Origin: a virus
Lineage: Duplodnaviria; Caudoviricetes
Virus record (IMG/VR): IMGVR_UViG_3300025645_000071
Coordinates: 1-63,180 of that record
Direction: 5' to 3' (one strand)
DNA length: 63,180 nucleotides
The notes under the pieces were generated by a model. That model did no database searches. It worked only from the letters and a program-made list of their open reading frames with translations, and was not told where the DNA came from. The position numbers and the translations under genes are program-made. Of this stretch, positions 1 through 63,180 are shown piece after piece; within the stretch, counting starts at the first letter, position 1, and each line of letters begins with the position of its first letter.

Positions 1-151
1 TTTTGTGTGTCTGTAAATTGTTTCATTTGATTTGGATTTTTTCGATTAGTATTTTAATGTTGCTTTCATCGCCTTCGTAGTATAGGTGCGGTAATTCGTC
101 ATCCTGACTGAATGTATTCGGATTAATATCTACTGTGCTATGCACATGCTT
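1..151. repeat. Terminal overlap (circular assembly), copy 1
   Basis: Identical to 63030-63180 except T127 vs C63156. The 151 bp length resembles a read-length overlap. Confidence 0.95.
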
Positions 152-298
152 AATGTAGTTGTGATGTACGGATAAGTAGTCCGTATAAGTTTCTTTTGCA
201 TCCTCAAATGACGCAAATAGCTCTGTCTGACAATAGTCAAGGAGTGAGTCTAATACGTGGACGGCATATACGTGTGTCATGATTGTTTTTTCGTTCAT
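23..298 (-). CDS. Early hypothetical protein
   Basis: The ORF track gives 23..334. The ATG at 298 follows AAAACCAAGCAAA and overlaps the stop of 295..477, so it is the likelier start. Confidence 0.7.
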   Translation of the reverse strand: MNEKTIMTHVYAVHVLDSLLDYCQTELFASFEDAKETYTDYLSVHHNYIKHVHSTVDINPNTFSQDDELPHLYYEGDESNIKILIEKIQIK

Positions 299-477
299 TT
301 TGCTTGGTTTTCTAAGGTTTCTAATTGAAGACACAATCTGTCTAGAGTTGCCTCTGCATGACGTATACTTAGTTGTTGCTTCTTGATTTCATCTTTAGTG
401 CGGGCTATTAGGCCTGCTCGGTTTGTCTTCCACTCACGGAAATCTCGTTCTGATTGAGTTAAACTAATGTTATCCAT
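295..477 (-). CDS. Small coiled-coil early protein
   Basis: 60 aa with a heptad-like pattern; upstream AAAACCAATTCAA-ATG. Confidence 0.7.
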   Translation of the reverse strand: MDNISLTQSERDFREWKTNRAGLIARTKDEIKKQQLSIRHAEATLDRLCLQLETLENQAK

Positions 478-559
478 TTGAATTGGTTTTTAATTTGCGC
501 TAATGTATAAGGTTTTATTTCTATATCCTAATTTGGTTCCGACTTTCTCGGTATTAAGT

Positions 560-611
560 AGTATATGTATTATATATCTCTCAATTACATTGAGATATAT
601 AATACTATACT
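560..611. promoter_or_regulatory. AT-rich bulged hairpin element H1
   Basis: GTATTATATATCTC (567-580) pairs with GAGATATATAATAC (592-605). Core TCAAT-TAC-ATTGA; outer arms AGTATA/TATACT. Confidence 0.7.
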
Positions 612-973
612 TCTAAAGGTTCAGCCTTCAACCTCTCCTCCTTGCTACGTAGGTACGCTTGCTCTGGAGTTTCCCCATCTCTAATTTCTAAAGAAATCGC
701 ACACCTCCGTGCTTTGTAGCTTGGTTCGACTTCACTCTTCAGATACGTAGTACATATGTTGGTACGTGCTTGCCTATGCTCCATTCTTTGGTTGCTATTC
801 AACCCTAGCCTAACCTTACGTGCAAGGTTCCTACCACTGAAATCTTTTACCTCCTCTAAAGAGGAAATGTGAACAGTCATCTCTTTAATTAAGCGCATAG
901 CTATCCGCTTGTTTTTTGTAGTCGGTTGCTGTTTAGCTAATCGTACAGCTGAACGTATGTCTGTGAATTTCAT
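605..973 (-). CDS. Basic early protein, N-terminal domain paralogous to 1127..1393
   Basis: Probable start MKFTDI at 973 (upstream ACCCAAACAG). 35-residue ungapped similarity to the neighbouring gene. Confidence 0.7.
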   Translation of the reverse strand: MKFTDIRSAVRLAKQQPTTKNKRIAMRLIKEMTVHISSLEEVKDFSGRNLARKVRLGLNSNQRMEHRQARTNICTTYLKSEVEPSYKARRCAISLEIRDGETPEQAYLRSKEERLKAEPLEV

Positions 974-1126
974 CTGTTTGGGTATGAGTATGCTGTGAAT
1001 AGAATAGAGACTGAGATGATGGCAATGAAGCACCAAGCTATGTATGTAACCATGTGAACTGATTTGATTTGTTACTGACTACCCCCTTAGGGGTAGTTTC
1101 GTCCACTCAGGACTCATCAGAGCAAC

Positions 1127-1393
1127 TTACTTACTTAGCGTAGCTAAGTGTTCAAGCAGTTGTGCTTTGGTCATCTTCGACAACCCCTTAACAGGAGTAG
1201 CTTTTGACTTGGCTTTGGAAGTCTTCGACTTCGCTTTCTTAGGCACAACCACCTTCAAGGCTTCAACCTCAGCAGTCAGTTCCTTTAGGAACTTCAAGGC
1301 AATAGCTTTCTTTTGCTTCGTGCAGTTGTACATAGCTTTGTTTACTGCTGACTTCGTCTCAGCAAGGACAGATTTTGATGTAGATTTTGACAT
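1127..1393 (-). CDS. Lys/Ala-rich early protein with C-terminal Rho_N/HeH-like motif (putative nucleic-acid binding)
   Basis: Histone-like KKAKSKTSKAKSKA stretch and LSKMTKAQLLEHL tail. First gene of the minus-strand block. Confidence 0.7.
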   Translation of the reverse strand: MSKSTSKSVLAETKSAVNKAMYNCTKQKKAIALKFLKELTAEVEALKVVVPKKAKSKTSKAKSKATPVKGLSKMTKAQLLEHLATLSK

Positions 1394-1436
1394 CTGAAAT
1401 TGGTTTTGAATGAGAGGGGATTTGCATATTTAAGTT

Positions 1437-1493
1437 GTTGTATGTATTAAATATATCTCTCAGTAAGAACTGAGATATATTTAATACTACAAC
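1437..1493. promoter_or_regulatory. AT-rich bulged hairpin element H2
   Basis: GTATTAAATATATCTC (1444-1459) pairs with GAGATATATTTAATAC (1472-1487). Core TCAGT-AAGA-ACTGA; outer arms GTTGTA/TACAAC. Confidence 0.7.
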
Positions 1494-1499
1494 TACTAA

Positions 1500-2090
1500 G
1501 GGTTCAGTGCAGGGTCAGTGCAGAGTAGTAGTATACTACTCTATATAGGAGGGGAGGAGTTGTCCCCCAAGCCTATTAGACTACCTTCGGTAACCCAAAA
1601 CTAAACGCATATACACACACATAAAGCTGCGCATGAGGTCGGTGCGGACAAATGCCTAGTCGTCAGTGAGTTAGCAAAAGCTGAAAAGTATGCGCAAATG
1701 CGTGAATGCACTGCGTATACGTTGATGCGAGTGCGTTTCGGTGTGCGTCAGCTAGCGTCTACATGTATATATAATCCCCAAGCTCTATATTTCTCAAAAA
1801 AATTTTCACCAATTTTTTCTACAGGCGCTATTTTCGCCGTTTTTTACTCTTATGCGGCGGTTGCCAAATTCTTTAGGATCAGAATTGTGACTACCTAATC
1901 CTTATATTATCAATCCATTACAAATCATCACTTGAAGTAATTATTTACGATTGTTTTTAAGTTTTTTATGGGTTAACTTTGCTCAAGTTTACTAAACGAA
2001 TAGCTTTTGTAACTGTTTATGATGGTTTTAGTGTATTAGTTAATTTGTTTTTGTATGGGTTGATCAAGCCCAAGCTATATCCATCACTAA
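1500..2090. other. Non-coding strand-switch region, candidate genome end/pac or origin
   Basis: Divergence point of the early and late blocks. Repeated TGCG, then A/T tracts; no credible ORF. Confidence 0.45.
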
Positions 2091-2097
2091 ATGACAC

Positions 2098-2123
2098 ACC
2101 CCCTTAATATATGGGGGTTTTTT
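2098..2123 (+). terminator. Rho-independent terminator
   Basis: ACCCCC-TTAATATAT-GGGGGT followed by a T run. Confidence 0.6.
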
Positions 2124-2129
2124 ATTTCT

Positions 2130-2137
2130 TATCTTTG
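2130..2137 (+). promoter_or_regulatory. Bacteroidota-type -7 promoter element
   Basis: TATCTTTG matches TAnnTTTG and lies 4 nt before ATG 2142. Confidence 0.65.
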
Positions 2138-2141
2138 CTTT

Positions 2142-3542
2142 ATGGAGAAGTCTAAGTTCAGAAACAATAAATTAAGAATCCTTTTAAAAGAGGGCTACCC
2201 ATTTAAACAAGCGGTAGCTATGGCTTACGATAAGGGGAAGAAGGGCGATGAGGGATTAACTACTGATCCAACTGATCCAAAGAAATCGGCAGCCTCGTCA
2301 GACTCTTTAGATGTAGCGTCTTTTAAGTCTGGTATTTCTCAGGTAGAAAGTGGGGGTGGACAAGAGATATTTATGATTAATCCTGAAAGCTCGGCTACGG
2401 GGTTGTATGGTCAAAGATTTAGCGAAATCGAGGATGATTATGATGGTACCAGGGAAGAGTTTTCTACAGATTTAGAGGCTCAAGATAAATATATGGATCA
2501 GAGGATAAATGAGGGTATTAACGCCCCTTCATTGCAACGTAATGCTACAGATCTTACTGCAGAATATAAAGATCAACTAGGTGATAAGTGGAATTTTTCT
2601 CAAAATGAAGTTGCTGCGCTGACCCATTTCTTAGGTAGGCAAGGAACTAGAGAATATTTCGCTGCTCTACGTGATGGAAAAGAGTATGTGGTTTCTGGCA
2701 CCAATAAAACCCCAGAGGAATATCTAGAGATATTTAATGAGGGGGAAGCAAAAGTCAAGAACTATGGTGGCTATGTAAGGCCTATTAAAAAAGGTGAAAA
2801 CGGTACAACTACAGACGATGGAGTTTTATCTAGCTTGATAAACCGAATGAGAGAAAAGCGTGACGAAAGGATAGATAGAAGGGGTGAGAGAAGGGTCGCT
2901 AGAACAAATGTTAAACAGTCTGAAATGACTGATGAAGAATTAGAGCAGATGATGGATATGATTTCATCTACAACAGGTGGGGATCGTGTTCCTTCTGCTG
3001 GTTATTTTAATCCTGCTACTAGAACTGCAGAAGTAGACTTTGATGAAAGATTTAAACCAGACGACTTAAACAAACCTACAGACCCTAATGAGATATTAGG
3101 CCACGAATTAATACACAGCACTCAGTTTGGACCTTTAAGACAGTTAGCAGAAAAGCTTGGGATTGATACAGCTCCTAGAGTTCAAGACCCAGATATAAGG
3201 AAGTCTTTCAGAAAAGTAAAAAGAAGTATTAGACAGCGTGATATGGAAGATAGCTTAAGTGATTACGGTAATTACATGGCTGGCAGAAGAGGGCAAAGAG
3301 GTGAATACGAAGCTATTATGAAAACAGGTATTACTTCTGCTCTTTCACAAGGTGTAGACCTTTCTGGAGACTTTGACTCTATAGCGAGAAATCTTTCACA
3401 AAATGCTGGTTCAACCAATATTAGACAACTTTCTGACTTCATGAACAACAATGATTGGGATAGTAATCAAAAACAAATTATTATGCAAGCTATTAGAGCT
3501 AGTGAAGAGTTTACCCCTTATAATATAGATCAAACTCTATAA
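2142..3542 (+). CDS. Virion protein with lytic transglycosylase-like and zincin metallopeptidase domains
   Basis: ISQVESGG...NPESSATGLYG (lysozyme-like/SLT) and HELIH...EYEA (HExxH). Start moved from 2091 to 2142 because of the terminator and promoter. Confidence 0.7.
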   Translation: MEKSKFRNNKLRILLKEGYPFKQAVAMAYDKGKKGDEGLTTDPTDPKKSAASSDSLDVASFKSGISQVESGGGQEIFMINPESSATGLYGQRFSEIEDDYDGTREEFSTDLEAQDKYMDQRINEGINAPSLQRNATDLTAEYKDQLGDKWNFSQNEVAALTHFLGRQGTREYFAALRDGKEYVVSGTNKTPEEYLEIFNEGEAKVKNYGGYVRPIKKGENGTTTDDGVLSSLINRMREKRDERIDRRGERRVARTNVKQSEMTDEELEQMMDMISSTTGGDRVPSAGYFNPATRTAEVDFDERFKPDDLNKPTDPNEILGHELIHSTQFGPLRQLAEKLGIDTAPRVQDPDIRKSFRKVKRSIRQRDMEDSLSDYGNYMAGRRGQRGEYEAIMKTGITSALSQGVDLSGDFDSIARNLSQNAGSTNIRQLSDFMNNNDWDSNQKQIIMQAIRASEEFTPYNIDQTL

Positions 3543-3554
3543 AGAATAATATCT

Positions 3555-3562
3555 TATATTTG
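3555..3562 (+). promoter_or_regulatory. -7 promoter element
   Basis: Intergenic TATATTTG before ATG 3575. Confidence 0.6.
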
Positions 3563-3574
3563 TAAAAATATCAT

Positions 3575-4000
3575 ATGGCAACACTTACTGTAACAATTAA
3601 AGAAGAATTAGTCCTTAACGGAAAGGATGTAGGGGGTACTAACATACATACCTATGGGGCTACAGAAGTATACCATCGTGTAGTAACCATAACAAATACC
3701 GAGAAAACGATATTGTTATTTGGTGCAGCCGTAGAAGGCGGTACTATTAAAGACAATACGCTTGCTTATTTAAGGATTACAAACTTAGACACATCTAACT
3801 CTATGAAGCTTAGAATAAGAGATGTAGCACAGGAGTTTATGATTCAAGTAGACGCTGGGAGCTCTTTTATTTTAACGGAAGATAAGCTGGATGCAGATGC
3901 TACTGGTAGTGATGAAACTATAACGCTAGCTCAAATAGACAGCATAAAAGCTACTGCTGGAACTAGCACTCAATCAATAGAAATATTTGCAGCATCATGA
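3575..4000 (+). CDS. Putative capsid decoration/auxiliary structural protein
   Basis: Beta-rich; MATLTVT...YLRITNLD resembles 18447 and 18845. Confidence 0.6.
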   Translation: MATLTVTIKEELVLNGKDVGGTNIHTYGATEVYHRVVTITNTEKTILLFGAAVEGGTIKDNTLAYLRITNLDTSNSMKLRIRDVAQEFMIQVDAGSSFILTEDKLDADATGSDETITLAQIDSIKATAGTSTQSIEIFAAS

Positions 4001-4605
4001 AGACTATAAGGGCAAATAAATATCAAGGTCTTTTAGACGCACCTAAAATGGACGCAGGGGGTCAAACTAATCCTGTTAGTAAAGGTAGTAGGAGTGTAAA
4101 ACGGTCAAAGTTAAGAGATATTGAAGATAGACAGATAGCACCTATTGAATCTTTATTAAGGCGTATAGCTATGAAACAAGAATTAAAAGAAGGTGAAAGT
4201 AAAGGAGATGCAGAAGCTTCTACAGGAGAGATAGACTTTAGCATGGGATCAGAGGGGGAGTCTTGTAAAGAGGTAGATGGAAAGATAGTTTGTGGGGCTT
4301 ATGGTTACGATCAGGGAGATGCAGCAGATTCAGCTGCAGGAGAAGATCGTGAGAAGAAATCTATGGCTCTTATATTAGCAGACTTAATTCAGGGCGGAAG
4401 AGACGCAAGACAAACAAGCCTTAAGAATAGAATGAAGAGGGTTGGCAAAAGAAGAGAGCTATACTCTAAAGACAAACAAATTGGCATGAGAAACCCAATT
4501 GCTAGGGCTAGATACAAATCACTACAAAGAAGGTTGGCTAGATCCGAGGGTCGAGAAGATGCAGGGGAGTCTGGTGGAATGCAGTTAATAAAGGCTTCTT
4601 TCTAA
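3997..4605 (+). CDS. Hypothetical protein (putative internal virion protein)
   Basis: 202 aa, charged, KMDAGG motif. Confidence 0.7.
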   Translation: MKTIRANKYQGLLDAPKMDAGGQTNPVSKGSRSVKRSKLRDIEDRQIAPIESLLRRIAMKQELKEGESKGDAEASTGEIDFSMGSEGESCKEVDGKIVCGAYGYDQGDAADSAAGEDREKKSMALILADLIQGGRDARQTSLKNRMKRVGKRRELYSKDKQIGMRNPIARARYKSLQRRLARSEGREDAGESGGMQLIKASF

Positions 4606-4690
4606 TTGAAGAAATTTTACTTCAATCCTATAAAAAAAAGAAAAGATCACGTAAAAGAAGCGGAAAAGATTCGACTTAATAAACTTAAAA

Positions 4691-5185
4691 ATGAAATTAG
4701 AAGTAATAAGGTTCAACAAAGGAAAGGACTCTACTAACGGTATACTATTTGATATAACTAATGAAAGAAAATTTTTATGCTATACTCTCGAAGATGAGAG
4801 CCGCCAAGAAAAAGTTTGGGGAGAGACTTGTATACCTGAAGGAGAGTATCAAGTCAGGTTTAGAGATGTGGGTAGATACCACGCCAAGTACTCTAAAAGA
4901 TTTGCTGACATACATATGGGCATGCTTGAAGTCTGTGATGTTCCAAATTTTAAGTATATTCTTATTCATTGTGGTAATACTGATGAGGACACTGCGGGAT
5001 GTTTATTGCTGGGTGATTCGCAAGAGAACAACAACATCAAAGAAAACGGATTCATCGGGCGCTCCACACAAGCCTACTTCAGGGTCTACCCGCCCATCGC
5101 CGAAGCGCTCAAAGAAGAAGAAGAAGTAACTATTGTGTATAGAGACTTCTCTACGTCAGTAGTCTTAGATCCATTATCTTTGTAA
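4691..5185 (+). CDS. DUF5675-like (L,D-transpeptidase fold) putative endolysin
   Basis: CYTLED...GETCIPEGEY...ILIHCGNTDEDTAGCLLLG signature. Confidence 0.8.
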   Translation: MKLEVIRFNKGKDSTNGILFDITNERKFLCYTLEDESRQEKVWGETCIPEGEYQVRFRDVGRYHAKYSKRFADIHMGMLEVCDVPNFKYILIHCGNTDEDTAGCLLLGDSQENNNIKENGFIGRSTQAYFRVYPPIAEALKEEEEVTIVYRDFSTSVVLDPLSL

Positions 5186-5186
5186 C

Positions 5187-6311
5187 ATGTTAGGATTAGC
5201 AAACACAGCATTATCAGGTTCAACACTAGAGGCTTTATATAGTATAACTCTTGACGGTACGGATGATTATATAGACTTAGGAACGGGTATAAATCTCGGT
5301 AGTAACGATTTCACTATTTCTCTTTGGGTGAAAACAGCCGACTTCCATTCCAAGTTTTTTATTTCAGAATACGAAGATGCAAATAATAGATGGTATTTCC
5401 ATACTAATAGTGTAGATCCACCTCAATTACATTTCGTTCAAGTTATAGGTGGCGTGGCACACACTACGTATGTTGATACAAGCGGAAATACAGATTTAGA
5501 TAGCCTCCAGAACGCTTGGACACATCTTGCTATATCTGCAGATAGAAATGGAAATGTGATAGGTTATGTAAACGGTGTTGCAGGAAGTACTACTTCTGGG
5601 CAGGCAACAAGTTTAACCACTGCAGCAAATGCAAGGATAGGAAGATACGCCGTCTCAACTTACAGTGATTTTCAGATTGACGAAGTTTCTATATGGAACG
5701 CAGCTCTAACCTCAGGCTCTATACAAGCTATATACAACCAAGGGAGTGCAATAGACGTAGCTTCAGGAGCAAGCATAGACTCTACGTATCTTAGAGGATA
5801 CTGGAGGATGGGGAATGGAAAGGATGATGATAAAATAAACGGAGTTATTCACGATCAGCATGATCCTGGGTATGGGGCTGATGTAGTTACTGATGGTGAT
5901 TTTCCAAGCCTTGATAATTGGACTATAATAAATGCAACAGGAGCAAATCAGGTTACTCTTGTTGATGGTACGGCAAAAATAACATATGATCATACTGTGT
6001 CAGCAGATGGTTTAGGTGTACGTCAAAGTGGTATACTCGTGGTAGGCAAAACGTATAAGTTAACGATGGATGTTGTTTCTATAAGCGGTGGCGGTGTGAA
6101 ATATTTCAGTGGCTCAACGGAACATGAGAATTCAATTGGTACTGGTGCTCATGAGTCTTATTTTATTGCCACTGGTGTTGATTTTACTGTATATCGACAA
6201 ACACCCAGCTCATCTTCAGTTTCAACTTTAGATAACATTGTTATAAAATCACTAAGAGGTATCCCAGGTTTAACTTCTGGCGGGCCAACATTTAGCTCTG
6301 ACACCCCTTAA
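5187..6311 (+). CDS. LamG/concanavalin A-like domain structural (fibre) protein
   Basis: LDGTDDYIDLG, FTISLWVK, WTHLA, YVNG, IDEVSIWNAALT, GYWRMG. Confidence 0.85.
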   Translation: MLGLANTALSGSTLEALYSITLDGTDDYIDLGTGINLGSNDFTISLWVKTADFHSKFFISEYEDANNRWYFHTNSVDPPQLHFVQVIGGVAHTTYVDTSGNTDLDSLQNAWTHLAISADRNGNVIGYVNGVAGSTTSGQATSLTTAANARIGRYAVSTYSDFQIDEVSIWNAALTSGSIQAIYNQGSAIDVASGASIDSTYLRGYWRMGNGKDDDKINGVIHDQHDPGYGADVVTDGDFPSLDNWTIINATGANQVTLVDGTAKITYDHTVSADGLGVRQSGILVVGKTYKLTMDVVSISGGGVKYFSGSTEHENSIGTGAHESYFIATGVDFTVYRQTPSSSSVSTLDNIVIKSLRGIPGLTSGGPTFSSDTP

Positions 6312-6320
6312 TAAAAGACT

Positions 6321-6572
6321 ATGACTACATACGTAATACTAAATACAACAGAGGTAAAGGATGAAGATGGTGAAGTCCTTATAGATTTTTCTCAGCTATC
6401 TAACCGTAATGCTGATATGTTACGCTACAGTAAAGACGGTAGTAAAGCCTTAGTTAAGTACAAGGGAGATCAACCATCGTTTTTAGATGGTAAGACAACG
6501 TATACACACGCAGAGATAATGGTTGTGTTAAGAGATACTGACGGAGATTGGCACGCAGAGGCTGAAGACTAA
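6321..6572 (+). CDS. Small phage protein following the LamG fibre gene
   Basis: IDFSQL...LRYSKDGSKALVKY...PSFL pattern; position after the fibre gene. Confidence 0.7.
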   Translation: MTTYVILNTTEVKDEDGEVLIDFSQLSNRNADMLRYSKDGSKALVKYKGDQPSFLDGKTTYTHAEIMVVLRDTDGDWHAEAED

Positions 6573-6991
6573 CCTTCTAAATCTTTATAAAACCGTTGAA
6601 CAAAAAGCCTAGCTTTTTGAGTTAAAGCATATCTCACTCTGTAATTATATTTAGTTTCATCTCTAAATAAATGGTCTTCATATGTGTCTGAAGGTGTTAA
6701 TTTATCAAAGTGTTTATATATGTATCCAATTTTCATTAATGGGTACACATATCTTTTTCCCATATTAGATCGGCTTGATTCAAAGTCTTTGCTAGCGTAA
6801 TCTAAAGTAAAAAATTGCAGGTCGTATGCCCATAGCATAAACTCTATTTTAGAAAAATCCATTTCTAGTTTTTCCGAATACTTATTTTTTAAAACTTTTA
6901 AGTTTTTAAGATAGTTGTTATTAATATATATCTTATCTTGTTTAGCGAAGTCTCTAAATAAGATTTTTTTTGATATCTTACTTTTAGGCAT
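6569..6991 (-). CDS. Putative winged-helix DNA-binding protein
   Basis: IEFMLWAY..FT..., PLMKIGYI, RYALTQKA resemble a MarR-like wHTH. Lone minus-strand gene in the late block. Confidence 0.6.
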   Translation of the reverse strand: MPKSKISKKILFRDFAKQDKIYINNNYLKNLKVLKNKYSEKLEMDFSKIEFMLWAYDLQFFTLDYASKDFESSRSNMGKRYVYPLMKIGYIYKHFDKLTPSDTYEDHLFRDETKYNYRVRYALTQKARLFVQRFYKDLEG

Positions 6992-7020
6992 TTGTATTAA
7001 ATTTGTATTAAAGCAAAACT

Positions 7021-7323
7021 ATGACAAAAGATTTCGAATTCTTACTTCATATGCAAAGACTTATGTTTGAAGCAGAAGCTTTGGCAAAGCAATATGACGT
7101 AGAAGATAGATTTATTTCAATTATGTTTGCTGGATTAATTGACCCTTTACATGGTAATATATCAAAACTTAATGCAATGTATAGTTATAACATACAAGAT
7201 GTTGATGAATTAATGGAGATACAAGATTTTATATTTCATACATACAATGTTGACGAAAAAGATGAATTAGACAATAGAGATCTAGGTAATTTACTAGATG
7301 GAACAGGAATAGAACTAGAATAA
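7021..7323 (+). CDS. Hypothetical acidic protein
   Basis: 100 aa ORF preceded by TAAATTTG (6998-7005). Confidence 0.7.
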   Translation: MTKDFEFLLHMQRLMFEAEALAKQYDVEDRFISIMFAGLIDPLHGNISKLNAMYSYNIQDVDELMEIQDFIFHTYNVDEKDELDNRDLGNLLDGTGIELE

Positions 7324-7324
7324 A

Positions 7325-7567
7325 ATGGAAGGAGTTATCAGAAAAATTATTATTGGAAAAGATCCAAAAGACGCTATGGCCTATTATATAGGAATGAGAG
7401 CTGGAAGAGGGGAGGTTAGCGCAATAGTACGTGACGAGAAACATCTTCACAGATATGGCAAAAATAGATATTTGGTATATTTACAAGATGATAACGATAA
7501 TTCTCAAGCGTTATGGAAAAGTGTGGATGACATGCCATGCATGTTAGAATTTGATTGCAACTTTTAA
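7325..7567 (+). CDS. Conserved hypothetical phage protein
   Basis: IRKIIIGKDPKDAMAYYIG motif, recalled from Bacteroidota phages. Confidence 0.75.
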   Translation: MEGVIRKIIIGKDPKDAMAYYIGMRAGRGEVSAIVRDEKHLHRYGKNRYLVYLQDDNDNSQALWKSVDDMPCMLEFDCNF

Positions 7568-7568
7568 A

Positions 7569-7871
7569 ATGGTAAGAACAGAACTATATACATCTGGAGG
7601 TGAATTTAACCTTCCTAATGGAAAAGAATATATTGGGGCATATCATGTTCACTTTGATAAAGGTGCTATGGTAGGAGGGTTTCATAAAGTAAAAGCTCAC
7701 GACAGATTAAAACCTATGAATAGAGCTGCAGAACAATTGGTTCAATCAATAATGAAAAATCTTCAAACAGAAAGAATGCAAGAAATTGCAATAAAGTCTT
7801 TATCTAGCGGCACATCTTCAAGGTCAAGCTCTAGTGGATCAGGAAGCTCAGGAGGTTCAGGAGGTTATTAA
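7569..7871 (+). CDS. Hypothetical protein with Ser/Gly-rich tail
   Basis: LYTSGGEF...EYIGAYHVH...MVG. Start at 7569 follows the upstream stop. Confidence 0.7.
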   Translation: MVRTELYTSGGEFNLPNGKEYIGAYHVHFDKGAMVGGFHKVKAHDRLKPMNRAAEQLVQSIMKNLQTERMQEIAIKSLSSGTSSRSSSSGSGSSGGSGGY

Positions 7872-8014
7872 TGAAAACAATTAAAAGTAAAGGGTTTGGA
7901 GACACAATAGCTAAATTCACAAAAGCTACAGGATTAAACAAGCTAACACCAAAAGATTGCGGTTGCAATCAAAGGCAAGAAAAATTAAATAAAATATTTC
8001 CTTATAAAAAATGA
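7871..8014 (+). CDS. Small conserved protein (GDTIAKFTKATG...DCGC), not in ORF track
   Basis: Manual translation MKTIKSKGFGDTIAKFTKATGLNKLTPKDCGCNQRQEKLNKIFPYKK, coupled to both neighbours. Confidence 0.75.
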   Translation: MKTIKSKGFGDTIAKFTKATGLNKLTPKDCGCNQRQEKLNKIFPYKK

Positions 8015-8601
8015 AAACATTAAATCTATTTATTGTTGAGTTAAAAAAAATTATTAAAGATACAATTACTACAGAAAGCGGTTTTGAGCTATATGTAGAT
8101 TCTAAATTTGAAGGCGGTGAGTTTGAACATAGAATTACTGAAGGTCCTGTTGTCTGTGCTCCCTTAAAATACAATACTGGGGTAAAAAAAGGTGATACTA
8201 TATACTTTCACCACTTAGTAGTAGTTAATGATGGTCAAGCTTTAACAGGCGTAGACGATCATTATTTAATATACTATGATGACAAAAACACAATTAATAA
8301 TCAGGCAATAGCTTATAAGTGTAAGGATACTGGAGAAATAAAACCTTTAGCTGGATGGTCTTTACTAGAGCCTGTAGAAGAAGAAAAGAAAGTAGAATCT
8401 GAATTAATAGAACTTGTGTCTCTTAAAGAAAAATTACCTACTACAGGTAAGGTTGCATTTGATGCTCCTTGGTTAAAAGAAATGAATATTTCATCAGGAG
8501 ATATTGTAGGGTTTCAAGAAAATAGAGATTACCGTATAAAAATAGATGGAAAGGAATATTATCGCACTCGTGCAGAAGACTTAATGTATAAATTAAATTA
8601 A
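8011..8601 (+). CDS. groES: Co-chaperonin GroES-like protein (two tandem domains)
   Basis: TESGFELY...GPVV...VKKGDTIYF, and PLAGWSLLEP...GDIVGF...IKIDGKEY. Confidence 0.7.
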   Translation: MKTLNLFIVELKKIIKDTITTESGFELYVDSKFEGGEFEHRITEGPVVCAPLKYNTGVKKGDTIYFHHLVVVNDGQALTGVDDHYLIYYDDKNTINNQAIAYKCKDTGEIKPLAGWSLLEPVEEEKKVESELIELVSLKEKLPTTGKVAFDAPWLKEMNISSGDIVGFQENRDYRIKIDGKEYYRTRAEDLMYKLN

Positions 8602-8602
8602 A

Positions 8603-8863
8603 ATGTTTGATAAAATAGAATTATGGGAAGAGCTTGAAAGCAATGAATGCCTTTTAGCTGATGGATTAAACGATGCTGTAGTTGGTATAAGCTATGGAGT
8701 AGAACCTAAAACAGTATATAGTGTTCATAAAATAATTGAAATACTTATGGAAGACGGTATGGAATGGGAAGAAGCAATCGAACATTTTTCTTACAATATA
8801 GGTGGGGCTTATGTAGGTGAAAAAACACCAATCTTTATTTATGATTTAGATGAGCAGGAGTAA
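8603..8863 (+). CDS. Conserved hypothetical phage protein
   Basis: ADGLNDAVVG...EEAIEHFSYNIGGAYVGEKTPIFI motif. Confidence 0.75.
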   Translation: MFDKIELWEELESNECLLADGLNDAVVGISYGVEPKTVYSVHKIIEILMEDGMEWEEAIEHFSYNIGGAYVGEKTPIFIYDLDEQE

Positions 8864-9140
8864 GTTTACTACCATATCTGCCTCTCAAAGGCTTATGAAA
8901 AGTATGGAGGAAGCTATAGATAACATGATAGAAGAAATCAAAAAACCTGTTGATCCTGAAATCAATGGTAGCGCAAGAAAAGCTGAACTTCAGTCTATTA
9001 AACAAACAGCTACCGACTGTAAGGAGTTAATTATAGAAAGGCAACGTTTAGAACAGATGGTTAAAGATCTAAAAACAAGTGGGGAAATAGGGGATACAAA
9101 AGATTATACTGGAGGGTTTGCAGAAAGATTTTCTAAGTAA
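8850..9140 (+). CDS. Putative terminase small subunit
   Basis: Helical protein ending GGFAERFSK, upstream of the large terminase; assignment by synteny. Confidence 0.5.
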   Translation: MSRSKFTTISASQRLMKSMEEAIDNMIEEIKKPVDPEINGSARKAELQSIKQTATDCKELIIERQRLEQMVKDLKTSGEIGDTKDYTGGFAERFSK

Positions 9141-9505
9141 TGGCATACAAAGACCCTAAAGATCAAGCAGCTGCATCAAAACGTCATTATGAAGCTAATA
9201 AAGAAAAGATTATAAAGAGGTCTAAAAAAAGAAATATTAGACAAAGAGATAAAAATAGGCTTTATGTAGAAAACATAAAAAAACAATCAGGTTGTGTTGA
9301 CTGTGGAGAGTCAAATCATCTTGTTTTAGATTTCGATCATATAGAAGACAATAAATATAAATGCATATCTAATATGGTTTATGAATCTTACAGTATAAAA
9401 ACCATACAAAAAGAAATAGATAAGTGTGAAGTAAGGTGCTCTAACTGTCATAGAATAATTACACATAATAGAAGAAATAATAATAGTAACTTGCAAGAGT
9501 TATGA
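9140..9505 (+). CDS. HNH endonuclease
   Basis: CVDCG...LDFDH...EIDKCEVRCSNCHRIIT. Confidence 0.85.
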   Translation: MAYKDPKDQAAASKRHYEANKEKIIKRSKKRNIRQRDKNRLYVENIKKQSGCVDCGESNHLVLDFDHIEDNKYKCISNMVYESYSIKTIQKEIDKCEVRCSNCHRIITHNRRNNNSNLQEL

Positions 9506-9747
9506 GAGCTATAAAAAAGAAAAGAAATTATAAGAAGGAGTATAAAAAATTCCAATCTTCATCTAAGTCAAAGAAGAATCGTGCTGCAAGAAATAAGAGA
9601 AGAAGATATGCTGTCAAAAAAGGTAAAGTAAAAAAAGGTGATGGGAAAGATATTCACCATATAGGAAGTAAAACTAGAATAGAATCTAAATCTAAAAATA
9701 GAGGTAGAAAAGAAAAGTCAAGATTAAAAGGATCTAAACGTAAATAA
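9502..9747 (+). CDS. Highly basic protein with degenerate HNH-like motif
   Basis: RNYKKEY...RAARNKRRR...KGDGKDIHH...SKNR. Confidence 0.7.
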   Translation: MRAIKKKRNYKKEYKKFQSSSKSKKNRAARNKRRRYAVKKGKVKKGDGKDIHHIGSKTRIESKSKNRGRKEKSRLKGSKRK

Positions 9748-9773
9748 AATTTAATATGTATTTAATTAAAAAA

Positions 9774-9995
9774 ATGAGATGGCTATTCATTATAGCTTTT
9801 TGGTGTGTAGTTATTTCTATGCTTTCTTCTTGTTCTTTGCAGAATCAACATAGAAGATCTCAATCTAACGATTATAGCCAATGCTGGTGTATTGACCCGT
9901 GGGTTGGAGCTGCTGAATGGTGTTGTCCTGGTAAAGAGCCAAAATATATGGCTCCTTATAAGCATAAGAAAGGTTATACTAAAGCGTCATTCTAA
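9774..9995 (+). CDS. Putative Cys-rich lipoprotein
   Basis: Hydrophobic leader with lipobox LSSC; four further Cys in the mature part. Confidence 0.55.
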   Translation: MRWLFIIAFWCVVISMLSSCSLQNQHRRSQSNDYSQCWCIDPWVGAAEWCCPGKEPKYMAPYKHKKGYTKASF

Positions 9996-10201
9996 TGGCT
10001 GATTTTAAATGTGAGTGTAACAATAAGGTTGTAAGTAAATCTTCAGTTACGATAAGATACATTGAAGGTTACGGAGTGATACCTGATGTAAAATGTGAAA
10101 GTTGCGGAGAATATATGACTTCAATTACAAAAGAAAGAAATTACACAAAAGATGGAGTTGCTTCTCTTGGTAGGATGAATAGGAACGGTAGCAGCTATTG
10201 A
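9995..10201 (+). CDS. Zinc-ribbon protein
   Basis: CEC...CESCG. Confidence 0.65.
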   Translation: MADFKCECNNKVVSKSSVTIRYIEGYGVIPDVKCESCGEYMTSITKERNYTKDGVASLGRMNRNGSSY

Positions 10202-12321
10202 TGTCTGTATTACTAAACATAAAAGAATATGAAGAACCTGCTGTTAAGATTTGTCCCAACGGTACGGAAGGTGAGCTTATCGAACTCGGTGGGTTACTCA
10301 TTTGTCTTCCGAAAAGGCCGCCGAAGAAAGAAATTTTCGGATATAAAGAATCAGACTCTATGCAAATGTGGAGAAGGTTATCTATGCCGACGGAATTGTC
10401 TCGTATTCGTTCTATGGATGAGTGGGCAGAAATGCCAAGGGAGTTTAGAGAGAGGTTTCGTCCATATGTCGAGGAAGAGTTTAGGCGTAGGCGTGAGGGT
10501 TTTTGGTTTTATAACAACGGTGCAGCTACATATATTACGGGGAGGCATTACATGATGCTACAATGGACTAAGCTAGATATTGGCTATCCATATTATTTAA
10601 ATTTTCAACGTGAAATATTTTTACACATGGCTGCTTGTGAGGCTGACCCTCGTTGTATCGGTCAGCTTTACACTAAGTGTCGTCGCTCTGGGTATACCAA
10701 TATATGCTCTGCCGTACTTGTTGATGAGGCTACACAAGTTAAAGACAAGCTTATGGGGATACAGTCTAAGACTGGTAAGGATGCACAAGAAAACATATTT
10801 ATGAAAAAGGTTGTTTTTATGTTTAGGAACTACCCTTTCTTCTTTAAACCTATTCAAGATGGTACAACTAACCCACGTATGGAGTTAGCATTTAGAGAGC
10901 CATCAAAGCGTATTACCAAGAAAAACAAAACAGCTCAAACTGGTGAAGCGCTTAATACAGTGATTAATTGGAAAAACACAACTAATAATGCATATGATGG
11001 TGAGAAGCTGCACATATTATATTTAGACGAAGCAGGAAAATGGGAAAAACCAACAGACATAAGAGACGCTTGGAGGATACAGAGGACCTGTTTGATCGTC
11101 GGAAGAAAAATCGTGGGAAAGGCTCTAGTGGGAAGCACAGTAAACCCTATGTCAAAAGGCGGAAAAGAATACAAGAGTTTATGGGAGGATTCGAATCCTT
11201 CGGAGAGGAACAAGAATGGGAGGACTAAAACTGGGTTATACAGATTGTTTATATCAGCAGAGCAGTCTCTTGAAGGCTTCTTTGATTTATATGGGAATCC
11301 AGTTTCTGAAGATCCAGAAAATCCTATAGAAGGTATAGATGGTGAAGATATAGTTATTGGCTCTAGAACATACCTTAAGAATGAACGATCTTCTCTAAAA
11401 GATAATGCTTCTGAAATGAATGAGGTTATACGTCAATTTCCTTTTACTTCAGACGAAGCATTTAGAGACAGTATAGAAGGAAGCGTATTTAATATTGGAA
11501 AGATATACGAACAAATAGAATATAACGATGAGCTTTTTCCAAACCCTGTAGTTACTGGTAACTTTATATGGAAAGGAGGTAATCAAGATACCGAGGTTGT
11601 GTTTAGTCCAGATCCAAACGGCAGATTTAAAATATCCTGGATGCCACCTGTAGATTTAAGAAACAAAAAAGCAGCTATAAGAGGCAAAAAAATAGCCCCT
11701 AACTCTCATATGGGTTGCGGAGGAGTTGACTCTTATGATCTTGATGCTACTGTAGACGGCAGAGGCTCTAAAGGAGCATTACATTTATATAATAAATTTC
11801 ACATGGAGCACCCTTCTAATATGTTTGTATTAGAATATGCCTCTCGCCCTCCTCTTGCAAAAATATTTTATGAAGACGTACTTATGGCTGCTGTGTTTTA
11901 TGGGTATCCTATCTTAATTGAGAACAATAAGTACGGCATCGCAAGATACTTTGAATCAAGGGGTTACGACGGATACCTAATGGACAGACCTAAACACTTA
12001 AAAACTGGTACGGCTAAAGTTAAAGTAAAAACAAAAGGGATCCCTTCAAACTCTCAAGATATAATTCAAGCTCATGCTCACGCTATAGAGTCTTACATAC
12101 ACGAACATGTTGGGGTAAATCATGAGGCCAATAAAGTTGGTAATATGTATTTTAATAAAACTCTTGAAGATTGGATAGGTTACAAAATTGATAATAGAAC
12201 TAAGTTTGACCTTACTATTAGTTCTGGTTTAGCTTTACTTGCTGCTCAAAAGGTTAAAAAGAAAAAAGTTAGCAGCTTTGATGAAAGGAAGTTTTTTAGG
12301 CGATACAAAGTCGTCGGCTAA
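10198..12321 (+). CDS. terL: Terminase large subunit
   Basis: Walker A-like KCRRSGYT, Walker B LYLDEAGKW, VGST coupling motif, RNase H-fold GGVDSYD...IENNK...FDLTISSG. Confidence 0.92.
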   Translation: MMSVLLNIKEYEEPAVKICPNGTEGELIELGGLLICLPKRPPKKEIFGYKESDSMQMWRRLSMPTELSRIRSMDEWAEMPREFRERFRPYVEEEFRRRREGFWFYNNGAATYITGRHYMMLQWTKLDIGYPYYLNFQREIFLHMAACEADPRCIGQLYTKCRRSGYTNICSAVLVDEATQVKDKLMGIQSKTGKDAQENIFMKKVVFMFRNYPFFFKPIQDGTTNPRMELAFREPSKRITKKNKTAQTGEALNTVINWKNTTNNAYDGEKLHILYLDEAGKWEKPTDIRDAWRIQRTCLIVGRKIVGKALVGSTVNPMSKGGKEYKSLWEDSNPSERNKNGRTKTGLYRLFISAEQSLEGFFDLYGNPVSEDPENPIEGIDGEDIVIGSRTYLKNERSSLKDNASEMNEVIRQFPFTSDEAFRDSIEGSVFNIGKIYEQIEYNDELFPNPVVTGNFIWKGGNQDTEVVFSPDPNGRFKISWMPPVDLRNKKAAIRGKKIAPNSHMGCGGVDSYDLDATVDGRGSKGALHLYNKFHMEHPSNMFVLEYASRPPLAKIFYEDVLMAAVFYGYPILIENNKYGIARYFESRGYDGYLMDRPKHLKTGTAKVKVKTKGIPSNSQDIIQAHAHAIESYIHEHVGVNHEANKVGNMYFNKTLEDWIGYKIDNRTKFDLTISSGLALLAAQKVKKKKVSSFDERKFFRRYKVVG

Positions 12322-12326
12322 TTTCC

Positions 12327-12334
12327 TATATTTG
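12327..12334 (+). promoter_or_regulatory. -7 promoter element
   Basis: Intergenic TATATTTG before the portal gene. Confidence 0.6.
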
Positions 12335-12354
12335 CAATATATACTCCAACGTTA

Positions 12355-14784
12355 ATGAAACAATATAGCGGTAAAAAAAATTTCCCAGACCCACTTGCTC
12401 CCCAAGAACAGAAGGAGAGTAAAGAATATGGTCTAAGATATGCTAAGGCTATCGAGTCTCAGTGGGGGAAAAAGTCTGAAAACTCATCTTTATTTTCAAA
12501 AAGATATACGCTGTTTGAAAGAAACAAGGAGTACGCTAATGGCGTTCAAGATACTTCAATCTATAAAAGATTATTAAACGTACAAGACCCTAATGCAGGG
12601 GATGGTAGTTTAATGAATATTGACTATACTCCTGTTCCTATACTACCTAAGTTTGTTAGAATTGTAGTAAATAAAATATTAGGGAGAAATCTTTATCCAA
12701 ATTTAGAAGCAATCGATCCTTTGTCTTCTTCAGAAAAAAATAGGGATAAAAAAAGAATTGAGATTCAGGTTGCTTTAAGGAAGCAGCTAATGGCTTTTAA
12801 AGAAAAAACAGGCGCAACTATTGGTATGGATCCAGAAATGATTCCAGATAGCGAAGCTGAAGCAGAAATATTTATTGGAGAGAATGTAAAAAGCGATGCT
12901 GAAATAGCAGCTCAAGTTGCTACTGATATGACATTGTCTTGGAATAATTTTGACGATAATATATTTAGAAGGTGTGTAAACGATTTAGCTACAAATGGAA
13001 TGGCTGTAGTTAAAAGATCAAATGATCCTAATTACGGAATTAAAACTCATTATGTAGAACCTAAAGATTTTATTCATAGCGAAACTAATGATCCAAGTTT
13101 TGAGGATATAACCTACGGAGGGCATATTAAGAGTATGCCTATTCAGGAATTAAAAAGAATAGCTAGTGGGGAGTTAGAAGAAGAAGATTTTGAAAAAATA
13201 GCTAAGAAAACTTCTGGTAGATCATCTAATGGTCGCACTTATGATAACAATTTAGGGAAAAACGTATATGACTACGATGAGTATTCAGTTGATGTACTAG
13301 AATTTGAATTCTTGTCTACTGACTGCATGCATTTTGAGGAGAAGGAGAATAGATTCGGCAATAGAAACTTTTTCTATGAAGGCTTCGATTATAAAGAAAA
13401 GGCTGGTAGTGTTTTTGAGAGAAAGCCACATAAAATGGAGATTGTAAATGTTTACAAAGGCTATTACATTGTAGGCACAGATTATTTGTTTGGATACGGT
13501 AGAATGCATAATGTGCCTAAAAACATATACGATATAAGTAAAGCAAGACTTTCGTATTCTGTTGTTGCAACAAACCTTACCGATATGATGCCAAAATCTA
13601 TGGTTAATAGCTGTATAGGTTTTGCTGACATGTTACAATTAACCCACTTAAAAATCCAACAAGCTATTGCTAAGGCAAAGCCAGATGGACTTATCATTGA
13701 TATTGAAGGGTTAGAAAATGTTCAGCTTGGAAAATCAGGTGAATTGCAACCATTAGATTTGCACGATATATATGAGCAAACTGGTGTATTCTATTACAGA
13801 AGTAAAAATCCTGAAGGTGGATTCCAAAACCCGCCAATTCGTGAGATAGGTAATAGCATTAGAAATATTAATGAGCTTATTGGCCTGTACAATCATTATC
13901 TAAGAATGATACGTGATACTACGGGAATTAATGAAGTTGTTGATGCTAGCACGCCAAAATCAGAAGCTTTAGTAGGAGTGAGAGAGCAAGCTATTGCGGC
14001 ATCTAATAACGCAACTTATGATGTAACAAACGCATCTATGATTCTTTACAAGAATGTTTGTAATGATATAGTTAAGTGCATGCAAATACTACCAGAAGAA
14101 TCTGTTATTATGGATGTGTATAAAAATGCAATTGGCGAAACAAACATGAGTGTTCTTTCTAGTTTTGCTAGATTACCTATGTATAATTTTGGAGTTCAGG
14201 TTCAAAGAGATATGGATGATAAAGACCAGGCTTATTTAGAGCAGGCCATTCAAATTTCTCTTCAACAAAAAGAAATAGATCTTGAAGATGCTATGGCTAT
14301 TCGAGAGCTTAAGGATGTAAACCAGGCTGAAAGACTTCTTATAGTTAGAAGAAAAAAGAAGATGCAGCAAGCTCAGGCGATGATGATGCAACAACAGCAA
14401 ATGCAAGCTCAGATGGCGCAGCAGGCTAAAGCTACTGAACTCCAGATGGAAGGTCAGAAGATGCAAGCTGAAGCTCAAATAGAAGCTCAGAAAATGCAAC
14501 TTAAAGCACAAATAGACGCACAACTATCTTCAATGAGGCATGAGTTTAATAAAGAAATTGAAACTATAAGAGCTAAGGCTACTTTAGGATTCAAAGAAAC
14601 TGATGAAGAATTTAAAGAAAAACTTGAAGTCCTTAAAGAAGACAGAAAGGATGATAGAGTAGAAAAACAAGCTGTACAACAATCTAAACTTATTTCTCAA
14701 AGGAAAGGAAATAGAACTGAATTACAGCAAGGTGGTGAAAATCCAATGAGACAAATGTTAATGAATATGCAAAATGGCCAGTAA
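12355..14784 (+). CDS. Portal protein
   Basis: Follows terL. PVPILPKFVRIVVN, IQQAIAKAKPDGLIID, IRDTTGINE; Gln-rich coiled-coil C-terminus. Confidence 0.88.
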   Translation: MKQYSGKKNFPDPLAPQEQKESKEYGLRYAKAIESQWGKKSENSSLFSKRYTLFERNKEYANGVQDTSIYKRLLNVQDPNAGDGSLMNIDYTPVPILPKFVRIVVNKILGRNLYPNLEAIDPLSSSEKNRDKKRIEIQVALRKQLMAFKEKTGATIGMDPEMIPDSEAEAEIFIGENVKSDAEIAAQVATDMTLSWNNFDDNIFRRCVNDLATNGMAVVKRSNDPNYGIKTHYVEPKDFIHSETNDPSFEDITYGGHIKSMPIQELKRIASGELEEEDFEKIAKKTSGRSSNGRTYDNNLGKNVYDYDEYSVDVLEFEFLSTDCMHFEEKENRFGNRNFFYEGFDYKEKAGSVFERKPHKMEIVNVYKGYYIVGTDYLFGYGRMHNVPKNIYDISKARLSYSVVATNLTDMMPKSMVNSCIGFADMLQLTHLKIQQAIAKAKPDGLIIDIEGLENVQLGKSGELQPLDLHDIYEQTGVFYYRSKNPEGGFQNPPIREIGNSIRNINELIGLYNHYLRMIRDTTGINEVVDASTPKSEALVGVREQAIAASNNATYDVTNASMILYKNVCNDIVKCMQILPEESVIMDVYKNAIGETNMSVLSSFARLPMYNFGVQVQRDMDDKDQAYLEQAIQISLQQKEIDLEDAMAIRELKDVNQAERLLIVRRKKKMQQAQAMMMQQQQMQAQMAQQAKATELQMEGQKMQAEAQIEAQKMQLKAQIDAQLSSMRHEFNKEIETIRAKATLGFKETDEEFKEKLEVLKEDRKDDRVEKQAVQQSKLISQRKGNRTELQQGGENPMRQMLMNMQNGQ

Positions 14785-15226
14785 AGTAAATTTAGACGTA
14801 TCGGAAGTTTTAGACATCACTTGCCGTCAAGGAGATACATTTAGCCTAACCCTAACCCTAAAGGATTCTTCAGGGGCAGGCCTTACCTTGTCTACTTCAA
14901 ATTATGCATTTGTCATGCAAGTATGGCCATCTAATAAAAGAGGATCTAATCCTTTAATAGCCACTACAGAAAAAGGTTTAAAAGGAAGAAATTTAAAAAC
15001 AACAGAAATTCCAGGAGGTGCTTATTTTGAGCCTTTCGTTGTTGATGATAATGGTAATGTAACTATTACGGCTACGGCAGCTACTATGAGGAATGTGCCT
15101 TCAGGAAGGCATTTGTATGATCTTCAATATATTTTACCTACAACATCTGGAGTTGATACTCACACTACTGTTCTTCGTGGTTCTTTTGTTATTAATGAAG
15201 ATGTAACTAAGACAAACAGGAAGTAA
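14774..15226 (+). CDS. Tail hub/BppU-like adaptor protein
   Basis: LDITCRQGDTFSLTLTLKD...YDLQ...VLRGSFVI. Confidence 0.6.
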   Translation: MASKVNLDVSEVLDITCRQGDTFSLTLTLKDSSGAGLTLSTSNYAFVMQVWPSNKRGSNPLIATTEKGLKGRNLKTTEIPGGAYFEPFVVDDNGNVTITATAATMRNVPSGRHLYDLQYILPTTSGVDTHTTVLRGSFVINEDVTKTNRK

Positions 15227-16989
15227 TGAGCGTGAGTACAACAACTTCTCAGGGTAACACTGTAGATGTTTCAGTATCTGGCGGCAATACGGTAAGCTTA
15301 ACTCAATCATCAACCAGTATAAGTGTATCTACTCCAGCTACATCTAATATTGTTGTTACGGAAAAAGGCCCAAAAGGATTAACTGGAGCTACAGGAGCTA
15401 CAGGAGCTACAGGAGCTACAGGATCCGCAGGAGCTGCAGGGCCTACATATAGTGTTTCTTGTGTAGATGGGGATAGCTCTGACGAAGAAAAAATAAGATT
15501 AACAGGAAGCGACTCATCTACAGATGATGTTGTTATTAAGGCTGGCATTGGATTAAGTATAGCCAGAAATACTGATAAAATACTTCTTACTAATACTGTA
15601 TCAGACACTAATACTACTTATACTGCGGGAGATGGATTAAATCTTTCTGGGACTGAGTTTAGTGCTGATCTAAAATCTGATGGAGGATTAGTTATAGAGT
15701 CTGCAAAACTTGCTGTAGACTTAGCGGCCTCATCTATTACTGGAACTTTAGCTACAGGCGATGGCGGAACGGGTAGCACTTCTACCACATATTGTGCTTT
15801 AGGATCTAATGTGTCTGGAACTCTTCCTGTAGGTAATGGAGGTACGGGGGCTACAAGCCTTGCAGATAACTCTATTCTTACTGGTACTGGAACTAGCGCT
15901 ATAACAGCTGAAGCTAATTTAACATTTAGTTCTAATGTTCTTGCTATAGGAGCAGACGCAGATATAGAGCCTAAGATAACATTAACTAATGATGAGAACT
16001 CTGTAGAAATAGGTATAGCCAACGCTGCAGACGATATGGTAGATTTATCTACTGATGGAGATTTAGTTATTAATTCGGTTGGGAATCATAATATTATTTT
16101 TGCTAATAATGACGCACAAAGATTAACTATAGAGTCAGGGGGGGCTACTAAATTAGGAAGAGCTAATATTAACTCTTTGGTGAATTTTGGGACGATTCAA
16201 AGGTCAAATAGCGGCGCAGGTAAGGCACTAAATATTTCTGGAGGAAACCCAAAAACTGGAGAAACAGATACTAATGGAGGAGATTTAACTTTTGAAGGTG
16301 GTAAGGGAACGGGTACTGGAACAGGAGGTGATGTAGAAATTAAAACTTACCCGCCCTCTGGGAGTACTGGCACTAGCTTTAATCTTTCAGCTGAGATTTG
16401 GAAGTTTACTGATAATGGAGTGTTCCAAACACCTGGCGTTATAGAACTTGGTAACGCAAACGATACTACTATAGCTAGAGCTTCAGCTGGTAAAGTTACG
16501 ATAGAAGATAATCAAATAGTTACAGCTGGCGCTGTCAGTGTAGCTAGTGAAGCTCAAACTCCTGTAGGTATAATGGTAGCGAGGCGAACTATAACTACCG
16601 CTGAAGCCAACGCAATGAATTCAACACCTATTGAAATAGTACCAGCTCAAGGATCTAATACAGTTATCGTGCCTTTAAGCGGTATGATAAGAATTGACAG
16701 AGCCTCTACACAAAGCGCAAGTGCTGCTGATTGGAACATGCACTATGCTGATCAAGAGCCAGGCGCTTACCTTACCGCATCAATTCATCACATAAGAAGA
16801 TTTATGTACAACGAAACTGGTGATAGAATATATCACATAACACCTGGTCTTGCGTCCACAGAGGTAGGTCAAAGTTTAACTGAAGACGTTAACAAAGCTG
16901 TAGAGGTTAGCTTTGATTCAGCCACAACAACTGACTGTTTTACTAGCATAGACGTATATTTAACTTACCAAGTAATATCAATAGCATAA
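15226..16989 (+). CDS. Tail fibre protein with collagen-like segment
   Basis: GPKGLTGATGATGATGAT, YTAGDGL, LPVGNGGTGA; Gly/Thr-rich. Confidence 0.8.
   Translation: MSVSTTTSQGNTVDVSVSGGNTVSLTQSSTSISVSTPATSNIVVTEKGPKGLTGATGATGATGATGSAGAAGPTYSVSCVDGDSSDEEKIRLTGSDSSTDDVVIKAGIGLSIARNTDKILLTNTVSDTNTTYTAGDGLNLSGTEFSADLKSDGGLVIESAKLAVDLAASSITGTLATGDGGTGSTSTTYCALGSNVSGTLPVGNGGTGATSLADNSILTGTGTSAITAEANLTFSSNVLAIGADADIEPKITLTNDENSVEIGIANAADDMVDLSTDGDLVINSVGNHNIIFANNDAQRLTIESGGATKLGRANINSLVNFGTIQRSNSGAGKALNISGGNPKTGETDTNGGDLTFEGGKGTGTGTGGDVEIKTYPPSGSTGTSFNLSAEIWKFTDNGVFQTPGVIELGNANDTTIARASAGKVTIEDNQIVTAGAVSVASEAQTPVGIMVARRTITTAEANAMNSTPIEIVPAQGSNTVIVPLSGMIRIDRASTQSASAADWNMHYADQEPGAYLTASIHHIRRFMYNETGDRIYHITPGLASTEVGQSLTEDVNKAVEVSFDSATTTDCFTSIDVYLTYQVISIA
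15385..15420 (+). repeat. Tandem 9-bp repeat GGAGCTACA x4 (collagen GAT)
   Basis: Read directly from the sequence. Confidence 0.9.
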
Positions 16990-17585
16990 TGGCATTATCA
17001 ACGGCAAAACACGAAAAATTTTATGAAACATCAGGAAGTGGTGCGGATAAAGTTTCAACTAAAAACTTAACTGCCGCAACGAATGGTTGGGCTACAGAAA
17101 AAGCCGAGGGATGTTCTAAGTATATAGGTGACCCTATACTAGGTCCATTAATATACCAGTTGCAGCAGATGCAAGATGAGATAGATTATCTTAGAACAGA
17201 GATCAGCGCTAACAAAGATAAAGCTACGTTCCCAGGACTTGGTACATCTGGTAGCACAGCGTTAGCAGGAGACACTACTACTATATCTGGGGCTCAAGCT
17301 AGTGCTATTACAGCCAACACAGCTAAGACTAGTATGGCTTTAGGGACTAGCGGATCTACAGCTTTAGCAGGTGATACTAAAATCCCAGCGTTTACAGCTG
17401 ATGACACAAGCGTGGCTAACACTACCAAATCTACAGCTATTACGTTCGGTAATTTTACAACAACAGTTGTAGGTAAAAGCACTACGTATACCTTGCCTAT
17501 AACAGTGGCAGAAACAACTGTAGTTACAGGTAGTAAGCCAAGTACAACCACTTTAACTAAAACAGCAACTTTAACATTAACGTAA
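16989..17585 (+). CDS. Tail fibre-associated protein
   Basis: Coiled coil, then LGTSGSTALAGDT twice; Thr-rich. Confidence 0.65.
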   Translation: MALSTAKHEKFYETSGSGADKVSTKNLTAATNGWATEKAEGCSKYIGDPILGPLIYQLQQMQDEIDYLRTEISANKDKATFPGLGTSGSTALAGDTTTISGAQASAITANTAKTSMALGTSGSTALAGDTKIPAFTADDTSVANTTKSTAITFGNFTTTVVGKSTTYTLPITVAETTVVTGSKPSTTTLTKTATLTLT

Positions 17586-17603
17586 TATAAGTATATTTAA
17601 ATT

Positions 17604-17807
17604 ATGTCTTACTCAACAAATAAAACAACTAAAAAAAGAATAGATTCTCTTTTACAGAAAAATTCTTTATATCAATCATCCAATATGTGTGTTACAAATA
17701 GCAAAACAGCTAGAGAAAATATAAACAGGCATTGTAGAGTGAATTTTATTAACCCTATAAAAGATATTGATGAGGTTTTTTATAAAACAATATCCGTAGG
17801 GTCTTAA
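17604..17807 (+). CDS. Hypothetical protein
   Basis: 67 aa ORF with an A/T-rich initiation region. Confidence 0.65.
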   Translation: MSYSTNKTTKKRIDSLLQKNSLYQSSNMCVTNSKTARENINRHCRVNFINPIKDIDEVFYKTISVGS

Positions 17808-17808
17808 C

Positions 17809-18006
17809 ATGGCTAAAGTTATAAAATATAAAAAAGGGGGTAAGCTTTCTATAAGTAGTAAAACTGTATCTGTTGATCCCCCACAAGGTTATCACTGGAT
17901 GGAAGAACAAGGAAGATACTATCTTATGAAAGGTGATTATAAACCACATCCAGGAGCTGTTGCTAAAGCAAAATTTAAAACTGCCAATCATGCCAAAAGC
18001 AATTAA
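17809..18006 (+). CDS. Small basic protein
   Basis: YKKGGKL, PPQGYHWM. Confidence 0.7.
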   Translation: MAKVIKYKKGGKLSISSKTVSVDPPQGYHWMEEQGRYYLMKGDYKPHPGAVAKAKFKTANHAKSN

Positions 18007-18166
18007 AAAAACCGAAGAATATAAAAAAGGAGGCACTACTAAAGATGCTTGTTATCACAAAGTAAAAGCACGTTATAAAAAATGGCCTTCTGCTTACGCT
18101 TCTGGCGCTTTAGCTAAGTGTCGTAAAGTAGGTGCTGCAAATTGGGGTAATAAGAGTAAAAAGTAA
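17990..18166 (+). CDS. Small basic conserved phage protein (DUF5872-like)
   Basis: DACYHKVKARYKKWPSAYASGALAKCRK. Start moved to MPKA at 17990. Confidence 0.7.
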   Translation: MPKAIKKTEEYKKGGTTKDACYHKVKARYKKWPSAYASGALAKCRKVGAANWGNKSKK

Positions 18167-18414
18167 TGGCTGTTCGCAAAACCAAAAAAGGCCTTGCTTT
18201 AAAAAGATGGTTTAAAGAAAAATGGAGAACACCTAGAGGAAAGAAAAAATATAAAGGGAAAGACAGAACCTTTAGACCTACAGTTCGTGTGTCAAAAAAA
18301 ACACCAGCTACGTGGTCTGAGTTAAGTCCTTCAGAAAAAGCTAGAGCCGCAAAAGAAAAACGAAAAAAAGGAAGAGTATCTAGATATAAGGTCAAGAAAA
18401 AGACAAAGAAATAA
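18166..18414 (+). CDS. Small basic conserved phage protein
   Basis: LKRWFKEKW...RPTVRVSKKTP..WSELS. Confidence 0.75.
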   Translation: MAVRKTKKGLALKRWFKEKWRTPRGKKKYKGKDRTFRPTVRVSKKTPATWSELSPSEKARAAKEKRKKGRVSRYKVKKKTKK

Positions 18415-18418
18415 TAAC

Positions 18419-18426
18419 TATATTTG
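18419..18426 (+). promoter_or_regulatory. -7 promoter element of the capsid operon
   Basis: Intergenic TATATTTG. Confidence 0.6.
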
Positions 18427-18446
18427 CATATAAATAACTATTAATT

Positions 18447-18845
18447 ATGGCAACAACAACTGCAACATTAACACTTTCGAGCGCTGACCTAACTGGTGAC
18501 GCTCTATCGTTGTCTACAACGGCAACACTAACTAAAGCTGGTACAGTAACTGGATTAAACCAAACTACTGGTGTGGCTAGAAAAACTACATCTGCTACTT
18601 CTCAATATACATTGTTTGACGGAGACGCTTATGGAGATGGATCTCATAAGGTTTATATTAAGAATACAAGTGCGGTAGCTACAGAGTATGTAACTATAGA
18701 AATTAATTCTGAGCAAATGGGTAAACTATATGCTGGAGATTGGGCATTCTTTCCTTGGGAAGCTAATGCTGATACTAACGATATTAAACTTCAACCAAGC
18801 GTTGCTACAGCATTTACTGTAGAGTACGCTTTATTCTACGAATAA
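18447..18845 (+). CDS. Putative auxiliary capsid protein
   Basis: VYIKNT...LYAGDWAFFPW; paralogous to the next gene. Confidence 0.65.
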   Translation: MATTTATLTLSSADLTGDALSLSTTATLTKAGTVTGLNQTTGVARKTTSATSQYTLFDGDAYGDGSHKVYIKNTSAVATEYVTIEINSEQMGKLYAGDWAFFPWEANADTNDIKLQPSVATAFTVEYALFYE

Positions 18846-19258
18846 TGGCCACACTTAGAGTAACAGTAACATTAAACAGCGCTTCTGTTTTAGCTAGCCC
18901 CGTTAATGTGGCTGCAGAATTTTCTGCTGCTGCTGATTCTGGTATTCTAAGTAGAGCTAAAGTTGTAAAAACAGCCGTTGATGCAAACGCATTAGAGGTT
19001 TATACAGCAAACGATAAAACTGAATCTGCATACTTATTCTTAAAAAACTTAGATCTAGAAAAAGAAAACTATGTAACGGTATATAATGATACTGATTCTG
19101 ATGGTCATGTTTCTAAAATTGGTGGAGGTGAGTTTTGTTTTATTCCCGTTGCAGTGAATAAATCATACAGGGTATTTGGAACTAAAGTAGATCAGATGGT
19201 AGAATTCGGTGTATTTGGACTAGACAGTTCAGCTGCAGGACCTTTTAATCAAAACTAA
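18845..19258 (+). CDS. Putative auxiliary capsid protein (paralog)
   Basis: YLFLKNLD...IGGGEFCFIP. Confidence 0.65.
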   Translation: MATLRVTVTLNSASVLASPVNVAAEFSAAADSGILSRAKVVKTAVDANALEVYTANDKTESAYLFLKNLDLEKENYVTVYNDTDSDGHVSKIGGGEFCFIPVAVNKSYRVFGTKVDQMVEFGVFGLDSSAAGPFNQN

Positions 19259-19266
19259 ATAAAGAC

Positions 19267-19602
19267 ATGGCAACATTAGCAAATCAAGGAGTAGCTTCAC
19301 AAGCATCATTCGGACAATTAGGTAGTACTCATATTGATAGAACAGGAACGGATTACACATGCCCTAGCGGTATGGTGTTTGTTGCTGTTACTTGTCTTGA
19401 AGATACTACATTTACACAGCTAGAAGCTGAAGATAATACTAGGTATTTTGGAACTGACGGTACTGATCAAGATGTAGACGGTCCTGGTGATTATGTGACT
19501 ACAAGCACTGTTTTTCCAAAAGGATTAACTATTTATGGGAGATGGGATACTATCGACCTTGCGTCAGGAAAAGTAGTTGCTTACTACGGCCCATCAAAAT
19601 AA
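19267..19602 (+). CDS. Structural protein
   Basis: FGQLGS...FVAVTCLEDTTF...FPKGLTIYGRW...SGKVVAY. Confidence 0.65.
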   Translation: MATLANQGVASQASFGQLGSTHIDRTGTDYTCPSGMVFVAVTCLEDTTFTQLEAEDNTRYFGTDGTDQDVDGPGDYVTTSTVFPKGLTIYGRWDTIDLASGKVVAYYGPSK

Positions 19603-19622
19603 AAAACAACTAATTTAATATA

Positions 19623-20765
19623 ATGGAAGACAACAAAGAAAATGTCGGAGGGTTTGAGATATTTAGCTCACCCGAAGAACTTTCTGCATCAATGAATGCA
19701 GAACCACAACAAACAGAAACAGTAACTGAAGAGGCTCCACAACAGGAGTCTCAAGTAGTTTCTGAGCCTACTGAACAAGTAGCTAGCGAACCACAAGTGG
19801 AAACTGCTAGTGAACCGCAAGTAGAGCAACAACCTGAGGGCGATCAAGCTCCTCAAGTTAATCAAGAAGAATTGACTCAGCAACAACCTGCTGAAGTACA
19901 ATATAGTGATAATCAAATAGAGACTGCTGTTATGACTTACTTAAGCGAGAAGCTTGAGAGAGATGTAACTTCTTTAGATGATTTATTCACGCAACAAACC
20001 CCCGTTGATGAAAGGGTAGAAGCTATAGCTAAATTTGTATCGGAGACTGGAAGGCCTCCTTCAGATTGGTTTGCTTACCAGTCATTAAGCACATCTGAGA
20101 TGGATGATGCGACTTTGGTAAAAGTAGACATGGCGTTACAGTATCCTAATCTTTCTGCTAGCGAGGTAAACACTCTTATTCTGAATAAGTACAAGTTAGA
20201 TCCAAACAAGTACTCAGAAGACGAAGTAAAAGTTGGAGGCCTTCAAATGAAGGTTGACGCAGCTAACGCTAAAACTCAAATCGAGGAAAAACGCATGAGA
20301 TATGCGGCTCCTGAGGTTAAAGAAGAAGTTGCGGAACAAGAAAGCTTTGTTAACGACGAGTGGATTTCTCAAATGAAAAAAGAAGTTAATGATTTAACTG
20401 GATTGGAATTTGATTTAGGTAATGAAAAGACCTTTACCTTCGGATTGGATGACCGATACAAACAAGACCTTATGAATAAGAATACTCGTCTTGATGAGTA
20501 TTTTGACGCATATGTTCAAAACGATGGAAGTTGGGATTTCGACACATTAAACTCACACCGTGCTATCATTGATAATATCGATGCTATTGTATCGTCTACT
20601 TATAGGCAAGGCCTTAGTGACGGACAGAAGGGAGTAGTACAGAATGCGGCTAATGTTTCAGCTCAAGTTCCTCAACAAAGTTCGAAACCTAATGCTAATC
20701 CTTTACAGGAACAATTAAAAAGCATTATGGGGTCAACTTCAAGTAAAATGACTTTTAAAATATAA
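19623..20765 (+). CDS. Capsid scaffolding protein
   Basis: Acidic E/Q-rich N-terminus; lies directly before the major capsid gene. Confidence 0.7.
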   Translation: MEDNKENVGGFEIFSSPEELSASMNAEPQQTETVTEEAPQQESQVVSEPTEQVASEPQVETASEPQVEQQPEGDQAPQVNQEELTQQQPAEVQYSDNQIETAVMTYLSEKLERDVTSLDDLFTQQTPVDERVEAIAKFVSETGRPPSDWFAYQSLSTSEMDDATLVKVDMALQYPNLSASEVNTLILNKYKLDPNKYSEDEVKVGGLQMKVDAANAKTQIEEKRMRYAAPEVKEEVAEQESFVNDEWISQMKKEVNDLTGLEFDLGNEKTFTFGLDDRYKQDLMNKNTRLDEYFDAYVQNDGSWDFDTLNSHRAIIDNIDAIVSSTYRQGLSDGQKGVVQNAANVSAQVPQQSSKPNANPLQEQLKSIMGSTSSKMTFKI

Positions 20766-20778
20766 AAACTAAGAAAAT

Positions 20779-22209
20779 ATGGCTACAATTACTGGGGCAT
20801 CAATCGATCAGGCATCACCTGATTTACGATTAACGCCCGAAACATATACAACTATTAACCAGCTTTTAAAAGCTAACAAAGATTTTGTTATGCCTGAGCT
20901 TGTTCAATCATACGGTGATCAAGGTATCACTGGATTTTTACGACTAACTGGTGCTGTTAACAGCGGAGGAACTTCTGACCAAATTGATTGGTGGGAGGCA
21001 GGCCGTCGTCACAGAACTCTTTCTGGTGCTGTTTCAGCATCTGCTGCTGGATCAGCAGGAACTGCACCTGGTGTAGCTACTTTTACTGTAGATGACACTA
21101 ATGGTTCTGGTGACGGTACAGACAGTGCTCTTGGCTTGGTTCAAGCTAATGATGTGCTTATGAATGCTACTACTGGTATAAAGTACTTAGTAAACTCAGC
21201 TCCTGCAAGTGCTGACGCAGCTTTAAAGCTAGAGCGTTTAGACGGAGCGAATGCTTCTCCTGCAGACAACGCTTCTGGAATTACTATGATTCACCTTGGA
21301 AACATCTATGCTCAAGGTACAGATCAACCAACTCACTTCACAGATGCTGACATCAAGAAGTATAGCAATCCATTCCAAATTGTAAAAGATCGTTACCAAG
21401 TAAATGGATCTCAAGCAACTAACATTGGATGGGTTAATCTTGGAAACGGAGAATACCGCTGGTTCATGTACGGTGAGCAAGAGGCTCGTAAGCGCTTTGA
21501 GGATCGTCGTGAAATGATGATGCTCTTTGGTGAGAAAAACGCAGCTACAGCAAGTGATGATGGCGATAACGACCTAGGTAAAGCACTTGCTGGTTCTGAA
21601 GGTTACTTCTCAGCTATCGAAGATAGAGGTATTAACGTCTCTAACGCTAACGCTAACCCTATGGACAGTTTGTCTGAGTTTGATGATCTTATCATCCAGC
21701 TTGATAAGCAAGGCGCTCCTGCTGAGTACGCTATGTACTTAAACAGAAAGCAAGACCTAGCTATCGATGACATGCTTGCTTCGGGTATTGCTACTGCAAC
21801 TACTGCTGGTCTACCTGGACAGTTTGGTGCGTTTAACAACGATGCTGAAATGGCTGTTAAACTTGGATTTAAGTCGTTCACTCGTGGTGGATACACTTTC
21901 CACAAGCATGACTGGAAGCTACTTAACGATCCTACTCTTCTAGGTGCGTCTAACTACATTCAAGGAGCTATGGTGCCTCTTGCTAATGTTGCTGATGCTC
22001 GTTCTGGAATGAAGGCTCCTTCTTTATCTCTTTACTACAAAGAGGCTAACGGTTACAGCCGTGAGATGGAGCACTGGGTAACTGGTGGCGGAGTAATGGG
22101 ACATAACAACAATGGTGATGCTGGAAATGACTCTATGACTTTCCACTACCGTTCAGAGACTGCTCTTTGCGTTCGTGCTGCTAACCAACACGTCCTTATT
22201 AAAGGATAA
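20779..22209 (+). CDS. Major capsid protein
   Basis: YGDQGITGFL, IVKDRYQVNGS, EMMMLFGE, LGFKSFTRGGYTFHKHDWKLLN; followed by a UUCG hairpin. Confidence 0.88.
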   Translation: MATITGASIDQASPDLRLTPETYTTINQLLKANKDFVMPELVQSYGDQGITGFLRLTGAVNSGGTSDQIDWWEAGRRHRTLSGAVSASAAGSAGTAPGVATFTVDDTNGSGDGTDSALGLVQANDVLMNATTGIKYLVNSAPASADAALKLERLDGANASPADNASGITMIHLGNIYAQGTDQPTHFTDADIKKYSNPFQIVKDRYQVNGSQATNIGWVNLGNGEYRWFMYGEQEARKRFEDRREMMMLFGEKNAATASDDGDNDLGKALAGSEGYFSAIEDRGINVSNANANPMDSLSEFDDLIIQLDKQGAPAEYAMYLNRKQDLAIDDMLASGIATATTAGLPGQFGAFNNDAEMAVKLGFKSFTRGGYTFHKHDWKLLNDPTLLGASNYIQGAMVPLANVADARSGMKAPSLSLYYKEANGYSREMEHWVTGGGVMGHNNNGDAGNDSMTFHYRSETALCVRAANQHVLIKG

Positions 22210-22224
22210 TATTAACTAAGGGAT

Positions 22225-22250
22225 AAGAGTTGGGCTTCGGCCCTTCTCTT
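22225..22250 (+). terminator. UUCG hairpin/terminator after the capsid gene
   Basis: AAGAG-TT-GGGC-TTCG-GCCC-TT-CTCTT. Confidence 0.65.
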
Positions 22251-22272
22251 TGATCTTTTAAATCTTTTAATT

Positions 22273-22779
22273 ATGGCTACATATAAATATCCGAAAGGGA
22301 CAGTAAATATTGTAAAAACAGTTGAGGTTGACGAAGCCTTTGTTACTAACAGTTACGTTGAAGCAACAATGGTTCAACCAGCTAACACAATAATTCAAGA
22401 GATTAAGCTTGTTGTTACTGAAGGACCTACTATTACTATAAACGCCGCATCAGATCTGGGGTATAAAGTTGGTACAGACACATCTACGGCGATTGCTGAC
22501 GGTGCCGATGATATAGTTGAAGATGCTGATGGCATTATTGACGCTGCAGATGCAACGGATTCTCTTCCAACTGGTTTCGTACAAAGCATCTTTGCTTCTT
22601 CAACTGCTACCGCTGGCGGAACAGCTGTTCCTGCTAAAGCTGCATCTCAAACAGCTAATGTTGGTTACACGGCAACTGAAAGAACATTATACATGAACAC
22701 TCTAGCAACTTCAGCTGCGGCTATTACTACTGGGAATGGTGGTAAAGTTCGTTGGGTTGTTGTGTTTGCTTTTGCTTAA
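22273..22779 (+). CDS. Putative head decoration protein
   Basis: QPANTII..I; Ala/Thr-rich; follows the capsid gene. Confidence 0.6.
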   Translation: MATYKYPKGTVNIVKTVEVDEAFVTNSYVEATMVQPANTIIQEIKLVVTEGPTITINAASDLGYKVGTDTSTAIADGADDIVEDADGIIDAADATDSLPTGFVQSIFASSTATAGGTAVPAKAASQTANVGYTATERTLYMNTLATSAAAITTGNGGKVRWVVVFAFA

Positions 22780-22797
22780 TTCTTAAACTAACACGTG

Positions 22798-22821
22798 AAA
22801 GGAGGCTTCGGCCTCGCTTTT
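22798..22821 (+). terminator. UUCG terminator
   Basis: GAGGC-TTCG-GCCTC-GCTTTT. Confidence 0.65.
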
Positions 22822-22863
22822 GCATTAATATATGATTTTATTAACTATATAAACTTTTAAAAA

Positions 22864-23685
22864 ATGGCTGCAAAATTTTTATACTTCGATCCAGATTCTA
22901 ACAACGCTTTAACTATGCCAGTAGAGAAGCTTTTATCTATGGATCAAACTGGCAACACAACTATCGTACTAACGTTTGAAGACAAAGACGCAACTGTAGG
23001 CTCTACAACTATTGCTACTCTAACTGTTGATGCAGGCACTGAAAAAGCTGTTATGCAGTCTATTTCAGAAGCTATAGCTTTCAGTAAAGATCAGTTTGTC
23101 GTTGTTGCTGACGCTGTTAATAGCGATTACATTAACGCTTCTATTACTGGAGTGGCTGTAGATGCTGACGTAACTTCTTCTAGCGGTCTTATGAGTGCTG
23201 GATCAGGTGCTGATGGTGGTGAAACTTACAAAAGCTCTGTTAAAAGAGTTGGGGATATAATTGAAACAACAATTATTTTTGATCTTGATGACTTGGCTTC
23301 TACTGCTGCTGACGGAAATATTGTCGGTGAAGGAACAACTGCTAGGGCGTACATAGCTTATTTAACTTCCGCAATTAATGGTAGTATTTTTCACTCATGT
23401 GAAGTTACATGCGTTGAAGCTATTGCAGGTGGTGAGCCTGACTTACATTTAGTTGGAGGTGCAACTAGCACTGACGCAGCTGGAGGGGCGGTTACATCTG
23501 GAGACTTATTAGCTGACTTTAATGGAGATATTACTCTTGGAGCTCAAACTAGAACGGGGATAAACTCTGCTGTAGTTCCAACTATAGCTAAACCTTATCT
23601 ATTCTTAAGAAACGGTCATGGAACTTCTGATGCCGCTACATATACTTCAGGAAAACTTATGGTTAAAATTATAGGTTCGGTTTAA
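22864..23685 (+). CDS. Structural (head fibre/decoration) protein
   Basis: N-terminal domain resembles 23766; IETTIIFDL...YLFL...ATYTSGKL. Confidence 0.6.
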   Translation: MAAKFLYFDPDSNNALTMPVEKLLSMDQTGNTTIVLTFEDKDATVGSTTIATLTVDAGTEKAVMQSISEAIAFSKDQFVVVADAVNSDYINASITGVAVDADVTSSSGLMSAGSGADGGETYKSSVKRVGDIIETTIIFDLDDLASTAADGNIVGEGTTARAYIAYLTSAINGSIFHSCEVTCVEAIAGGEPDLHLVGGATSTDAAGGAVTSGDLLADFNGDITLGAQTRTGINSAVVPTIAKPYLFLRNGHGTSDAATYTSGKLMVKIIGSV

Positions 23686-23703
23686 TCGAATAACATTAAA
23701 AAG

Positions 23704-23728
23704 AAAAGCTCCTTCGGGGGCTTTTTTT
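23704..23728 (+). terminator. Rho-independent terminator
   Basis: AAAAGCTCC-TTCG-GGGGCTTTTTTT. Confidence 0.85.
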
Positions 23729-23736
23729 ATTTGTCG

Positions 23737-23744
23737 TATATTTG
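23737..23744 (+). promoter_or_regulatory. -7 promoter element
   Basis: TATATTTG immediately after the terminator. Confidence 0.6.
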
Positions 23745-23765
23745 TACGTAAATTTAATCTTCTAA

Positions 23766-25052
23766 ATGAAATTTTTTCTGTTTAATATATCCGAAGTATC
23801 CTTAGGTAGCGAAAGAGCTTCTGACTCTGGTATAGGGATAAGTAATATTAGTATTCCAGCAGACAAGTTATGCAATATAACATCTTCTAAAGGCTTCATT
23901 AATATAACCTTTGATGATGCTGGCATATATGAAGAATCTTTTTTAAATATAGGGGAAGCTAGAGAGAAAGTTAATATATCCGTAGCTTCTAAAGAAGGAG
24001 AGGAGTCTGATTTAATAACACAGATATTAGAATTTATAACATCTGAAAAAGGAGAGCGAGTGTTAAAGTTTGACGCTATTGCTCAATCCTCATCAGTTAG
24101 ATCGTCTAGTATAAACTCATCATCTGATCTTCGTGTAAAAGTTTCTACTGTACCTGTAAGTATGAATACAGGGAATATGTCGGTTGGAACTGAAAAACAA
24201 AAATTTCAAAACACAATAGCTGGTATAAACTTTAGGGGAAACCTACCATCTCTTGATTTTAATCACGAAGGATTAACTCAGTTTGCTGATGGAGCTGAGG
24301 TAACGTCATGGTATAACGCTGGAACAGGTGGTAATACTTACAGTATAGCTAGTAATGTAAATGATCCACTATGTGAAACTTCTGCTGCTTCAAGTGGTAT
24401 AAATCAAAAGTCAGTTTCTCTTCAGTTTGGAGATTCTTTTGTAATACCAAATGATTTTACTGTTAGAGGAGATTACACTATGTATTGCGTATTAGGCGTT
24501 TCAGTTAGATCTATGGTACTGTATGGAGATTCAGCGGGAGAAACAATGGGATTTGGCGGAGGGTTAGTAAGTGGGGCTATTGCAGATGCAAATGATGTAA
24601 GCCCTAAGGCTCAATCTTTTACCGTAAGGCATAGTGGTATGACAGGCGCTGCTGCTAGCGTACAAACAGACAACACAAATGACTCAACTGTAAGTTATAA
24701 GTGGCCAGATTACTATGAAAGCGAGCAAGATGTTTCTAAAATGGATGTAGATATATGGATCATTAGAAGAGACAAAGAAGATAATATGTATTTACATAAT
24801 AGAGATGGAGATATTATAGGATTTATAGCAGCAAAATCCTTAAAAACAGACGATACTTTATTACCATCATCTTCAGGAAGAACAGATGGTGATTTATTAA
24901 TACAAGAGTTAGGAACAAGTGGTGGTGTTGAAACTGCTTCATTTGTTTACTTTAGAGGTTTTATATCAAGATTTGGAGTTATTCCTAACGATATAGGATC
25001 TTCAAAAGCTGCAACCTTAGCTCAAGACTTATTTGAATTTTATAACCCTTAA
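23766..25052 (+). CDS. Structural protein with LamG-like C-terminal domain
   Basis: DGAEVTSWYN...DYTMYCV...FRGFISRFGV. Confidence 0.6.
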   Translation: MKFFLFNISEVSLGSERASDSGIGISNISIPADKLCNITSSKGFINITFDDAGIYEESFLNIGEAREKVNISVASKEGEESDLITQILEFITSEKGERVLKFDAIAQSSSVRSSSINSSSDLRVKVSTVPVSMNTGNMSVGTEKQKFQNTIAGINFRGNLPSLDFNHEGLTQFADGAEVTSWYNAGTGGNTYSIASNVNDPLCETSAASSGINQKSVSLQFGDSFVIPNDFTVRGDYTMYCVLGVSVRSMVLYGDSAGETMGFGGGLVSGAIADANDVSPKAQSFTVRHSGMTGAAASVQTDNTNDSTVSYKWPDYYESEQDVSKMDVDIWIIRRDKEDNMYLHNRDGDIIGFIAAKSLKTDDTLLPSSSGRTDGDLLIQELGTSGGVETASFVYFRGFISRFGVIPNDIGSSKAATLAQDLFEFYNP

Positions 25053-25064
25053 TTTATTTTAATA

Positions 25065-25913
25065 ATGCAAACAAAAGAAAAAAGGTCTACTGGACGACCT
25101 AAAATCCAAAACGAAGCAGTGGCTAAAGCCTCTGTAATGGAAGCCCCTATAAAGGCTTCTACTAAGAAGAAAAGATCTATTAAACGTAAAGAGACAGTAT
25201 CTACCGTTTCAGAATATGAAATCATAAAAGGCGGAGGAATAGTATTTATGTTACCACAAAAAGGCGTAACTATTTACGATAAAGAAAATGACACAGTAAG
25301 AGAGATTAGGTATTGCCCTAATGAGCCTTCTATTTTTGTAGATGAACAGTCTGAAAACGCCTTAAGAGAGTCTGTTATTTTTAATAATAGCCGATTGTTT
25401 ATTCCAAAAGAAAAACCTAATTTAAAGAAATTTTTAGAATTACACCCAAGTAACACATTAAATGGAGGTTCTTTATTTAAAGTCGTTAACAAAACAAAAG
25501 ACGCTTCAGAAGAGCTAGAAAAAGAATTTTTAGTTTCTGACGCAATATCTATTGTTCGAGATAGAGATATTAACGATCTTCTTGCTATTGCAATGTATTA
25601 TGGTATTAACATTAATGCAGACACTACTGAAATTAGATACAATCTTCTAAGAATTGCAAAGTCTAAACCAAAAGATTTTTTACAGTCTTTAGACTCTCCA
25701 GAAGTAACGTGTAGATCATCTGTAAAGCAAGCTGGCGATTATCAAATTATAGCATTAAAATCAAATGGTGTTTATTGGTTTGACTCTAACGCTTTAATTA
25801 TATCTGTTCCAGTAGGTCAAGATCCTGTTGATACAATGGTAAGGTTTTGCCTTACGGAAAAAGGAGCTTCTACCTTCTCTCTTATTGAAGAGAAATTAGA
25901 TAAGCTTTCTTAA
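25065..25913 (+). CDS. Conserved protein upstream of the tail ring genes
   Basis: REIRYCPNEPSIFVDEQ...LKKFLELHP. Confidence 0.75.
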   Translation: MQTKEKRSTGRPKIQNEAVAKASVMEAPIKASTKKKRSIKRKETVSTVSEYEIIKGGGIVFMLPQKGVTIYDKENDTVREIRYCPNEPSIFVDEQSENALRESVIFNNSRLFIPKEKPNLKKFLELHPSNTLNGGSLFKVVNKTKDASEELEKEFLVSDAISIVRDRDINDLLAIAMYYGININADTTEIRYNLLRIAKSKPKDFLQSLDSPEVTCRSSVKQAGDYQIIALKSNGVYWFDSNALIISVPVGQDPVDTMVRFCLTEKGASTFSLIEEKLDKLS

Positions 25914-25931
25914 AAATAAAATTATATATAG

Positions 25932-25959
25932 AAAGGCCGCCTAAAATGGCGGCTTTTTT
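25932..25959 (+). terminator. Rho-independent terminator
   Basis: GCCGCC-TAAAAT-GGCGGC-TTTTTT. Confidence 0.85.
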
Positions 25960-25965
25960 ATTTCG

Positions 25966-25973
25966 TATATTTG
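25966..25973 (+). promoter_or_regulatory. -7 promoter element (possibly leaderless mRNA)
   Basis: TATATTTG lies 4 nt before ATG 25978. Confidence 0.6.
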
Positions 25974-25977
25974 TCGT

Positions 25978-26775
25978 ATGGTAAACGTAATTGATGTATA
26001 TAATGCTGTAAGAGATCTTTGTAATAAAGATCAAAGAGGGTTTGTCACCCCAGAAGTATTTAGTACGTTTGCTGGTATAGCGCAGCAAAATGTATTTAAC
26101 GAGATGTTTCAAGAACTTCTTGTTGCTAATAAATCTAGGAAAGCAGGTATTGACCCAGCTCGTGACAAGTCTATGTATAAGATGATAGAGGAGGATTTAG
26201 CCTACTTTATTACAAACATGGATCTTAGTGATGCAGCGGCACAGCCTGATGATTGGATAACTGATCCAGATAGTGCGGATTATGTAGGTGAGTATGTAGA
26301 TCCAGCAGACGAAGGGGCAAGCACATTTAGTAAGCCTTTAGATTTAGCTAGAATTATAAGTATTAGATCTACAGAAGGTAGTACTAATTTAGATTTAGTG
26401 TATAACTCAGAAACTGCTGAAAGAATACTAACAAGCAATTTATCTGCTCCTACTCTTGCATTCCCTGTAGCTATTATATCTAATGTGATAGAAGTGTTTC
26501 CATTTGAACTTAATGCTATAAGGCTTAAGTATTATAGGCAGCCAAAATCTATTAATGCATATGATTATTCTGTTGACATAACTTCTACGCCAGTATATAT
26601 AGAAATGTCAATGGGTGGTGCCATAACAGTACCAGATATGCTTAACTCTAGACACTTTGAGTTGCCAGACCACTATAAAAATGAATTAATCGTTGAGATA
26701 GCCAAAATGATTGGTATAAGATTAAGAGATAGTTATCTATCTAGTTTTGCTATTTCAGAAGAAAAAGCTGAATAA
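25978..26775 (+). CDS. Tail tubular/ring (adaptor) protein
   Basis: NKDQRGFVTPEVF..AQ, YYRQP, FELP...IGI. Confidence 0.72.
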   Translation: MVNVIDVYNAVRDLCNKDQRGFVTPEVFSTFAGIAQQNVFNEMFQELLVANKSRKAGIDPARDKSMYKMIEEDLAYFITNMDLSDAAAQPDDWITDPDSADYVGEYVDPADEGASTFSKPLDLARIISIRSTEGSTNLDLVYNSETAERILTSNLSAPTLAFPVAIISNVIEVFPFELNAIRLKYYRQPKSINAYDYSVDITSTPVYIEMSMGGAITVPDMLNSRHFELPDHYKNELIVEIAKMIGIRLRDSYLSSFAISEEKAE

Positions 26776-27674
26776 TGCCGTATGTAGACGTATCAAATAG
26801 AGGGATGAACTACATCACTTTGCGCCAAATAATAAATGATTACATTATTACAATGGACGGTGATGATTTTGCAAGCAATGCATCTGATGCAGCTATAAGA
26901 AATATTGCACTAAGAGGTATTCGTGAGTTTGGGTTTGATGTAACTTCTAGAGTAAAATCTATTAAAAGAACTATAGCAGCAAACAATACTATTGCTTTGC
27001 CAGACGACTATATTGATATAGTAAAGCTAGGCTCTGTAGGTAGCGATGGTATTATTAGGGTTTTTAATCAAAACAAACATATTAATTATTCTCAAAGGAT
27101 TCTTCAAGATACTAGCGGGGACGTTGTTAACGACCCTCAATCGACTGTAGGAGATACTGTTTTAACAGGCGATAGCGAACAAGGACCTTTAAATTTAGAT
27201 AACAATCTAATCCTTAATAAAGAGGATGATAAAGGGGCTACTTCATCTTCTAGTGCTGATAGCGGAAATTTAGATCATTACATATTTGAAAATTATCTAT
27301 CCGAAGGTAGTTTAGGAAGGTTGTATGGTGCTGGCGGGGCTTATGCTCCTGGAGCATACAGAATAAACTTAGACCAAAACAGAATTGAGTTAGATACTAG
27401 TTCAGATACTACAGACATTGTTTTAGAATATATATCTGACGAGGCTAGATCTACAAACCCTGTAATACATGTCTATGCAGAAGAAGCCTTAAGGTGTTAC
27501 TTGTATTATAAACTTTGCGAAAGGAAGTCTACTATACCTGCTAATGAAAAGACAAGAGCTAGGGCTGAGTATTACAATGAAAGACGTAAGGCTAAAGCAA
27601 GACTTTCTAACTTTAGTAAAGAAGAGGCATTTAAGACTATTCGTAAAAACTTTAAGCAAGCACCTAAGTATTAA
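26775..27674 (+). CDS. Tail ring protein 2
   Basis: RGIREFGFD, LPDDYIDIVK, IVLEYISD, AEEALRCY. Confidence 0.72.
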   Translation: MPYVDVSNRGMNYITLRQIINDYIITMDGDDFASNASDAAIRNIALRGIREFGFDVTSRVKSIKRTIAANNTIALPDDYIDIVKLGSVGSDGIIRVFNQNKHINYSQRILQDTSGDVVNDPQSTVGDTVLTGDSEQGPLNLDNNLILNKEDDKGATSSSSADSGNLDHYIFENYLSEGSLGRLYGAGGAYAPGAYRINLDQNRIELDTSSDTTDIVLEYISDEARSTNPVIHVYAEEALRCYLYYKLCERKSTIPANEKTRARAEYYNERRKAKARLSNFSKEEAFKTIRKNFKQAPKY

Positions 27675-30600
27675 TGATAGATAAGGTAACACCTCAAGGT
27701 ATAAATTCTGACGCAGACTCAAGGGTAAGACCTTCGAGTCAAATGATCGATGCATTAAATATAGCATTTGAACAAAGCTTTAAAGATAGTGTAGCAGGAG
27801 CGCAAACGAGTGATTACTCTGGAGATTTTACATCTTTAAAGCCTATGACTTCTAACCAAAGTATAGAGGATATATATGATTTAGACCTTCAAGATCAAGT
27901 ATTAGATGAAACACAGATTAGAGTTATAGGATCTGTTTCAGACGATATATTTAACCTTATTTTCTTTTTTGTTTGGTCAGACGATCCTAACCAAATGGGA
28001 GTTTGGGCTTGGGATCAAGAGGGGCTGTTGCCAGGCTCTTTAGGTCCAGGACGATATATCAAAGTATATTGTTCAGAAAAGTTTAATTTCCCAAGCGATG
28101 GGTTTGTAAAAGGTGACGTAGTTCATATAGGCCAAAGAGAATCCTTTAACCCTGAGCTTAGAAATGCTAGCTTAGAACGGAGGTCAGCTGATGCTGGAAA
28201 CTTTGATGACGGAGGATACAATCCAGGTGACGTTGAAGAACCGCCTAGTTATATAGACCAAAATGATAGGCTTGACAGGGTAAGGAATATACTTTTATAT
28301 TTTACAGATAATAGAAATGAGCCTAAGAAATTAGATGTCTTTAAAGTTATGAGTATGCCTCTTCAGGCTCTTTATCAAGATTATAATAATGATGATTTAT
28401 TAGATCTAATATGTGCTTGCCCAAGGACTCCACAAACTCCTATAACTTTTGTTTTTGATTTTGACAATGATAGACCATCTTCAAACTTTATAAATCTGCC
28501 TGGTATGCAATTCGCATATCAATATGTTTATGATGATAATGTAGAAAGCGCAATATCTGCATATTCAAAAATAGCTATACCTCCAGCTTATATACAAATG
28601 GGGGCCGCTACAGGAAGCCCCTTTTTGCAAAACAGATGTAGATTACTCGTTAGCCGAGGGACTAGAGAGGTTAAACATATACGTCTTTTAGTTCGGTATG
28701 GTAATGCTGGAAGTTTTAGAACAATTGATGTTTTAAGAAACATAAATGGTAATAGCCCCCTTTTTGACAATGCTAGCCCTACTATACTTTATGATTTTTA
28801 TAACGATAGAGTGTTGGTTCCTGTTTCCCAAGAAGAACAAAACGCTCAATACAGTAATTTACCTAGAGTAGCTCAAGCGCAAACTATAGTTTCTGATAGA
28901 CTTATATATGGTAATTATTTAGAAAATTATCCAGAAATAGCAACTTCTTGTGAATCAGAGGTTATTTACGGGGGTACTCCAGAGGCAGGGTATGCAATTG
29001 AGTTAAAAGTAACTCCATTTATAGTAGCTCCTGATAACTATAACAATCAAGCGACTGTTTCTACAGTTGGTAACTCTAGAGTTGCTGGGTGTTATATAGA
29101 TTTAAGTGGCGTACCAAACGGAGCTCTTGGAGGTGGATCAATAATGAATGTCTCTTGGAGCATGATGCCTGATGATAATTTTCACATATACAACCATCAC
29201 AAGTCTTATCACGGTACTAGTGAAAGATATTTTGGGAATAACGATGTAGGTAATTACGATCCTGCAAGCAATAACGAATCAGCAGATGTTCTATGGAATA
29301 ATGGTGAATATGACCCTGAAATGTATGATTTTTATCGAGAGGGAAGATCTACATTTGGCAAAAATAAAGGGGTTAGATTTTTAGACGGGGCGGGAGGTGA
29401 AGACGACTTTAATAAATGGAAATATCAAAGGCCTGACTTTAATAATCCTGGAAGCTTTATACAAGAAGAAGTCCCATGTGTTTATGGTACATCAGCAGCA
29501 AATCCTTTAATTTTAAAGGGGGAAGGTCTTTATTTTGAGCTAACTGTTCAAACGATGTGGGCTATTTCTGATAACCCTCAGGATTATATTAAAAACGGAT
29601 TATATAGCCTTCTTACTAATACTCCTTCTATGATGCCAATGCAAAATGGAATACCGTTACTCCAAACTGTTGGAGATTCAAGTCAAGTAGAATATGTGCA
29701 AAATATAGATCTTGGTTTAAACGGTAATGTGCAGTCAATTGGTGTTACTAGTGAGAATAATGACGAAAGGAAAAACCTTATATGCTCTTTGCTAGATGCA
29801 AATGTTGACAATCCAGAACACCAAGAGCCTATTGGTTATTTTATAGTAAATGAAGCTACTGCCACTTGGGGGCTAACCGCACATCCAGATATGGAGGGCT
29901 TAGGGGGTGAAGATAATGCTGGATTATTTTTAGGGTTGAACCTTAAGTCTTTAACAAATATAGATGTTAGAACATGTATACCTAATGTGCCTTGGGATCA
30001 TGGCGGGTATAATATAGGAATTCCTAATAGTTCCGCTACTGAATATCACATAGAAAATTCTGGAGAAAACGACGAAGACTGGGGTAATTTATTTTTTAAT
30101 CTTGGCAACCCTTCAACAAACGTTAAAGTGCAGGGCTGGATGCCTCCTCAGATAATGAATTGCACTGTAACTGAATGGAAAACATTTAACAACAATTATT
30201 TAAACGGTTCAGACCCCACCAATATCGTAGGTAATGCACCGTGGGACAATTTAGGGTATCCTTACAATTCAACTCAAGTTAGTAAAGTAGGTCATAAGAA
30301 TTTACTTTTTGCACAACCACAAAATATAGCTGTTTTTTTAGAGTTGTTTCAACAAGATGAAGGCGCAGGAGTTACAAATAATTATACCCCAAGTGTATCT
30401 ACAGACACAATGGGTTCCGTTGCTTTTCCTTGTATGTCAGAAGGGTTAAATAGATATAAAACTATAGGTGTGTTAACTGGACCATCTGGGGATACCAATA
30501 TTACTAGCTTAATCGATTCTCCAAGTAGAGTATCTAATCATTATGGGGATTTAAACTGTATGTTTTCTTTAGTAGATGGCGAGGGTAATATGGGGCATTC

Positions 30601-33448
30601 TGAACATGGTGGAGCATTTGACTTAACGGGTTTGTCGACTATTGATCTTGAATTACTAAATCAAATTGACTCAACTTTAGGTAGCGTTCTTCCCGTGCAG
30701 GTGTTTACAGGTCAAATTACCCCGCAACCTATTGTTAGTGGCGGAATTGCTCAAGGGGTTAGCGCTATGGCAGCTTTAGGTTTTAGAGCTACACCTTTAA
30801 AACATCTTCGCACACCTGTATATCCTGGTTCAGGCATTTCAGAACAAGGGCCAGCAGCTGCGTTTCCTTCACCAAGTCAAATAACCAATGAAAACTGGCT
30901 TTGGGATGCCCCTGGATCTCAAGGTTCAATAGGTATTTACTATTTAGGAAATGCATGGGAATATTATGATGATTTGTCGTCATATGGTGGAAACGGTACT
31001 GCGAATAACAACTGGGTAGAGATTGTATCTGAAAACTCTACTGTAGCTTTAGCTGGGGGTGAATATTACCATAGATCCTTTAAAACAAGAGCCCATCATG
31101 AATTTGGTATTGTATATTATGATCAAAGAGGTAGGTCTGGTCATGTTAATTATTTAACTAACGCATACGTTAAAGGTTATTCAGCTATAGAAAGGCCAGC
31201 ACAATTAAAGGGAAGGGTTGATATTATGTTAACTCTTTTTCATTTTCCTCCCAGATGGGCTACTCATTATCAAATAGTGTATGGGGGTAATAGTACAATA
31301 GGAGATTTTGTACAATACACTACAGGATTAGCTTTTGTAGAAAACTTAGATTCAAACGAATCTATTGTTACTACTGGTTCAGCTTACGATACCCCAGTAG
31401 ACAGCGACGACGCAATTATATATGTTAGCTTAGGATACCTTCAAGGAGAAAACAACGCTTCTTATAGCCACGCTTTTGGAGCTATGAGAAAAGATGGATC
31501 TAAAGATTTATATACATACTCTGAAGGAGATAAGCTACGTATAAAACAATACACAGACCAAGACGGGGTAGTCCAATATCCTGACAGTAATAAATATGAA
31601 TTTGAAGTTATTGGTGTAAAGACTATGACATCTAATGCAGACGAAAATATAATTCATGATGGGACTGGAATAGTCCCAATGCATAAAACGGGTTCATTCC
31701 TTATGCTTAAAAGCAATCCAATGGCCATTGGATTTAGGTATGTTGACGTTAATGGAGATATGCCAATGTTGGGTGGTGATTATGTAGCTCAACATCATAA
31801 TTGGAATAATAGATGTATTGTAGAAATCTACTCACCTAAAAGCGTAAGAGATTTTGACGATAGATTGTATTACGAGGTAGGAGAAAAGTATGATATTGTA
31901 TTAAATGAAAATGGAGTTAAAATTCATAGTCAAAATAATATTTTACTTAAAGACGGAGATGTATATTGGAGGAATATACCTGTTAACGAATGTATTAGGA
32001 ATACAAATGATAACTTATTCTATAGTATTATACAGGGTACATCGGAACATGACGGAAATACTAGCAAACCTAGATTTAGAAACTATTTTTTAGAAACCGA
32101 TACATTTACAGACACTATTCCTGAAGCTGATGGAAAAGATTGGGGGAAAGTAAAAGTTATTGTACCTAAAGCTCAGACTTTATATAAAAGATCGTCTGTT
32201 TGTTTTTCAGACAAAAACAATTACTCTGCAAAACGTAATTCATATACTATGTTTAACGGGTCTAAATTTAACCATAAGGATTTACCTAATGAATATGGAT
32301 CAATTAATTACATATTAAATGATTACGATAGTCTTTTTGTTATACAAGAAGACAAAGCAAGCACCATTCCTGTTAGCAGGTCTATTCTTTCTACAGCTGG
32401 GGGTCAAGAGTCCTTAATAGCTGCAGACAAAATTCTTGGTACGCAGAAGTATTATCAAGGAGATTATGGGACTGACGGTAATCCAGAAAGTGTAGTTAGA
32501 GCTGAAGAAAATATTTATTGGGCTAGTAAGAGTAGAAGAGAAGTATATAAATGGAGTAGATCTAAAGCTATAAAAGTTATATCTAATGTTGGGATGAAGG
32601 CATATTTCAATAATATATTTAAAAGAGCGCTAGAAGATCAAGAGATGGGTGAAGGTCAAGTAAGAGTAGTAGGGGGGTATGATTCTCTTCGTGATGAGTT
32701 TATCATATCTATTCACAATATGTATGATTTTAGTGATGATGAAGGATTTTATGATTTTGAATATGACGGAGAGTATATTGAAATAGAAGATAATGGAGAT
32801 GGTGATGATGGGGATGGCAATGGAGGCGGTGGTGGCGGCGATCCAGATGTTGAAGATCCAGTAGAACCTGAAGGACCTGACGAACCTATAAAAGAATGTC
32901 CAGAATTAACTTTTTCTTCTTTCACCTCAGGTTCTCTTTCAGAGATGCAACCTGGAGATCAAGCTACTGTAACTCTTACTATTCAAAACACCTCATCTGT
33001 AGTTGCTAACTTAAGTAATGCAGATATTTATCCTATTCCAAATCACATTACTAGTATTGACGGTATTAACAGTTTACCATTAGGGTTACCTTCTGGAGGT
33101 TCAATTTCTTTTGTATTTAACATTACTATTCCTAACAATTATAACACAGGTATTTATACATACAATACTGCATTTCACTACGATGGTAAAAACGATGACT
33201 GCCCTAAAGAGTCAATTGAATTCCCAATTGAGCTTGAAGTAGATAAGCCTCCTAGACCAGAGGACCCAGACGGCGGTAGCGGTGGCGGTGGAGATCCAGA
33301 CGTTGATGAACCAGGCGGTGACATTAAAGACCCTGCTGACGGAAAAAAAGACAACCTTTCTGATGATCCTAAAATTATTTTTAATACAGACGAAGAGAGT
33401 AAATTATTCGTGAAAAAAATAGAAAATGAATCAAACTATATCCTTTAA
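27674..33448 (+). CDS. Tail stabilisation/nozzle protein (P22 gp10-like beta-propeller), N-terminal part
   Basis: DALNI, YFTDNRNEPKK, FAYQYVYDD, RLIYGNY, GIVYYDQRGR, YGSI..., GGYD..RDEFII. Confidence 0.75.
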   Translation: MIDKVTPQGINSDADSRVRPSSQMIDALNIAFEQSFKDSVAGAQTSDYSGDFTSLKPMTSNQSIEDIYDLDLQDQVLDETQIRVIGSVSDDIFNLIFFFVWSDDPNQMGVWAWDQEGLLPGSLGPGRYIKVYCSEKFNFPSDGFVKGDVVHIGQRESFNPELRNASLERRSADAGNFDDGGYNPGDVEEPPSYIDQNDRLDRVRNILLYFTDNRNEPKKLDVFKVMSMPLQALYQDYNNDDLLDLICACPRTPQTPITFVFDFDNDRPSSNFINLPGMQFAYQYVYDDNVESAISAYSKIAIPPAYIQMGAATGSPFLQNRCRLLVSRGTREVKHIRLLVRYGNAGSFRTIDVLRNINGNSPLFDNASPTILYDFYNDRVLVPVSQEEQNAQYSNLPRVAQAQTIVSDRLIYGNYLENYPEIATSCESEVIYGGTPEAGYAIELKVTPFIVAPDNYNNQATVSTVGNSRVAGCYIDLSGVPNGALGGGSIMNVSWSMMPDDNFHIYNHHKSYHGTSERYFGNNDVGNYDPASNNESADVLWNNGEYDPEMYDFYREGRSTFGKNKGVRFLDGAGGEDDFNKWKYQRPDFNNPGSFIQEEVPCVYGTSAANPLILKGEGLYFELTVQTMWAISDNPQDYIKNGLYSLLTNTPSMMPMQNGIPLLQTVGDSSQVEYVQNIDLGLNGNVQSIGVTSENNDERKNLICSLLDANVDNPEHQEPIGYFIVNEATATWGLTAHPDMEGLGGEDNAGLFLGLNLKSLTNIDVRTCIPNVPWDHGGYNIGIPNSSATEYHIENSGENDEDWGNLFFNLGNPSTNVKVQGWMPPQIMNCTVTEWKTFNNNYLNGSDPTNIVGNAPWDNLGYPYNSTQVSKVGHKNLLFAQPQNIAVFLELFQQDEGAGVTNNYTPSVSTDTMGSVAFPCMSEGLNRYKTIGVLTGPSGDTNITSLIDSPSRVSNHYGDLNCMFSLVDGEGNMGHSEHGGAFDLTGLSTIDLELLNQIDSTLGSVLPVQVFTGQITPQPIVSGGIAQGVSAMAALGFRATPLKHLRTPVYPGSGISEQGPAAAFPSPSQITNENWLWDAPGSQGSIGIYYLGNAWEYYDDLSSYGGNGTANNNWVEIVSENSTVALAGGEYYHRSFKTRAHHEFGIVYYDQRGRSGHVNYLTNAYVKGYSAIERPAQLKGRVDIMLTLFHFPPRWATHYQIVYGGNSTIGDFVQYTTGLAFVENLDSNESIVTTGSAYDTPVDSDDAIIYVSLGYLQGENNASYSHAFGAMRKDGSKDLYTYSEGDKLRIKQYTDQDGVVQYPDSNKYEFEVIGVKTMTSNADENIIHDGTGIVPMHKTGSFLMLKSNPMAIGFRYVDVNGDMPMLGGDYVAQHHNWNNRCIVEIYSPKSVRDFDDRLYYEVGEKYDIVLNENGVKIHSQNNILLKDGDVYWRNIPVNECIRNTNDNLFYSIIQGTSEHDGNTSKPRFRNYFLETDTFTDTIPEADGKDWGKVKVIVPKAQTLYKRSSVCFSDKNNYSAKRNSYTMFNGSKFNHKDLPNEYGSINYILNDYDSLFVIQEDKASTIPVSRSILSTAGGQESLIAADKILGTQKYYQGDYGTDGNPESVVRAEENIYWASKSRREVYKWSRSKAIKVISNVGMKAYFNNIFKRALEDQEMGEGQVRVVGGYDSLRDEFIISIHNMYDFSDDEGFYDFEYDGEYIEIEDNGDGDDGDGNGGGGGGDPDVEDPVEPEGPDEPIKECPELTFSSFTSGSLSEMQPGDQATVTLTIQNTSSVVANLSNADIYPIPNHITSIDGINSLPLGLPSGGSISFVFNITIPNNYNTGIYTYNTAFHYDGKNDDCPKESIEFPIELEVDKPPRPEDPDGGSGGGGDPDVDEPGGDIKDPADGKKDNLSDDPKIIFNTDEESKLFVKKIENESNYIL

Positions 33449-34703
33449 CAACACTACAGAATATTGGAAAACTAGGTATTCATACTCTCCTTCGTGTATG
33501 ATGAATTTGAATAAATTATTCTTTACTTCACCGAGAGAAAAGCTTGAAAACGATGGTAATGTTATGATATGGAGGCATAATGATACCAATAGTGGTTATA
33601 ATAGTTTTTATAATAGTGGGGGTCACTCCCTACCATCAGCTATAGGTGTTAGTTTTAACGGATATACAAAAAATAAAATGGCAACTGGCAATAACGTGTC
33701 TAGTAATAAGCTATTTAAATCATTTTCTATAGAAGGAAGTAGTCAATCTTTGTCTTTAGGCTCTAGTATGTTTATAGTAAACAATAATTCTACAACAGAA
33801 AATCTTATTGATAACCATCGTTTTACCCCTCTTACAAGAAAAGGAAGGGCTATATATGGGGAGATAGGTAAAGAACAAGCCTTAACAGGAACAAATATTA
33901 AGGCTATAGGTAGAATACGCAATGTATATCGGCATTGGGATTTTGATGATGATTCTGGAGTTAATAGATGGGTTAATTTAAGTACTGGCGGTCCAAGTAT
34001 TGCAATTGAAAGCATTCCTGGATTACATGTAGACTCTAATGGAGATGATGTTGATCCATCTATTGGTAATAGACTATACGCTTTTGAGATTGAATCGTAT
34101 ATGTCTAACAATCCTATCCCTGCAACTATTAGCGGTGGTAATGCAGGGGAATATGTAAAATTTTTTAGTGGAAGAATTAATAATGATCAAGACGACATGC
34201 AATCAGCTCCATATAGGACAATTCCTTCAGATCCTCCGTATGTTCCTAACGAAGCTCATTATTTAGAAAATTTTGAAGAATCTTTTGATTTTGCACAGGG
34301 GCAAAACTACAATAGTTATCTTTCATATGGAGATCCATATTCTGACGCAAACAATTCTTTTAAAAAAAGAAACTATTTGATGATAGAATATAATTCTTTA
34401 GCAACAAGCCCTCATGTAAGATTTGAAAGAACTCCTGGGGGACATAGAAGTCACAACCTATTAGGTTCTTATACATTTTCACAGGTACCTACTTCTGAAC
34501 ATAATTATGTGTATCAGGAAAGAGAAGTGTTATTTGCTATGACTCCTGGAGAAATAAACGGATCAGACGCTCATGGCACATTTGCAGATGCGTTTGTTGT
34601 GTTGGGTAGTAATAATTTTGAAGTAACATCGTTAAACGTAGAATATGAACTCACAGAATACGATCATGGAGGCAAACCGAGTAAGGTTGCTGCTAAGAAA
34701 TAA
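33426..34703 (+). CDS. Tail stabilisation/nozzle protein, separate C-terminal part
   Basis: TISFN...WKTRYSY.P..M..LN..FFT...IWRHN...NSFY...KLFKSFSIEG. Confidence 0.65.
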   Translation: MNQTISFNNTTEYWKTRYSYSPSCMMNLNKLFFTSPREKLENDGNVMIWRHNDTNSGYNSFYNSGGHSLPSAIGVSFNGYTKNKMATGNNVSSNKLFKSFSIEGSSQSLSLGSSMFIVNNNSTTENLIDNHRFTPLTRKGRAIYGEIGKEQALTGTNIKAIGRIRNVYRHWDFDDDSGVNRWVNLSTGGPSIAIESIPGLHVDSNGDDVDPSIGNRLYAFEIESYMSNNPIPATISGGNAGEYVKFFSGRINNDQDDMQSAPYRTIPSDPPYVPNEAHYLENFEESFDFAQGQNYNSYLSYGDPYSDANNSFKKRNYLMIEYNSLATSPHVRFERTPGGHRSHNLLGSYTFSQVPTSEHNYVYQEREVLFAMTPGEINGSDAHGTFADAFVVLGSNNFEVTSLNVEYELTEYDHGGKPSKVAAKK

Positions 34704-34708
34704 TTTCG

Positions 34709-34716
34709 TATTTTTG
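34709..34716 (+). promoter_or_regulatory. -7 promoter element of the ejection-protein genes
   Basis: Intergenic TATTTTTG. Confidence 0.55.
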
Positions 34717-34734
34717 TAAAACAATCAGAATAGT

Positions 34735-36219
34735 ATGTTAGGAACATTAGCAGTAATAGGTCAACTTGCGGGAGCAGGTATGAATATATATCAGGGGTAT
34801 CAGCAGAAAAAAGACGGAGAAACGTTAGCAGAACAAGGTAGAGAGGATATGTTAAAAACTGCTGGTCCTACAGATGAGTTACTTTCGTCTGTAGATGAGC
34901 AAAAAAGACTAGTTACAAGATCTGGTGATTTAGCGCAAGAAAGAATGGATATGTCTGTGACAGGTCTTTTAGACGCTTTAGCTTCTGGAGACCCTGCTGC
35001 TCTTCAAGGAATGCAAGGATTTGGATCTAATTTAGCTAAAACATCACAAGATGTAGGGTTAAAAACAGCTACTGCTATAGCTCAAGCAAATCAACCAGCA
35101 GTTGATGCTGCAGAATCTGCAATGGATGTTAGTAGAAATTTAGCTCAATTAGATTTACAATCAGGAACAGCAGCCTTTAACCAAGGACAACAAACTATCA
35201 ATGAAGGTATAGGTGCTGTTGTTAATATGCCTATGGACATGGCTTCTCTTCAAACTGCAAATCCAGACGCATATTCAAATCTATTTGGTGAAAAAGGCCT
35301 TAAAACAAAAAGAAAAGAGAAAGATGTGCTGTTAGAGTTAGCTATGGGCGGTTTAGTTTATGGTGGTACTGGTATTTCTGGGAGGTCTTTTAGAGATATT
35401 GTATCAGAATCTAACGCTCCAGGGGCATCTCAAGACCAGTTAGAAGAGGAAGAAGGGGGGTATATGGGATCTTCATTTGAGTCTAAAGAAGAAGCACAAG
35501 CAGCTTTAGATGGCATGTCTGAAAAAGAAAGAGCTAAATATGAAAGACAAGCTAAGAGAGAGCTTAGAAAAAATAAAAGGATTGCAAAAAGAAAAGGTTA
35601 TGATGTAACTGGTTACGAAGAAGATGAATCTGTATATGCTGATGAAACTGAAGGAGAAACTGCAGATGAGTCAAAAGGTAAATGGGCGCAAAGGCTTGAG
35701 CAGGCGTTAGGCAAAGATAAAAGTTGGGCTCGTATTGTAGATAAGTTAAAGAAGGAAGACGCTGAAATTGGTAAGCGAGGCCTTGTAACCAATGAGCCTA
35801 CGAGCGAAGGACTTAATGAAGAGATAAAAATGTTGCAGCTGCAACTGGAAAAAGAAAAAGTTCAAAAAGAACTTAGTGAATATGCAATGGGAGGTGTGGT
35901 CGATCAAATTATAGGTGCAGGAGGTAGCTTTGTAACTCCTGGTGTAGAAGATCACGACAAACAAGAATATAATATAGAAGACGCTAATACTGGTGAAGTG
36001 GTAGCTAAAACTACTGGTGATGAAACCCATATGGTAAATGAAGATGGGACTCTTACTGTAATGAATAGCGAACAAACTGATTCTATTCACGACGCATTTA
36101 AAGATGTAGATGTAGATATGGTATTAAAAGCACTGCAAAAAAATCCACAAAAAGGAAGCGTAAGAGATTTACTTTCAGCATTAAATAAAGTCTTCAGTCA
36201 AAAACAATTTAAATCATAA
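34735..36219 (+). CDS. Putative DNA ejection (internal virion) protein
   Basis: Gly/Ala-rich hydrophobic N-terminus, helical, AMGG motifs; position after the tail genes. Confidence 0.6.
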   Translation: MLGTLAVIGQLAGAGMNIYQGYQQKKDGETLAEQGREDMLKTAGPTDELLSSVDEQKRLVTRSGDLAQERMDMSVTGLLDALASGDPAALQGMQGFGSNLAKTSQDVGLKTATAIAQANQPAVDAAESAMDVSRNLAQLDLQSGTAAFNQGQQTINEGIGAVVNMPMDMASLQTANPDAYSNLFGEKGLKTKRKEKDVLLELAMGGLVYGGTGISGRSFRDIVSESNAPGASQDQLEEEEGGYMGSSFESKEEAQAALDGMSEKERAKYERQAKRELRKNKRIAKRKGYDVTGYEEDESVYADETEGETADESKGKWAQRLEQALGKDKSWARIVDKLKKEDAEIGKRGLVTNEPTSEGLNEEIKMLQLQLEKEKVQKELSEYAMGGVVDQIIGAGGSFVTPGVEDHDKQEYNIEDANTGEVVAKTTGDETHMVNEDGTLTVMNSEQTDSIHDAFKDVDVDMVLKALQKNPQKGSVRDLLSALNKVFSQKQFKS

Positions 36220-38246
36220 TGTCTGAGGTAACTGGACCAATATATACTGGGGCTGGAATACCCCTTAAAGGCTTTGACCAACTTATAGAGGTTGCAGCTA
36301 ACGCATCAACACTTGAGCAAAGAAGAGCTCAACAGTTAGAAAAAGCAAGATTAGGCCAACAAAACAGAATCCAGAAAATGATGGATGATGTGTATACGGA
36401 AACTGGGGCAGACCTAGCTCCTGGCCTAAGGCCTTTTTGGGTAGAGCATGTAACTATGGTTGACCAGCAAATACAAAGTATGCAGCTTGCAGATGGCACA
36501 GCTATAACAAGTGTTGCTCAAGGTAACGAATTGTTACGTCAAGCAAATGCGTTTTACGATGAGCTCTATGGGTATAACCACGTAGAAGGTAAATATGTTG
36601 CGGATGATGAAGTAGAACTAATAGAGGGATTAATTAGAGATCCTAAAAAACAAAAATCCTTTTTAGAAAACGTACCCGTAGATCAAACATATAATTTTAC
36701 TAACGCTGAAACAGCTAATAGTCAATTAGCTGAAATGACTAATTATGCAAATTATGGCTTTTTAGGAGTTACCGCAGATGAAATAACAGATGGAAGCTAC
36801 ATGGCTGGGGGTTATCAAAACTATGGTCAAATAGATTACTCTGGTCCTACACCTACATTAGTTTTAAATAGACCAAATGGGGTGACCGATAGGAATAACT
36901 CAAGTGGATTTGCACAACCAGGATCAAGACTAAACGGCCTTTCTATATATGGGGCAAACCATGAGCAACTATTTAATGTTCAAAGATTTGCTGTAAACAG
37001 ACAGTCTGACGATTTGTTTAATTTAGGTCAGGAATTTTTACAGCCATTAGTAGAAGCAGACAGAAAAGCGCTAGGATGGAAAAGACAAACTGCCCAGCAG
37101 TTAGTTACAGGGCTTATTAATGACGACGGTGAGTCTGGTCAAAGAATTAGATACTCTATGCTTACTCAAAATAGAGATCTTAATCCAACTTATTTAAATG
37201 AAGCTGAAAGTAGAGCCTTTGTATACAACAATCCTTTATTAGCATTTGAAACAAACGACAGAGGCAAAACTACAGCAAGTAAAACTGATATTGAAGCTCT
37301 TCAAAAGAAATTTGAAACCATCAAAGGTAACAATGATTATATAACACCTCTTGTAAACGGAAGTAACTATGACAGGAATGTACGAGCAGATGCGACAGAG
37401 GATGAAAGGAATAACGCTTTAGAAAACACTCTAGGGGCTATGACTACTGTTAATCCTAACGATATATTCTCTATAGATCAAGTCTCTGACATGATCAACG
37501 GTCAACTATTGTTTACTGGGAATAATGAAGCTAATGCATTTAACGGTGCTTACGCAAGGCTTCTTGCTCAAAACTATGCTACTGTGGGTGGTGATATTCA
37601 ACCAGGAATGTCAATAGCAGATATTGTAATGGTAGGAGGTCCATCATATGCATTGGCAGGTACTCAAACTGATTCAGATGCTGGTGTTACAAGACGATTT
37701 ATTGAACAATTTGAAGGGGGAACAAGTAACTTACCGCAAACAGTAGGTAACTTTTCTGTTAACATGAAGGGTAGTAGCCAATATGCTTTCTCTCCTCAAA
37801 CTGGAGTAGAGGGGTATATAGATAATGTATTTTTTACGCAAGCTCCAAATGGTAAAATGAAAATCGGAGTAGCCTTAAATAAGAGTGGAGTTGTTGGATA
37901 TGGTGTAAGTCCTTCAGGGAAAAACATTAAGCCTCTTGAAGGTAGCGTACAGTTCCAGATAGGCGATCCATTCTTTACCGTAGGGGTAGATGGAACAGGA
38001 GCTAACATTTTAATGGATCAAGGACCTATTGCACAAGGTAGTAGTCTTATAGCTCAACCATATGAAACTGGTTCTCCTGAATTAGTATTCTATTTTGACC
38101 CAACAAATAGTGCTGATATTAGTAGACTTTCTACGCTTGGTTCTAAGCTTGACGAGTTCTATGGTAAAAAGGGACAAGGTTTCCCTAATGGGATTAACCC
38201 TGACTTTGGGTATACAATTAACGCTATGTTTGCTAAAATTCAATAA
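36219..38246 (+). CDS. Putative DNA ejection protein
   Basis: 675 aa, in the ejection-gene position. Confidence 0.55.
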   Translation: MSEVTGPIYTGAGIPLKGFDQLIEVAANASTLEQRRAQQLEKARLGQQNRIQKMMDDVYTETGADLAPGLRPFWVEHVTMVDQQIQSMQLADGTAITSVAQGNELLRQANAFYDELYGYNHVEGKYVADDEVELIEGLIRDPKKQKSFLENVPVDQTYNFTNAETANSQLAEMTNYANYGFLGVTADEITDGSYMAGGYQNYGQIDYSGPTPTLVLNRPNGVTDRNNSSGFAQPGSRLNGLSIYGANHEQLFNVQRFAVNRQSDDLFNLGQEFLQPLVEADRKALGWKRQTAQQLVTGLINDDGESGQRIRYSMLTQNRDLNPTYLNEAESRAFVYNNPLLAFETNDRGKTTASKTDIEALQKKFETIKGNNDYITPLVNGSNYDRNVRADATEDERNNALENTLGAMTTVNPNDIFSIDQVSDMINGQLLFTGNNEANAFNGAYARLLAQNYATVGGDIQPGMSIADIVMVGGPSYALAGTQTDSDAGVTRRFIEQFEGGTSNLPQTVGNFSVNMKGSSQYAFSPQTGVEGYIDNVFFTQAPNGKMKIGVALNKSGVVGYGVSPSGKNIKPLEGSVQFQIGDPFFTVGVDGTGANILMDQGPIAQGSSLIAQPYETGSPELVFYFDPTNSADISRLSTLGSKLDEFYGKKGQGFPNGINPDFGYTINAMFAKIQ

Positions 38247-38251
38247 TAGAT

Positions 38252-41200
38252 ATGGAAGAAGAAGAGATCTTACAATACATTGAAACTCAACGTAATGGCG
38301 GCATGGCTGACAATAAAATCGGTATGCAATTACAGATGAAGGGGGTATCCAATTATACGGACTACTTAAAAAAAAAAGACGATACTTCAGGATCGCCCTC
38401 TGCTTCGGACGAGGAAGATACGGAATCAACGCAGAATACACCTATTCAGGGAGGACAAGGAGCTGGTTCTTCGGTTTTACCTGTAACACAAAATGATCCC
38501 ACTGTAAACACTCTTGTTAATGGAGAGCCAGATTTATCTATTGACCCTCTTACTGGTCAGGTAATACAGCCTTGGACAGATACTCCTGCAAATAGACAAA
38601 GATTAGAAATTGATCCAGTTCATTACGATGGATTTCAAAAAGCTGGATTTATTAAAGTTATGGAGGGATTAGACCCTTCGTATATAACACCAGAAATAGA
38701 AGCATCTTTTTTTGATTTTGCATCTAACAGTGGTCAATGGTGGTGGAATTCTGTTGGCGGGAATGTTGATGCTATATCAGCAGAATTAGCAAAAAATGAT
38801 GAGTATCTTTCTACCGCAGGTATTGAGGTGTCACCTACATCAACAGAATTTGGTGCAAACCCTATGTACATGAGTAATCTTCAAGGCTCAGGAATGGTTG
38901 CATCAATGCCTTTTATACCTAACCTTCCAAAACAAAAAACTGAAGAGCAGATAGCGTTTGAAAAAACAACCGCTGTAAAAAAATATTTAACCGAACAGCT
39001 TAATAATACAGTCGTAGAGTCTCTTCAAAGTAATATGCCAGCAGATATTAGCGGGAGCGAAGAAGCCTTGCTTTATATGGAGCAGTTTATGTTAGAGAAT
39101 TATGGCTCTATGCTTGATTTAACTGGTGAAGGCCAAGTAGGAAACACCCCTTTTTTACAATTTGACGGTTTTGAACCTAGCGGTTACATTGGTGCAGGTG
39201 GTTCAGGATATAGACCTAAATTTTCAGGATATATTGTAGACAAATTTGACGCTGCAGGTATTGATGTAATAAATGGAATTTACAATATGTTTGGGGGTGA
39301 CGCAAAAACAGTCGTTGAAATGAGAGAGAAGGCTGAAGAACTACGTGCAAACACTCTTCAGTTCACAGAAAGCATGAGTGGTAGTTTTACAGACGGTCAG
39401 TTTAAGAACGGCATGATGCAAATGGGTGGTTTTGTTAGTGAAGCTGCTCCAACTATGGCAATATTAATACCAGCAGCTACAGTTACTACAGTTGCCACTG
39501 GTGGAGCAGGCGCTCCGTGGTGGGTTACTGCGGGTATAATAGGTTTAGAGGGGGCGACATTAAGCACTACTATAGAAGCAGCAAGAACTCGTGAACACCC
39601 TATGTTTAAAAGGTACACAAAAGATGGTGTTACTATAGGGCATTATGAAATGATGGAAGCTACGGGAGGTGATCCAGAGTTAATGGCTAATTATGAAGAA
39701 AGTTTTGACGACTCAGCAAGAATGGGACATCTTAGTACTGTCTTTGCAACTGACTTTGTTGCTAGTGGTGCTACATCATTGTTCTTCTTTAAAGCTTTAA
39801 AAGGAGCTGGTATGCCTACCAATGTAGGGCCTAATATGAATGGATGGTGGAATGCTCACTTAACCAACATGGGGGTGTCTGTACCAGTAAATAGTGTTAC
39901 CGCATCTACCGCAGCTATGGTGCAATACATGAGCATGAATCCAGAAGCAACTCAAGACGAAGTTTTTGAAGTTGGAATGGATGTAGCTTTAGGTGTTGTT
40001 CCAATAACCTTAGGCGCTAGTGGAACTGGTTCTGCAATTAATTATGTTAATACAAAAGCGCAAATAGTAAATGCTTTAGCTAGAGACGCAGTTGGTAGAA
40101 GCGGAGGTAATGTCAGGATAAATCAACAACGAACACAATACTTAGAGACACTTAGAAATAGCAAGGATAATAACGCTGTAATCCATGCTGAGAGAATGTT
40201 GGTTCAATTAGAAGAGCAAAAACTCAGCACAATGGCTGCTGATGAATCATTCTACTTAAGAATGAATCCAGAGGACTACGAAACTATTGTAGGTCTTCAC
40301 AGAGATTACAATTCTTTGTTGCGTCAATTAAATCAAATGGATGACCCAGATTCACCTATGGGGAAGTCTTTGAAAACACAATTAGACGGAATTAAAGAAA
40401 AGAGGCTTAATATAGAAAAATTATACGAAGTAGATGAATCTTCAATTGGAGATCCTACTATGCCCCCACCAGACATATTTGAACCTACAGTAACTGGGCC
40501 TGACGGAAAACCAACTCCATTAGCGTTTACACCTGGTTTATCTAAATGGTGGTATACTGAATTCTTTGATAAGTATGGGGATGTAAATTCACTACAAAGG
40601 TCTATTATGGAAGCCTTAGACACAGATAATACGGGTAAGAGAATTGAGCTTACTCAAGACTTTGAGGTGTTGCAAAAACTATCTACATCAAAGGCTGCTT
40701 TTCAGATTGAAGAAATGGTAAGGCTTAGGACTCAAGATGGGGGGTTAATACCTCAGTTACGAGAATTACAGAGAACCACATCTTCAGATCTGTACGAAGG
40801 GTTGCCAGATGTCTACGATAAAAACATTATAGGCCTTTATGATAGATGGGCTGTATCAAAATTTGCCCCAGAAAGAAACGCAAAAATTCTTGCTGACAAT
40901 CAAGCAGAATTAACTGCGTTAAAGTCTAAAGAAACTTTATCTTCTTCAGAGAAAAAACGAATAACATTTCTTGAAGAAAAAATTGCAGAAAGAAGAGGTA
41001 GTGGTATGGCTGACGAAGAAGCTGCCAGCTTTTTAAATTCCCTACCCGATGAACTAAAGGCTTCTTTTGAAAAAGTAAGAGAGGAGCATAGGTCGATTCA
41101 ACAAAACACTAGAGATGCTGCTTTAGAGTATGGTTTTATAGATCAGGCCATGTACGATAAACTTCAAACAACAGCTGAAAACTATGTAACCCTTACAGGT

Positions 41201-43510
41201 GATGGCATGAATTCTGTTGATGGAAATCTAACGTTAATTGATAATGATATAGTTCAAGCTATATTCCCACAAAGAGCTTCACAGGGTGGAGTGCCTGATA
41301 GCTATAGAAAAGCTTCTGGTCGTAGTGATGAGACTGGTAGTATATTAGGAAAAACTATAGATCAAAACACACAGGTACACGTAGCAGGACAAAAAAACGT
41401 AGCTCTTAAAGGGTTATATGAAATGTTATTAAACAATCCAAACTCTAAACACTACTCTATATCTGATGAAGGCAATTCAGCAGCTAAAAATACAGTAATG
41501 GTTTATGTAAATGGAGAAAAAAAGTTTATTACGTTTGCTAACGAAGCTTATGCAAAGCCTTTTAAAACTCAAGCTCCTAGCGATAACGAATCATATGTTA
41601 GGATTGTTCAACCTATGCAAAGATTATTTAGTAATGTACCTAAAATGTACACGCAATGGTCTACTACATTCTGGGCAGGTAATAGTGTAAGAGATTATCA
41701 ATCTTCTATAACAAACGCAATAAGCGCAGCAGAACAACAGTTTGGATATGCTTTAAATAACGCTGAAGGTCAACCCATAAATATAAAGCAGTTAGTTTCA
41801 GACTCTCACCTTTTGGGTAAAGGCGAGTACATACGTGCTTTTAAAGCCATCGCTAATGATGAGTTTGGTCCAGGCGGTGATATGCGAGGCCCAGAAAACG
41901 TGCTATACCAAGAGTATAAAGCTCATGGAGGAAAGACTGGATGGGCTTATAGAACGCCTTTACAAGATTTGTCTAAGCAATTGGCAGGCGAGATAGACGA
42001 TGGAATAAGAGGGCAAAAAGCTACACAATGGATGTATGACAATAGCTTAGGTCTTATTGAGTCTTTTAATAATACGTTTGAGAACGTCTTTAGATTTCAA
42101 GTATATAAAGGTTTAAGAAATCAAGGGGTTGCCCCAGACTATGCCGCAGCTGTAGCAAAAGACGTAAGTATAGACTTTAATAGATCGGGTAATACTACAC
42201 CGATGTTAAGCTCTATGAAGTTCTTTTTAAATGCTGGATTGCAAGGCGCTGACATGACCGTAAAGACTTCTACTGCATTAAAACCTAAAGTAGATGTTGA
42301 AGGAAATGTAAGAAACCCTATACAAAGATTAACGAACGCTCAGAAACTCCTAGGAGGAGCTGTTGGTTTTAGTTATATGTTGACTAATTTCAATCAATCT
42401 GTATCAGAAACAGATACGGACGGGGTTACTTTTTACGACAAGATTCCTGATCAAATAAAACAAAGAAATCATATAATGATGATTCCTGGCAGTCCTACAG
42501 GAGAAAAAGTTCTTATCCCTAAGGCTTATGGGTTTGGGGCGTTCAATGACTTAGGCGTTATGTTTGCTGAGGTTCAAAGCGGAGAAAGAGATCCTGCAGA
42601 CGCAGCTTTATATTGGGGCTCTTCTGCTATAACTAACATGTCCCCAGTACATTTTGGAACCGTAGGGGGTTCAGACGATCCGACAAAGTCTGTTAATCCA
42701 GTATCAACACCAGGCGAAATTGTTAGAGAGATTATTACTCCAGACCCTCTAGCCCCAATCATTGACGTTGCTACCAATGTAGATGGTTTTGGGAATACTA
42801 TAGCTGCAGAAGAAAAACCTGGAGTGGCTAGATCTTCTCAGGGGTATGATTCCCCAATTATTTTTGAACAGATTGCTCAGATTTTAAATTCAGCTACTGG
42901 TAGTGATGAGATAAGTGGACCTTTAGATTTTAACCCAGACCAATTAAACTATTTAATGCAAAGCTATTTAGGAAGTTCTTATACGATGTTTGGTGACGCA
43001 TCTGAAGGCATCTTGCAGGTGACTGCTGGGCAGGATCACGTAGACACATGGCCTATGATAAAGAAGTTTTATTCTGAAGATTTTGAATATTCAGCTTATG
43101 GAAAGTATTACGATAGCAAACAAGTTGTAAATTCATACTTAGCAGAATTTGGCAACGTAGAGGACCTTCTTGAAAATAAAGACAAACCTCTACCTAGTCG
43201 TGATGAAAGACTTGCTGATTATGCAGCTACAGAAACGGAGCCAGGAGGTGCTGCAACAAGGTATGGACATGCTTTAGGTATGGCTGAATTATTTTCAGAT
43301 ATTGAAACAGACATGAGAGAGATTACTGAAGCTAAAAAAATATTGCAAGAAAAACAAAGCGATCTAGGTTATCACATGTTTAACCTTGAGGTGGCAGACG
43401 AATGGGGAGGATTAGAAGATAAAATCTACAAACTAGAGCAAGCTGAAATGCTATTAATGGAAAAAGTTCTAAAAGAATATTATAAATTTTACAGAAAACC
43501 TGAAGAATAA
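38252..43510 (+). CDS. Giant ejection/internal virion protein with LPD38-like C-terminal region
   Basis: AKDVSIDFNRSG...FFLNAGLQG...YDKIPDQIK..N...IPKAYGF...N.DGFGNTI; hydrophobic segments in the N-terminal third. Confidence 0.7.
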   Translation: MEEEEILQYIETQRNGGMADNKIGMQLQMKGVSNYTDYLKKKDDTSGSPSASDEEDTESTQNTPIQGGQGAGSSVLPVTQNDPTVNTLVNGEPDLSIDPLTGQVIQPWTDTPANRQRLEIDPVHYDGFQKAGFIKVMEGLDPSYITPEIEASFFDFASNSGQWWWNSVGGNVDAISAELAKNDEYLSTAGIEVSPTSTEFGANPMYMSNLQGSGMVASMPFIPNLPKQKTEEQIAFEKTTAVKKYLTEQLNNTVVESLQSNMPADISGSEEALLYMEQFMLENYGSMLDLTGEGQVGNTPFLQFDGFEPSGYIGAGGSGYRPKFSGYIVDKFDAAGIDVINGIYNMFGGDAKTVVEMREKAEELRANTLQFTESMSGSFTDGQFKNGMMQMGGFVSEAAPTMAILIPAATVTTVATGGAGAPWWVTAGIIGLEGATLSTTIEAARTREHPMFKRYTKDGVTIGHYEMMEATGGDPELMANYEESFDDSARMGHLSTVFATDFVASGATSLFFFKALKGAGMPTNVGPNMNGWWNAHLTNMGVSVPVNSVTASTAAMVQYMSMNPEATQDEVFEVGMDVALGVVPITLGASGTGSAINYVNTKAQIVNALARDAVGRSGGNVRINQQRTQYLETLRNSKDNNAVIHAERMLVQLEEQKLSTMAADESFYLRMNPEDYETIVGLHRDYNSLLRQLNQMDDPDSPMGKSLKTQLDGIKEKRLNIEKLYEVDESSIGDPTMPPPDIFEPTVTGPDGKPTPLAFTPGLSKWWYTEFFDKYGDVNSLQRSIMEALDTDNTGKRIELTQDFEVLQKLSTSKAAFQIEEMVRLRTQDGGLIPQLRELQRTTSSDLYEGLPDVYDKNIIGLYDRWAVSKFAPERNAKILADNQAELTALKSKETLSSSEKKRITFLEEKIAERRGSGMADEEAASFLNSLPDELKASFEKVREEHRSIQQNTRDAALEYGFIDQAMYDKLQTTAENYVTLTGDGMNSVDGNLTLIDNDIVQAIFPQRASQGGVPDSYRKASGRSDETGSILGKTIDQNTQVHVAGQKNVALKGLYEMLLNNPNSKHYSISDEGNSAAKNTVMVYVNGEKKFITFANEAYAKPFKTQAPSDNESYVRIVQPMQRLFSNVPKMYTQWSTTFWAGNSVRDYQSSITNAISAAEQQFGYALNNAEGQPINIKQLVSDSHLLGKGEYIRAFKAIANDEFGPGGDMRGPENVLYQEYKAHGGKTGWAYRTPLQDLSKQLAGEIDDGIRGQKATQWMYDNSLGLIESFNNTFENVFRFQVYKGLRNQGVAPDYAAAVAKDVSIDFNRSGNTTPMLSSMKFFLNAGLQGADMTVKTSTALKPKVDVEGNVRNPIQRLTNAQKLLGGAVGFSYMLTNFNQSVSETDTDGVTFYDKIPDQIKQRNHIMMIPGSPTGEKVLIPKAYGFGAFNDLGVMFAEVQSGERDPADAALYWGSSAITNMSPVHFGTVGGSDDPTKSVNPVSTPGEIVREIITPDPLAPIIDVATNVDGFGNTIAAEEKPGVARSSQGYDSPIIFEQIAQILNSATGSDEISGPLDFNPDQLNYLMQSYLGSSYTMFGDASEGILQVTAGQDHVDTWPMIKKFYSEDFEYSAYGKYYDSKQVVNSYLAEFGNVEDLLENKDKPLPSRDERLADYAATETEPGGAATRYGHALGMAELFSDIETDMREITEAKKILQEKQSDLGYHMFNLEVADEWGGLEDKIYKLEQAEMLLMEKVLKEYYKFYRKPEE

Positions 43511-43941
43511 TGAGTAAGAAAATAAAAGAAACAAAACTAGGTGCTTGGTTAAAAGACAAAGCGCCTCAAGTATTAGGCGTAGTAGGAGACCTTCTCCCAG
43601 ATAGCGGTGGATTAGGAATAGTAAAAAACCTTATCGATCAAGATCCAAAGGTTGACTCTGAAGAAGCGCAACGTGTAATTGATGCGGAGGTACGCTTCCA
43701 AGAGAACGTCACAGAGCGATGGAAGGCGGATATGGGTAGCGACGTAAAGTTAGCTAAAATGATCCGTCCAGTAACGCTTATATGCCTTATGGCGATGTTT
43801 ATGGTTACTATGTTTATAGACAGCATGGATAACGTAGCATTTAATGTAAAAGACTCTTATGTATCTTTGCTTGAGTTATTAATGCTTACAGCGTTTGGTG
43901 CATACTTCGCTGGAAGAACTATAGAAAAGAAATCTAAGTAA
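43510..43941 (+). CDS. Putative holin (GTA 3TM holin-like)
   Basis: RWKADMGSD..LAKMIRP, then TM helices, AYFAGRTIEK. Confidence 0.75.
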   Translation: MSKKIKETKLGAWLKDKAPQVLGVVGDLLPDSGGLGIVKNLIDQDPKVDSEEAQRVIDAEVRFQENVTERWKADMGSDVKLAKMIRPVTLICLMAMFMVTMFIDSMDNVAFNVKDSYVSLLELLMLTAFGAYFAGRTIEKKSK

Positions 43942-46157
43942 TGATCCGTAAAGTACTAACAACCTTTGTTTTAAGCCTGCTTACTTTAAGTAGTGCTTTA
44001 TCTCAGGGTAGCTGGCTTGATGTTCAAATTCAAACAGATCAGTATGCTGGAGAAAGTTCTTGGCAAATACTTAGTAATTCAACGGTTGTAGCTGTGAGCC
44101 CTCCACTACAAAATAGTACTTTACAGAATTACATGGTTTTTTTACCAGCAGGCGATTATGAATTTATAATGATGGATTCTTTTGGTGATGGGATATGCTG
44201 TGGGTTTGGTGAGGGTTGGTATAGGATAAGTAATACTTGTGGTTTAGATACAGCGGTGTATGATTTTGACACAGCGCTAGACACTATACCTTTTACTTTG
44301 AACCCATGTATACCGCCAATTCCTGGCTGTACTGATCCAGTATCTAATAATTATAATCCTTGGGCTAATATTGACAATGGTAGCTGTAATGTGCTTGAAT
44401 GTGACTCAGCTGAAACTTTTGTTTCTATGGATTTGACATTAGATACGTGGCCTGGTGAGACTGGGTTTACGTTGGTTGATATAGCTAGTGGAGAGTTCTA
44501 TGATCAAGTTATACCTGGAGAGTTTGACTTTAGTGATCAGTCAGTTACGTACACTTACGATTTTTGCGTAAGCTTAGGTTTTGAGTTGATTTTAGTAGAT
44601 GAGTTTGGAGATGGATTAAATGGATATGCTTCAGGAGGACAAGACGGGGCGTGTGTAATAACGTCTTGCGATAGTATCATATGGGAGTTAGAAGATTTAG
44701 CATTTACTGAATTTGATGACGGTAATACAATGTACTCTGGTGCTATATTCCCTGAACCATGCCCACCAGCACCGCCTATTTACGGGTGCATGGATGATGA
44801 TTATGTAGATTACAACCCAGACGCTGAGTTGCCAGATACTTGTGAGACATTACATACGTGGGGCTGTACTAATCCTGAAGCATTGAATTACGACAGCACT
44901 GCAACTATAGCAGATCTTGTAGGCCCTTGTACAATACGGATAATACTAGAAGACGATGCTGCAGATGGATGGGGTAACTCTAAAATAGGCATGGTGCAGG
45001 GAGAGCAACAGTGGTTATTTACTGTAGGTCCTGGTGAGTTTTATCAGTCTTGGGATATTGTACTTGATTCAGATGAAGAGGTGGATATATATTACTTCCA
45101 AGCTGGTAATCAACAGCAATCGTCTCAAGAGCTTGCATTCCAAACACTCCATAATTCTGTACACGTTCTTAATGAAGCGGGAGACACTTTATTGTCTGAA
45201 GGTAGCAACCCTTTTATAAACAATGGTCAGAGTGCACTTCAACCATTTACAGGGCCAAATTGGACAGTTTATCACTTTACTCCTTTCTGTGGTGACAGCT
45301 GCATACCTTATGTATATGGGTGTACTGATGAATCAGCATGTAACTATAATTTAGAAGCTAACACAAACTCTGATTGTAATTATCCAGTCCAATATTATGA
45401 TTGTTATAACGCTTGCGTGAATGATGATGATAGTGATGGTGTGTGTAATGAGCTTGAAGTTGTTGGCTGTCAAGATCCTATGGCTTTTAATTATAATGCT
45501 TCAGCAACTGACGCTGGTGATTGCATTCCAGTAATATTTGGATGTACCGATCCAACTCAATTTAATTATAACCCAGAAGCTAACACAGAAAATGGAGGTT
45601 GCGTACCGTTTGTATATGGATGCATGAATCCAGACGCTTTTAATTATAATCCAGACGCTAACACAGAGCTTGAAGACTCTTGCATTGAAGTGGTTGTTGA
45701 TTGCATGGATCCTGATGCGTTTAATTACAATGAGTTAGCCAACACTGCTGATGAAGAAACTTGTTTATATGACGCAGGTTGTATAGGTGGTCCTGGCGAG
45801 CCATACTGGTTAAACGATGGATGTTATGCTTGGATCATAGATGTTGACCCATATTGTTGTGAAGTTGAATGGGATGGAGCCTGTATTGAGCTGTATGATT
45901 ATTGTGAGGCTGGATGGCCTACTGGTGTATATAATATACATGATGTATATAATGTATATCCTAATCCAGTAACAGATGTTTTAAATATACAAACCTCCTT
46001 AAATATAGTTACAGAGGTATACAATGTGTTTGGGCAGCTTGTAGTGTTTGGTACTAGAGAAAAGAGAATTGATCTTAGCAATCTACCCAAAGGCTTCTAC
46101 GAAGTTGTTATAAATTATAACGGAAGAATTGTAAATAAGAAAATTATAAAGTCATGA
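43941..46157 (+). CDS. T9SS type-A CTD secreted protein with Cys-rich repeats
   Basis: Sec signal peptide, eight [G/D]C.[D/N]...Y[N/D]..A repeats, and C-terminal VYPNPV...YN..GQ.V...IDLSNLPKGFY......KKIIK. Confidence 0.85.
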   Translation: MIRKVLTTFVLSLLTLSSALSQGSWLDVQIQTDQYAGESSWQILSNSTVVAVSPPLQNSTLQNYMVFLPAGDYEFIMMDSFGDGICCGFGEGWYRISNTCGLDTAVYDFDTALDTIPFTLNPCIPPIPGCTDPVSNNYNPWANIDNGSCNVLECDSAETFVSMDLTLDTWPGETGFTLVDIASGEFYDQVIPGEFDFSDQSVTYTYDFCVSLGFELILVDEFGDGLNGYASGGQDGACVITSCDSIIWELEDLAFTEFDDGNTMYSGAIFPEPCPPAPPIYGCMDDDYVDYNPDAELPDTCETLHTWGCTNPEALNYDSTATIADLVGPCTIRIILEDDAADGWGNSKIGMVQGEQQWLFTVGPGEFYQSWDIVLDSDEEVDIYYFQAGNQQQSSQELAFQTLHNSVHVLNEAGDTLLSEGSNPFINNGQSALQPFTGPNWTVYHFTPFCGDSCIPYVYGCTDESACNYNLEANTNSDCNYPVQYYDCYNACVNDDDSDGVCNELEVVGCQDPMAFNYNASATDAGDCIPVIFGCTDPTQFNYNPEANTENGGCVPFVYGCMNPDAFNYNPDANTELEDSCIEVVVDCMDPDAFNYNELANTADEETCLYDAGCIGGPGEPYWLNDGCYAWIIDVDPYCCEVEWDGACIELYDYCEAGWPTGVYNIHDVYNVYPNPVTDVLNIQTSLNIVTEVYNVFGQLVVFGTREKRIDLSNLPKGFYEVVINYNGRIVNKKIIKS

Positions 46158-46336
46158 AGATAGATTGGATAAACAGTTGGAATGCTGGTAACAAAAAAGA
46201 AAAGTATGAGATCAATATAAGAATAGGTACGGTTACTGTACTTGAGATTTCATTTTGCCCATGTCCTGCTTGTGAAAAGAAAGGTCATTGTAAAAGATTT
46301 AGATTTATGATTTTAAACTTTGGTTTTGAACTATGA
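46154..46336 (+). CDS. Small hypothetical protein
   Basis: 60 aa, translationally coupled, CPCPAC..C. Confidence 0.65.
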   Translation: MKIDWINSWNAGNKKEKYEINIRIGTVTVLEISFCPCPACEKKGHCKRFRFMILNFGFEL

Positions 46337-47430
46337 TGTCTCAAGAAGCAAATAATATTAAAAAAAGGTATAGAATTTACGAATTGATTCTTTACAGCGT
46401 TATTATGCTTGTAGTTTTTTTATTAGGAACAATTGACGTACAAGGACAAACTTTAAAAAAAACACTTAAGTTTGCTACATTTTACACAGCGTTTAGCGGT
46501 GGAAACTCTATAGCTGACGACAATATATACTCTATAACAAATGGGTTACAGACTGATATATTAAAAACTCCTTTTGATTATTCATTTACAGCTGGTGTAC
46601 GTAAAATTGCTAGATTCGGATACGAAAATAGAGCTAATGTGTTTTATGACGGAACAGAAAAGTCGTACAGCGATGCCGCTACGGTGGGTAAAGTAAAAGG
46701 CTTTGAGTTCTTATTCGAGGCGGACTGGCGTAGACAGCAGGGAACAAACTTCCTGGATCAAAATCATTTCCTGAGATACGTAGCTAAAAACTGGGTGACG
46801 AAGGTAGAGTATGTGCAGGACGGGTTTGCAGACGTTCAGTATTTTGAAGGTTCACAAAGGGGGAGATTAAAGATAAATGATCACCTTAGCTTTAACTTAG
46901 GGGTGGCTCAGCGTATATCTGAGCCTTACGGTTACGATGCTTTGGAGGAGTGGATGCTCTCTAACGGGAACTTACATTATACCAACCTAGCTATACAAGA
47001 GGGGTATACAGTTGATGTCCAGAATTCCGTGTATTATGAACCTAATGGCGATATATGTGCAGAGAGTTCTGATGTATGGGAGCAGGTTGTTATACCTGTA
47101 GTTTTAGATGACTACGTTTCTCGTAAAAGATCTGAGCTTCCGAACCAATGGAACTACTCTATGGTGGTTGGGTACGACTATTATAAATACTCTAAGGACT
47201 TCTGGTTTCATAGCTGGGCGGGTGTAATGCCTTACCATTTGCGGGTTGACAACGAATACTCTTATTTCGAAGCAACGGATGGGGCGCAGTGGGTGGATTA
47301 CGCTGGAGGCCTTATCTTTGGCTGGAGATTAAACAAGAGCCTCGGAATATTTCTTGAGGGAAAATATAACAAATACTGGAACAGGGAATGGCACGATTTC
47401 TCTGTTGGACTTAACTACGTAATATTATAA
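46333..47430 (+). CDS. Putative outer-membrane beta-barrel protein
   Basis: Signal-like N-terminus, aromatic alternating strands, ends DFSVGLNYVIL. Confidence 0.65.
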   Translation: MMSQEANNIKKRYRIYELILYSVIMLVVFLLGTIDVQGQTLKKTLKFATFYTAFSGGNSIADDNIYSITNGLQTDILKTPFDYSFTAGVRKIARFGYENRANVFYDGTEKSYSDAATVGKVKGFEFLFEADWRRQQGTNFLDQNHFLRYVAKNWVTKVEYVQDGFADVQYFEGSQRGRLKINDHLSFNLGVAQRISEPYGYDALEEWMLSNGNLHYTNLAIQEGYTVDVQNSVYYEPNGDICAESSDVWEQVVIPVVLDDYVSRKRSELPNQWNYSMVVGYDYYKYSKDFWFHSWAGVMPYHLRVDNEYSYFEATDGAQWVDYAGGLIFGWRLNKSLGIFLEGKYNKYWNREWHDFSVGLNYVIL

Positions 47431-47432
47431 AA

Positions 47433-47717
47433 ATGGCAAAGCAGATTGGAGAGGACACTAAAGTAACATTTGACCTAAAAACTATAGGATTAGGGGTGGC
47501 AGGGCTTGCGGCCCTTATTGGGATGTGGTTTACACTACAAGCAGATATAGCATTAGCTAAAGAATTGCCAGAGCCTTCTGATCCAGAAATTACACGTATG
47601 GAATTTGACATGAAAGATCAATTAGTAAGACAAACTATTATGTCTACACAAGAGGATGTTTCAGAACTTAAAACTGATTTAGATCGTATTGAAGAAAAAA
47701 TAGATAAACTAAAATGA
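47433..47717 (+). CDS. Single-pass membrane protein with coiled coil
   Basis: IGLGVAGLAALIGMWF, then heptads. Confidence 0.65.
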   Translation: MAKQIGEDTKVTFDLKTIGLGVAGLAALIGMWFTLQADIALAKELPEPSDPEITRMEFDMKDQLVRQTIMSTQEDVSELKTDLDRIEEKIDKLK

Positions 47718-48052
47718 AAAATTTAATCTACATATGTTTGTTTGCAGCTATATCTCTTGGTATGGGTATACCAGACTCAGGTGTTTGTGTCGTTGAGTTT
47801 AACGCAAGTTTTAATGCAGATAACAGTGTAGATTGGATAGACGAGTTAAGCGATTGCAAAGGTAGAAGGGTTGACATAGCTATTAATCCTGATTTACAAA
47901 AACAACATAAAATTGTAGTAGTCCCTACTATAATTGTATTTAATGATGGAGAGGAAGTAGAAAGGTTCCAAGCAAACATTATGATGCAATTGGAAGCTAC
48001 TAAAAACGAAGTGCAAGACGCTGTTGATGAAATCATAATGAGTAATTTTTAA
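47714..48052 (+). CDS. Exported thioredoxin-fold protein lacking CxxC
   Basis: VVEFNASFN where F.A.WC is expected; VVPTIIVFNDGEEVERF; signal-like N-terminus. Confidence 0.75.
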   Translation: MKNLIYICLFAAISLGMGIPDSGVCVVEFNASFNADNSVDWIDELSDCKGRRVDIAINPDLQKQHKIVVVPTIIVFNDGEEVERFQANIMMQLEATKNEVQDAVDEIIMSNF

Positions 48053-48363
48053 TGAAAGCTTGTAAGTGCGAACATAAAGAAATGAAGAAAGGAGGTAAGA
48101 CTCCTGCATGGACACGAAAAGAAGGTAAAGACCCGAAAGGTGGATTAAACCGAAAAGGTGTAGCTTCTTATCGTAGAGCTAATCCAGGCAGTAAGTTAAA
48201 GATGGCTGTTACTGGAAAGGTGAAACGAGGATCTAAAGCTGCTAAAAGACGTAAATCGTTTTGTGCTAGAATGGGAGGGATGAAAGGGCCTATGAAAGAT
48301 AGCAAAGGTCGCCCTACAAGAAAAGCTTTAGCTTTAAGAAAGTGGAAGTGTAGAAAAAAATGA
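48052..48363 (+). CDS. Basic conserved phage protein (DUF6321-like)
   Basis: PAWTRKEGKDPKGGLN...RRKSFCARM...ALRKWKC. Confidence 0.75.
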   Translation: MKACKCEHKEMKKGGKTPAWTRKEGKDPKGGLNRKGVASYRRANPGSKLKMAVTGKVKRGSKAAKRRKSFCARMGGMKGPMKDSKGRPTRKALALRKWKCRKK

Positions 48364-50495
48364 GGTATAGCAAGAGAAAAAGAAAAGGTACTAAAGTTAA
48401 AAAGTTAGCTAATGGAGGTAATGGCGACCCACCTAAAGGAGATCCGCCATACGTATCTCAAGCTTACGGAGGCTTTCCTTTATATAAAGAATTTGGAGAA
48501 CTAACTCCAACTCCAACAAGTGAATTTTATACAAAAGCTGAGGAAAGAGGATATTATGAGGGATTACCTTTGCTTTTACCAGAAGCAGAAGTTGTTGCAG
48601 AATCTACAAATCCTTTTGATTTATCTTCAATAGACAATGTTGTACGACAAACTGGAGCTGGAGTACTTGGTGATTATGCTAATATACCTGCAGATGTAAG
48701 GGAAGCATATGAAGCTCAAGTTACTCAAGGCATAAATGAGGGCGCTGTTTTAGCGGCTGTTGGCATGTCTCCACTATTAGCTATGGGCGCTGGTCCAGTT
48801 TTAGCTAGAGGTTTAGCAGGTTGGTCAACAATATCAAGTCTCCCATTAGTGTCTATGGAAGGGGCTGGATTGGTTACTGTTGGTCAGGCTGTGGATTTAG
48901 TTGGAGCAGGAATAGCTGTTGAACATGCTCCCAAACATGTAAGGGACTTTATAGAAGAGCCTTCAATTGGTGGTGGCGCTTGGCTAGGTCTTGATCTTTT
49001 GGGGTTAATGATGGGTGGCTCTGCTGCTAAAAGTATATATACTCAAAGCTTGAGGGCTGGTGAAAATTTAACAACTCCTATGACCTTTACTTCTGCCGTT
49101 AATTTAGGTGATGAGGCGATTATAGCAGGTAAACTAGATGAAGCTACAGTGCTATTCAACAGAGTCGTAAAGGATGAAATTTCTCAAATAGCTACTAGCA
49201 CAAAAATAAATGCAGCAGATAAACAAGCAGCGATAGACGAAGTCTTAGAGTTTTATTCAAACTACTTAAATAATCCTGCAGCTTTAGAAAAGCTTGTGGC
49301 TCAAAAACAAATGTTAGGTGGAGCAAAACAAGTTCCTATGTCTCCAGTCATTGCTGAAGAAGCGTCACTTCAGTCTTATATATACAACAAGTCTACACCA
49401 TATTACTCTGTGTTTGATGATGCGGGAGGAAGGATAGGAGCACATGTAGATCCTGCAACCCCCATAAGGTCTTTCACTTTAACTCCAACAGAAGTGTCTC
49501 CAGGAGTGTTTGAAGCCAAGGCCTCAGTTAGTTACTTTAGTAATACTACGCCAGGAAGACAAGCTGCAGCAGAAGCTTTGTTAGAAAACCTTAGAACTGG
49601 ATCTGAGTCAGCTAAAAATGCTGTTTTAAGAACTCAAGAGTATTTAAAACAAACTTATGGATATAGCGCTAGAGGTATAGCTAAACCACAACTTAATATA
49701 AGCGGCCAAGTTGATATGGTTGATGGTGTTGTAATTCCAGAAGGAGGGTTTTCAAGTTTTGATTTAAGTGCACAGCAGATTGAAATGCTTGAAACTTTAA
49801 CTCCAGAACAATTTGTTTCTACTTTGATTCACGAAACAAATCACAATATGTTAACTCCATTTTTAAATCAAATGGCTGATTTGCAAATTATGGAAATGCA
49901 TATGATCGGAGCTACAAATAGAATACCTCAATTCAGAAATGCAACACGAGTAGCTGATAAAAGTCTTGCCCCTGGATTTCACACGGCAGATGATATGGTG
50001 TCAGGCATTCGGGAGGTGTCAGCAAAATATAATAATCTACATCCAGAGTTTTCTACAGGAGAGCTTGACAGACATATAATGGAACTTCTTTTACCAGATG
50101 AAGGAATAGCTAGGTTATGGGAAATTAAAAAAGCATATTCAGCGCAAGCAGCAAAACAGGGTATGAGTTTTGAAGACTGGATGTATAAGTTTACACCAGA
50201 AGAAGCAGAGAAAGGCCTTAATGCGTGGAGAAACGGAAAGCAAGCAGGAGGAGAAAAGTTTATTGAAGCAGATTTATTTTTAGATCTTTTTCAAGGAAGT
50301 AACACAGAAGAGAAACTTAGAAGTTTAACTTCAGCTCTTAATGAAACATTCACTCCCCTTCCTGTAATTACAACTGCTGGGGCTGCTGCAGTTGCAACAG
50401 ACGCTGTTATCTCAGACGAAGAAACCCCCACGATTAATAAACGTGGAGGCTTCATATCAAAGAAAAAAAGACGTAAAGGTTACAGGTCTATATAA
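48360..50495 (+). CDS. Putative virion protein with hydrophobic segments and zincin metallopeptidase domain
   Basis: TLIHETNH...DEGIARL; Gly-rich hydrophobic stretches; basic termini. Confidence 0.6.
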   Translation: MRYSKRKRKGTKVKKLANGGNGDPPKGDPPYVSQAYGGFPLYKEFGELTPTPTSEFYTKAEERGYYEGLPLLLPEAEVVAESTNPFDLSSIDNVVRQTGAGVLGDYANIPADVREAYEAQVTQGINEGAVLAAVGMSPLLAMGAGPVLARGLAGWSTISSLPLVSMEGAGLVTVGQAVDLVGAGIAVEHAPKHVRDFIEEPSIGGGAWLGLDLLGLMMGGSAAKSIYTQSLRAGENLTTPMTFTSAVNLGDEAIIAGKLDEATVLFNRVVKDEISQIATSTKINAADKQAAIDEVLEFYSNYLNNPAALEKLVAQKQMLGGAKQVPMSPVIAEEASLQSYIYNKSTPYYSVFDDAGGRIGAHVDPATPIRSFTLTPTEVSPGVFEAKASVSYFSNTTPGRQAAAEALLENLRTGSESAKNAVLRTQEYLKQTYGYSARGIAKPQLNISGQVDMVDGVVIPEGGFSSFDLSAQQIEMLETLTPEQFVSTLIHETNHNMLTPFLNQMADLQIMEMHMIGATNRIPQFRNATRVADKSLAPGFHTADDMVSGIREVSAKYNNLHPEFSTGELDRHIMELLLPDEGIARLWEIKKAYSAQAAKQGMSFEDWMYKFTPEEAEKGLNAWRNGKQAGGEKFIEADLFLDLFQGSNTEEKLRSLTSALNETFTPLPVITTAGAAAVATDAVISDEETPTINKRGGFISKKKRRKGYRSI

Positions 50496-51365
50496 TTAAT
50501 TTAAATAGTTTATTAAGACCGTGTGACGAGATGAATGCTTGATTCGCTTCAAAGCACGTTCACGTATTTGTCTCACTCTCTCTGATGATAAATCAAATAT
50601 CTCTGATATCTCTGTATTAGATTTAGGGTGATCTCCGTCAAGGCCAAACGACAGCCTTAAAGTAGCGCTTTCTCTTGGGGTCAACCATCTTAGGCAAGAT
50701 TCTATTTCATGTCTTAAGCTTTCATTTAGCAGCTCTTTGTCAGGATCTAACGCATACTTGTCGGGCATAAGATCACCTACTCTGTTTGAACCAGCTTCAT
50801 CCTGAGATACAGGCATATCTAAACTTACATGTTTATTGGAATTTTTAAGAATTAATCTAACATCTGCTACATTCATGTTTAACTCTGCAGCAATTTCAGA
50901 CTCTGTAGGTGGTCGTTCATACTTTTGCTCAAGCCTTGAGTAAGACTGCTTGATTTTTATTAAGGCCCCTATTTTGTTTTGCGGCAACCTTACCATCCTA
51001 GAGTGGTCGGACAATGCAGATAATATATTTTGTCTAATCCACCACACAGCATACGAGATAAATTTAAAGCCACGGGTTTCGTCGAATCTTTTGGCTGCAC
51101 GTATCAGACCTAAATTACCTTCGCTAATAAGATCTGGAAGGCTTAATCCTTGATTTTGATACTGTTTAGCTACAGATACAACGAATCTTAAATTTGCTCT
51201 TGTCAGTCTATGTAGAGCTTGTTGATCGCCATCTCTAATTTTTCTCGCTAACTCTACTTCTTCCTTAACTGTAATTAATTCTTCTTTAGTAACGTCAGAT
51301 AAATATCTGTCTAGACTTGGCTGTGACCTGTCTGTTATTTGCTTTGTTATTTTAAGCTGTCTCAT
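50496..51365 (-). CDS. rpoD: RNA polymerase sigma-70 factor, Bacteroidota primary-sigma-like
   Basis: MRQLKITKQ, ANLRFVVSVAKQY, DLISEGNLGL, FDETRGFKFISYAVWWIRQ, ERVRQI. Confidence 0.93.
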   Translation of the reverse strand: MRQLKITKQITDRSQPSLDRYLSDVTKEELITVKEEVELARKIRDGDQQALHRLTRANLRFVVSVAKQYQNQGLSLPDLISEGNLGLIRAAKRFDETRGFKFISYAVWWIRQNILSALSDHSRMVRLPQNKIGALIKIKQSYSRLEQKYERPPTESEIAAELNMNVADVRLILKNSNKHVSLDMPVSQDEAGSNRVGDLMPDKYALDPDKELLNESLRHEIESCLRWLTPRESATLRLSFGLDGDHPKSNTEISEIFDLSSERVRQIRERALKRIKHSSRHTVLINYLN

Positions 51366-51750
51366 TCTTATTTTCTCTTTCTAATTTTCTCATTAATCTT
51401 TCTTTGGTCTGCACAAGTGTAGTTATTCTATTATCAATAGACTCTACTTGACTTTTTAATAAATAATCTTGTAATACGTCATCGACTACATCTTTTGCAA
51501 TTCTGTATATATCTGAATAACCACTCCAATAATCCATGTTTTGAAAATGCTTGCCAGTATAATAACTAACCGTTGATCTATCTCGACCTATAGCACAGCC
51601 AATTTCTTCTGTATTGCAATATGGAGTAAGTGCTACACCAGTAGCTGCTCTAACTTGAACATGAAACTTTATTCTAGATTTACTACGGGTAATTCCTAAG
51701 GTTTCGTATACCTCTGTTACAGCTTGCGTTATCGCTTTTATTCTTTTCAT
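51352..51750 (-). CDS. DnaA C-terminal-like HTH protein
   Basis: SR....VQVR...EEIGCAIGRDRSTVSY resembles the DnaA domain IV IG..F.RDHSTV motif. Confidence 0.65.
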   Translation of the reverse strand: MKRIKAITQAVTEVYETLGITRSKSRIKFHVQVRAATGVALTPYCNTEEIGCAIGRDRSTVSYYTGKHFQNMDYWSGYSDIYRIAKDVVDDVLQDYLLKSQVESIDNRITTLVQTKERLMRKLERENKNETA

Positions 51751-51778
51751 TTTATTTAATTTTTATTTTTTATAGTTT

Positions 51779-51823
51779 GTTACATAATATATCTTCATAA
51801 AATGAAGAGATATATTATATAAC
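51779..51823. promoter_or_regulatory. AT-rich bulged hairpin element H5
   Basis: ATAATATATCT (51784-51794) pairs with AGATATATTAT (51808-51818). Core TTCAT-AAA-ATGAA. Confidence 0.6.
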
Positions 51824-52336
51824 TAACCTATCATTTGTATCTGGATGGATGTAAGACTCTTTATATTTTATTATCTCGTAACTTTTTAATTGACGTAAGT
51901 CGTTTAATACGAGCGTAGTTATTTTGTCTTTTCTACCTTTCCGTTGATATATTTTTTTATATGCGTCTTTCTTATATAAGACGTATTCATTGAAGTCTAC
52001 GTTGCCTAAGCACCAATCTAAAAGTTCTTTTCTTTCAACACGTACAAAGCCACCGAGCTCGCAAATCTCAAATGCTATCCATTTTGCTTTACCTAAAAGC
52101 CATCCTAAATCACCATGTACATTTCTAAACTCAACCCATATTTCATCAGGCAGGTTGTTGCCTTTTACATCTACACCGTCAGATCCGTGCCAAAAGTCTA
52201 CGTGAAGTTCTATGTCTTCTTCACGAGAGGACTTTCTTATATCATTAAAAATCCTTACGTATCTAGTAGCAGATACTCCACCGTCTTTCCAAGATTGTTT
52301 GCGTCTTTCGTTAAAAAGGTTGTTGGTCGTGATCAT
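51815..52336 (-). CDS. PD-(D/E)XK-like nuclease
   Basis: EDIELHVDF...VDVKG...IWVEFRNV.G..GWL.G.A..IAF. Confidence 0.6.
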   Translation of the reverse strand: MITTNNLFNERRKQSWKDGGVSATRYVRIFNDIRKSSREEDIELHVDFWHGSDGVDVKGNNLPDEIWVEFRNVHGDLGWLLGKAKWIAFEICELGGFVRVERKELLDWCLGNVDFNEYVLYKKDAYKKIYQRKGRKDKITTLVLNDLRQLKSYEIIKYKESYIHPDTNDRLVI

Positions 52337-52538
52337 ATTCTTTTGAGATTTCTTTAATTAGATCTAATTCTGTATTTACCCAAACTCTAAAGTCCTTTAT
52401 ATTACTCATTACATCTTCAATCTCAGTAAGAACATCTTCACCATCTTCACTATAAAGGCTTTCATGCAACGTACTTGTTGCGTGGTGAATTCTTTCACAT
52501 GCCTCCATATAAAAAATGCTTGCTTCTTTTTTAGTCAT
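52311..52538 (-). CDS. Hypothetical protein
   Basis: 75 aa, coupled to neighbours. Confidence 0.65.
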   Translation of the reverse strand: MTKKEASIFYMEACERIHHATSTLHESLYSEDGEDVLTEIEDVMSNIKDFRVWVNTELDLIKEISKEYDHDQQPF

Positions 52539-52983
52539 CTTTCATAGATTTTTTTATCTCGTCAATGGCTTGATTTACTTGCAATTTATTTTTAGCTAAG
52601 TAAACATCACAATCCATTTTGTTATCCATGATGTGTTTTAGAAACAACTTCCAACGCATTGGAAAATCGTGATGCGATGGTAAATATCCTTTAGTCTCTA
52701 TAATCCAAGTAGAATCCTTACAAACAAAGTCTGGTGTATATCGTATAGGCTGCTGTATGCTATTTGACCTATCAGACATGTCTTTTCTTTTACTTGTCAT
52801 CTTGAAATACTTATGTTCAAACCTAAAAGATTCTACTAAAGTAAATTGTTCTTTCTCATAATCAAAAGGTATTCCGTGTTCACTTAATTGATCAGCACAA
52901 TACTTTTCTATTGATGATTGATACTTTCCAAGATGTTTTTTTTTAGATTTAGAAGTTCTTTTGTTTCTCTTCTTTCTCATCAT
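52531..52983 (-). CDS. Endonuclease I-like Holliday junction resolvase
   Basis: YQSSIE...FDYE...YTPDF...IIETKG...RWKLF. Confidence 0.8.
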   Translation of the reverse strand: MMRKKRNKRTSKSKKKHLGKYQSSIEKYCADQLSEHGIPFDYEKEQFTLVESFRFEHKYFKMTSKRKDMSDRSNSIQQPIRYTPDFVCKDSTWIIETKGYLPSHHDFPMRWKLFLKHIMDNKMDCDVYLAKNKLQVNQAIDEIKKSMKDD

Positions 52984-53003
52984 GAGGTAAAGTTACTCCA
53001 TAA

Positions 53004-54812
53004 TTAATTGTTAGACGATAAAATGTTAGAAAAATTTATTGCTTCTTGTTTATCTGATTGAAAATGAATAGATTTAAATAAAGGTTTTTTCTTAAGCCAT
53101 GATATAAAACCCGTTTGTGATGAGTTCATAACTATCCTAAATGGATCTTCTATAGGTGTTGGATAACCTCCAGTTTCTGTTTCTCTGACTTTTCTTACAT
53201 GTAACTCGCTGAGTTTCCTTATGTTATGGTCTGGAGATTGAACCTTTCGATGAATAGTAAGGAAGCAATCAGCTCTGTTTACGAACTTTCCGCCGCCTTC
53301 TGTATCCTCAGCGTATGGTGCTACAGGTAATCCGTCAGGACCCTTACGTCTTTGCGCTTCCGTAAAAGCATGAGTGTTTAACCACACAGCAATATTTTGT
53401 GCTTTTGAAAATGTAAGAAACGAACTAGCCGACTCATAATGATAGTCATGTACACCTATGTTACTGCCTTTCATATCAAGCTTTAAACTGTTGTATGGAT
53501 CTATAAACACACCATCTACTGGTTGTTGCTTTAAAATCTTTTCCATAAACAGAATGATATCTGAATAGCTGTAAACTTGATTGTTATTGATGATAGTGAA
53601 GTGTTCTTTCACCCACTCATATGCAGCTTTTCTTTCATAGAAGCTCATGTCAGAAACCTTTCTGTCTGACGCAAACTGCATTAACTGCATTTTAATAGAC
53701 GCTGTTCTATTCTCTGATGAATAAAGTATCCACTTCCATTTATGTTGAATAACAGAGTTTACAATTAAGTATAACGCTGATGTAGTTTTACCTACATTAC
53801 TGTGTCCGTTAATAATAACAAATTCCTTTTTATATCTGAAGTGCTCATCAAGATTGTCATCTCCAGTTTTTAATCCAATCTCAATCTTACCCTGAGAGAA
53901 ATCATCTATCCACCTAAAGTCCTCATCGTCAGAAGATATGAAAGACATATCTCCATCATTGATAAGCAGGTTTCGTTCTGCTGATTGCTCATTATCTATT
54001 AAGGCTTTGATAGGCATTTGTTTACCCTTCTCAATACCATCGATAACGGTTATTTTTGCGTGTTCCAAAGAGTCAACATCCCTCTTCTCTATCTCTCTCA
54101 TAAGGACTCTAATAACCTCGTCCTGTTCCATACGCCCAGCAGATATATATCCACCACAAAGTATAGCAGCTTTGTTTAAATTCACCCACTTCTCACCGTC
54201 TTGAGCGTTACGTATCATACGTGCGGCCAAGTTTAACTTCATGTAATCCGTGTAAGAGTAAGCTTCGTTATCAGGAGTTTGTTTTTCCGCAAACTCAGAA
54301 GTAAAAGCCCCAAACTTTTTAGAGTTATCTTTAACAATGATGTCAGGATCAAATGATTCAAAGCAAGCTCTTGACTCATTAATACCAGACTCATCTACCT
54401 CTAAGCAATACCGCTTATTGAAGTATGTGCACAAAGCTCTAAAGTGATCTCGATGTCTCTCAGGATTAGTTACTTTAACTAAGGCTTTAATTCCATCACC
54501 GCTAGGCGAAACCCAGCATGAGTGAATATAATCGTCAGTAGCTAATGATTTCTTTACCTCACTAACATTAACGTGGTCAAAGTCAAGTATGATAAATCCT
54601 GAGTGCTCAAACAAAGCATCATCAGCCCTAGACGAAAACTCCCCACTGAAACAAACAATGGGGAGCTCTTTCTTTTTAGGTTTTTCTCCAGCCCTAATCT
54701 TCGCTATAAGTGACTCGGACTTTCCCTCCTGTATACGTCGAAGCGCTGTGGGTATCGTTATGTGATGTGGACTCTTCGTGTCCTTTATGCTCTGGAAGAT
54801 TGTTACTTTCAT
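53004..54812 (-). CDS. Primase (BT4734/VirE N-terminal-like) fused to DnaB-like SF4 helicase
   Basis: KKELP..CFSG, IILDFDH, SPSGDGIK, RACF; helicase motifs GHSNVGKTT, FIDPYNSL, KVR. Confidence 0.85.
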   Translation of the reverse strand: MKVTIFQSIKDTKSPHHITIPTALRRIQEGKSESLIAKIRAGEKPKKKELPIVCFSGEFSSRADDALFEHSGFIILDFDHVNVSEVKKSLATDDYIHSCWVSPSGDGIKALVKVTNPERHRDHFRALCTYFNKRYCLEVDESGINESRACFESFDPDIIVKDNSKKFGAFTSEFAEKQTPDNEAYSYTDYMKLNLAARMIRNAQDGEKWVNLNKAAILCGGYISAGRMEQDEVIRVLMREIEKRDVDSLEHAKITVIDGIEKGKQMPIKALIDNEQSAERNLLINDGDMSFISSDDEDFRWIDDFSQGKIEIGLKTGDDNLDEHFRYKKEFVIINGHSNVGKTTSALYLIVNSVIQHKWKWILYSSENRTASIKMQLMQFASDRKVSDMSFYERKAAYEWVKEHFTIINNNQVYSYSDIILFMEKILKQQPVDGVFIDPYNSLKLDMKGSNIGVHDYHYESASSFLTFSKAQNIAVWLNTHAFTEAQRRKGPDGLPVAPYAEDTEGGGKFVNRADCFLTIHRKVQSPDHNIRKLSELHVRKVRETETGGYPTPIEDPFRIVMNSSQTGFISWLKKKPLFKSIHFQSDKQEAINFSNILSSNN

Positions 54813-55065
54813 TGTCTAATGCAATCATTAAAAGTATAAGATATCCAGCCAGATCCATAACGGTATCTTCTGTTTCTCCATGTACTCCTACGTTTTTTAT
54901 TCTATTTAATTTATCGTCTATCCTAGCTTTAAGAGCTTCTATTCTATCTAAACGAGAGAATATACCTCCAGGTTGTAATGCACTATTACCGTAAGCAGAG
55001 TTTTTGTTTAAAAGCAATTCTTTAATCTCGTCACTTTTTTCTATTATACTGGCTCTTATGTTCAT
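54694..55065 (-). CDS. DUF1599/MazG-like nucleotide-modification-associated protein
   Basis: KNSAYGNS...RIDDKLNRI...EDTVMDLAGY. Confidence 0.75.
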   Translation of the reverse strand: MNIRASIIEKSDEIKELLLNKNSAYGNSALQPGGIFSRLDRIEALKARIDDKLNRIKNVGVHGETEDTVMDLAGYLILLMIALDNESNNLPEHKGHEESTSHNDTHSASTYTGGKVRVTYSED

Positions 55066-55297
55066 CTAATGTTAAATTTGAGTGTGATAACTCCACACTA
55101 TCTAATATCTCACGTATGATAACCTCTTTGTTTTTAGACTTAGCGGTATAGTAAGTCCTACGTAATCGTGACATTACTTTTTCATCATAACGCATGATAT
55201 CAGATGGCGTGTCGTATATAGTGACAATCCACTCACAGCGCTCATGTATCTCCTTCCGTTTCTTGAAGGCTACACGAACCTGTGAGTGTTTTATCAT
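55031..55297 (-). CDS. Hypothetical protein
   Basis: Probable start MIKHSQ at 55297; the longer track ORF overlaps the ssb-like gene. Confidence 0.6.
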   Translation of the reverse strand: MIKHSQVRVAFKKRKEIHERCEWIVTIYDTPSDIMRYDEKVMSRLRRTYYTAKSKNKEVIIREILDSVELSHSNLTLDEHKSQYNRKK

Positions 55298-55304
55298 AGG
55301 CCTC

Positions 55305-55607
55305 TTAGAATGGCATTCCATCAGATACAGCCTCAGTTGCGGCCTGCTTTTCAGCACGCTTTTCTTTAGCTGCCTCACTGTTTGGATCATACACGGTTGT
55401 GTAAGGTTTACCATTTTTAGATATAGCTGTTTTGCAGAAGACGTTACCGCCGTCACCATTCGCTTGAACAGGTGTTGCGTATTTGTCAATCATCTCCTGC
55501 AGTTCAGTGACTTTATATTTCACTGTTACACCTGCAAACTTACCATCGTAAAAACGTGGCTCTTCTGTGTACCCTACGAGTACGGAATCATACTTAGTAT
55601 CACTCAT
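55305..55607 (-). CDS. Putative single-stranded DNA-binding protein
   Basis: Acidic-aromatic C-terminus SDGMPF, in the recombination module. Confidence 0.55.
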   Translation of the reverse strand: MSDTKYDSVLVGYTEEPRFYDGKFAGVTVKYKVTELQEMIDKYATPVQANGDGGNVFCKTAISKNGKPYTTVYDPNSEAAKEKRAEKQAATEAVSDGMPF

Positions 55608-55660
55608 TATTAAAATAATTTATAAATTATATTGAAAGCAAACTATTTGCTTTTACAACC

Positions 55661-56443
55661 TTATGCATCGAAAACAGCGTAATGTGTTTCCGTTTTATGT
55701 CCATTAGCTAACCACTCTTTTATATTGGTGAGCGCTTCATGGAATTTCATTTCACCCCTTAACATTGTTTCTTCAGTGCACCTTACTAAGGCGGGGTAGT
55801 ATGGGTATGCCTTTTCTTGCACAACCCAATAGTAGTTATCTATGCCAAATACAGTTGAGTATATGTATGCTTGAATATCATACGACCAACTATTAACATC
55901 GTATTTAAATTTATTTACGCTTCTAGCGCTCTTACTATCTGTTATAAATCCGTCACCAAGACAATCAAGGAATCCTTTTAAAGGGACACCATTGATATCT
56001 TCATTAAACTCAACTTGGTATTGCCCTTTAAGATATGTGTCTCTCAATCCACAAGCATCTAATCTTTCGATCATTTCATTGGCTTGTTTCCAATCATCTT
56101 CAGAACATAGTTCCTTACCAATAGCCTCAGCTTCCTGTTGCATATCAGACTTTATACTTTTGTACTCTGCCGTCATAGCAGGCCTTTTAGAGTCTTGCGT
56201 TTTCTGAGAGCATGACGCTAAGATCTGATCTGCATCAATAACTGTATACGTTTCAATAGCTTTCTCTCTTTCGAAAAGGAGCATGTCGTACAGTGTACCA
56301 AACGTTAAAGCATCAGACTGCTTTCTTAATTGCCCTCTCATATACATCTCCCAGAGACGCATGTCTCCAAGAGCGTATTTAATAGAGGAGTAGGATAGAT
56401 GTTCTTTCCCTACTGCTTCTTTGAGTTGTTGTCTTAAAGTCAT
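55661..56443 (-). CDS. RecE/DUF3799-like PD-(D/E)XK exonuclease
   Basis: LSYSSIK, FGT, KGFLDCL..ITDSK, YDIQAYIY. Confidence 0.8.
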   Translation of the reverse strand: MTLRQQLKEAVGKEHLSYSSIKYALGDMRLWEMYMRGQLRKQSDALTFGTLYDMLLFEREKAIETYTVIDADQILASCSQKTQDSKRPAMTAEYKSIKSDMQQEAEAIGKELCSEDDWKQANEMIERLDACGLRDTYLKGQYQVEFNEDINGVPLKGFLDCLGDGFITDSKSARSVNKFKYDVNSWSYDIQAYIYSTVFGIDNYYWVVQEKAYPYYPALVRCTEETMLRGEMKFHEALTNIKEWLANGHKTETHYAVFDA

Positions 56444-56697
56444 TGTTGCATTAGTTTATATCCAATAGATTTTATTGTTTGATCAATACGGTCCATTTCA
56501 ATTTTACTTGTTTTTATTTTGCTGTCATTACGAATGTTATCCCATTCTGTTGATCTGTATGAAATTAAAGGAATTATTTCTAAAGCCTCGCAATACATAT
56601 GATTTCTAACAAACTTATCATATTGGCGAGATAATTCTGTACGAGTTATTTTACCCTCGTTAAATTCCTCCAGCCATGCTTTAGTATTTTTATACAT
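56440..56697 (-). CDS. Hypothetical protein
   Basis: 85 aa coupled ORF. Confidence 0.65.
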   Translation of the reverse strand: MYKNTKAWLEEFNEGKITRTELSRQYDKFVRNHMYCEALEIIPLISYRSTEWDNIRNDSKIKTSKIEMDRIDQTIKSIGYKLMQQ

Positions 56698-57215
56698 TAA
56701 ACGAACTTTTTTAGACCAGCCTTTTGCTTGTCTGTAAGATCGTTTCCGTATTTAGATACTACATTCTCGTATGCTTTTTTCTTATCTGTTGAAGACTTGA
56801 TATAACCTACTGCGCTGTCCATGATATTAGCCTTAGGCTTTGCTTTTCCAGTAGACTCTTGTTGGTGTATTGCATCTGCAACTTCACCAGCTGAAGCCAT
56901 AGAATCGTCTACACCTATACCCATAACCGCTAATGCTCTACCAATAGCTGATGTCTCACAGTTTTCTATGTAAGAAGTCTTATTGATATTGCCATTCGCT
57001 TGGATCTCATGAGCATGGCCAGTAGATATAACTCTTTGTGATGTGTCTGCAACCGTTGCTTTACATACACAATGCTCTGAATCTAGCACCGTGAACTCTG
57101 TTGCAATGGTCCAATTTTCATACTTCTTTTCTTGGCGGAAGTATTTAACCCTTTCTTTTACCTCGACATATTGTTTGCCTCGGATGTTTACTGTTTTGAA
57201 CTTGTATGTTCCCAT
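56697..57215 (-). CDS. Single-strand annealing protein (Rad52/Sak-like)
   Basis: IRGKQYVEVKERV...INKTSYIENCETSAIGRAL..GIG. Confidence 0.75.
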   Translation of the reverse strand: MGTYKFKTVNIRGKQYVEVKERVKYFRQEKKYENWTIATEFTVLDSEHCVCKATVADTSQRVISTGHAHEIQANGNINKTSYIENCETSAIGRALAVMGIGVDDSMASAGEVADAIHQQESTGKAKPKANIMDSAVGYIKSSTDKKKAYENVVSKYGNDLTDKQKAGLKKFV

Positions 57216-57254
57216 AATAAATTAAATTTTGTGTGTAAAATTACGAATAATAGT

Positions 57255-57701
57255 TTAACATTCAACTGTTTTTTCTATAGTTTTTTTCCTATCTCTTAAT
57301 ATATTTATTTGCCTATTTATAAACTTAACTTGCATAGCGCTTGACTTAACCCACCCTTCAGTAACCATCTTAATCCCCACATTCTTAGTGTTTTCGTACA
57401 AAGTATTAAAGGTTTTGTTTAAGCCTAATTCTTTTATAGCGTTATCGTGTAAGCGTTTAATTTGAATCTTATTGTAATCATCAAAGTATTCAGCTATCGC
57501 TGTGTTTGTTTTTTTTCCATACCTAAACATATGCTCATTACAAAACAATATGTAAAGCATGAATGATATTTTTTTGTATTTAGAGTACAAGCTTTCGTCC
57601 CTCATTTCAAATGGTCTTCTAAGGAATATACTCATAAGAGCATTCATCTCTTTTTCTAGATCGTTAAAATCACGTATGGCTTTATCAGTAAGTATCTTCA
57701 T
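57255..57701 (-). CDS. Hypothetical protein (possible degenerate HTH)
   Basis: 148 aa, layout similar to 51352..51750. Confidence 0.6.
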   Translation of the reverse strand: MKILTDKAIRDFNDLEKEMNALMSIFLRRPFEMRDESLYSKYKKISFMLYILFCNEHMFRYGKKTNTAIAEYFDDYNKIQIKRLHDNAIKELGLNKTFNTLYENTKNVGIKMVTEGWVKSSAMQVKFINRQINILRDRKKTIEKTVEC

Positions 57702-58071
57702 TGTATTGTATTTTAATAAATTCGTGTATTGAATAATATTTTGTCATTACGTTCATCATTTTTAATGAGGCTAATGCTATTTTCTTAGACTCCTTTAGTG
57801 TATCTACTCGGTCTTGATCAGATCCCAGTAGCTCATCTATAAGGAATTCACCAACTTGTTGAGAGTCAATTTCGTCTATCAACTCTTTTACAGAATCATC
57901 TAGCATTTCCGAAAACATTTTTGATATATCAATTGGATCCAACAGTACCCATTCGTCCAACCCATACGCTTCTATATCATGAACGCAAAGGTCAATAGCA
58001 CAATTTGTAGACTGATTGTTTATTAGCCGCATGCTATCTATAATCATTAAAGCTTCTTTTTCTGTAATCAA
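57685..58071 (-). CDS. Hypothetical acidic protein
   Basis: 128 aa coupled ORF. Confidence 0.65.
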   Translation of the reverse strand: MITEKEALMIIDSMRLINNQSTNCAIDLCVHDIEAYGLDEWVLLDPIDISKMFSEMLDDSVKELIDEIDSQQVGEFLIDELLGSDQDRVDTLKESKKIALASLKMMNVMTKYYSIHEFIKIQYNEDTY

Positions 58072-58253
58072 AACCCATAGTTTTTACATGACTCATAAAA
58101 ATCATTTAAGATGTCTAACCTTATACCTTGTTTGTATATGTTTGTTTCTGTAACGCCCTCATATTCTTTAACAAACGATTTAATTAAATGTATAGCATCA
58201 AGATGTTCAGGTTTTAATTGTCTAGACGGATATGTTATATGTTCTTTACTCAT
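58068..58253 (-). CDS. Hypothetical protein
   Basis: 61 aa coupled ORF. Confidence 0.6.
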   Translation of the reverse strand: MSKEHITYPSRQLKPEHLDAIHLIKSFVKEYEGVTETNIYKQGIRLDILNDFYESCKNYGF

Positions 58254-58327
58254 CTTTATTGCATTGATATGTTAAATAAATAGCTGTTACTAAATAAAAC
58301 ATCGCTATTGGTATTAGTATATTCATG

Positions 58328-58555
58328 TTAATATGTTTGTTTAGTCCCATACCTAGGTGGGTTTTTAGCTGATTGTTTAGTTATATACTCAGTACGTTGC
58401 TTCTCAGCTGAACCCGACTGATTACGAAGGACTTGTATGCCTTCCTCAATAGCGTATACTCTAGCTCTAGTGTTAATGTCATCCATAATTTCGTAAAGAG
58501 ATTTGTTTGATTCTAAAAGAGTACGCAACTCTTTAACTCCTATTAGTCTTTTCAT
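58328..58555 (-). CDS. Hypothetical protein
   Basis: 75 aa ORF downstream of the tRNA-like element. Confidence 0.6.
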   Translation of the reverse strand: MKRLIGVKELRTLLESNKSLYEIMDDINTRARVYAIEEGIQVLRNQSGSAEKQRTEYITKQSAKNPPRYGTKQTY

Positions 58556-58569
58556 ATTAAATTAATTAG

Positions 58570-58664
58570 TGTGAGTGGGGGAATCGAACCCCCTGCTAAA
58601 CCAAATCAAAAGCAGTCAGATCGGGTGGGTACATCACTCCCCAGCGGATCATCCAGACACTCAC
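58570..58664 (-). ncRNA. tRNA-like non-coding RNA (non-canonical)
   Basis: Minus strand reads GTGAGTG...CTGCT-TTTGATTTGGTTT-AGCAG-GGGG-TTCGATT-CCCC-CACTCAC-A. Acceptor-like stem and canonical T-loop; no canonical D or anticodon arm; no encoded CCA. Confidence 0.7.
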
Positions 58665-58669
58665 TATGT

Positions 58670-59278
58670 TTAATGCATAATCAATCCAACCTTGTTTGAA
58701 CGATTAAACCATTTTGTTGCCATAACATCAGACTCCATAGCGCAAACATAACCTGCACTATTTAAGGACTCCATGTTGTCAAATATTTTACAATGTCTAT
58801 CCTTAGAGTAATCAATTAAATCATCACGAGTACCACCTTCACTATATATGATATCGAAATTGCTCGGCATATCTTTATCAAGAAATAAAGGAATAGATTT
58901 TGTGTACGAATAGAACTTAACATCAGGTAAAGCCTTAGCTATAGCCACCCATTTGTTTATGTATTTTTTAGAGTAATAATCTCCCGAATCGTGAACTCTA
59001 AGCATATCAACTTTTTTCTTTTTAATCTCTGCTGTCATTTTATCTACAAATGAATCGCATTTTGTCGCTAAGTATCTGTGTTGAAATGCAGGTGATACGT
59101 TACTCCAAACATACGCACCTTTTTGAGCATAACAATATTTTGCACAAGCCCCAGCAAAAGGACAAGTTCTTTTACCTTCTGAATCTTCGAACGCAGGTAT
59201 CCCAAAATTAAATACTCTCCGTCCAATAATCTTACTAGTCTTTTTTAGCTTAGTGTTTTGTGTTATTAAATGTGGCAT
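58670..59278 (-). CDS. GP88-like (radical-SAM-related) protein
   Basis: CPFAGACAKYCYA, LRVHDSGDYY, FYSYTK. Confidence 0.8.
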   Translation of the reverse strand: MPHLITQNTKLKKTSKIIGRRVFNFGIPAFEDSEGKRTCPFAGACAKYCYAQKGAYVWSNVSPAFQHRYLATKCDSFVDKMTAEIKKKKVDMLRVHDSGDYYSKKYINKWVAIAKALPDVKFYSYTKSIPLFLDKDMPSNFDIIYSEGGTRDDLIDYSKDRHCKIFDNMESLNSAGYVCAMESDVMATKWFNRSNKVGLIMH

Positions 59279-59294
59279 TGATTTTCCCTTTAGA

Positions 59295-59346
59295 TGTAGT
59301 GTATTATATATAATTCATACTGAATTATTATATATAATACACTACA
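59295..59346. promoter_or_regulatory. AT-rich bulged hairpin element H4
   Basis: TGTAGTGTATTATATATAA (59295-59313) pairs with TTATATATAATACACTACA (59328-59346). Core TTCA-TAC-TGAA. Confidence 0.7.
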
Positions 59347-60645
59347 ATAACCAGTCTTTTTCTTCGTTCATGTCGTTCCAGTATCCACCAGCACAATCTT
59401 TAGAGCAGAACTGCCCTTCTTTTTCTACTCGCTCACTAGCGCAGTAATCGCAGTAGTGTTCTTCGTCTTCATTCTCCATCTTTACTTTCTTTTAATTTAT
59501 TAATTTCTATTTGTAAATTCTCAGCCATTATACGCCACTGCATAGCCGCTTTGAGTAAGCTAGTTTTGGTGTTGGCTTTGAGGGCTGACTTAACTTGATC
59601 TTTTGTCCACCCATCTAGTGGGTTAAATTCTTTTTCCATGTTAGCAGTATAATGATGTTGGTATATTCTCCTGTAATTCTCGTATCTTCTCGATGTGCTT
59701 GAACCATGTGTTTGTAGTCTCCGCTTCCTCCACCATGTTTTTCCAATCCTCCTCGTTCATACATTCGTGTATGGACTCTTCTAATCCTTGTAGTTGGTAC
59801 AGCATCTCGTCGTTGTAGTCATACCCTCCGTATTCGTGGAAGATATCATAACATTGACCGCTGAGTTTGTTTACTCTTTCTTTGTGTATATTCATGTTTA
59901 GTTATGCTATTAGGTGAGTTGATTCACTTATTGTATTCTTTAATTATATACAGTCCATACATTCATTTATATCTTTATCCTCATTGAATGCGACCCTGTC
60001 TGTGCGATCACCACATGAATCACAGGTATACTTGCTTAAGTATACTAAACGATCAACTTCGTTGTATTCGTTATCGTTCATCGTTCATTAGTTTACACAT
60101 GTTACGTCTTAGTCTACCTACTTTGAGCTCATACATATTTACTCTTGCTGAATAAGCAAGTATGGTTTCTTGTAGATGTTTGTTCTTTTCTGTTAGTTTT
60201 TCTATATCAGTCATGCTTTCTTATTTGATTTAATTGTCTGCCTATATCGAGTATGTTCTCACCCTCTGCCATACCTAAGTTATAGTGTTGCCTCCATGCA
60301 TCGCATGAAAGGAAGTTGTTGAACCAATCAAGGTACATAGCTTCTATCTGTGTGTTAGTGTAGTTCATGCTTTCTTGTGTTCTAAAGGTCTGTTCTGTTG
60401 TAGTATTTCATCTTGATTTGGTTTATTGTTTGTACCGATTACTAGCATCTCTGCAAATTCCTGCATATTAAATGATGCGAACCCTGATTTTGTTTTTGGT
60501 TTACGTTCACTCATAGTCTTGGTAAAAAATGTTCGTCATCTCTCATGATTCCTGAGATATCGTGTATGATGTCTTGAGATCTAAGGTTTGTTATCTCCTC
60601 AATACGATTTGCCCATTCGATTAACTGCTTTTTACTTGATTCCAT
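59342..60645 (-). CDS. Cluster of small early ORFs (e.g. 59342..59479 Zn-finger-like, 59469..59639, 59641..59895, 60207..60368, 60365..60514)
   Basis: Manual translation gives tightly coupled 45-84 aa ORFs, e.g. HYCDYC...CSKDC and YLDWFNNFLS. Confidence 0.55.
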
Positions 60646-60980
60646 CATACTACTTCTTTTGGTGTTAAACGATACTCTCTAATAAATTCTACTACTGCAT
60701 TGTAAACATCTCCTATGCACCTTGTAGACAATGCATCCTCAATGCTTTGTATGCGTTCACGTTGTAGGTGGTCGATCTCCTCTATTACAGGCATCAGCCA
60801 ATCCCATGATGTGTGGTACTTTGAGTACTCAGTAATTCCTTCCATTACTTTCTCCTTACTATCTTCTGTTATGTAAAAGAATGGAGCATCACTCCAAGAG
60901 TGTATGTTACCTGCAATGGAGTCTAATGATATCTCATCATACAACCCCATAAATTCTGCTATTAGTTTGTTATCGTTCAT
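60645..60980 (-). CDS. Phage ABA-sandwich-like protein
   Basis: NKLIAEFMG...YHTSWDWLMPVIEEI. Confidence 0.6.
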   Translation of the reverse strand: MNDNKLIAEFMGLYDEISLDSIAGNIHSWSDAPFFYITEDSKEKVMEGITEYSKYHTSWDWLMPVIEEIDHLQRERIQSIEDALSTRCIGDVYNAVVEFIREYRLTPKEVV

Positions 60981-61018
60981 TTTGTGTGTGATTTAATTAG
61001 TAATGATTTCATGATGTA

Positions 61019-61207
61019 TTATTTTGGTTTACCTAATGGTATGCGGTAGTCATAAGGGAAGGCTTCCTCTAGTCTGCGCCTGTTCTCTCCGTCTGCTCTA
61101 CGCCACGCTTCTATGAGGTTGTAGTGGAAACCACCAGCGTATTGCCTCATCTCAAGCACCCAATCTATGTGTTCTTGCTCGGTGCAGTTTTTTCGTAAGT
61201 ATATCAT
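61019..61207 (-). CDS. Conserved small early protein
   Basis: GGF..NL.EAW.RAD..N..RL..AFP. Confidence 0.65.
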   Translation of the reverse strand: MIYLRKNCTEQEHIDWVLEMRQYAGGFHYNLIEAWRRADGENRRRLEEAFPYDYRIPLGKPK

Positions 61208-61395
61208 AATGTTTGTCCTTCGTATTTATTAAAATTATTTACTATTATCTCGCACATGCCGTCCATAGCTTGTTCATGCACGGCTATGGCTTCCATATTA
61301 ATCAGTACGCCATCAAAGTATGTAAGCAAGTCCTCTTGCACTCGCTCTCTTAGTTCGTGTAGTTGTTGTTTTGTCATGATGTTATTGTATTTCAA
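61204..61395 (-). CDS. Hypothetical early protein
   Basis: Coupled ORF. Confidence 0.6.
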   Translation of the reverse strand: MKYNNIMTKQQLHELRERVQEDLLTYFDGVLINMEAIAVHEQAMDGMCEIIVNNFNKYEGQTL

Positions 61396-61642
61396 TTAGT
61401 TTTCCGTTTATCTCTTCGTACTGGTGTTCGCTCTCATCCTCCCACACAGTCCAGAAGTATTCCTCATTATTGTATGATTCAGTGAGTATAAACTCGTCAG
61501 ACAATTCGTTGTTCTCATCTACGTTCCATGAACGTATAAGAGCGATGAGGTCTTTCTCGTACTTGACTGGTGTGCAATCCCCTACAAGATAGCCTTCGTT
61601 CATTCCTTCGCCCGTTACAGAGCATTGTCTTGCGTATTTCAT
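61382..61642 (-). CDS. Hypothetical early protein
   Basis: ARQCSVTGEGMNEGY...YFWTVWE. Confidence 0.65.
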   Translation of the reverse strand: MKYARQCSVTGEGMNEGYLVGDCTPVKYEKDLIALIRSWNVDENNELSDEFILTESYNNEEYFWTVWEDESEHQYEEINGKLIEIQ

Positions 61643-61644
61643 AG

Positions 61645-61935
61645 TTATCCTTTTTCTGATGTGAATCCAAGTTCGTTGAATAGTTGCTCACCCGACTTGC
61701 GCTTGGTTGTTTTTACGGATAGAATTTCTGTGTCGCATTGCTCAAGCTCTGCTTCACCTAGCGTATCCCATATCTCGTGGTATAGGTCATCTTCAAAGCT
61801 CTTACCCTTTGTATCCCACTCAACTGTATTGCCTAGCGTTATTCTTTCAACGTCGTATGGCGATAGGTCGTCAGGTAAAGCTACCTCGATTGTTGTGGTG
61901 TATGTACGCACCACTTCCATTTCAAAGTTCTTCAT
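61645..61935 (-). CDS. Hypothetical acidic early protein
   Basis: 96 aa coupled ORF. Confidence 0.65.
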   Translation of the reverse strand: MKNFEMEVVRTYTTTIEVALPDDLSPYDVERITLGNTVEWDTKGKSFEDDLYHEIWDTLGEAELEQCDTEILSVKTTKRKSGEQLFNELGFTSEKG

Positions 61936-62126
61936 GCTAATTCGTTTTCTAGGTTTTCTAATGCTAACTTGTATCCGTAGTTAATTGCCATTTGCATAAG
62001 TAATATGTCACTACAACCATTGTTTGCGTTAGCAAATGATTCTAGGTCTTCTCTAGTGTGTGGTGTAGCTACGATGCCTCTATTTAGCTTACGCATCTCT
62101 TCCTTGATGTGGTTTTGTATGTTCAT
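61932..62126 (-). CDS. Hypothetical early protein
   Basis: 64 aa coupled ORF. Confidence 0.65.
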   Translation of the reverse strand: MNIQNHIKEEMRKLNRGIVATPHTREDLESFANANNGCSDILLMQMAINYGYKLALENLENELA

Positions 62127-62128
62127 GT

Positions 62129-62347
62129 TTATTTGATTATGGTTTTTACTTCCTTGATTACATTCATGATGTGTTCGCTTACGTCTATATCACTAGCTAC
62201 ACACTCTTCATAGTGGTCTTCTTCGTGAGGCTCTAGGTAGTCTACCAGCCTTTCTGTAAGCATCGACATTTCCTCAATTTGAGAACGCAGTTCTGTTATT
62301 AGTCTGCCTTGCGCTTCAATGGTTTTGAATAATTCGTTGTTTGACAT
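62129..62347 (-). CDS. Hypothetical early protein
   Basis: Upstream AAAACCAAATCAAA-ATG. Confidence 0.7.
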   Translation of the reverse strand: MSNNELFKTIEAQGRLITELRSQIEEMSMLTERLVDYLEPHEEDHYEECVASDIDVSEHIMNVIKEVKTIIK

Positions 62348-62366
62348 TTTGATTTGGTTTTAAGAG

Positions 62367-62418
62367 GTAGTGTATTATATATATAATTCATACTGAATTA
62401 TTATATATATAATACTAC
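62367..62418. promoter_or_regulatory. AT-rich bulged hairpin element H3
   Basis: GTATTATATATATAA (62372-62386) pairs with TTATATATATAATAC (62401-62415). Core TTCA-TAC-TGAA; near-identical to H4. Confidence 0.7.
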
Positions 62419-62440
62419 TACTCTCTAAGGGTTTGACGTT

Positions 62441-63055
62441 TTACTGATTTAGGTATTCTAATTCCTCTTCAATTTCATCGCTATCCATATACTCTCGCAA
62501 GTATTGGTGTATCATCCAATCATCTTCGGTTTTGAATAGCTTCGCATCGGTGTAGCCACCTCTAGCATCACAACCTCCGTGTATCTGTAAGAGCAGGTAT
62601 GTTTCCCCGTCCATATCTAGCCATGCACCTTGTAAGATTTGGGATAGGTCGCTATCTCCGTTGTATGTATTGAACTGATGTTTACTTTCCATACCTATCA
62701 ACTCAAGGAAGTCAGCACCTGCTTGTGATACTCCGTAAGCAATATCTCCATTCCAATCATCACAGTCAGTATTCCGTGCGTTAAAATTAACGCACAGGTG
62801 ATCGAGTGTAAGTTCGCTTAGGTAGTGAAAGATTGACACTCTACGTTCATACTCAGTGTGTACCTTTCCATCTTTGTCAGTCCATTCAGACTTTTCGATG
62901 GATTGCTCTTCCTCATTATCAAAGTCCTCGATAGTCTTGGCTTGGTTTCTTGACCAATTCCTACCATACGCACCGCCTGAATCACATACGTGGCTACCTG
63001 TGTTTTCCGTAAGCATAGCATACACTAGCTTTTGTGTGTCTGTAAATTGTTTCAT
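62441..63055 (-). CDS. Conserved early phage protein
   Basis: MLTENTG...DSGGAYGRNW...LLQIHGGCDARGGYT. Confidence 0.75.
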   Translation of the reverse strand: MKQFTDTQKLVYAMLTENTGSHVCDSGGAYGRNWSRNQAKTIEDFDNEEEQSIEKSEWTDKDGKVHTEYERRVSIFHYLSELTLDHLCVNFNARNTDCDDWNGDIAYGVSQAGADFLELIGMESKHQFNTYNGDSDLSQILQGAWLDMDGETYLLLQIHGGCDARGGYTDAKLFKTEDDWMIHQYLREYMDSDEIEEELEYLNQ

Positions 63056-63180
63056 TTGATTTGGATTTTTTCGATTAGTATTTTAATGTTGCTTTCATCG
63101 CCTTCGTAGTATAGGTGCGGTAATTCGTCATCCTGACTGAATGTATTCGGATTAACATCTACTGTGCTATGCACATGCTT
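63030..63180. repeat. Terminal overlap, copy 2
   Basis: Matches 1-151 with one mismatch. Confidence 0.95.

Follow-up and report, generated by a model that had tools for sequence, protein, structure and literature searches.

Bulged AT-rich hairpins at the heads of early gene blocks in a marine Flavobacteria-type phage and their possible role as punctuation of the early transcript

Five bulged hairpins in the early arm

The window, by which we mean the whole stretch of 63,180 nucleotides that was analysed, is a complete 63-kb virus record from an uncultured marine Flavobacteria-type phage with a Bacteroidota-type bacterium as its host. Its early arm lies on the minus strand, from 50496 to 63180 and on into 1-1393, and a divergent control region separates this arm from the plus arm (Table 1). 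An earlier note on this DNA had described five AT-rich bulged hairpins, each upstream of a minus-strand start codon, and inspection, a repeat search and a bulge-tolerant scanner all recovered the five (H1 to H5) where the note had placed them. Every one lies in a gap between same-strand genes, with the preceding stop codon at or just before the hairpin base, and together they head each gene block of the early arm, the first block included. The next start codon follows at 15 nt for H3 (start at 62347), 16 nt for H4 (a GP88-like gene, start at 59278), 21 nt for H5 (the gene of a 132-aa DnaA-domain-IV-like protein), 39 nt for H2, which opens the minus arm ahead of its first gene (start at 1393), and 82 nt for H1 (start at 477).

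Table 1. Coordinates of the hairpin cassettes and of other features of the early arm and control region.
Feature	Position	Strand	Remark
H1 hairpin cassette	554-621	-	scanner core 560-611
H1 flank, CTAAAGGTT	613-621		
H2 hairpin cassette	1429-1504	-	scanner core 1433-1497
H2 flank, CTAAGGGTT	1496-1504		
H3 hairpin cassette	62359-62433	-	scanner core 62363-62426; flank 62425-62433
H4 hairpin cassette	59295-59346	-	scanner core, same span
H5 hairpin cassette	51772-51831	-	scanner core, same span
Type I hammerhead ribozyme with upstream RAGATH-1 hairpin	1072-1150	-	gap between first and second arm genes
tRNA-like element	58568-58658	-	intergenic gap; T arm and 7-bp acceptor stem
Divergent control region between the arms	1505-2090	.	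conserved
132-aa protein	51352-51750	-	predicted DnaA domain IV-like DNA-binding fold and long C-terminal helix
Phage sigma-70-family factor	50496-51365	-	regions 1.2, 2, 3 and 4

H1 to H5 were among the longest inverted repeats found by the repeat search in the 63 kb, with fully complementary arms of 20 nt in H4, 16 nt in H3 and H2 and 14 nt in H1, and with 20-nt arms at 90% complementarity in H5. The bulge-tolerant scanner scored them at 19 to 23.5, and the next seven hairpins in the 63 kb at 11 to 12. When the 14.2-kb arm was shuffled 200 times with dinucleotide composition preserved, the best score averaged 11.2 and reached 18.0 at most, a hairpin scoring 15 or more being present in 7 of the 200 shuffles. 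The word GTATTAWATAT, counted with up to one mismatch, occurred 23 times against 8.3 expected, a number reached in none of 100 shuffles, and its eight exact matches are the two arms of each of H1 to H4. The flanking word CTAARGGTT occurred five times against 1.4 expected (five being reached in 1 of 100 shuffles); three of these copies adjoin H1, H2 and H3, as the note had described. The note was likewise accurate on the TCA...TGA core, its offset of 2-3 nt, the one additional base shared by H1 and H2, and the TA by which each arm of H3 exceeds that of H4. The stems, given in the note as 11-19 bp, are longer: with the outer AGAG...CTCT base included they comprise 22-28 pairs. No T-run follows any of the five on either strand, in agreement with the note's remark that they lack the GC-stem/U-tract form of terminators.

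Conservation and pairing in related phages

Nine related records carry four or five such hairpins each in the same arm. From base to loop the copies have a common architecture: a TTAG-AGAG...CTCT-TAA base, a GTA(A/T)TA box, an AT-rich stem, a 2-3 nt bulge, a short top stem and a loop of 3-4 nt. The stem comprises 21-28 predicted pairs in 38 of the 40 unique hairpins (range given for the whole set, 21-28), is about 85% A-T and is nearly continuous, with bulges of 1-3 nt. Three irregularities are conserved in position, namely a bulge or mismatch following AGAG, an additional base on the outer side of the GTA(A/T)TA box, and the 2-3 nt bulge, which lies 5-7 pairs down the stem from the loop; all hairpin types have them despite their difference in sequence.

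Pairing was retained where sequence was not. In an alignment of the nine type-A copies, for which the structure was written by hand, 96.5% of cells pair and both sides have changed in 6 of 25 pairs; the covariation score was 0.231 against 0.070 in shuffles (reached in 0 of 500), and sliding the partner columns by 1-3 positions lowered pairing to 30-63%. RNAalifold applied to a plain MAFFT alignment of 18 copies returned no structure, because that alignment was out of register. When each 3' arm is reverse-complemented, it agrees with its own 5' arm at 86.5% identity across the 40 unique hairpins, compared with 65% for arms taken from other hairpins. Even near-identical orthologues differ in their top stems (CAAT/ATTG versus CATA/TATG). 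These comparisons support the proposal in the note that symmetry or structure is under selection, although template switching within palindromes could keep arms complementary without selection. Because complementarity extends up to a loop of 3-4 nt and the same irregularities recur, a folded strand fits the cassettes better than does the operator of a dimer.

A G-N-A loop centre (GTA or GAA) occurs on the gene-sense strand in 26 of the 40 unique hairpins and on the opposite strand in none, and an (A/G)ACC flank has a fixed orientation in 26 of 40. Copies of the H5 type retain G.U pairs on the sense strand, where the folding energy is -20.9 kcal/mol versus -15.0 kcal/mol on the antisense strand; in one metagenome variant of this type an A-U pair replaces that G.U pair. 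Among the roughly 1000 pairs of all 40 hairpins, folding the sense strand gives 8 G.U pairs and folding the antisense strand gives 10; the antisense fold has a mean advantage of 0.6 kcal/mol over the whole set and is the more stable one in 30 of the 40. As the pairs are almost all Watson-Crick, the wobble pairs carry no signal for RNA, and they are scarcer than is usual for RNA families.

Whole cassettes can be identical between relatives (70 of 70 nt) where the flanking genes are 80-94% identical, and all copies within one genome share a single basal box, which reads GTATTA, GTAATA or GTATAT according to lineage. Identity of this kind together with a lineage-specific box resembles protein recognition or gene conversion. 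A sister record that has no such hairpins, G006, carries a short GC palindrome of 15-17 nt in three early gaps, which is too short for RNase III and has the look of an operator.

Company of the hairpins in the early arm

The gap after the first gene is filled by a hammerhead in all seven of the hairpin-bearing arms that were examined, with compensatory changes in its stems. In the window this element gave a full-length match to RF03152 at 35.2 bits and a match to RF00163 at 25 bits, below the gathering scores of 56.3 and 34, respectively; by sequence it has the CUGAUGA...GAAA core and the three stems of a type I hammerhead, with GUC ahead of the predicted cleavage site. A hammerhead in the arm would imply co-transcription and RNA cleavage in the operon. 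Rfam gave no match on the arms of G006 and G008. In G008 a hammerhead-like core was seen by eye, without Rfam support. The tRNA-like element between H4 and H5 was not called at default thresholds.

A host-type promoter motif, TAnnTTTG, precedes at least ten plus-arm genes, often just past GC-hairpin/T-run terminators, and was found within about 30 nt before none of the 33 minus-arm starts. The control region holds one such motif for the plus arm at 1974, as well as a short palindrome (about 1525-1542) that covaries in relatives and has half-site words like those of the cassettes. Genomes of this clade combine two regulatory grammars, one per arm: host-type promoters with canonical terminators versus long bulged hairpins with a hammerhead and a tRNA-like element. 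Bacteroidota hosts have unusual promoters and no Shine-Dalgarno sites, and to our knowledge almost nothing is known of how early expression is organised in Bacteroidota phages.

A 132-aa protein and a sigma factor downstream of H5

The ORF behind H5 (51352-51750) was the only one of 83 to occur in all four hairpin-bearing complete relatives and in neither of the two hairpin-less ones, a link drawn from four records versus two, which are not independent of one another. Its 132-aa product is 49% identical to the counterpart in G003 and 35% to that in G009. Profile searches matched 3pvp (E 0.011) and 1j1v (E 0.019), both weakly; the predicted model (pLDDT 92.5) had DnaA DNA-binding domains as its best Foldseek matches, at TM 0.61-0.63 on the target and with weak E-values. 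Searching viral contigs with this protein returned only two records that were already known, and searching metagenome contigs returned 17 loci, in nine of which an H5-type hairpin stands about 25 nt before a close homologue of the gene. The distant homologues (35-37% identity; loci L314, L315 and L317) had no such hairpins within their loci. The phage sigma factor was considered as a reader of the hairpins and rejected: G009 has five hairpins and no sigma-70 region 2, so the sigma factor is not required for them.

A possible role in punctuating the early transcript

We tentatively favour the explanation that the hairpins are RNA punctuation of a polycistronic early transcript, acting as T7-like processing signals of the RNase III type or as stability signals; among the alternatives that the note had left unranked, we place RNase III first. 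The minus arm would be transcribed into one or a few polycistronic RNAs starting in the control region, and each cassette would fold into an A.U-rich hairpin of 22-28 pairs with small bulges at conserved positions. A double-strand-specific endoribonuclease of the host, of RNase III type, might cut this hairpin, or the hairpin might merely block exonucleases; either way the message would end up as separate mRNAs, each the size of a gene block and protected at its ends. Other junctions would be served in the same manner by the tRNA-like element and by the hammerhead that follows the first gene. Since the copies hardly differ over 50-70 nt, they would in addition offer places for crossing over that reorder the gene blocks, and under either main reading they appear to be seams of early-block exchange.

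We infer such transcription and cutting from the kept pairing, the recurrent irregularities, the strand-specific G-N-A loop and the sense-strand G.U pairs of the H5 type; from the siting in same-strand gaps, with one copy before the first gene; and from the hammerhead and tRNA-like company, the minus-arm starts without a host-type promoter, and the stem length. RNase III needs roughly 20 bp of double-stranded RNA (about two turns) and tolerates bulges, and the predicted stems exceed that length. Against punctuation at the RNA level stand the near-total Watson-Crick pairing and the slightly more stable antisense fold, the identical cassettes and lineage-specific box, possible template switching, the co-occurring 132-aa DNA-binding protein, the operator-like palindromes of G006 and the lack of a match to any Rfam family.

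In the T7 early region, RNase III sites consist of two short stems around a large internal loop. Like those sites, and like the Bs-RNase III sites of Bacillus phage SP82, the hairpins described here form a small related family of bulged hairpins within one early polycistronic unit, one of them ahead of the first gene and the members alike in sequence and shape. They differ from the T7 sites in their long, near-continuous, A-T stems broken by small bulges and in the TTAG-AGAG...CTCT-TAA base and (A/G)ACC flank that are particular to them; the host here is of Bacteroidota type, and cutting is a prediction from sequence. If the cassettes are processing sites, they would represent T7-style mRNA punctuation in a distant phage-host system and offer a clean natural set of substrates for a Bacteroidota RNase III. 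The hammerheads that flank genes in phage and prophage operons provide a second comparison, being thought to cut long transcripts into gene- or operon-length mRNAs (Perreault et al. 2011, PMC3088659). The hairpins resemble them as intercistronic RNA elements, in an arm that itself has one type I hammerhead, but have neither a ribozyme core nor an Rfam match, so a protein nuclease would be needed.

Alternative explanations

A live rival, which we consider possible but doubtful, places the function in DNA: a dimeric phage DNA-binding protein would bind the cassettes, as operators or as components of phage-specific promoters, and would switch early blocks on or off. The 132-aa protein is the candidate binder, by virtue of its modelled resemblance to DnaA domain IV, and the AT-rich centre might extrude as a cruciform. 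Nearly exclusive Watson-Crick pairing, with neither strand folding better, is what such sites would have, and the basal box is constant within a genome and varies by lineage, as does the candidate protein. Its ORF tracks the hairpins among complete relatives (4 of 4 versus 0 of 2), but these records are not independent, and the L314, L315 and L317 loci lack hairpins; the H5-type hairpin before a close homologue at 9 of 17 loci gives a layout typical of autoregulation, yet host DnaA boxes may just as well be the target of the protein, whose Foldseek and profile E-values are weak. The covarying control-region palindrome with its similar half-site words, the minus-arm starts without host-type promoters and the operator-like short palindromes in the early gaps of G006 also accord with a DNA site. 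However, known operators do not resemble a palindrome of 50-70 bp whose arms pair all the way to a 3-nt loop, its half-sites would lie about 40 bp apart, an atypical spacing, and the conserved bulges and strand-specific G-N-A loops are left unexplained. DNA sites for a DnaA-like protein would constitute a new kind of phage switch.

We regard it as unlikely that the cassettes are mainly recombination elements that persist through block shuffling or gene conversion and have little regulatory role. By inspection of five records (G000, G001, G002, G003 and G010), block order differs and the hairpins stand at block heads. A 70-nt H3-type copy, 100% identical from record to record, occurs twice in G002 and three times in G010; the H4-H3 region is a mosaic of ORFans, and in G010 hairpins mark the junctions at which the GP88-like and sigma genes have been relocated. 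PeSLs of T4-type phages, each a unit of about 100 bp in which a host-consensus early promoter comes after a stem-loop terminator with a G/C tract, indicate that such cassettes can drive shuffling (PMC2839356, PMC4122927). The likeness to PeSLs lies in repeated intergenic stem-loop cassettes that flank ORFans in a plastic early region and coincide with rearrangements; the cassettes here differ in having an AT-rich stem, usually 14-40 nt from the start codon, and no host-type promoter. The position-conserved bulges, the constant siting before starts, the fixed (A/G)ACC orientation (26 of 40) and the four or five copies per genome argue for a function in expression, and exchange at the cassettes is compatible with either punctuation of RNA or control at DNA sites, not an alternative to them. 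The attC-like sites suggested in the note are unsupported in that form, as Pfam found no tyrosine recombinase or integrase (IntI) among the 35 window proteins scanned; blocks between hairpins are, all the same, rearranged in relatives. Integron attC sites likewise keep structure above sequence, have extra-helical bases and sit at cassette borders; the hairpins differ from them in lacking R/L core boxes and in preceding the genes of a phage operon.

A speculative variant of control in DNA, to which we give a low probability, makes the cassettes supercoil-sensing switches. Extrusion of the cruciform would join the outer half-sites (of AGAG-N-GTAGT type) into a contiguous palindrome like that at about 1525-1542, which the DnaA-domain-IV-like coiled-coil protein or an unrecognised phage polymerase might bind, starting or blocking transcription of each block; the shape of the extruded arms would be dictated by the bulges at their conserved positions.

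Hairpin promoters of the N4 kind, extruded under supercoiling and read by an unrecognised phage-borne RNA polymerase that starts the early transcripts, were among the note's proposals and seem to us improbable. In the N4 early promoter (PMC4496689), inverted repeats flank a GC-rich heptamer, the stem has 5-7 bp and the loop 3 nt, and an injected polymerase of 3500 aa recognises the hairpin on the template strand. Elements that head every early block, the first included, with conserved and free stem positions and a 3-nt G-N-A-type loop, recall such promoters, and the minus-arm starts have no host-type promoter. The heptamer-flanking short stem, template-strand reading and injected polymerase of N4 have no counterpart here: the AT-rich stems measure 22-28 bp and the G-N-A loop is on the non-template strand. 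The phage also encodes two giant virion-type proteins, 1924 and 1752 aa long, to which no function is assigned; searches of Pfam, PHROGs and PDB sequences found no RNA polymerase family in either, a weak test since such enzymes can diverge far. The 1752-aa protein, the sole query to Atlas, was placed among LPD38 polyvalent proteins; a DxDGD-type motif is absent from all ORFs above 150 aa, and the phage sigma factor points to the host polymerase. Terminators or attenuators dividing the arm into timed units, which stable intergenic hairpins at gene ends might suggest, are most improbable given the missing T-runs, the canonical GC-stem/T-run terminators in the plus arm of the same genome and the element ahead of the first gene, where a terminator would have no gene to act on.

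Further copies in sequence collections

Rfam matched no family at the gathering score anywhere in the window; at E-values up to 1, the stretches with H1 to H4 gave no family on the hairpins, the only matches being the hammerhead region and one snoRNA model (E = 1, coding). Megablast of the arm against deposited phages gave no match. The nearest cultured phage by primase is Maribacter phage Panino (34% identity), whose first 40 kb contain no such hairpin, and a search of the literature confined to hairpin promoters of Cellulophaga phages found none. A specific pattern had no match in 185,579 bacterial species genomes, so no prophage or host copy was identified. Among RNA sequencing runs, the word share was 0.05 in one and none in two. 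Two loose pattern scans of viral contigs gave, among the matches listed, mostly chance AT-rich sequence; one locus, L197, was rejected as a family member for its low-scoring, repeat-like site, and L176, L178, L187 and L267 were scanned further. With a hairpin filter, the second of these scans yielded at least 11 matching sites in at least nine loci.

Bulged hairpins of the minus arm form a conserved family

The earlier note had singled out five long AT-rich bulged hairpins (H1-H5), and these are the top-ranking local inverted repeats of the window. A bulge-tolerant scanner scored them at 19-23.5 and the rest of the 63 kb at no more than 12, and 200 shuffles of the 14.2-kb arm that preserved dinucleotides gave a mean best score of 11.2, with a maximum of 18. 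All five are intergenic in the minus arm, 15, 16, 21, 39 and 82 nt upstream of the next start codon; the stop codon of the preceding gene lies at the stem base or just before it. The CTAARGGTT flank to which the earlier note had drawn attention and a common box also proved over-represented in the window.

The family plan is given here on the sense strand (that of the minus-arm genes) for 40 unique hairpin sequences. The 5' flank holds (A/G)ACC in 26/40 and TTAG in 32/40, followed by AGAG; from AGAG the lower stem passes through a mismatch or bulge, 4-5 pairs and one extra base or 1x1 mismatch to a GTA(A/T)TA-type box. Beyond the box, the upper stem has 10-14 A-T-rich pairs; a 2-3 nt bulge, which may be on either arm, separates these from 3-7 further pairs that carry a 3-4 nt loop. 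The 3' half mirrors the 5' half and closes with CTCT-TAA (CTTAA in 23/40). Interior sequence varies strongly by type, being (TA)n-CTCTC, AAAGAAGATGATTC, AAGAAGAAGAAAGACTC or TATACACTCTC.

Relatives were gathered by GP88-like protein and primase searches, whole-record retrieval and two pattern scans. Among the virus records compared (series G000-G010), five hairpins were counted in each of the complete records G000, G001, G009 and G010 and four in G003, while the partial records G002, G004 and G005 hold four apiece. Wherever gene order was mapped, the hairpins occupy the same arm and the heads of gene blocks. Hairpins are absent from the sister records G006 and G008 (each complete or nearly so; primase identity 77% and 52%) and from the initial 40 kb of Maribacter phage Panino. 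The early arm of G006 (loci L286/L287) carries an intergenic GC-rich palindrome of 15-17 nt, with 6-7 bp arms and a 3-nt centre, ahead of three successive early genes, which may be a counterpart of the long hairpins.

Pairing is maintained as the sequence changes. In an alignment of nine copies of one class, type A, standard pairs fill 96.5% of cells and both sides have changed in 6 of 25 pairs; the covariation score is 0.231, shuffles give 0.070 with none of 500 reaching the observed value, and shifting the partners by 1-3 columns lowers pairing to 30-63%. Across the 40 unique hairpins, identity between a 5' arm and the reverse complement of its partner 3' arm is 86.5%, falling to 65% when the 3' arm comes from another hairpin. 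Orthologues with near-identical lower stems have top stems that differ yet stay complementary (H1 of G000 vs G001; H2 of G000 vs G001 and locus L187). Because template switching in palindromes can transfer changes from arm to arm, complementarity alone is no proof of selection; the argument for constraint is that every type keeps its imperfections in the same positions. We conclude that the hairpins represent a genuine and conserved family of cis elements.

Genome layout and transcription signals

The record of 63,180 bases is rated 100% complete in IMG/VR, and its first 150 bases recur at its end. Plus-strand genes span about 2.1 to 50.5 kb and encode, besides terminase and portal, giant virion-type proteins and a protein bearing a sorting domain for type IX secretion. 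Minus-strand genes run from 50.5 kb to the window end and continue into 1-1393; they include many small ORFans, a primase-helicase, a PDDEXK nuclease and a GP88-like protein, with a 132-aa protein and a sigma-70-family factor at the far end. The type IX sorting domain, leaders without Shine-Dalgarno sites and TAnnTTTG motifs together suggest that the host belongs to Bacteroidota. By primase, the closest cultured phages are those of Maribacter, Cellulophaga and Flavobacterium, none above 34% identity.

At least ten copies of TAnnTTTG, the canonical Bacteroidota promoter motif, lie close to plus-arm start codons. Several come directly after a GC-rich hairpin and T-run, a canonical intrinsic terminator. 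The divergent control region contains invariant blocks, a short covarying palindrome, a plus-arm TAnnTTTG and, about 100 nt upstream of H2, a partly conserved second one. With this motif near 0 of 33 minus-arm starts and the partly conserved copy in the control region, the minus arm looks like one long unit starting there. If it is not one unit, the hairpin cassettes would have to be its promoters themselves.

Within the plus arm, a divergent gene pair has TAnnTTTG on both strands of its 30-nt gap and looks like a small regulatory switch; its 140-aa protein had no family match.

Coordinates of features in the window
Feature	Position	Strand	Remarks
TAnnTTTG (mostly TATATTTG)	2130, 3555, 5175, 6998, 12327, 18419, 23737, 25966, 34709, 38225	+	within about 30 nt of start
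Divergent control region, about 600 nt	1505-2090	between arms	conserved across six records, in places above flanking genes
Covarying palindrome	about 1525-1542		in control region
Plus-arm TAnnTTTG of control region	1974
Terminase	10198-12321	+	plus-arm gene
Portal	12355-14784	+	plus-arm gene
Divergent gene pair	6569-6991 / 7021-7323	- / +	inside plus arm
1752-aa protein	38252-43510	+	polyvalent type
132-aa protein	51352-51750	-
Type I hammerhead with upstream RAGATH-1-type hairpin	1072-1150	-	gap between first and second early-arm genes
tRNA-like element	about 58568-58658	-	intergenic gap; consensus T arm, 7-bp acceptor stem
Small hairpin CCGA-GAAAG-TCGG	within 477-560	-	between H1 and next start

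Possible RNA punctuation or DNA site

At a relaxed Rfam threshold, the early arm yields a hammerhead, which scores 35.2 bits with RAGATH-1-hammerhead (full model) and 25 bits with Hammerhead_1, both under gathering. It has a complete core, three stems and a GUC site, and it recurs in the same slot of G001, G002, G003, G004, G009 and G010, where each of the three stems shows compensatory changes. The tRNA-like element is retained by G001, G002 and G010; it is reported by ARAGORN at lowered threshold only, as Val or as Gln with a 14-nt insert, and Rfam gave no call. Phage hammerheads of this sort have been proposed to cleave long transcripts into gene-length mRNAs (Perreault et al. 2011, PMC3088659). 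Mainly because three kinds of candidate RNA-cleavage signal share the gaps of one arm, we put first, at somewhat below even chances, the reading of the hairpins as RNA punctuation of the early operon.

The small hairpin beyond H1 is kept in G001, G002 and G010. In the early arm of G008 (locus L289, about 16636-16761), a hammerhead-like core with a big insertion in one stem was seen by eye; it was absent from the Rfam matches with E up to 1.

Evidence on whether the hairpins act as RNA or as DNA is mixed. In favor of a folded sense strand, complementarity extends to the loop, and the loop centre is G-N-A in 26 of the 40 unique hairpins and in 0/40 on the other strand, a bias to be read against an estimated 64:36 from composition alone and among copies that are not independent. 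The H5 type also retains sense-strand G.U pairs (folding energy -20.9 kcal/mol for the sense and -15.0 for the antisense strand), with A-U at that site in one metagenome variant. Against it, G.U pairs are few and show no strand bias (8 sense vs 10 antisense of about 1000 pairs), and the antisense fold is on average slightly more stable, in part because of an irregularity, seen across the family, at position five of the stem base. Whole cassettes are moreover identical across records that share 80-94% identity in the adjacent genes, and the basal box is lineage-specific.

The main rival, which we consider a live but less likely reading, is a DNA-level operator or promoter for a phage factor. 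It is kept alive by the 132-aa protein, whose gene, when 83 window ORFs were compared with six records, was the sole one present in 4/4 hairpin-bearing complete relatives and 0/2 hairpin-less ones, although this sample is small and not independent. The protein's profile gave weak matches to DnaA domain IV (E 0.011 and 0.019); its AlphaFold model (pLDDT 92.5) ends in a 54-residue helix, and the top Foldseek matches are DnaA DNA-binding domains (E 0.008, TM 0.61-0.63 on target). An H5-type hairpin lies upstream of close homologues in 9 of 17 metagenome loci; none was seen at three loci with distant homologues. Such a protein could, however, act on host DNA instead.

The sigma factor was ruled out as a requirement for hairpins, as G009 has hairpins without a sigma gene.

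Gene-block shuffling and a poor fit to N4-like promoters

A hairpin heads each gene block: [F1, hammerhead, F9], [F15...F16], [ORFans], [GP88-like, replication genes] and [132-aa protein, sigma]. The GP88-like and sigma genes are relocated to other blocks in G010, where the junctions carry hairpins, and the H4 place of G000 is taken by an H3-type copy in G002. These block maps suggest a part in shuffling comparable to that proposed for the PeSLs of T4-type phages, whose architecture is different from that of the hairpins here.

Promoters of the N4 kind fit poorly. The N4 hairpin has inverted repeats around a GC-rich heptamer, a 5-7 bp stem and a 3-nt loop containing a sheared G:A pair; an injected polymerase is required, and recognition is on the template strand (PMC4496689), whereas the stems here are AT-rich with 22-28 pairs and G-N-A loops on the non-template strand. 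Pfam, PHROGs and PDB sequence searches found no RNA polymerase signature in the 1752-aa and 1924-aa proteins, and a DxDGD-type motif is absent from all ORFs above 150 aa.

The 1752-aa protein carries an LPD38 domain and adjoins the 1924-aa virion protein; both are probably ejected internal proteins.

What the first reader, a model, noticed from the sequence alone, without database searches (positions are those of the whole stretch)
58570..58664. tRNA-shaped RNA whose loop is antisense to the start regions of the phage's earliest genes
Seen: a 95-nt minus-strand intergenic element with a perfect acceptor-like stem (GTGAGTG/CACTCAC, discriminator A) and a canonical T-loop (GGGG-TTCGATT-CCCC), but no normal D or anticodon arm. 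Just before the T arm is a stem CTGCT/AGCAG with the loop UUUGAUUUGGUUU. The 14-mer UUUUGAUUUGGUUU is the exact complement of AAACCAAAUCAAAA, which ends on the A of the AUG of gene 62129..62347. It also pairs partly with the starts at 63055 (CCAAAUCAAAUG, 10 contiguous nt), 477, 298 and 1393. The RNA and these mRNAs come from the same strand, so any pairing would be in trans. Established: tRNA-like folds can be cut out by RNase P/Z and are stable, and Bacteroidota initiate translation largely without Shine-Dalgarno pairing. Inference: a tRNA-scaffolded guide RNA made later in the early operon either shuts off translation of the first genes or acts as an adaptor that recruits ribosomes to them. 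I know of no described system like this. A vestigial GUA (Tyr) loop, ATGTACC, may hint at tRNA ancestry, but that is weak.
Basis: partly seen in the sequence, partly recalled or inferred. Interest (0 to 1): 0.88.

Follow-up and report, generated by a model that had tools for sequence, protein, structure and literature searches.

The report
tRNA-shaped phage RNA, early-gene antisense loop
A group of uncultured phages, probably of marine and freshwater Flavobacteria-type hosts, carries a conserved tRNA-shaped small RNA gene whose exposed loop is complementary to a short box sitting where a ribosome-binding site would be in front of the phages' first-transcribed genes, which points to an RNA switch for early-gene translation not found described in the searches run.

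Summary
Window 58570-58664 (-) has a 7-bp acceptor stem, a T arm and a hairpin with a 13-nt U-rich loop, and no tRNA or Rfam model accepts it. It is not a one-off. Pattern scans and a covariance model found 35 distinct relatives, plus a 75-nt cloverleaf-like variant, in related phage contigs. 97% of cells pair, and 9 of 21 pairs change on both sides. One relative has a normal tRNA-Arg in the same slot.

The exact 14-nt complement at the AUG of gene 62129-62347 is real. It is the best case of a wider pattern. A box, AAACCA(A/U), lies mostly 6-7 nt upstream of the AUG in 47 of 150 genes upstream of the element in seven genomes. It occurs before 0 of 79 genes downstream. The invariant loop core UGGUU is its complement.

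The loop pairs better with these start regions than with controls in 7 of 7 genomes. It beats shuffled loops at 0.015 or below in only 4 of 7. Lineage-specific co-variation is modest (p about 0.014).

Best reading (0.4): a processed, stable tRNA-like RNA that pairs with the early-gene box and most likely shuts off their translation. No expression data exist. Function is inferred.

The parts
58570..58664 (-). tRNA-like RNA gene, 95 nt (whole element)
   Evidence: Sequence read. Covariance model R1 scores it 84.7 bits, E 1.6e-19. It lies between the stop of the GP88-family ORF (58670) and the ATG at 58555.
58658..58664 (-). Acceptor stem, 5' strand GTGAGTG (pairs with 58571-58577 CACTCAC; discriminator A at 58570)
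   Evidence: 100% of cells pair in 35 sequences. Pair 6:67 is UA in 28, CG in 6 and UG in 1. G3:C70, not G3:U70.
58651..58657 (-). Linker TCTGGAT with an invariant GG; a D-loop remnant without a D stem
   Evidence: T10 G11 G12 are invariant in 33 of 33 sequences. The canonical tRNA-Arg in the same slot of L004 has ACTGGAT in its D loop. The D-loop role is inferred.
58619..58650 (-). Middle domain. Closing helix GATC/GATC (58647-58650 / 58619-58622); inner G-rich hairpin TGGG/CCCA (58640-58643 / 58626-58629); loop GAGTGATGTA (58630-58639)
   Evidence: MFE fold. The inner hairpin has 4 of 5 pairs with changes on both sides. The closing helix differs between subgroups but stays paired: AATC/GATT, TCGGTC/GACCGA, AGCATGA/TCATGCT, GCACG/CGTGC (read). 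The domain is enlarged by an extra hairpin in many relatives.
58593..58615 (-). Hairpin P3: stem CTGCT/AGCAG with the 13-nt loop TTTGATTTGGTTT (58598-58610). This is the proposed pairing (seed) loop
   Evidence: The stem is 100% paired. Pairs are GC 23 / AU 7 / GU 4, and CG 28 / UA 1. The loop is open in the MFE folds of W, G001, G002 and L005. The TGGTT core is invariant or nearly so in 33 sequences.
58578..58592 (-). T arm GGGG-TTCGATT-CCCC (4 bp here, 5 bp in relatives)
   Evidence: Pair 49:65 is GC in 18 and AU in 16, and is missing in the window. A DNA run holds a variant with one extra base in this C run (table 4).
62347..62360 (-). Exact 14-nt complement of the P3 loop, ending on the A of the ATG
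62129..62347 (-). 72-aa early ORF whose start region is the best target
   Evidence: ORF list. Relatives in 5 loci. No Pfam or PHROG family.
62140..62144 (-). AACCA box 13 nt upstream of the ATG at 62126
484..488 (-). AACCA box 6 nt upstream of the ATG at 477
305..309 (-). AACCA box 6 nt upstream of the ATG at 298
1401..1405 (-). AACCA box 7 nt upstream of the ATG at 1393
63055..63064 (-). 10-nt partial complement CCAAATCAAA, ending on the A of the ATG of ORF 62441-63055 (repeated at 26-35 in the terminal repeat)

Best explanation
The element is the gene of a conserved, structured, tRNA-shaped small RNA. It belongs to a group of related uncultured phages whose nearest cultured relatives infect Flavobacteriia.

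How it probably works:
- It is transcribed as part of the long early operon, at the border between the cluster of small first-transcribed genes and the replication genes (inferred from position).
- Its acceptor stem and T arm let the host's tRNA-processing enzymes cut it out and keep it stable (inferred).
- Its U-rich hairpin loop sits in the anticodon-arm or variable-arm position. It pairs in trans with an A-rich box, AAACCA(A/U)..., that lies at Shine-Dalgarno-like distance in front of about a third of the genes upstream of the element. Complementarity is shown; pairing in vivo is inferred.
- The most economical outcome is occlusion of the ribosome-binding region. That would give a delayed shut-off or tuning of the earliest genes as the RNA accumulates.
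- Excision would also cut the early transcript into two halves.
For: Structure:
- 35 distinct relatives. 97.0% of 722 cells pair, and 9 of 21 pairs change on both sides. 0 of 500 shuffles reach this, and slid controls give 45-64% paired. The model-independent MAFFT alignment gives 94.2% and 6 such pairs.
- MFE folds of four members (the window's RNA, G001, G002 and L005) give the same four-helix junction with an open P3 loop; two further members folded (G005 and the 75-nt G006-type variant) did not.

Slot:
- The element is intergenic and on the same strand as its neighbours. No promoter-like or terminator-like site was found on its strand next to it.
- L004 holds a canonical tRNA-Arg(UCU) in the same place after the GP88-family gene.

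Box:
- AACCA lies within 24 nt upstream of 47 of 150 genes upstream of the element and 0 of 79 downstream, in seven genomes (Fisher p 1e-10; the genomes are related, but each shows the same direction).
- On the late strand it occurs before 0-1 starts per genome.
- The spacing to the ATG is 6-7 nt in 20 of 44 distinct start regions.

Complementarity:
- Exact 14-mer in the window.
- The P3 loop's duplex energy with upstream start regions is better than with random windows (p 3e-6 to 3e-2), downstream-gene starts and, in 6 of 7 genomes, late-gene starts (G004 p 0.12).
- The fraction of 200 shuffled loops doing as well is 0.000, 0.005, 0.005 and 0.015 in W, G002, G006 and G005.

Co-variation:
- Lineage-specific long matches next to ATGs occur in L269 (13 nt), L210 (11 nt), L288 (10 nt), L281 (10 nt, twice) and G005 (10 nt).
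- Permuting 11 loop types against their genomes gives p 0.014.

Co-occurrence:
- Relatives without the element show no box enrichment: G010 1 of 28, G011 0 of 38, G012 2 of 25, G014 2 of 36.
- G007, whose variant lacks the UGGUU loop, has 0 of 11.
Against: - No transcript, processing or abundance data exist. No RNA run holds the region.
- Both partners are low-complexity (U-rich loop, A-rich start regions). Shuffled loops do as well in 8-12.5% of trials in G001, G003 and G004.
- The start regions of G010, which has no element, also score 0.7-1.5 kcal/mol better than random with these loops.
- The own loop is best in only 3 of 7 rows of the energy matrix. Its rank among 11 loop types is 1-2 in 4 rows and 3-8 in 7 rows.
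- In contigs with the window's own loop type (L189, L194, L224, L243, L249, L233), the best site found in the 2-3.5 kb of upstream sequence held is only 9 contiguous nt.
- G013 has no W-type element in the 76% of its genome that is held, yet shows 4 of 31 boxes.
- 103 of 150 upstream genes lack the box.
- The window's second-best site is inside an ORF.
- UUGGUU is also a common tRNA D-loop sequence (recalled, not tested), so the core match alone could be a structural coincidence.
- What normally reads the box (ribosome, protein, rRNA) is unknown.
Confidence: 0.4

Rival explanations
1. Processing and stability element only ('tRNA punctuation'). The tRNA-like fold exists to be cut by RNase P and a 3' tRNA-processing nuclease. 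That separates the earliest-gene mRNA from the replication-gene mRNA, or caps mRNA ends. The conserved loops serve folding or protein binding, and their complementarity to the AAACCA box is a by-product of U-rich against A-rich composition plus a D-loop-like GG motif.
For: - The element sits exactly at the border where the box-bearing genes end, 5 nt after a stop codon and 14 nt before the next ATG.
- The slot can hold a normal tRNA.
- Relatives carry other odd tRNA-like forms with quite different middles: the L021 type, G011, and the G014 minihelix with an encoded CCA.
- Loop specificity tests are weak.
- tRNA-like modules in YrlA RNAs can be cut by RNase P and receive CCA (PMC4201824, passages read).
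Against: - It does not explain why TGGTT and the flanking U-rich loop stay conserved while the stems covary.
- A GG-bearing D-loop remnant is already present in the 5' linker.
- It does not explain the exact 14-mer, or the lineage-specific 10-13-nt matches next to ATGs.
- It does not explain why the box is enriched only in genomes that have the UGGUU loop.
Confidence: 0.27
2. Ribosome adaptor (surrogate anti-Shine-Dalgarno). The tRNA-shaped RNA binds the small subunit, and its loop pairs with the AAACCA box. This recruits or positions ribosomes on the earliest phage mRNAs in a host whose own anti-SD is not used.
For: - The box sits at SD-like spacing: 6-7 nt in 20 of 44 distinct start regions.
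- The box is confined to phages that carry the loop.
- The loop lies at the anticodon-arm position in the 75-nt G006-type variant.
- Flavobacterium johnsoniae ribosomes fail to recognise SD in vitro (PMC7797042, start of the abstract seen in the listing).
Against: - The RNA is encoded downstream of the genes it would activate, so the first mRNAs would be made before it.
- There is no evidence of ribosome binding.
- Occlusion is the usual outcome of pairing at a start region (established knowledge of bacterial sRNAs).
- 103 of 150 upstream genes lack the box.
Confidence: 0.1
3. A working but non-canonical tRNA, or a tRNA decoy. It would be charged and used in decoding, or it would soak up a host tRNA-targeting nuclease or modification enzyme.
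For: - Intact acceptor stem and T arm under purifying selection.
- It occupies a tRNA slot.
- The acceptor plus T-arm pattern equals that of tRNA-His genes in other phyla: 89 of 101 matches in genome contigs and 71 of 122 in metagenome contigs.
- GUG is kept in the inner hairpin loop of nearly all members.
Against: - No 7-nt anticodon loop with U33/R37. The loops are 8-10 nt and 11-19 nt.
- No D stem.
- Base -1 is A and the discriminator is A, not the bacterial HisRS identity pair G-1/C73 (the identity rule is recalled).
- No tRNA model accepts the window's element.
- No tRNA model accepts the relatives either: Rfam in E-value mode matches none of four relatives, and ARAGORN calls none in the loci holding members.
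- ARAGORN's only calls are 5 L024-type members, read as 96-nt 'tRNA-Gln' with a mispaired acceptor.
Confidence: 0.12
4. A decaying tRNA pseudogene without function.
For: No detector calls it a tRNA. The window copy has lost T-stem pair 49:65.
Against: 35 distinct copies keep 97% pairing through compensatory changes, and the loops are conserved.
Confidence: 0.03

Closest known systems
Canonical phage-encoded tRNA genes
   Same: 7-bp acceptor stem, discriminator, T arm with a UUCGAUU loop, and a GG in the D-loop position. It is co-transcribed in an operon. The homologous slot in L004 holds tRNA-Arg(UCU).
   Different: No D stem and no 7-nt anticodon loop. It has an extra variable middle domain and an 11-19-nt U-rich loop. 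ARAGORN and Rfam reject it.
tRNA-like domain of tmRNA
   Same: Acceptor plus T arm with a D-loop-like linker and no D stem, followed by a helix that closes a variable insert. The likeness of the linker to tmRNA's is recalled, not tested.
   Different: G3:C70 instead of G3:U70 in 35 of 35 sequences. No conserved tag reading frame: loop lengths differ by 1-2 nt between relatives. No tmRNA call by ARAGORN or Rfam.
YrlA / bacterial Y RNAs (tRNA mimics; PMC4201824)
   Same: A roughly 100-nt ncRNA, also found in phages, with a tRNA-like module. In that family the module can be processed by RNase P and CCA-tailed (passages read).
   Different: No Ro60/TROVE gene in the phage. No Rfam match. Here the 5' and 3' ends form the acceptor stem, as in a real tRNA.
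Trans-acting base-pairing sRNAs that occlude ribosome-binding sites; phage T4 RegA and RegB as functional analogues for early-gene shut-off (recalled)
   Same: A conserved, exposed single-stranded seed complementary to the start regions of a set of genes. A shared motif in early mRNAs would allow collective control.
   Different: The scaffold is a tRNA shape rather than an Hfq-type sRNA. The target box is not an SD. RegA and RegB are proteins. Nothing here has been tested experimentally.
tRNA-linked regulatory RNAs (3'ETS-leuZ sponge, MALAT1 mascRNA, herpesvirus tRNA-miRNA units; all recalled)
   Same: They use tRNA-processing enzymes to release or stabilise a non-decoding RNA.
   Different: In those, the regulatory part lies outside the tRNA fold. 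Here the proposed seed is a loop inside the fold.

Membership tests
Canonical tRNA (Rfam RF00005 / ARAGORN) | 7-bp acceptor stem with a discriminator base | tested here: met
   GTGAGTG/CACTCAC + A. 100% paired in 35 sequences.
Canonical tRNA (Rfam RF00005 / ARAGORN) | T arm: 5-bp stem and 7-nt loop T-T-C-R-A-N-N | tested here: met
   TTCGATT loop. The stem is 5 bp in relatives. In the window it is 4 bp, or 5 if the last G of P3 is borrowed.
Canonical tRNA (Rfam RF00005 / ARAGORN) | D arm with a 3-4-bp stem | tested here: not met
   Only a 7-nt linker TCTGGAT. The 75-nt G006-type variant may have one, CCCA-CTGGGA-TGGG.
Canonical tRNA (Rfam RF00005 / ARAGORN) | 5-bp anticodon stem with a 7-nt loop (U33, purine 37) | tested here: not met
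   The P3 loop is 11-19 nt and the inner hairpin loop is 8-10 nt.
Canonical tRNA (Rfam RF00005 / ARAGORN) | Recognised by tRNA models | tested here: not met
   ARAGORN calls none in the loci with members, except 5 L024-type copies force-fitted as 96-nt tRNA-Gln with a mispaired acceptor.
Canonical tRNA (Rfam RF00005 / ARAGORN) | Aminoacylation and decoding | not testable with these tools
   Needs biochemistry.
tmRNA | G3:U70 alanine identity pair | tested here: not met
   G3:C70 in 35 of 35 sequences.
tmRNA | Tag reading frame with a resume codon and a stop | tested here: not met
   No frame is conserved across W, L002 and L003, whose loops differ in length by indels. ARAGORN finds no tmRNA.
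tmRNA | Match to the Rfam tmRNA models | tested here: not met
   Only 13.2 bits to tmRNA_permuted, over the T arm alone. Nothing in four relatives.
YrlA / Y RNA | Encoded beside a Ro60 (TROVE) gene | tested here: not met
   PF05731 has no match in the 63-kb record. The controls were positive in 2 genomes.
YrlA / Y RNA | Match to the Rfam Y RNA models | tested here: not met
tRNA-His (possible ancestor) | Acceptor plus T-arm sequence of tRNA-His | tested here: met
   Pattern matches called as tRNA: 89 of 101 (genome contigs) and 71 of 122 (metagenome contigs) are tRNA-His(GTG). The hits are in non-Bacteroidota MAGs.
tRNA-His (possible ancestor) | G-1 and C73 identity elements (rule recalled) | tested here: not met
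   Base -1 is A and the discriminator is A.
Trans-acting base-pairing sRNA (functional class) | Conserved, exposed single-stranded seed | tested here: met
   The P3 loop is open in the MFE folds. The TGGTT core is conserved in 33 sequences.
Trans-acting base-pairing sRNA (functional class) | Complementarity to target start regions beyond chance | tested here: met
   7 of 7 genomes against random windows, and 4 of 7 at 0.015 or below against shuffled loops.
Trans-acting base-pairing sRNA (functional class) | Seed and target co-vary between lineages | tested here: inconclusive
   Permutation p 0.014, but the own loop is best in only 3 of 7 rows by energy.
Trans-acting base-pairing sRNA (functional class) | Discrete stable transcript and a regulatory effect | not testable with these tools
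   No RNA holder was listed.

The most novel reading that the evidence does not exclude
The phage supplies its own 'anti-Shine-Dalgarno' on a tRNA-shaped carrier. The RNA would dock on the host small ribosomal subunit like a tRNA. Its oversized anticodon-position loop (…AUUUGGUUU…) would pair with the AAACCA box 6-7 nt upstream of the AUG of the earliest phage genes. This would create a private, phage-specific initiation signal in a host lineage that does not use SD pairing. The same pairing off the ribosome could later silence those genes.
Probability: 0.1. Interest if true: 0.95.

Novelty: new variant of a known kind. Interest (0 to 1): 0.72.

Why it matters
Phage small RNAs are barely explored outside a few model phages, and how phages of Bacteroidota control translation without Shine-Dalgarno pairing is an open question.

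This finding gives three concrete, testable objects:
- a new structured RNA family not in Rfam, with at least 35 variants showing covariation;
- a previously unnoticed box at SD-like distance, restricted to the first-transcribed genes of these phages;
- a sequence-level link between the two.

If the link is functional, it would be a tRNA-scaffolded regulator, or even an adaptor, of translation initiation. The four literature searches run turned up no such mechanism; their listings and one paper's passages were read, not whole texts.

Even the sober reading is useful for annotating marine and freshwater phage genomes: a tRNA-like punctuation element that splits the early operon.

Tried and rejected
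- **Second loop.** The inner hairpin loop GUGAUGU is complementary to ACAUCAU. ACATC does sit directly before the ATG of 1-4 early-strand genes in six genomes (W, G001, G003, G004, G005, G009) and before none on their late strands; in G010, which lacks the element, it is 0 of 28 on the oriented strand and 1 of 56 on the other. The duplex test of this loop against upstream start regions was not better than shuffled loops, except in 1 of 6 genomes. The idea was dropped.
- **Tyr (GUA) remnant.** It is not conserved.
- **Mini-tmRNA.** There is no G3:U70, no conserved frame and no detector call.
- **attP or host tRNA fragment.** The genome-contig scan with the T-arm plus acceptor pattern found only tRNA-His genes and fragments in non-Bacteroidota MAGs, and no family member.
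- **Cultured relatives.** There is no nucleotide match in 50,697 phage records. The 116-nt query matched only T arms of ordinary tRNAs.
- **Broad loop-plus-T-loop pattern.** The scan of viral contigs returned mostly tRNA-Gln(UUG), whose anticodon loop reads TTTTGGT. It added only the G006-type contig.
- **RNAalifold on the MAFFT alignment.** It proposed pairing of the loop's UGGU with the 3' strand of the middle-domain helix. That pairing shows almost only one-sided (wobble) changes, 2 of 33 both-sided at one of its four pairs, and competes with a covarying helix. It was not adopted.
- **Energy matrix of all loops against all genomes.** The own loop was best in 3 of 7 rows, so it is not convincing on its own.
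- **Expression.** No RNA holder was listed. Contigs of two metatranscriptome runs from a study that holds the phage DNA laid only seven short pieces of 36-61 nt, with mismatches, on the 6-kb stretch.
- **rRNA test.** I tried to test whether the box is complementary to host 16S rRNA.
- **Supplements.** Supplements of papers were not consulted.
Full report
**Observation**

The window is a whole IMG/VR virus record of 63,180 bases, which CheckV rates complete. Its first 151 bases repeat its last 151 with one mismatch. The minus-strand operon that leaves the window at base 1 therefore continues at 63180.

- acceptor stem GTGAGTG/CACTCAC with discriminator A;
- T arm GGGG-TTCGATT-CCCC;
- just before the T arm, hairpin CTGCT/AGCAG with the loop TTTGATTTGGTTT.

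ARAGORN finds no tRNA or tmRNA in the window, and Rfam finds nothing at gathering thresholds. In permissive mode the only tRNA-clan match is tRNA-Sec at 18.8 bits against a threshold of 47.

The 14-mer AAACCAAATCAAAA, the complement of the loop plus one stem base, occurs once elsewhere. It lies at 62347-62360 (-) and ends on the A of the ATG of ORF 62129-62347. With up to one mismatch there are 3 matches, one being the element's own opposite strand. 100 shuffles give a mean of 0.11, and none reaches 3. The third match (60411-60424) lies inside ORF 60365-60514 and is not a start.

**It is a conserved, structured RNA family**

The upstream ORF (58670-59278) is a Pfam GP88-family protein. Thirteen related loci were found through it. 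Two of them carry the element right after the gene. One, L004, carries a canonical tRNA-Arg(UCU) in the same place.

Further members came from several searches:
- Pattern scans of viral contigs added members.
- One scan of metagenome contigs also added members.
- Covariance model R1 then found one more, L005.

Altogether there are 35 distinct sequences of 95-124 nt. A 75-nt variant with a different acceptor and T-stem sequence has the same kind of loop (L029 and L076). R1 does not detect that variant.

Pair counts:
- On the model-fitted alignment, 97.0% of 722 cells form pairs. 9 of 21 pairs show changes on both sides, against 0 of 500 shuffles. Slid controls pair at 45-64%.
- On the plain MAFFT alignment the figures are 94.2% and 6 pairs.

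Two caveats apply. The scan patterns fixed the T arm and the 3' acceptor strand, so their invariance is partly by construction. The 5' strands and the N and R positions were free. The model-fitted alignment also leans toward the model's structure.

The common architecture is a four-way junction:
- an acceptor stem;
- a 7-nt linker with an invariant GG (TCTGGAT);
- a middle domain closed by a helix that differs between subgroups yet stays paired, containing a G-rich hairpin with a G-GUGAU-GU loop;
- hairpin P3 with an 11-19-nt U-rich loop that always contains (A/U)UGGUU;
- the T arm.

MFE folds of four members (the window's RNA, G001, G002 and L005) reproduce this junction with the P3 loop open; the folds of G005 and of the 75-nt variant did not. 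Rfam in E-value mode matches none of four relatives.

**Setting**

The nearest cultured phages infect Maribacter, Cellulophaga, Flavobacterium and Nonlabens. This rests on tblastn with the primase-helicase, at 34% identity at best. A Flavobacteriia host is therefore an inference.

The minus-strand block begins near window position 1,700 and runs down to base 1. It continues across the terminal repeat at 63180 and ends at 50496. It starts with many small ORFs of unknown function. It continues after the element with a PDDEXK-like protein and the primase-helicase, and ends with a sigma-70-family gene. No promoter-like or terminator-like site lies on the element's strand next to it. The element sits 5 nt after a stop codon and 14 nt before the next ATG.

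**The box**

Reading the start regions of six whole relatives showed that (A)AAACCA(A/T) recurs just upstream of ATGs on the element's strand.

- With a simple ORF-based gene call, AACCA lies within 24 nt of the start on the element's strand as follows: W 5 of 37, G001 12 of 44, G002 8 of 34, G005 6 of 25, G006 7 of 27, G003 4 of 33, G004 3 of 36. On the other strand it lies before 0-1 starts per genome.
- AAACC, AACCA and ACCAA are among the most enriched 5-mers there in W, G001, G002, G005 and G006. They are not in G003 or G004.
- Within the early block, all box-bearing genes lie upstream of the element: 47 of 150 upstream against 0 of 79 downstream. The genomes are related, so the Fisher p of 1e-10 overstates independence, but each genome shows the same direction.
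- The box ends 6-7 nt before the ATG in 20 of 44 distinct start regions. A second group lies at 13-16 nt. The box thus sits at Shine-Dalgarno-like spacing.
- Relatives without the W-type element show no enrichment: G010, with the real tRNA, 1 of 28; G011 0 of 38; G012 2 of 25; G014 2 of 36.
- G007, whose variant lacks the UGGUU loop, has 0 of 11. G013 has 4 of 31 with no element in the 76% of its genome that is held.

**Loop against box**

The invariant loop core UGGUU(U) is the complement of (A)AACCA.

- RNAduplex energies of each genome's P3 loop with the -30..+3 windows of upstream genes are lower than with random windows of the same block (p 3e-6 to 3e-2). They are also lower than with downstream-gene starts in all seven genomes and with late-gene starts in six of seven (G004 p 0.12).
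- Against 200 shuffled loops, which control for U-richness, the real loop is matched or beaten in the following fractions: W 0.000, G002 0.005, G006 0.005, G005 0.015, G004 0.080, G001 0.095, G003 0.125.

**Does each loop track its own genome?**

Several lineage-specific long matches lie next to ATGs:
- 14 nt in the window;
- 13 nt in L269;
- 11 nt in L210;
- 10 nt in L288, in L281 (twice) and in G005.

Permuting 11 loop types against their genomes gives p 0.014 for the summed run length.

Other results weaken this. By duplex energy the own loop is best in only 3 of 7 rows. The own loop's rank is 1-2 in only 4 of 11 rows. Contigs with the window's loop type show only 9 contiguous nt in the 2-3.5 kb of upstream sequence held. 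I rate co-variation as suggestive, not established.

**Mechanism**

Shown:
- a conserved tRNA-shaped fold;
- an exposed, conserved loop;
- a box confined to upstream genes at SD-like spacing;
- complementarity between the two beyond composition in most genomes;
- co-occurrence of box and loop.

Inferred:
- co-transcription;
- excision by tRNA-processing enzymes, and stability;
- pairing in vivo, and its outcome.

I favour occlusion of the start region, a delayed shut-off of the earliest genes. The RNA is made after, and from the same transcript as, its targets, and pairing at a start region normally blocks initiation. Excision would also cut the operon at the point where the box-bearing genes end. 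The punctuation reading and the pairing reading are therefore not exclusive.

The GG that would dock on the T loop is already provided by the invariant 5' linker. That linker matches the D loop of the real tRNA in L004. This weakens the idea that the loop's GG is merely structural.

**Comparison with known systems**

- It is not a member of the tRNA family: there is no D stem and no 7-nt anticodon loop, and all detectors reject it.
- It is not a tmRNA. It has G3:C70, no tag frame and no model match.
- It is not a YrlA. The phage has no TROVE gene and Rfam gives no match.
- Its acceptor plus T arm equals that of tRNA-His genes of unrelated phyla, and GUG persists in the inner loop. That hints at tRNA-His ancestry, but base -1 and the discriminator are both A.
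- It works most like a trans-acting sRNA on a tRNA scaffold.
- Four full-text searches found no description of such an RNA or of the box. I read the listings, and one paper's passages (PMC4201824).

**Limits**

- There are no RNA data.
- Gene calls are heuristic.
- The genomes are related.
- The metagenome scan was truncated.
- The rRNA alternative could not be tested.

Noticed in passing
window 62367-62420 (-) and 59296-59344 (-); also L027 and L019: A nearly perfect AT-rich palindrome of about 50 nt (…TATTATATATATAATAATTCAGTATGAATTATATATATAATA…). It lies directly upstream of the best-target gene and of the GP88-family gene. In G005 it occurs three times, once immediately in front of the tRNA-like element. 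It may be a promoter or operator, or an RNA hairpin. It gives a weak chance match to a miRNA-precursor model.
   Followed up: partly
window 1-151 and 63030-63180: A 151-nt direct terminal repeat with one mismatch, although the record is classed 'linear'. The early operon therefore runs across the record's ends.
   Followed up: yes
window 50496-51365 (-): The last gene of the early block encodes a sigma-70-family protein with regions 1.2, 2, 3 and 4. It is presumably the phage's own sigma factor for later genes.
   Followed up: no
L022, L023, L088, L132, L140; G014 (L404:~11400-11520); G011 (rc ~44071): Other phage contigs carry different unannotated tRNA-like pieces. Some are 'minihelices': an acceptor stem, a short linker containing UGGUU, and a T arm. 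The G014 copy has an encoded CCA. G011 has a longer odd form. ARAGORN calls none of them.
   Followed up: no
early-strand starts in W, G001, G003, G004, G005, G009: ACATC lies directly before the ATG of 1-4 early genes per genome and before none on the late strand of those six genomes (in G010, which lacks the element, 1 of 56 on the other strand). It is often combined with the AACCA box 13-16 nt upstream.
   Followed up: partly
late-strand start regions of W, G001, G003, G004, G005: TTTGC and ATTTG are enriched within 24 nt upstream of late-gene starts. This fits the Bacteroidota -7 promoter motif TAnnTTTG (recalled) and short leaders.
   Followed up: no
L157:453-536 (-) in G004; L174:873-947 (-) in G010: Some relatives also carry ordinary tRNA genes: tRNA-Tyr(GTA) in G004's earliest-gene cluster and tRNA-Arg(TCT) in G010. 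The window has none.
   Followed up: yes
metagenome and genome loci such as L184, L195, L211, L241, L273, L360: Many contigs hold only the 3' half of a tRNA-His gene with the same T arm and acceptor. They may be attachment sites of integrating elements or contig ends, and are unrelated to the family.
   Followed up: no
window 58576: One DNA run holds a variant with one extra base in the C run of the T arm (depth 14.2 of 19.3, one contig). That would restore a 5-bp T stem as in the relatives (table 4).
   Followed up: no
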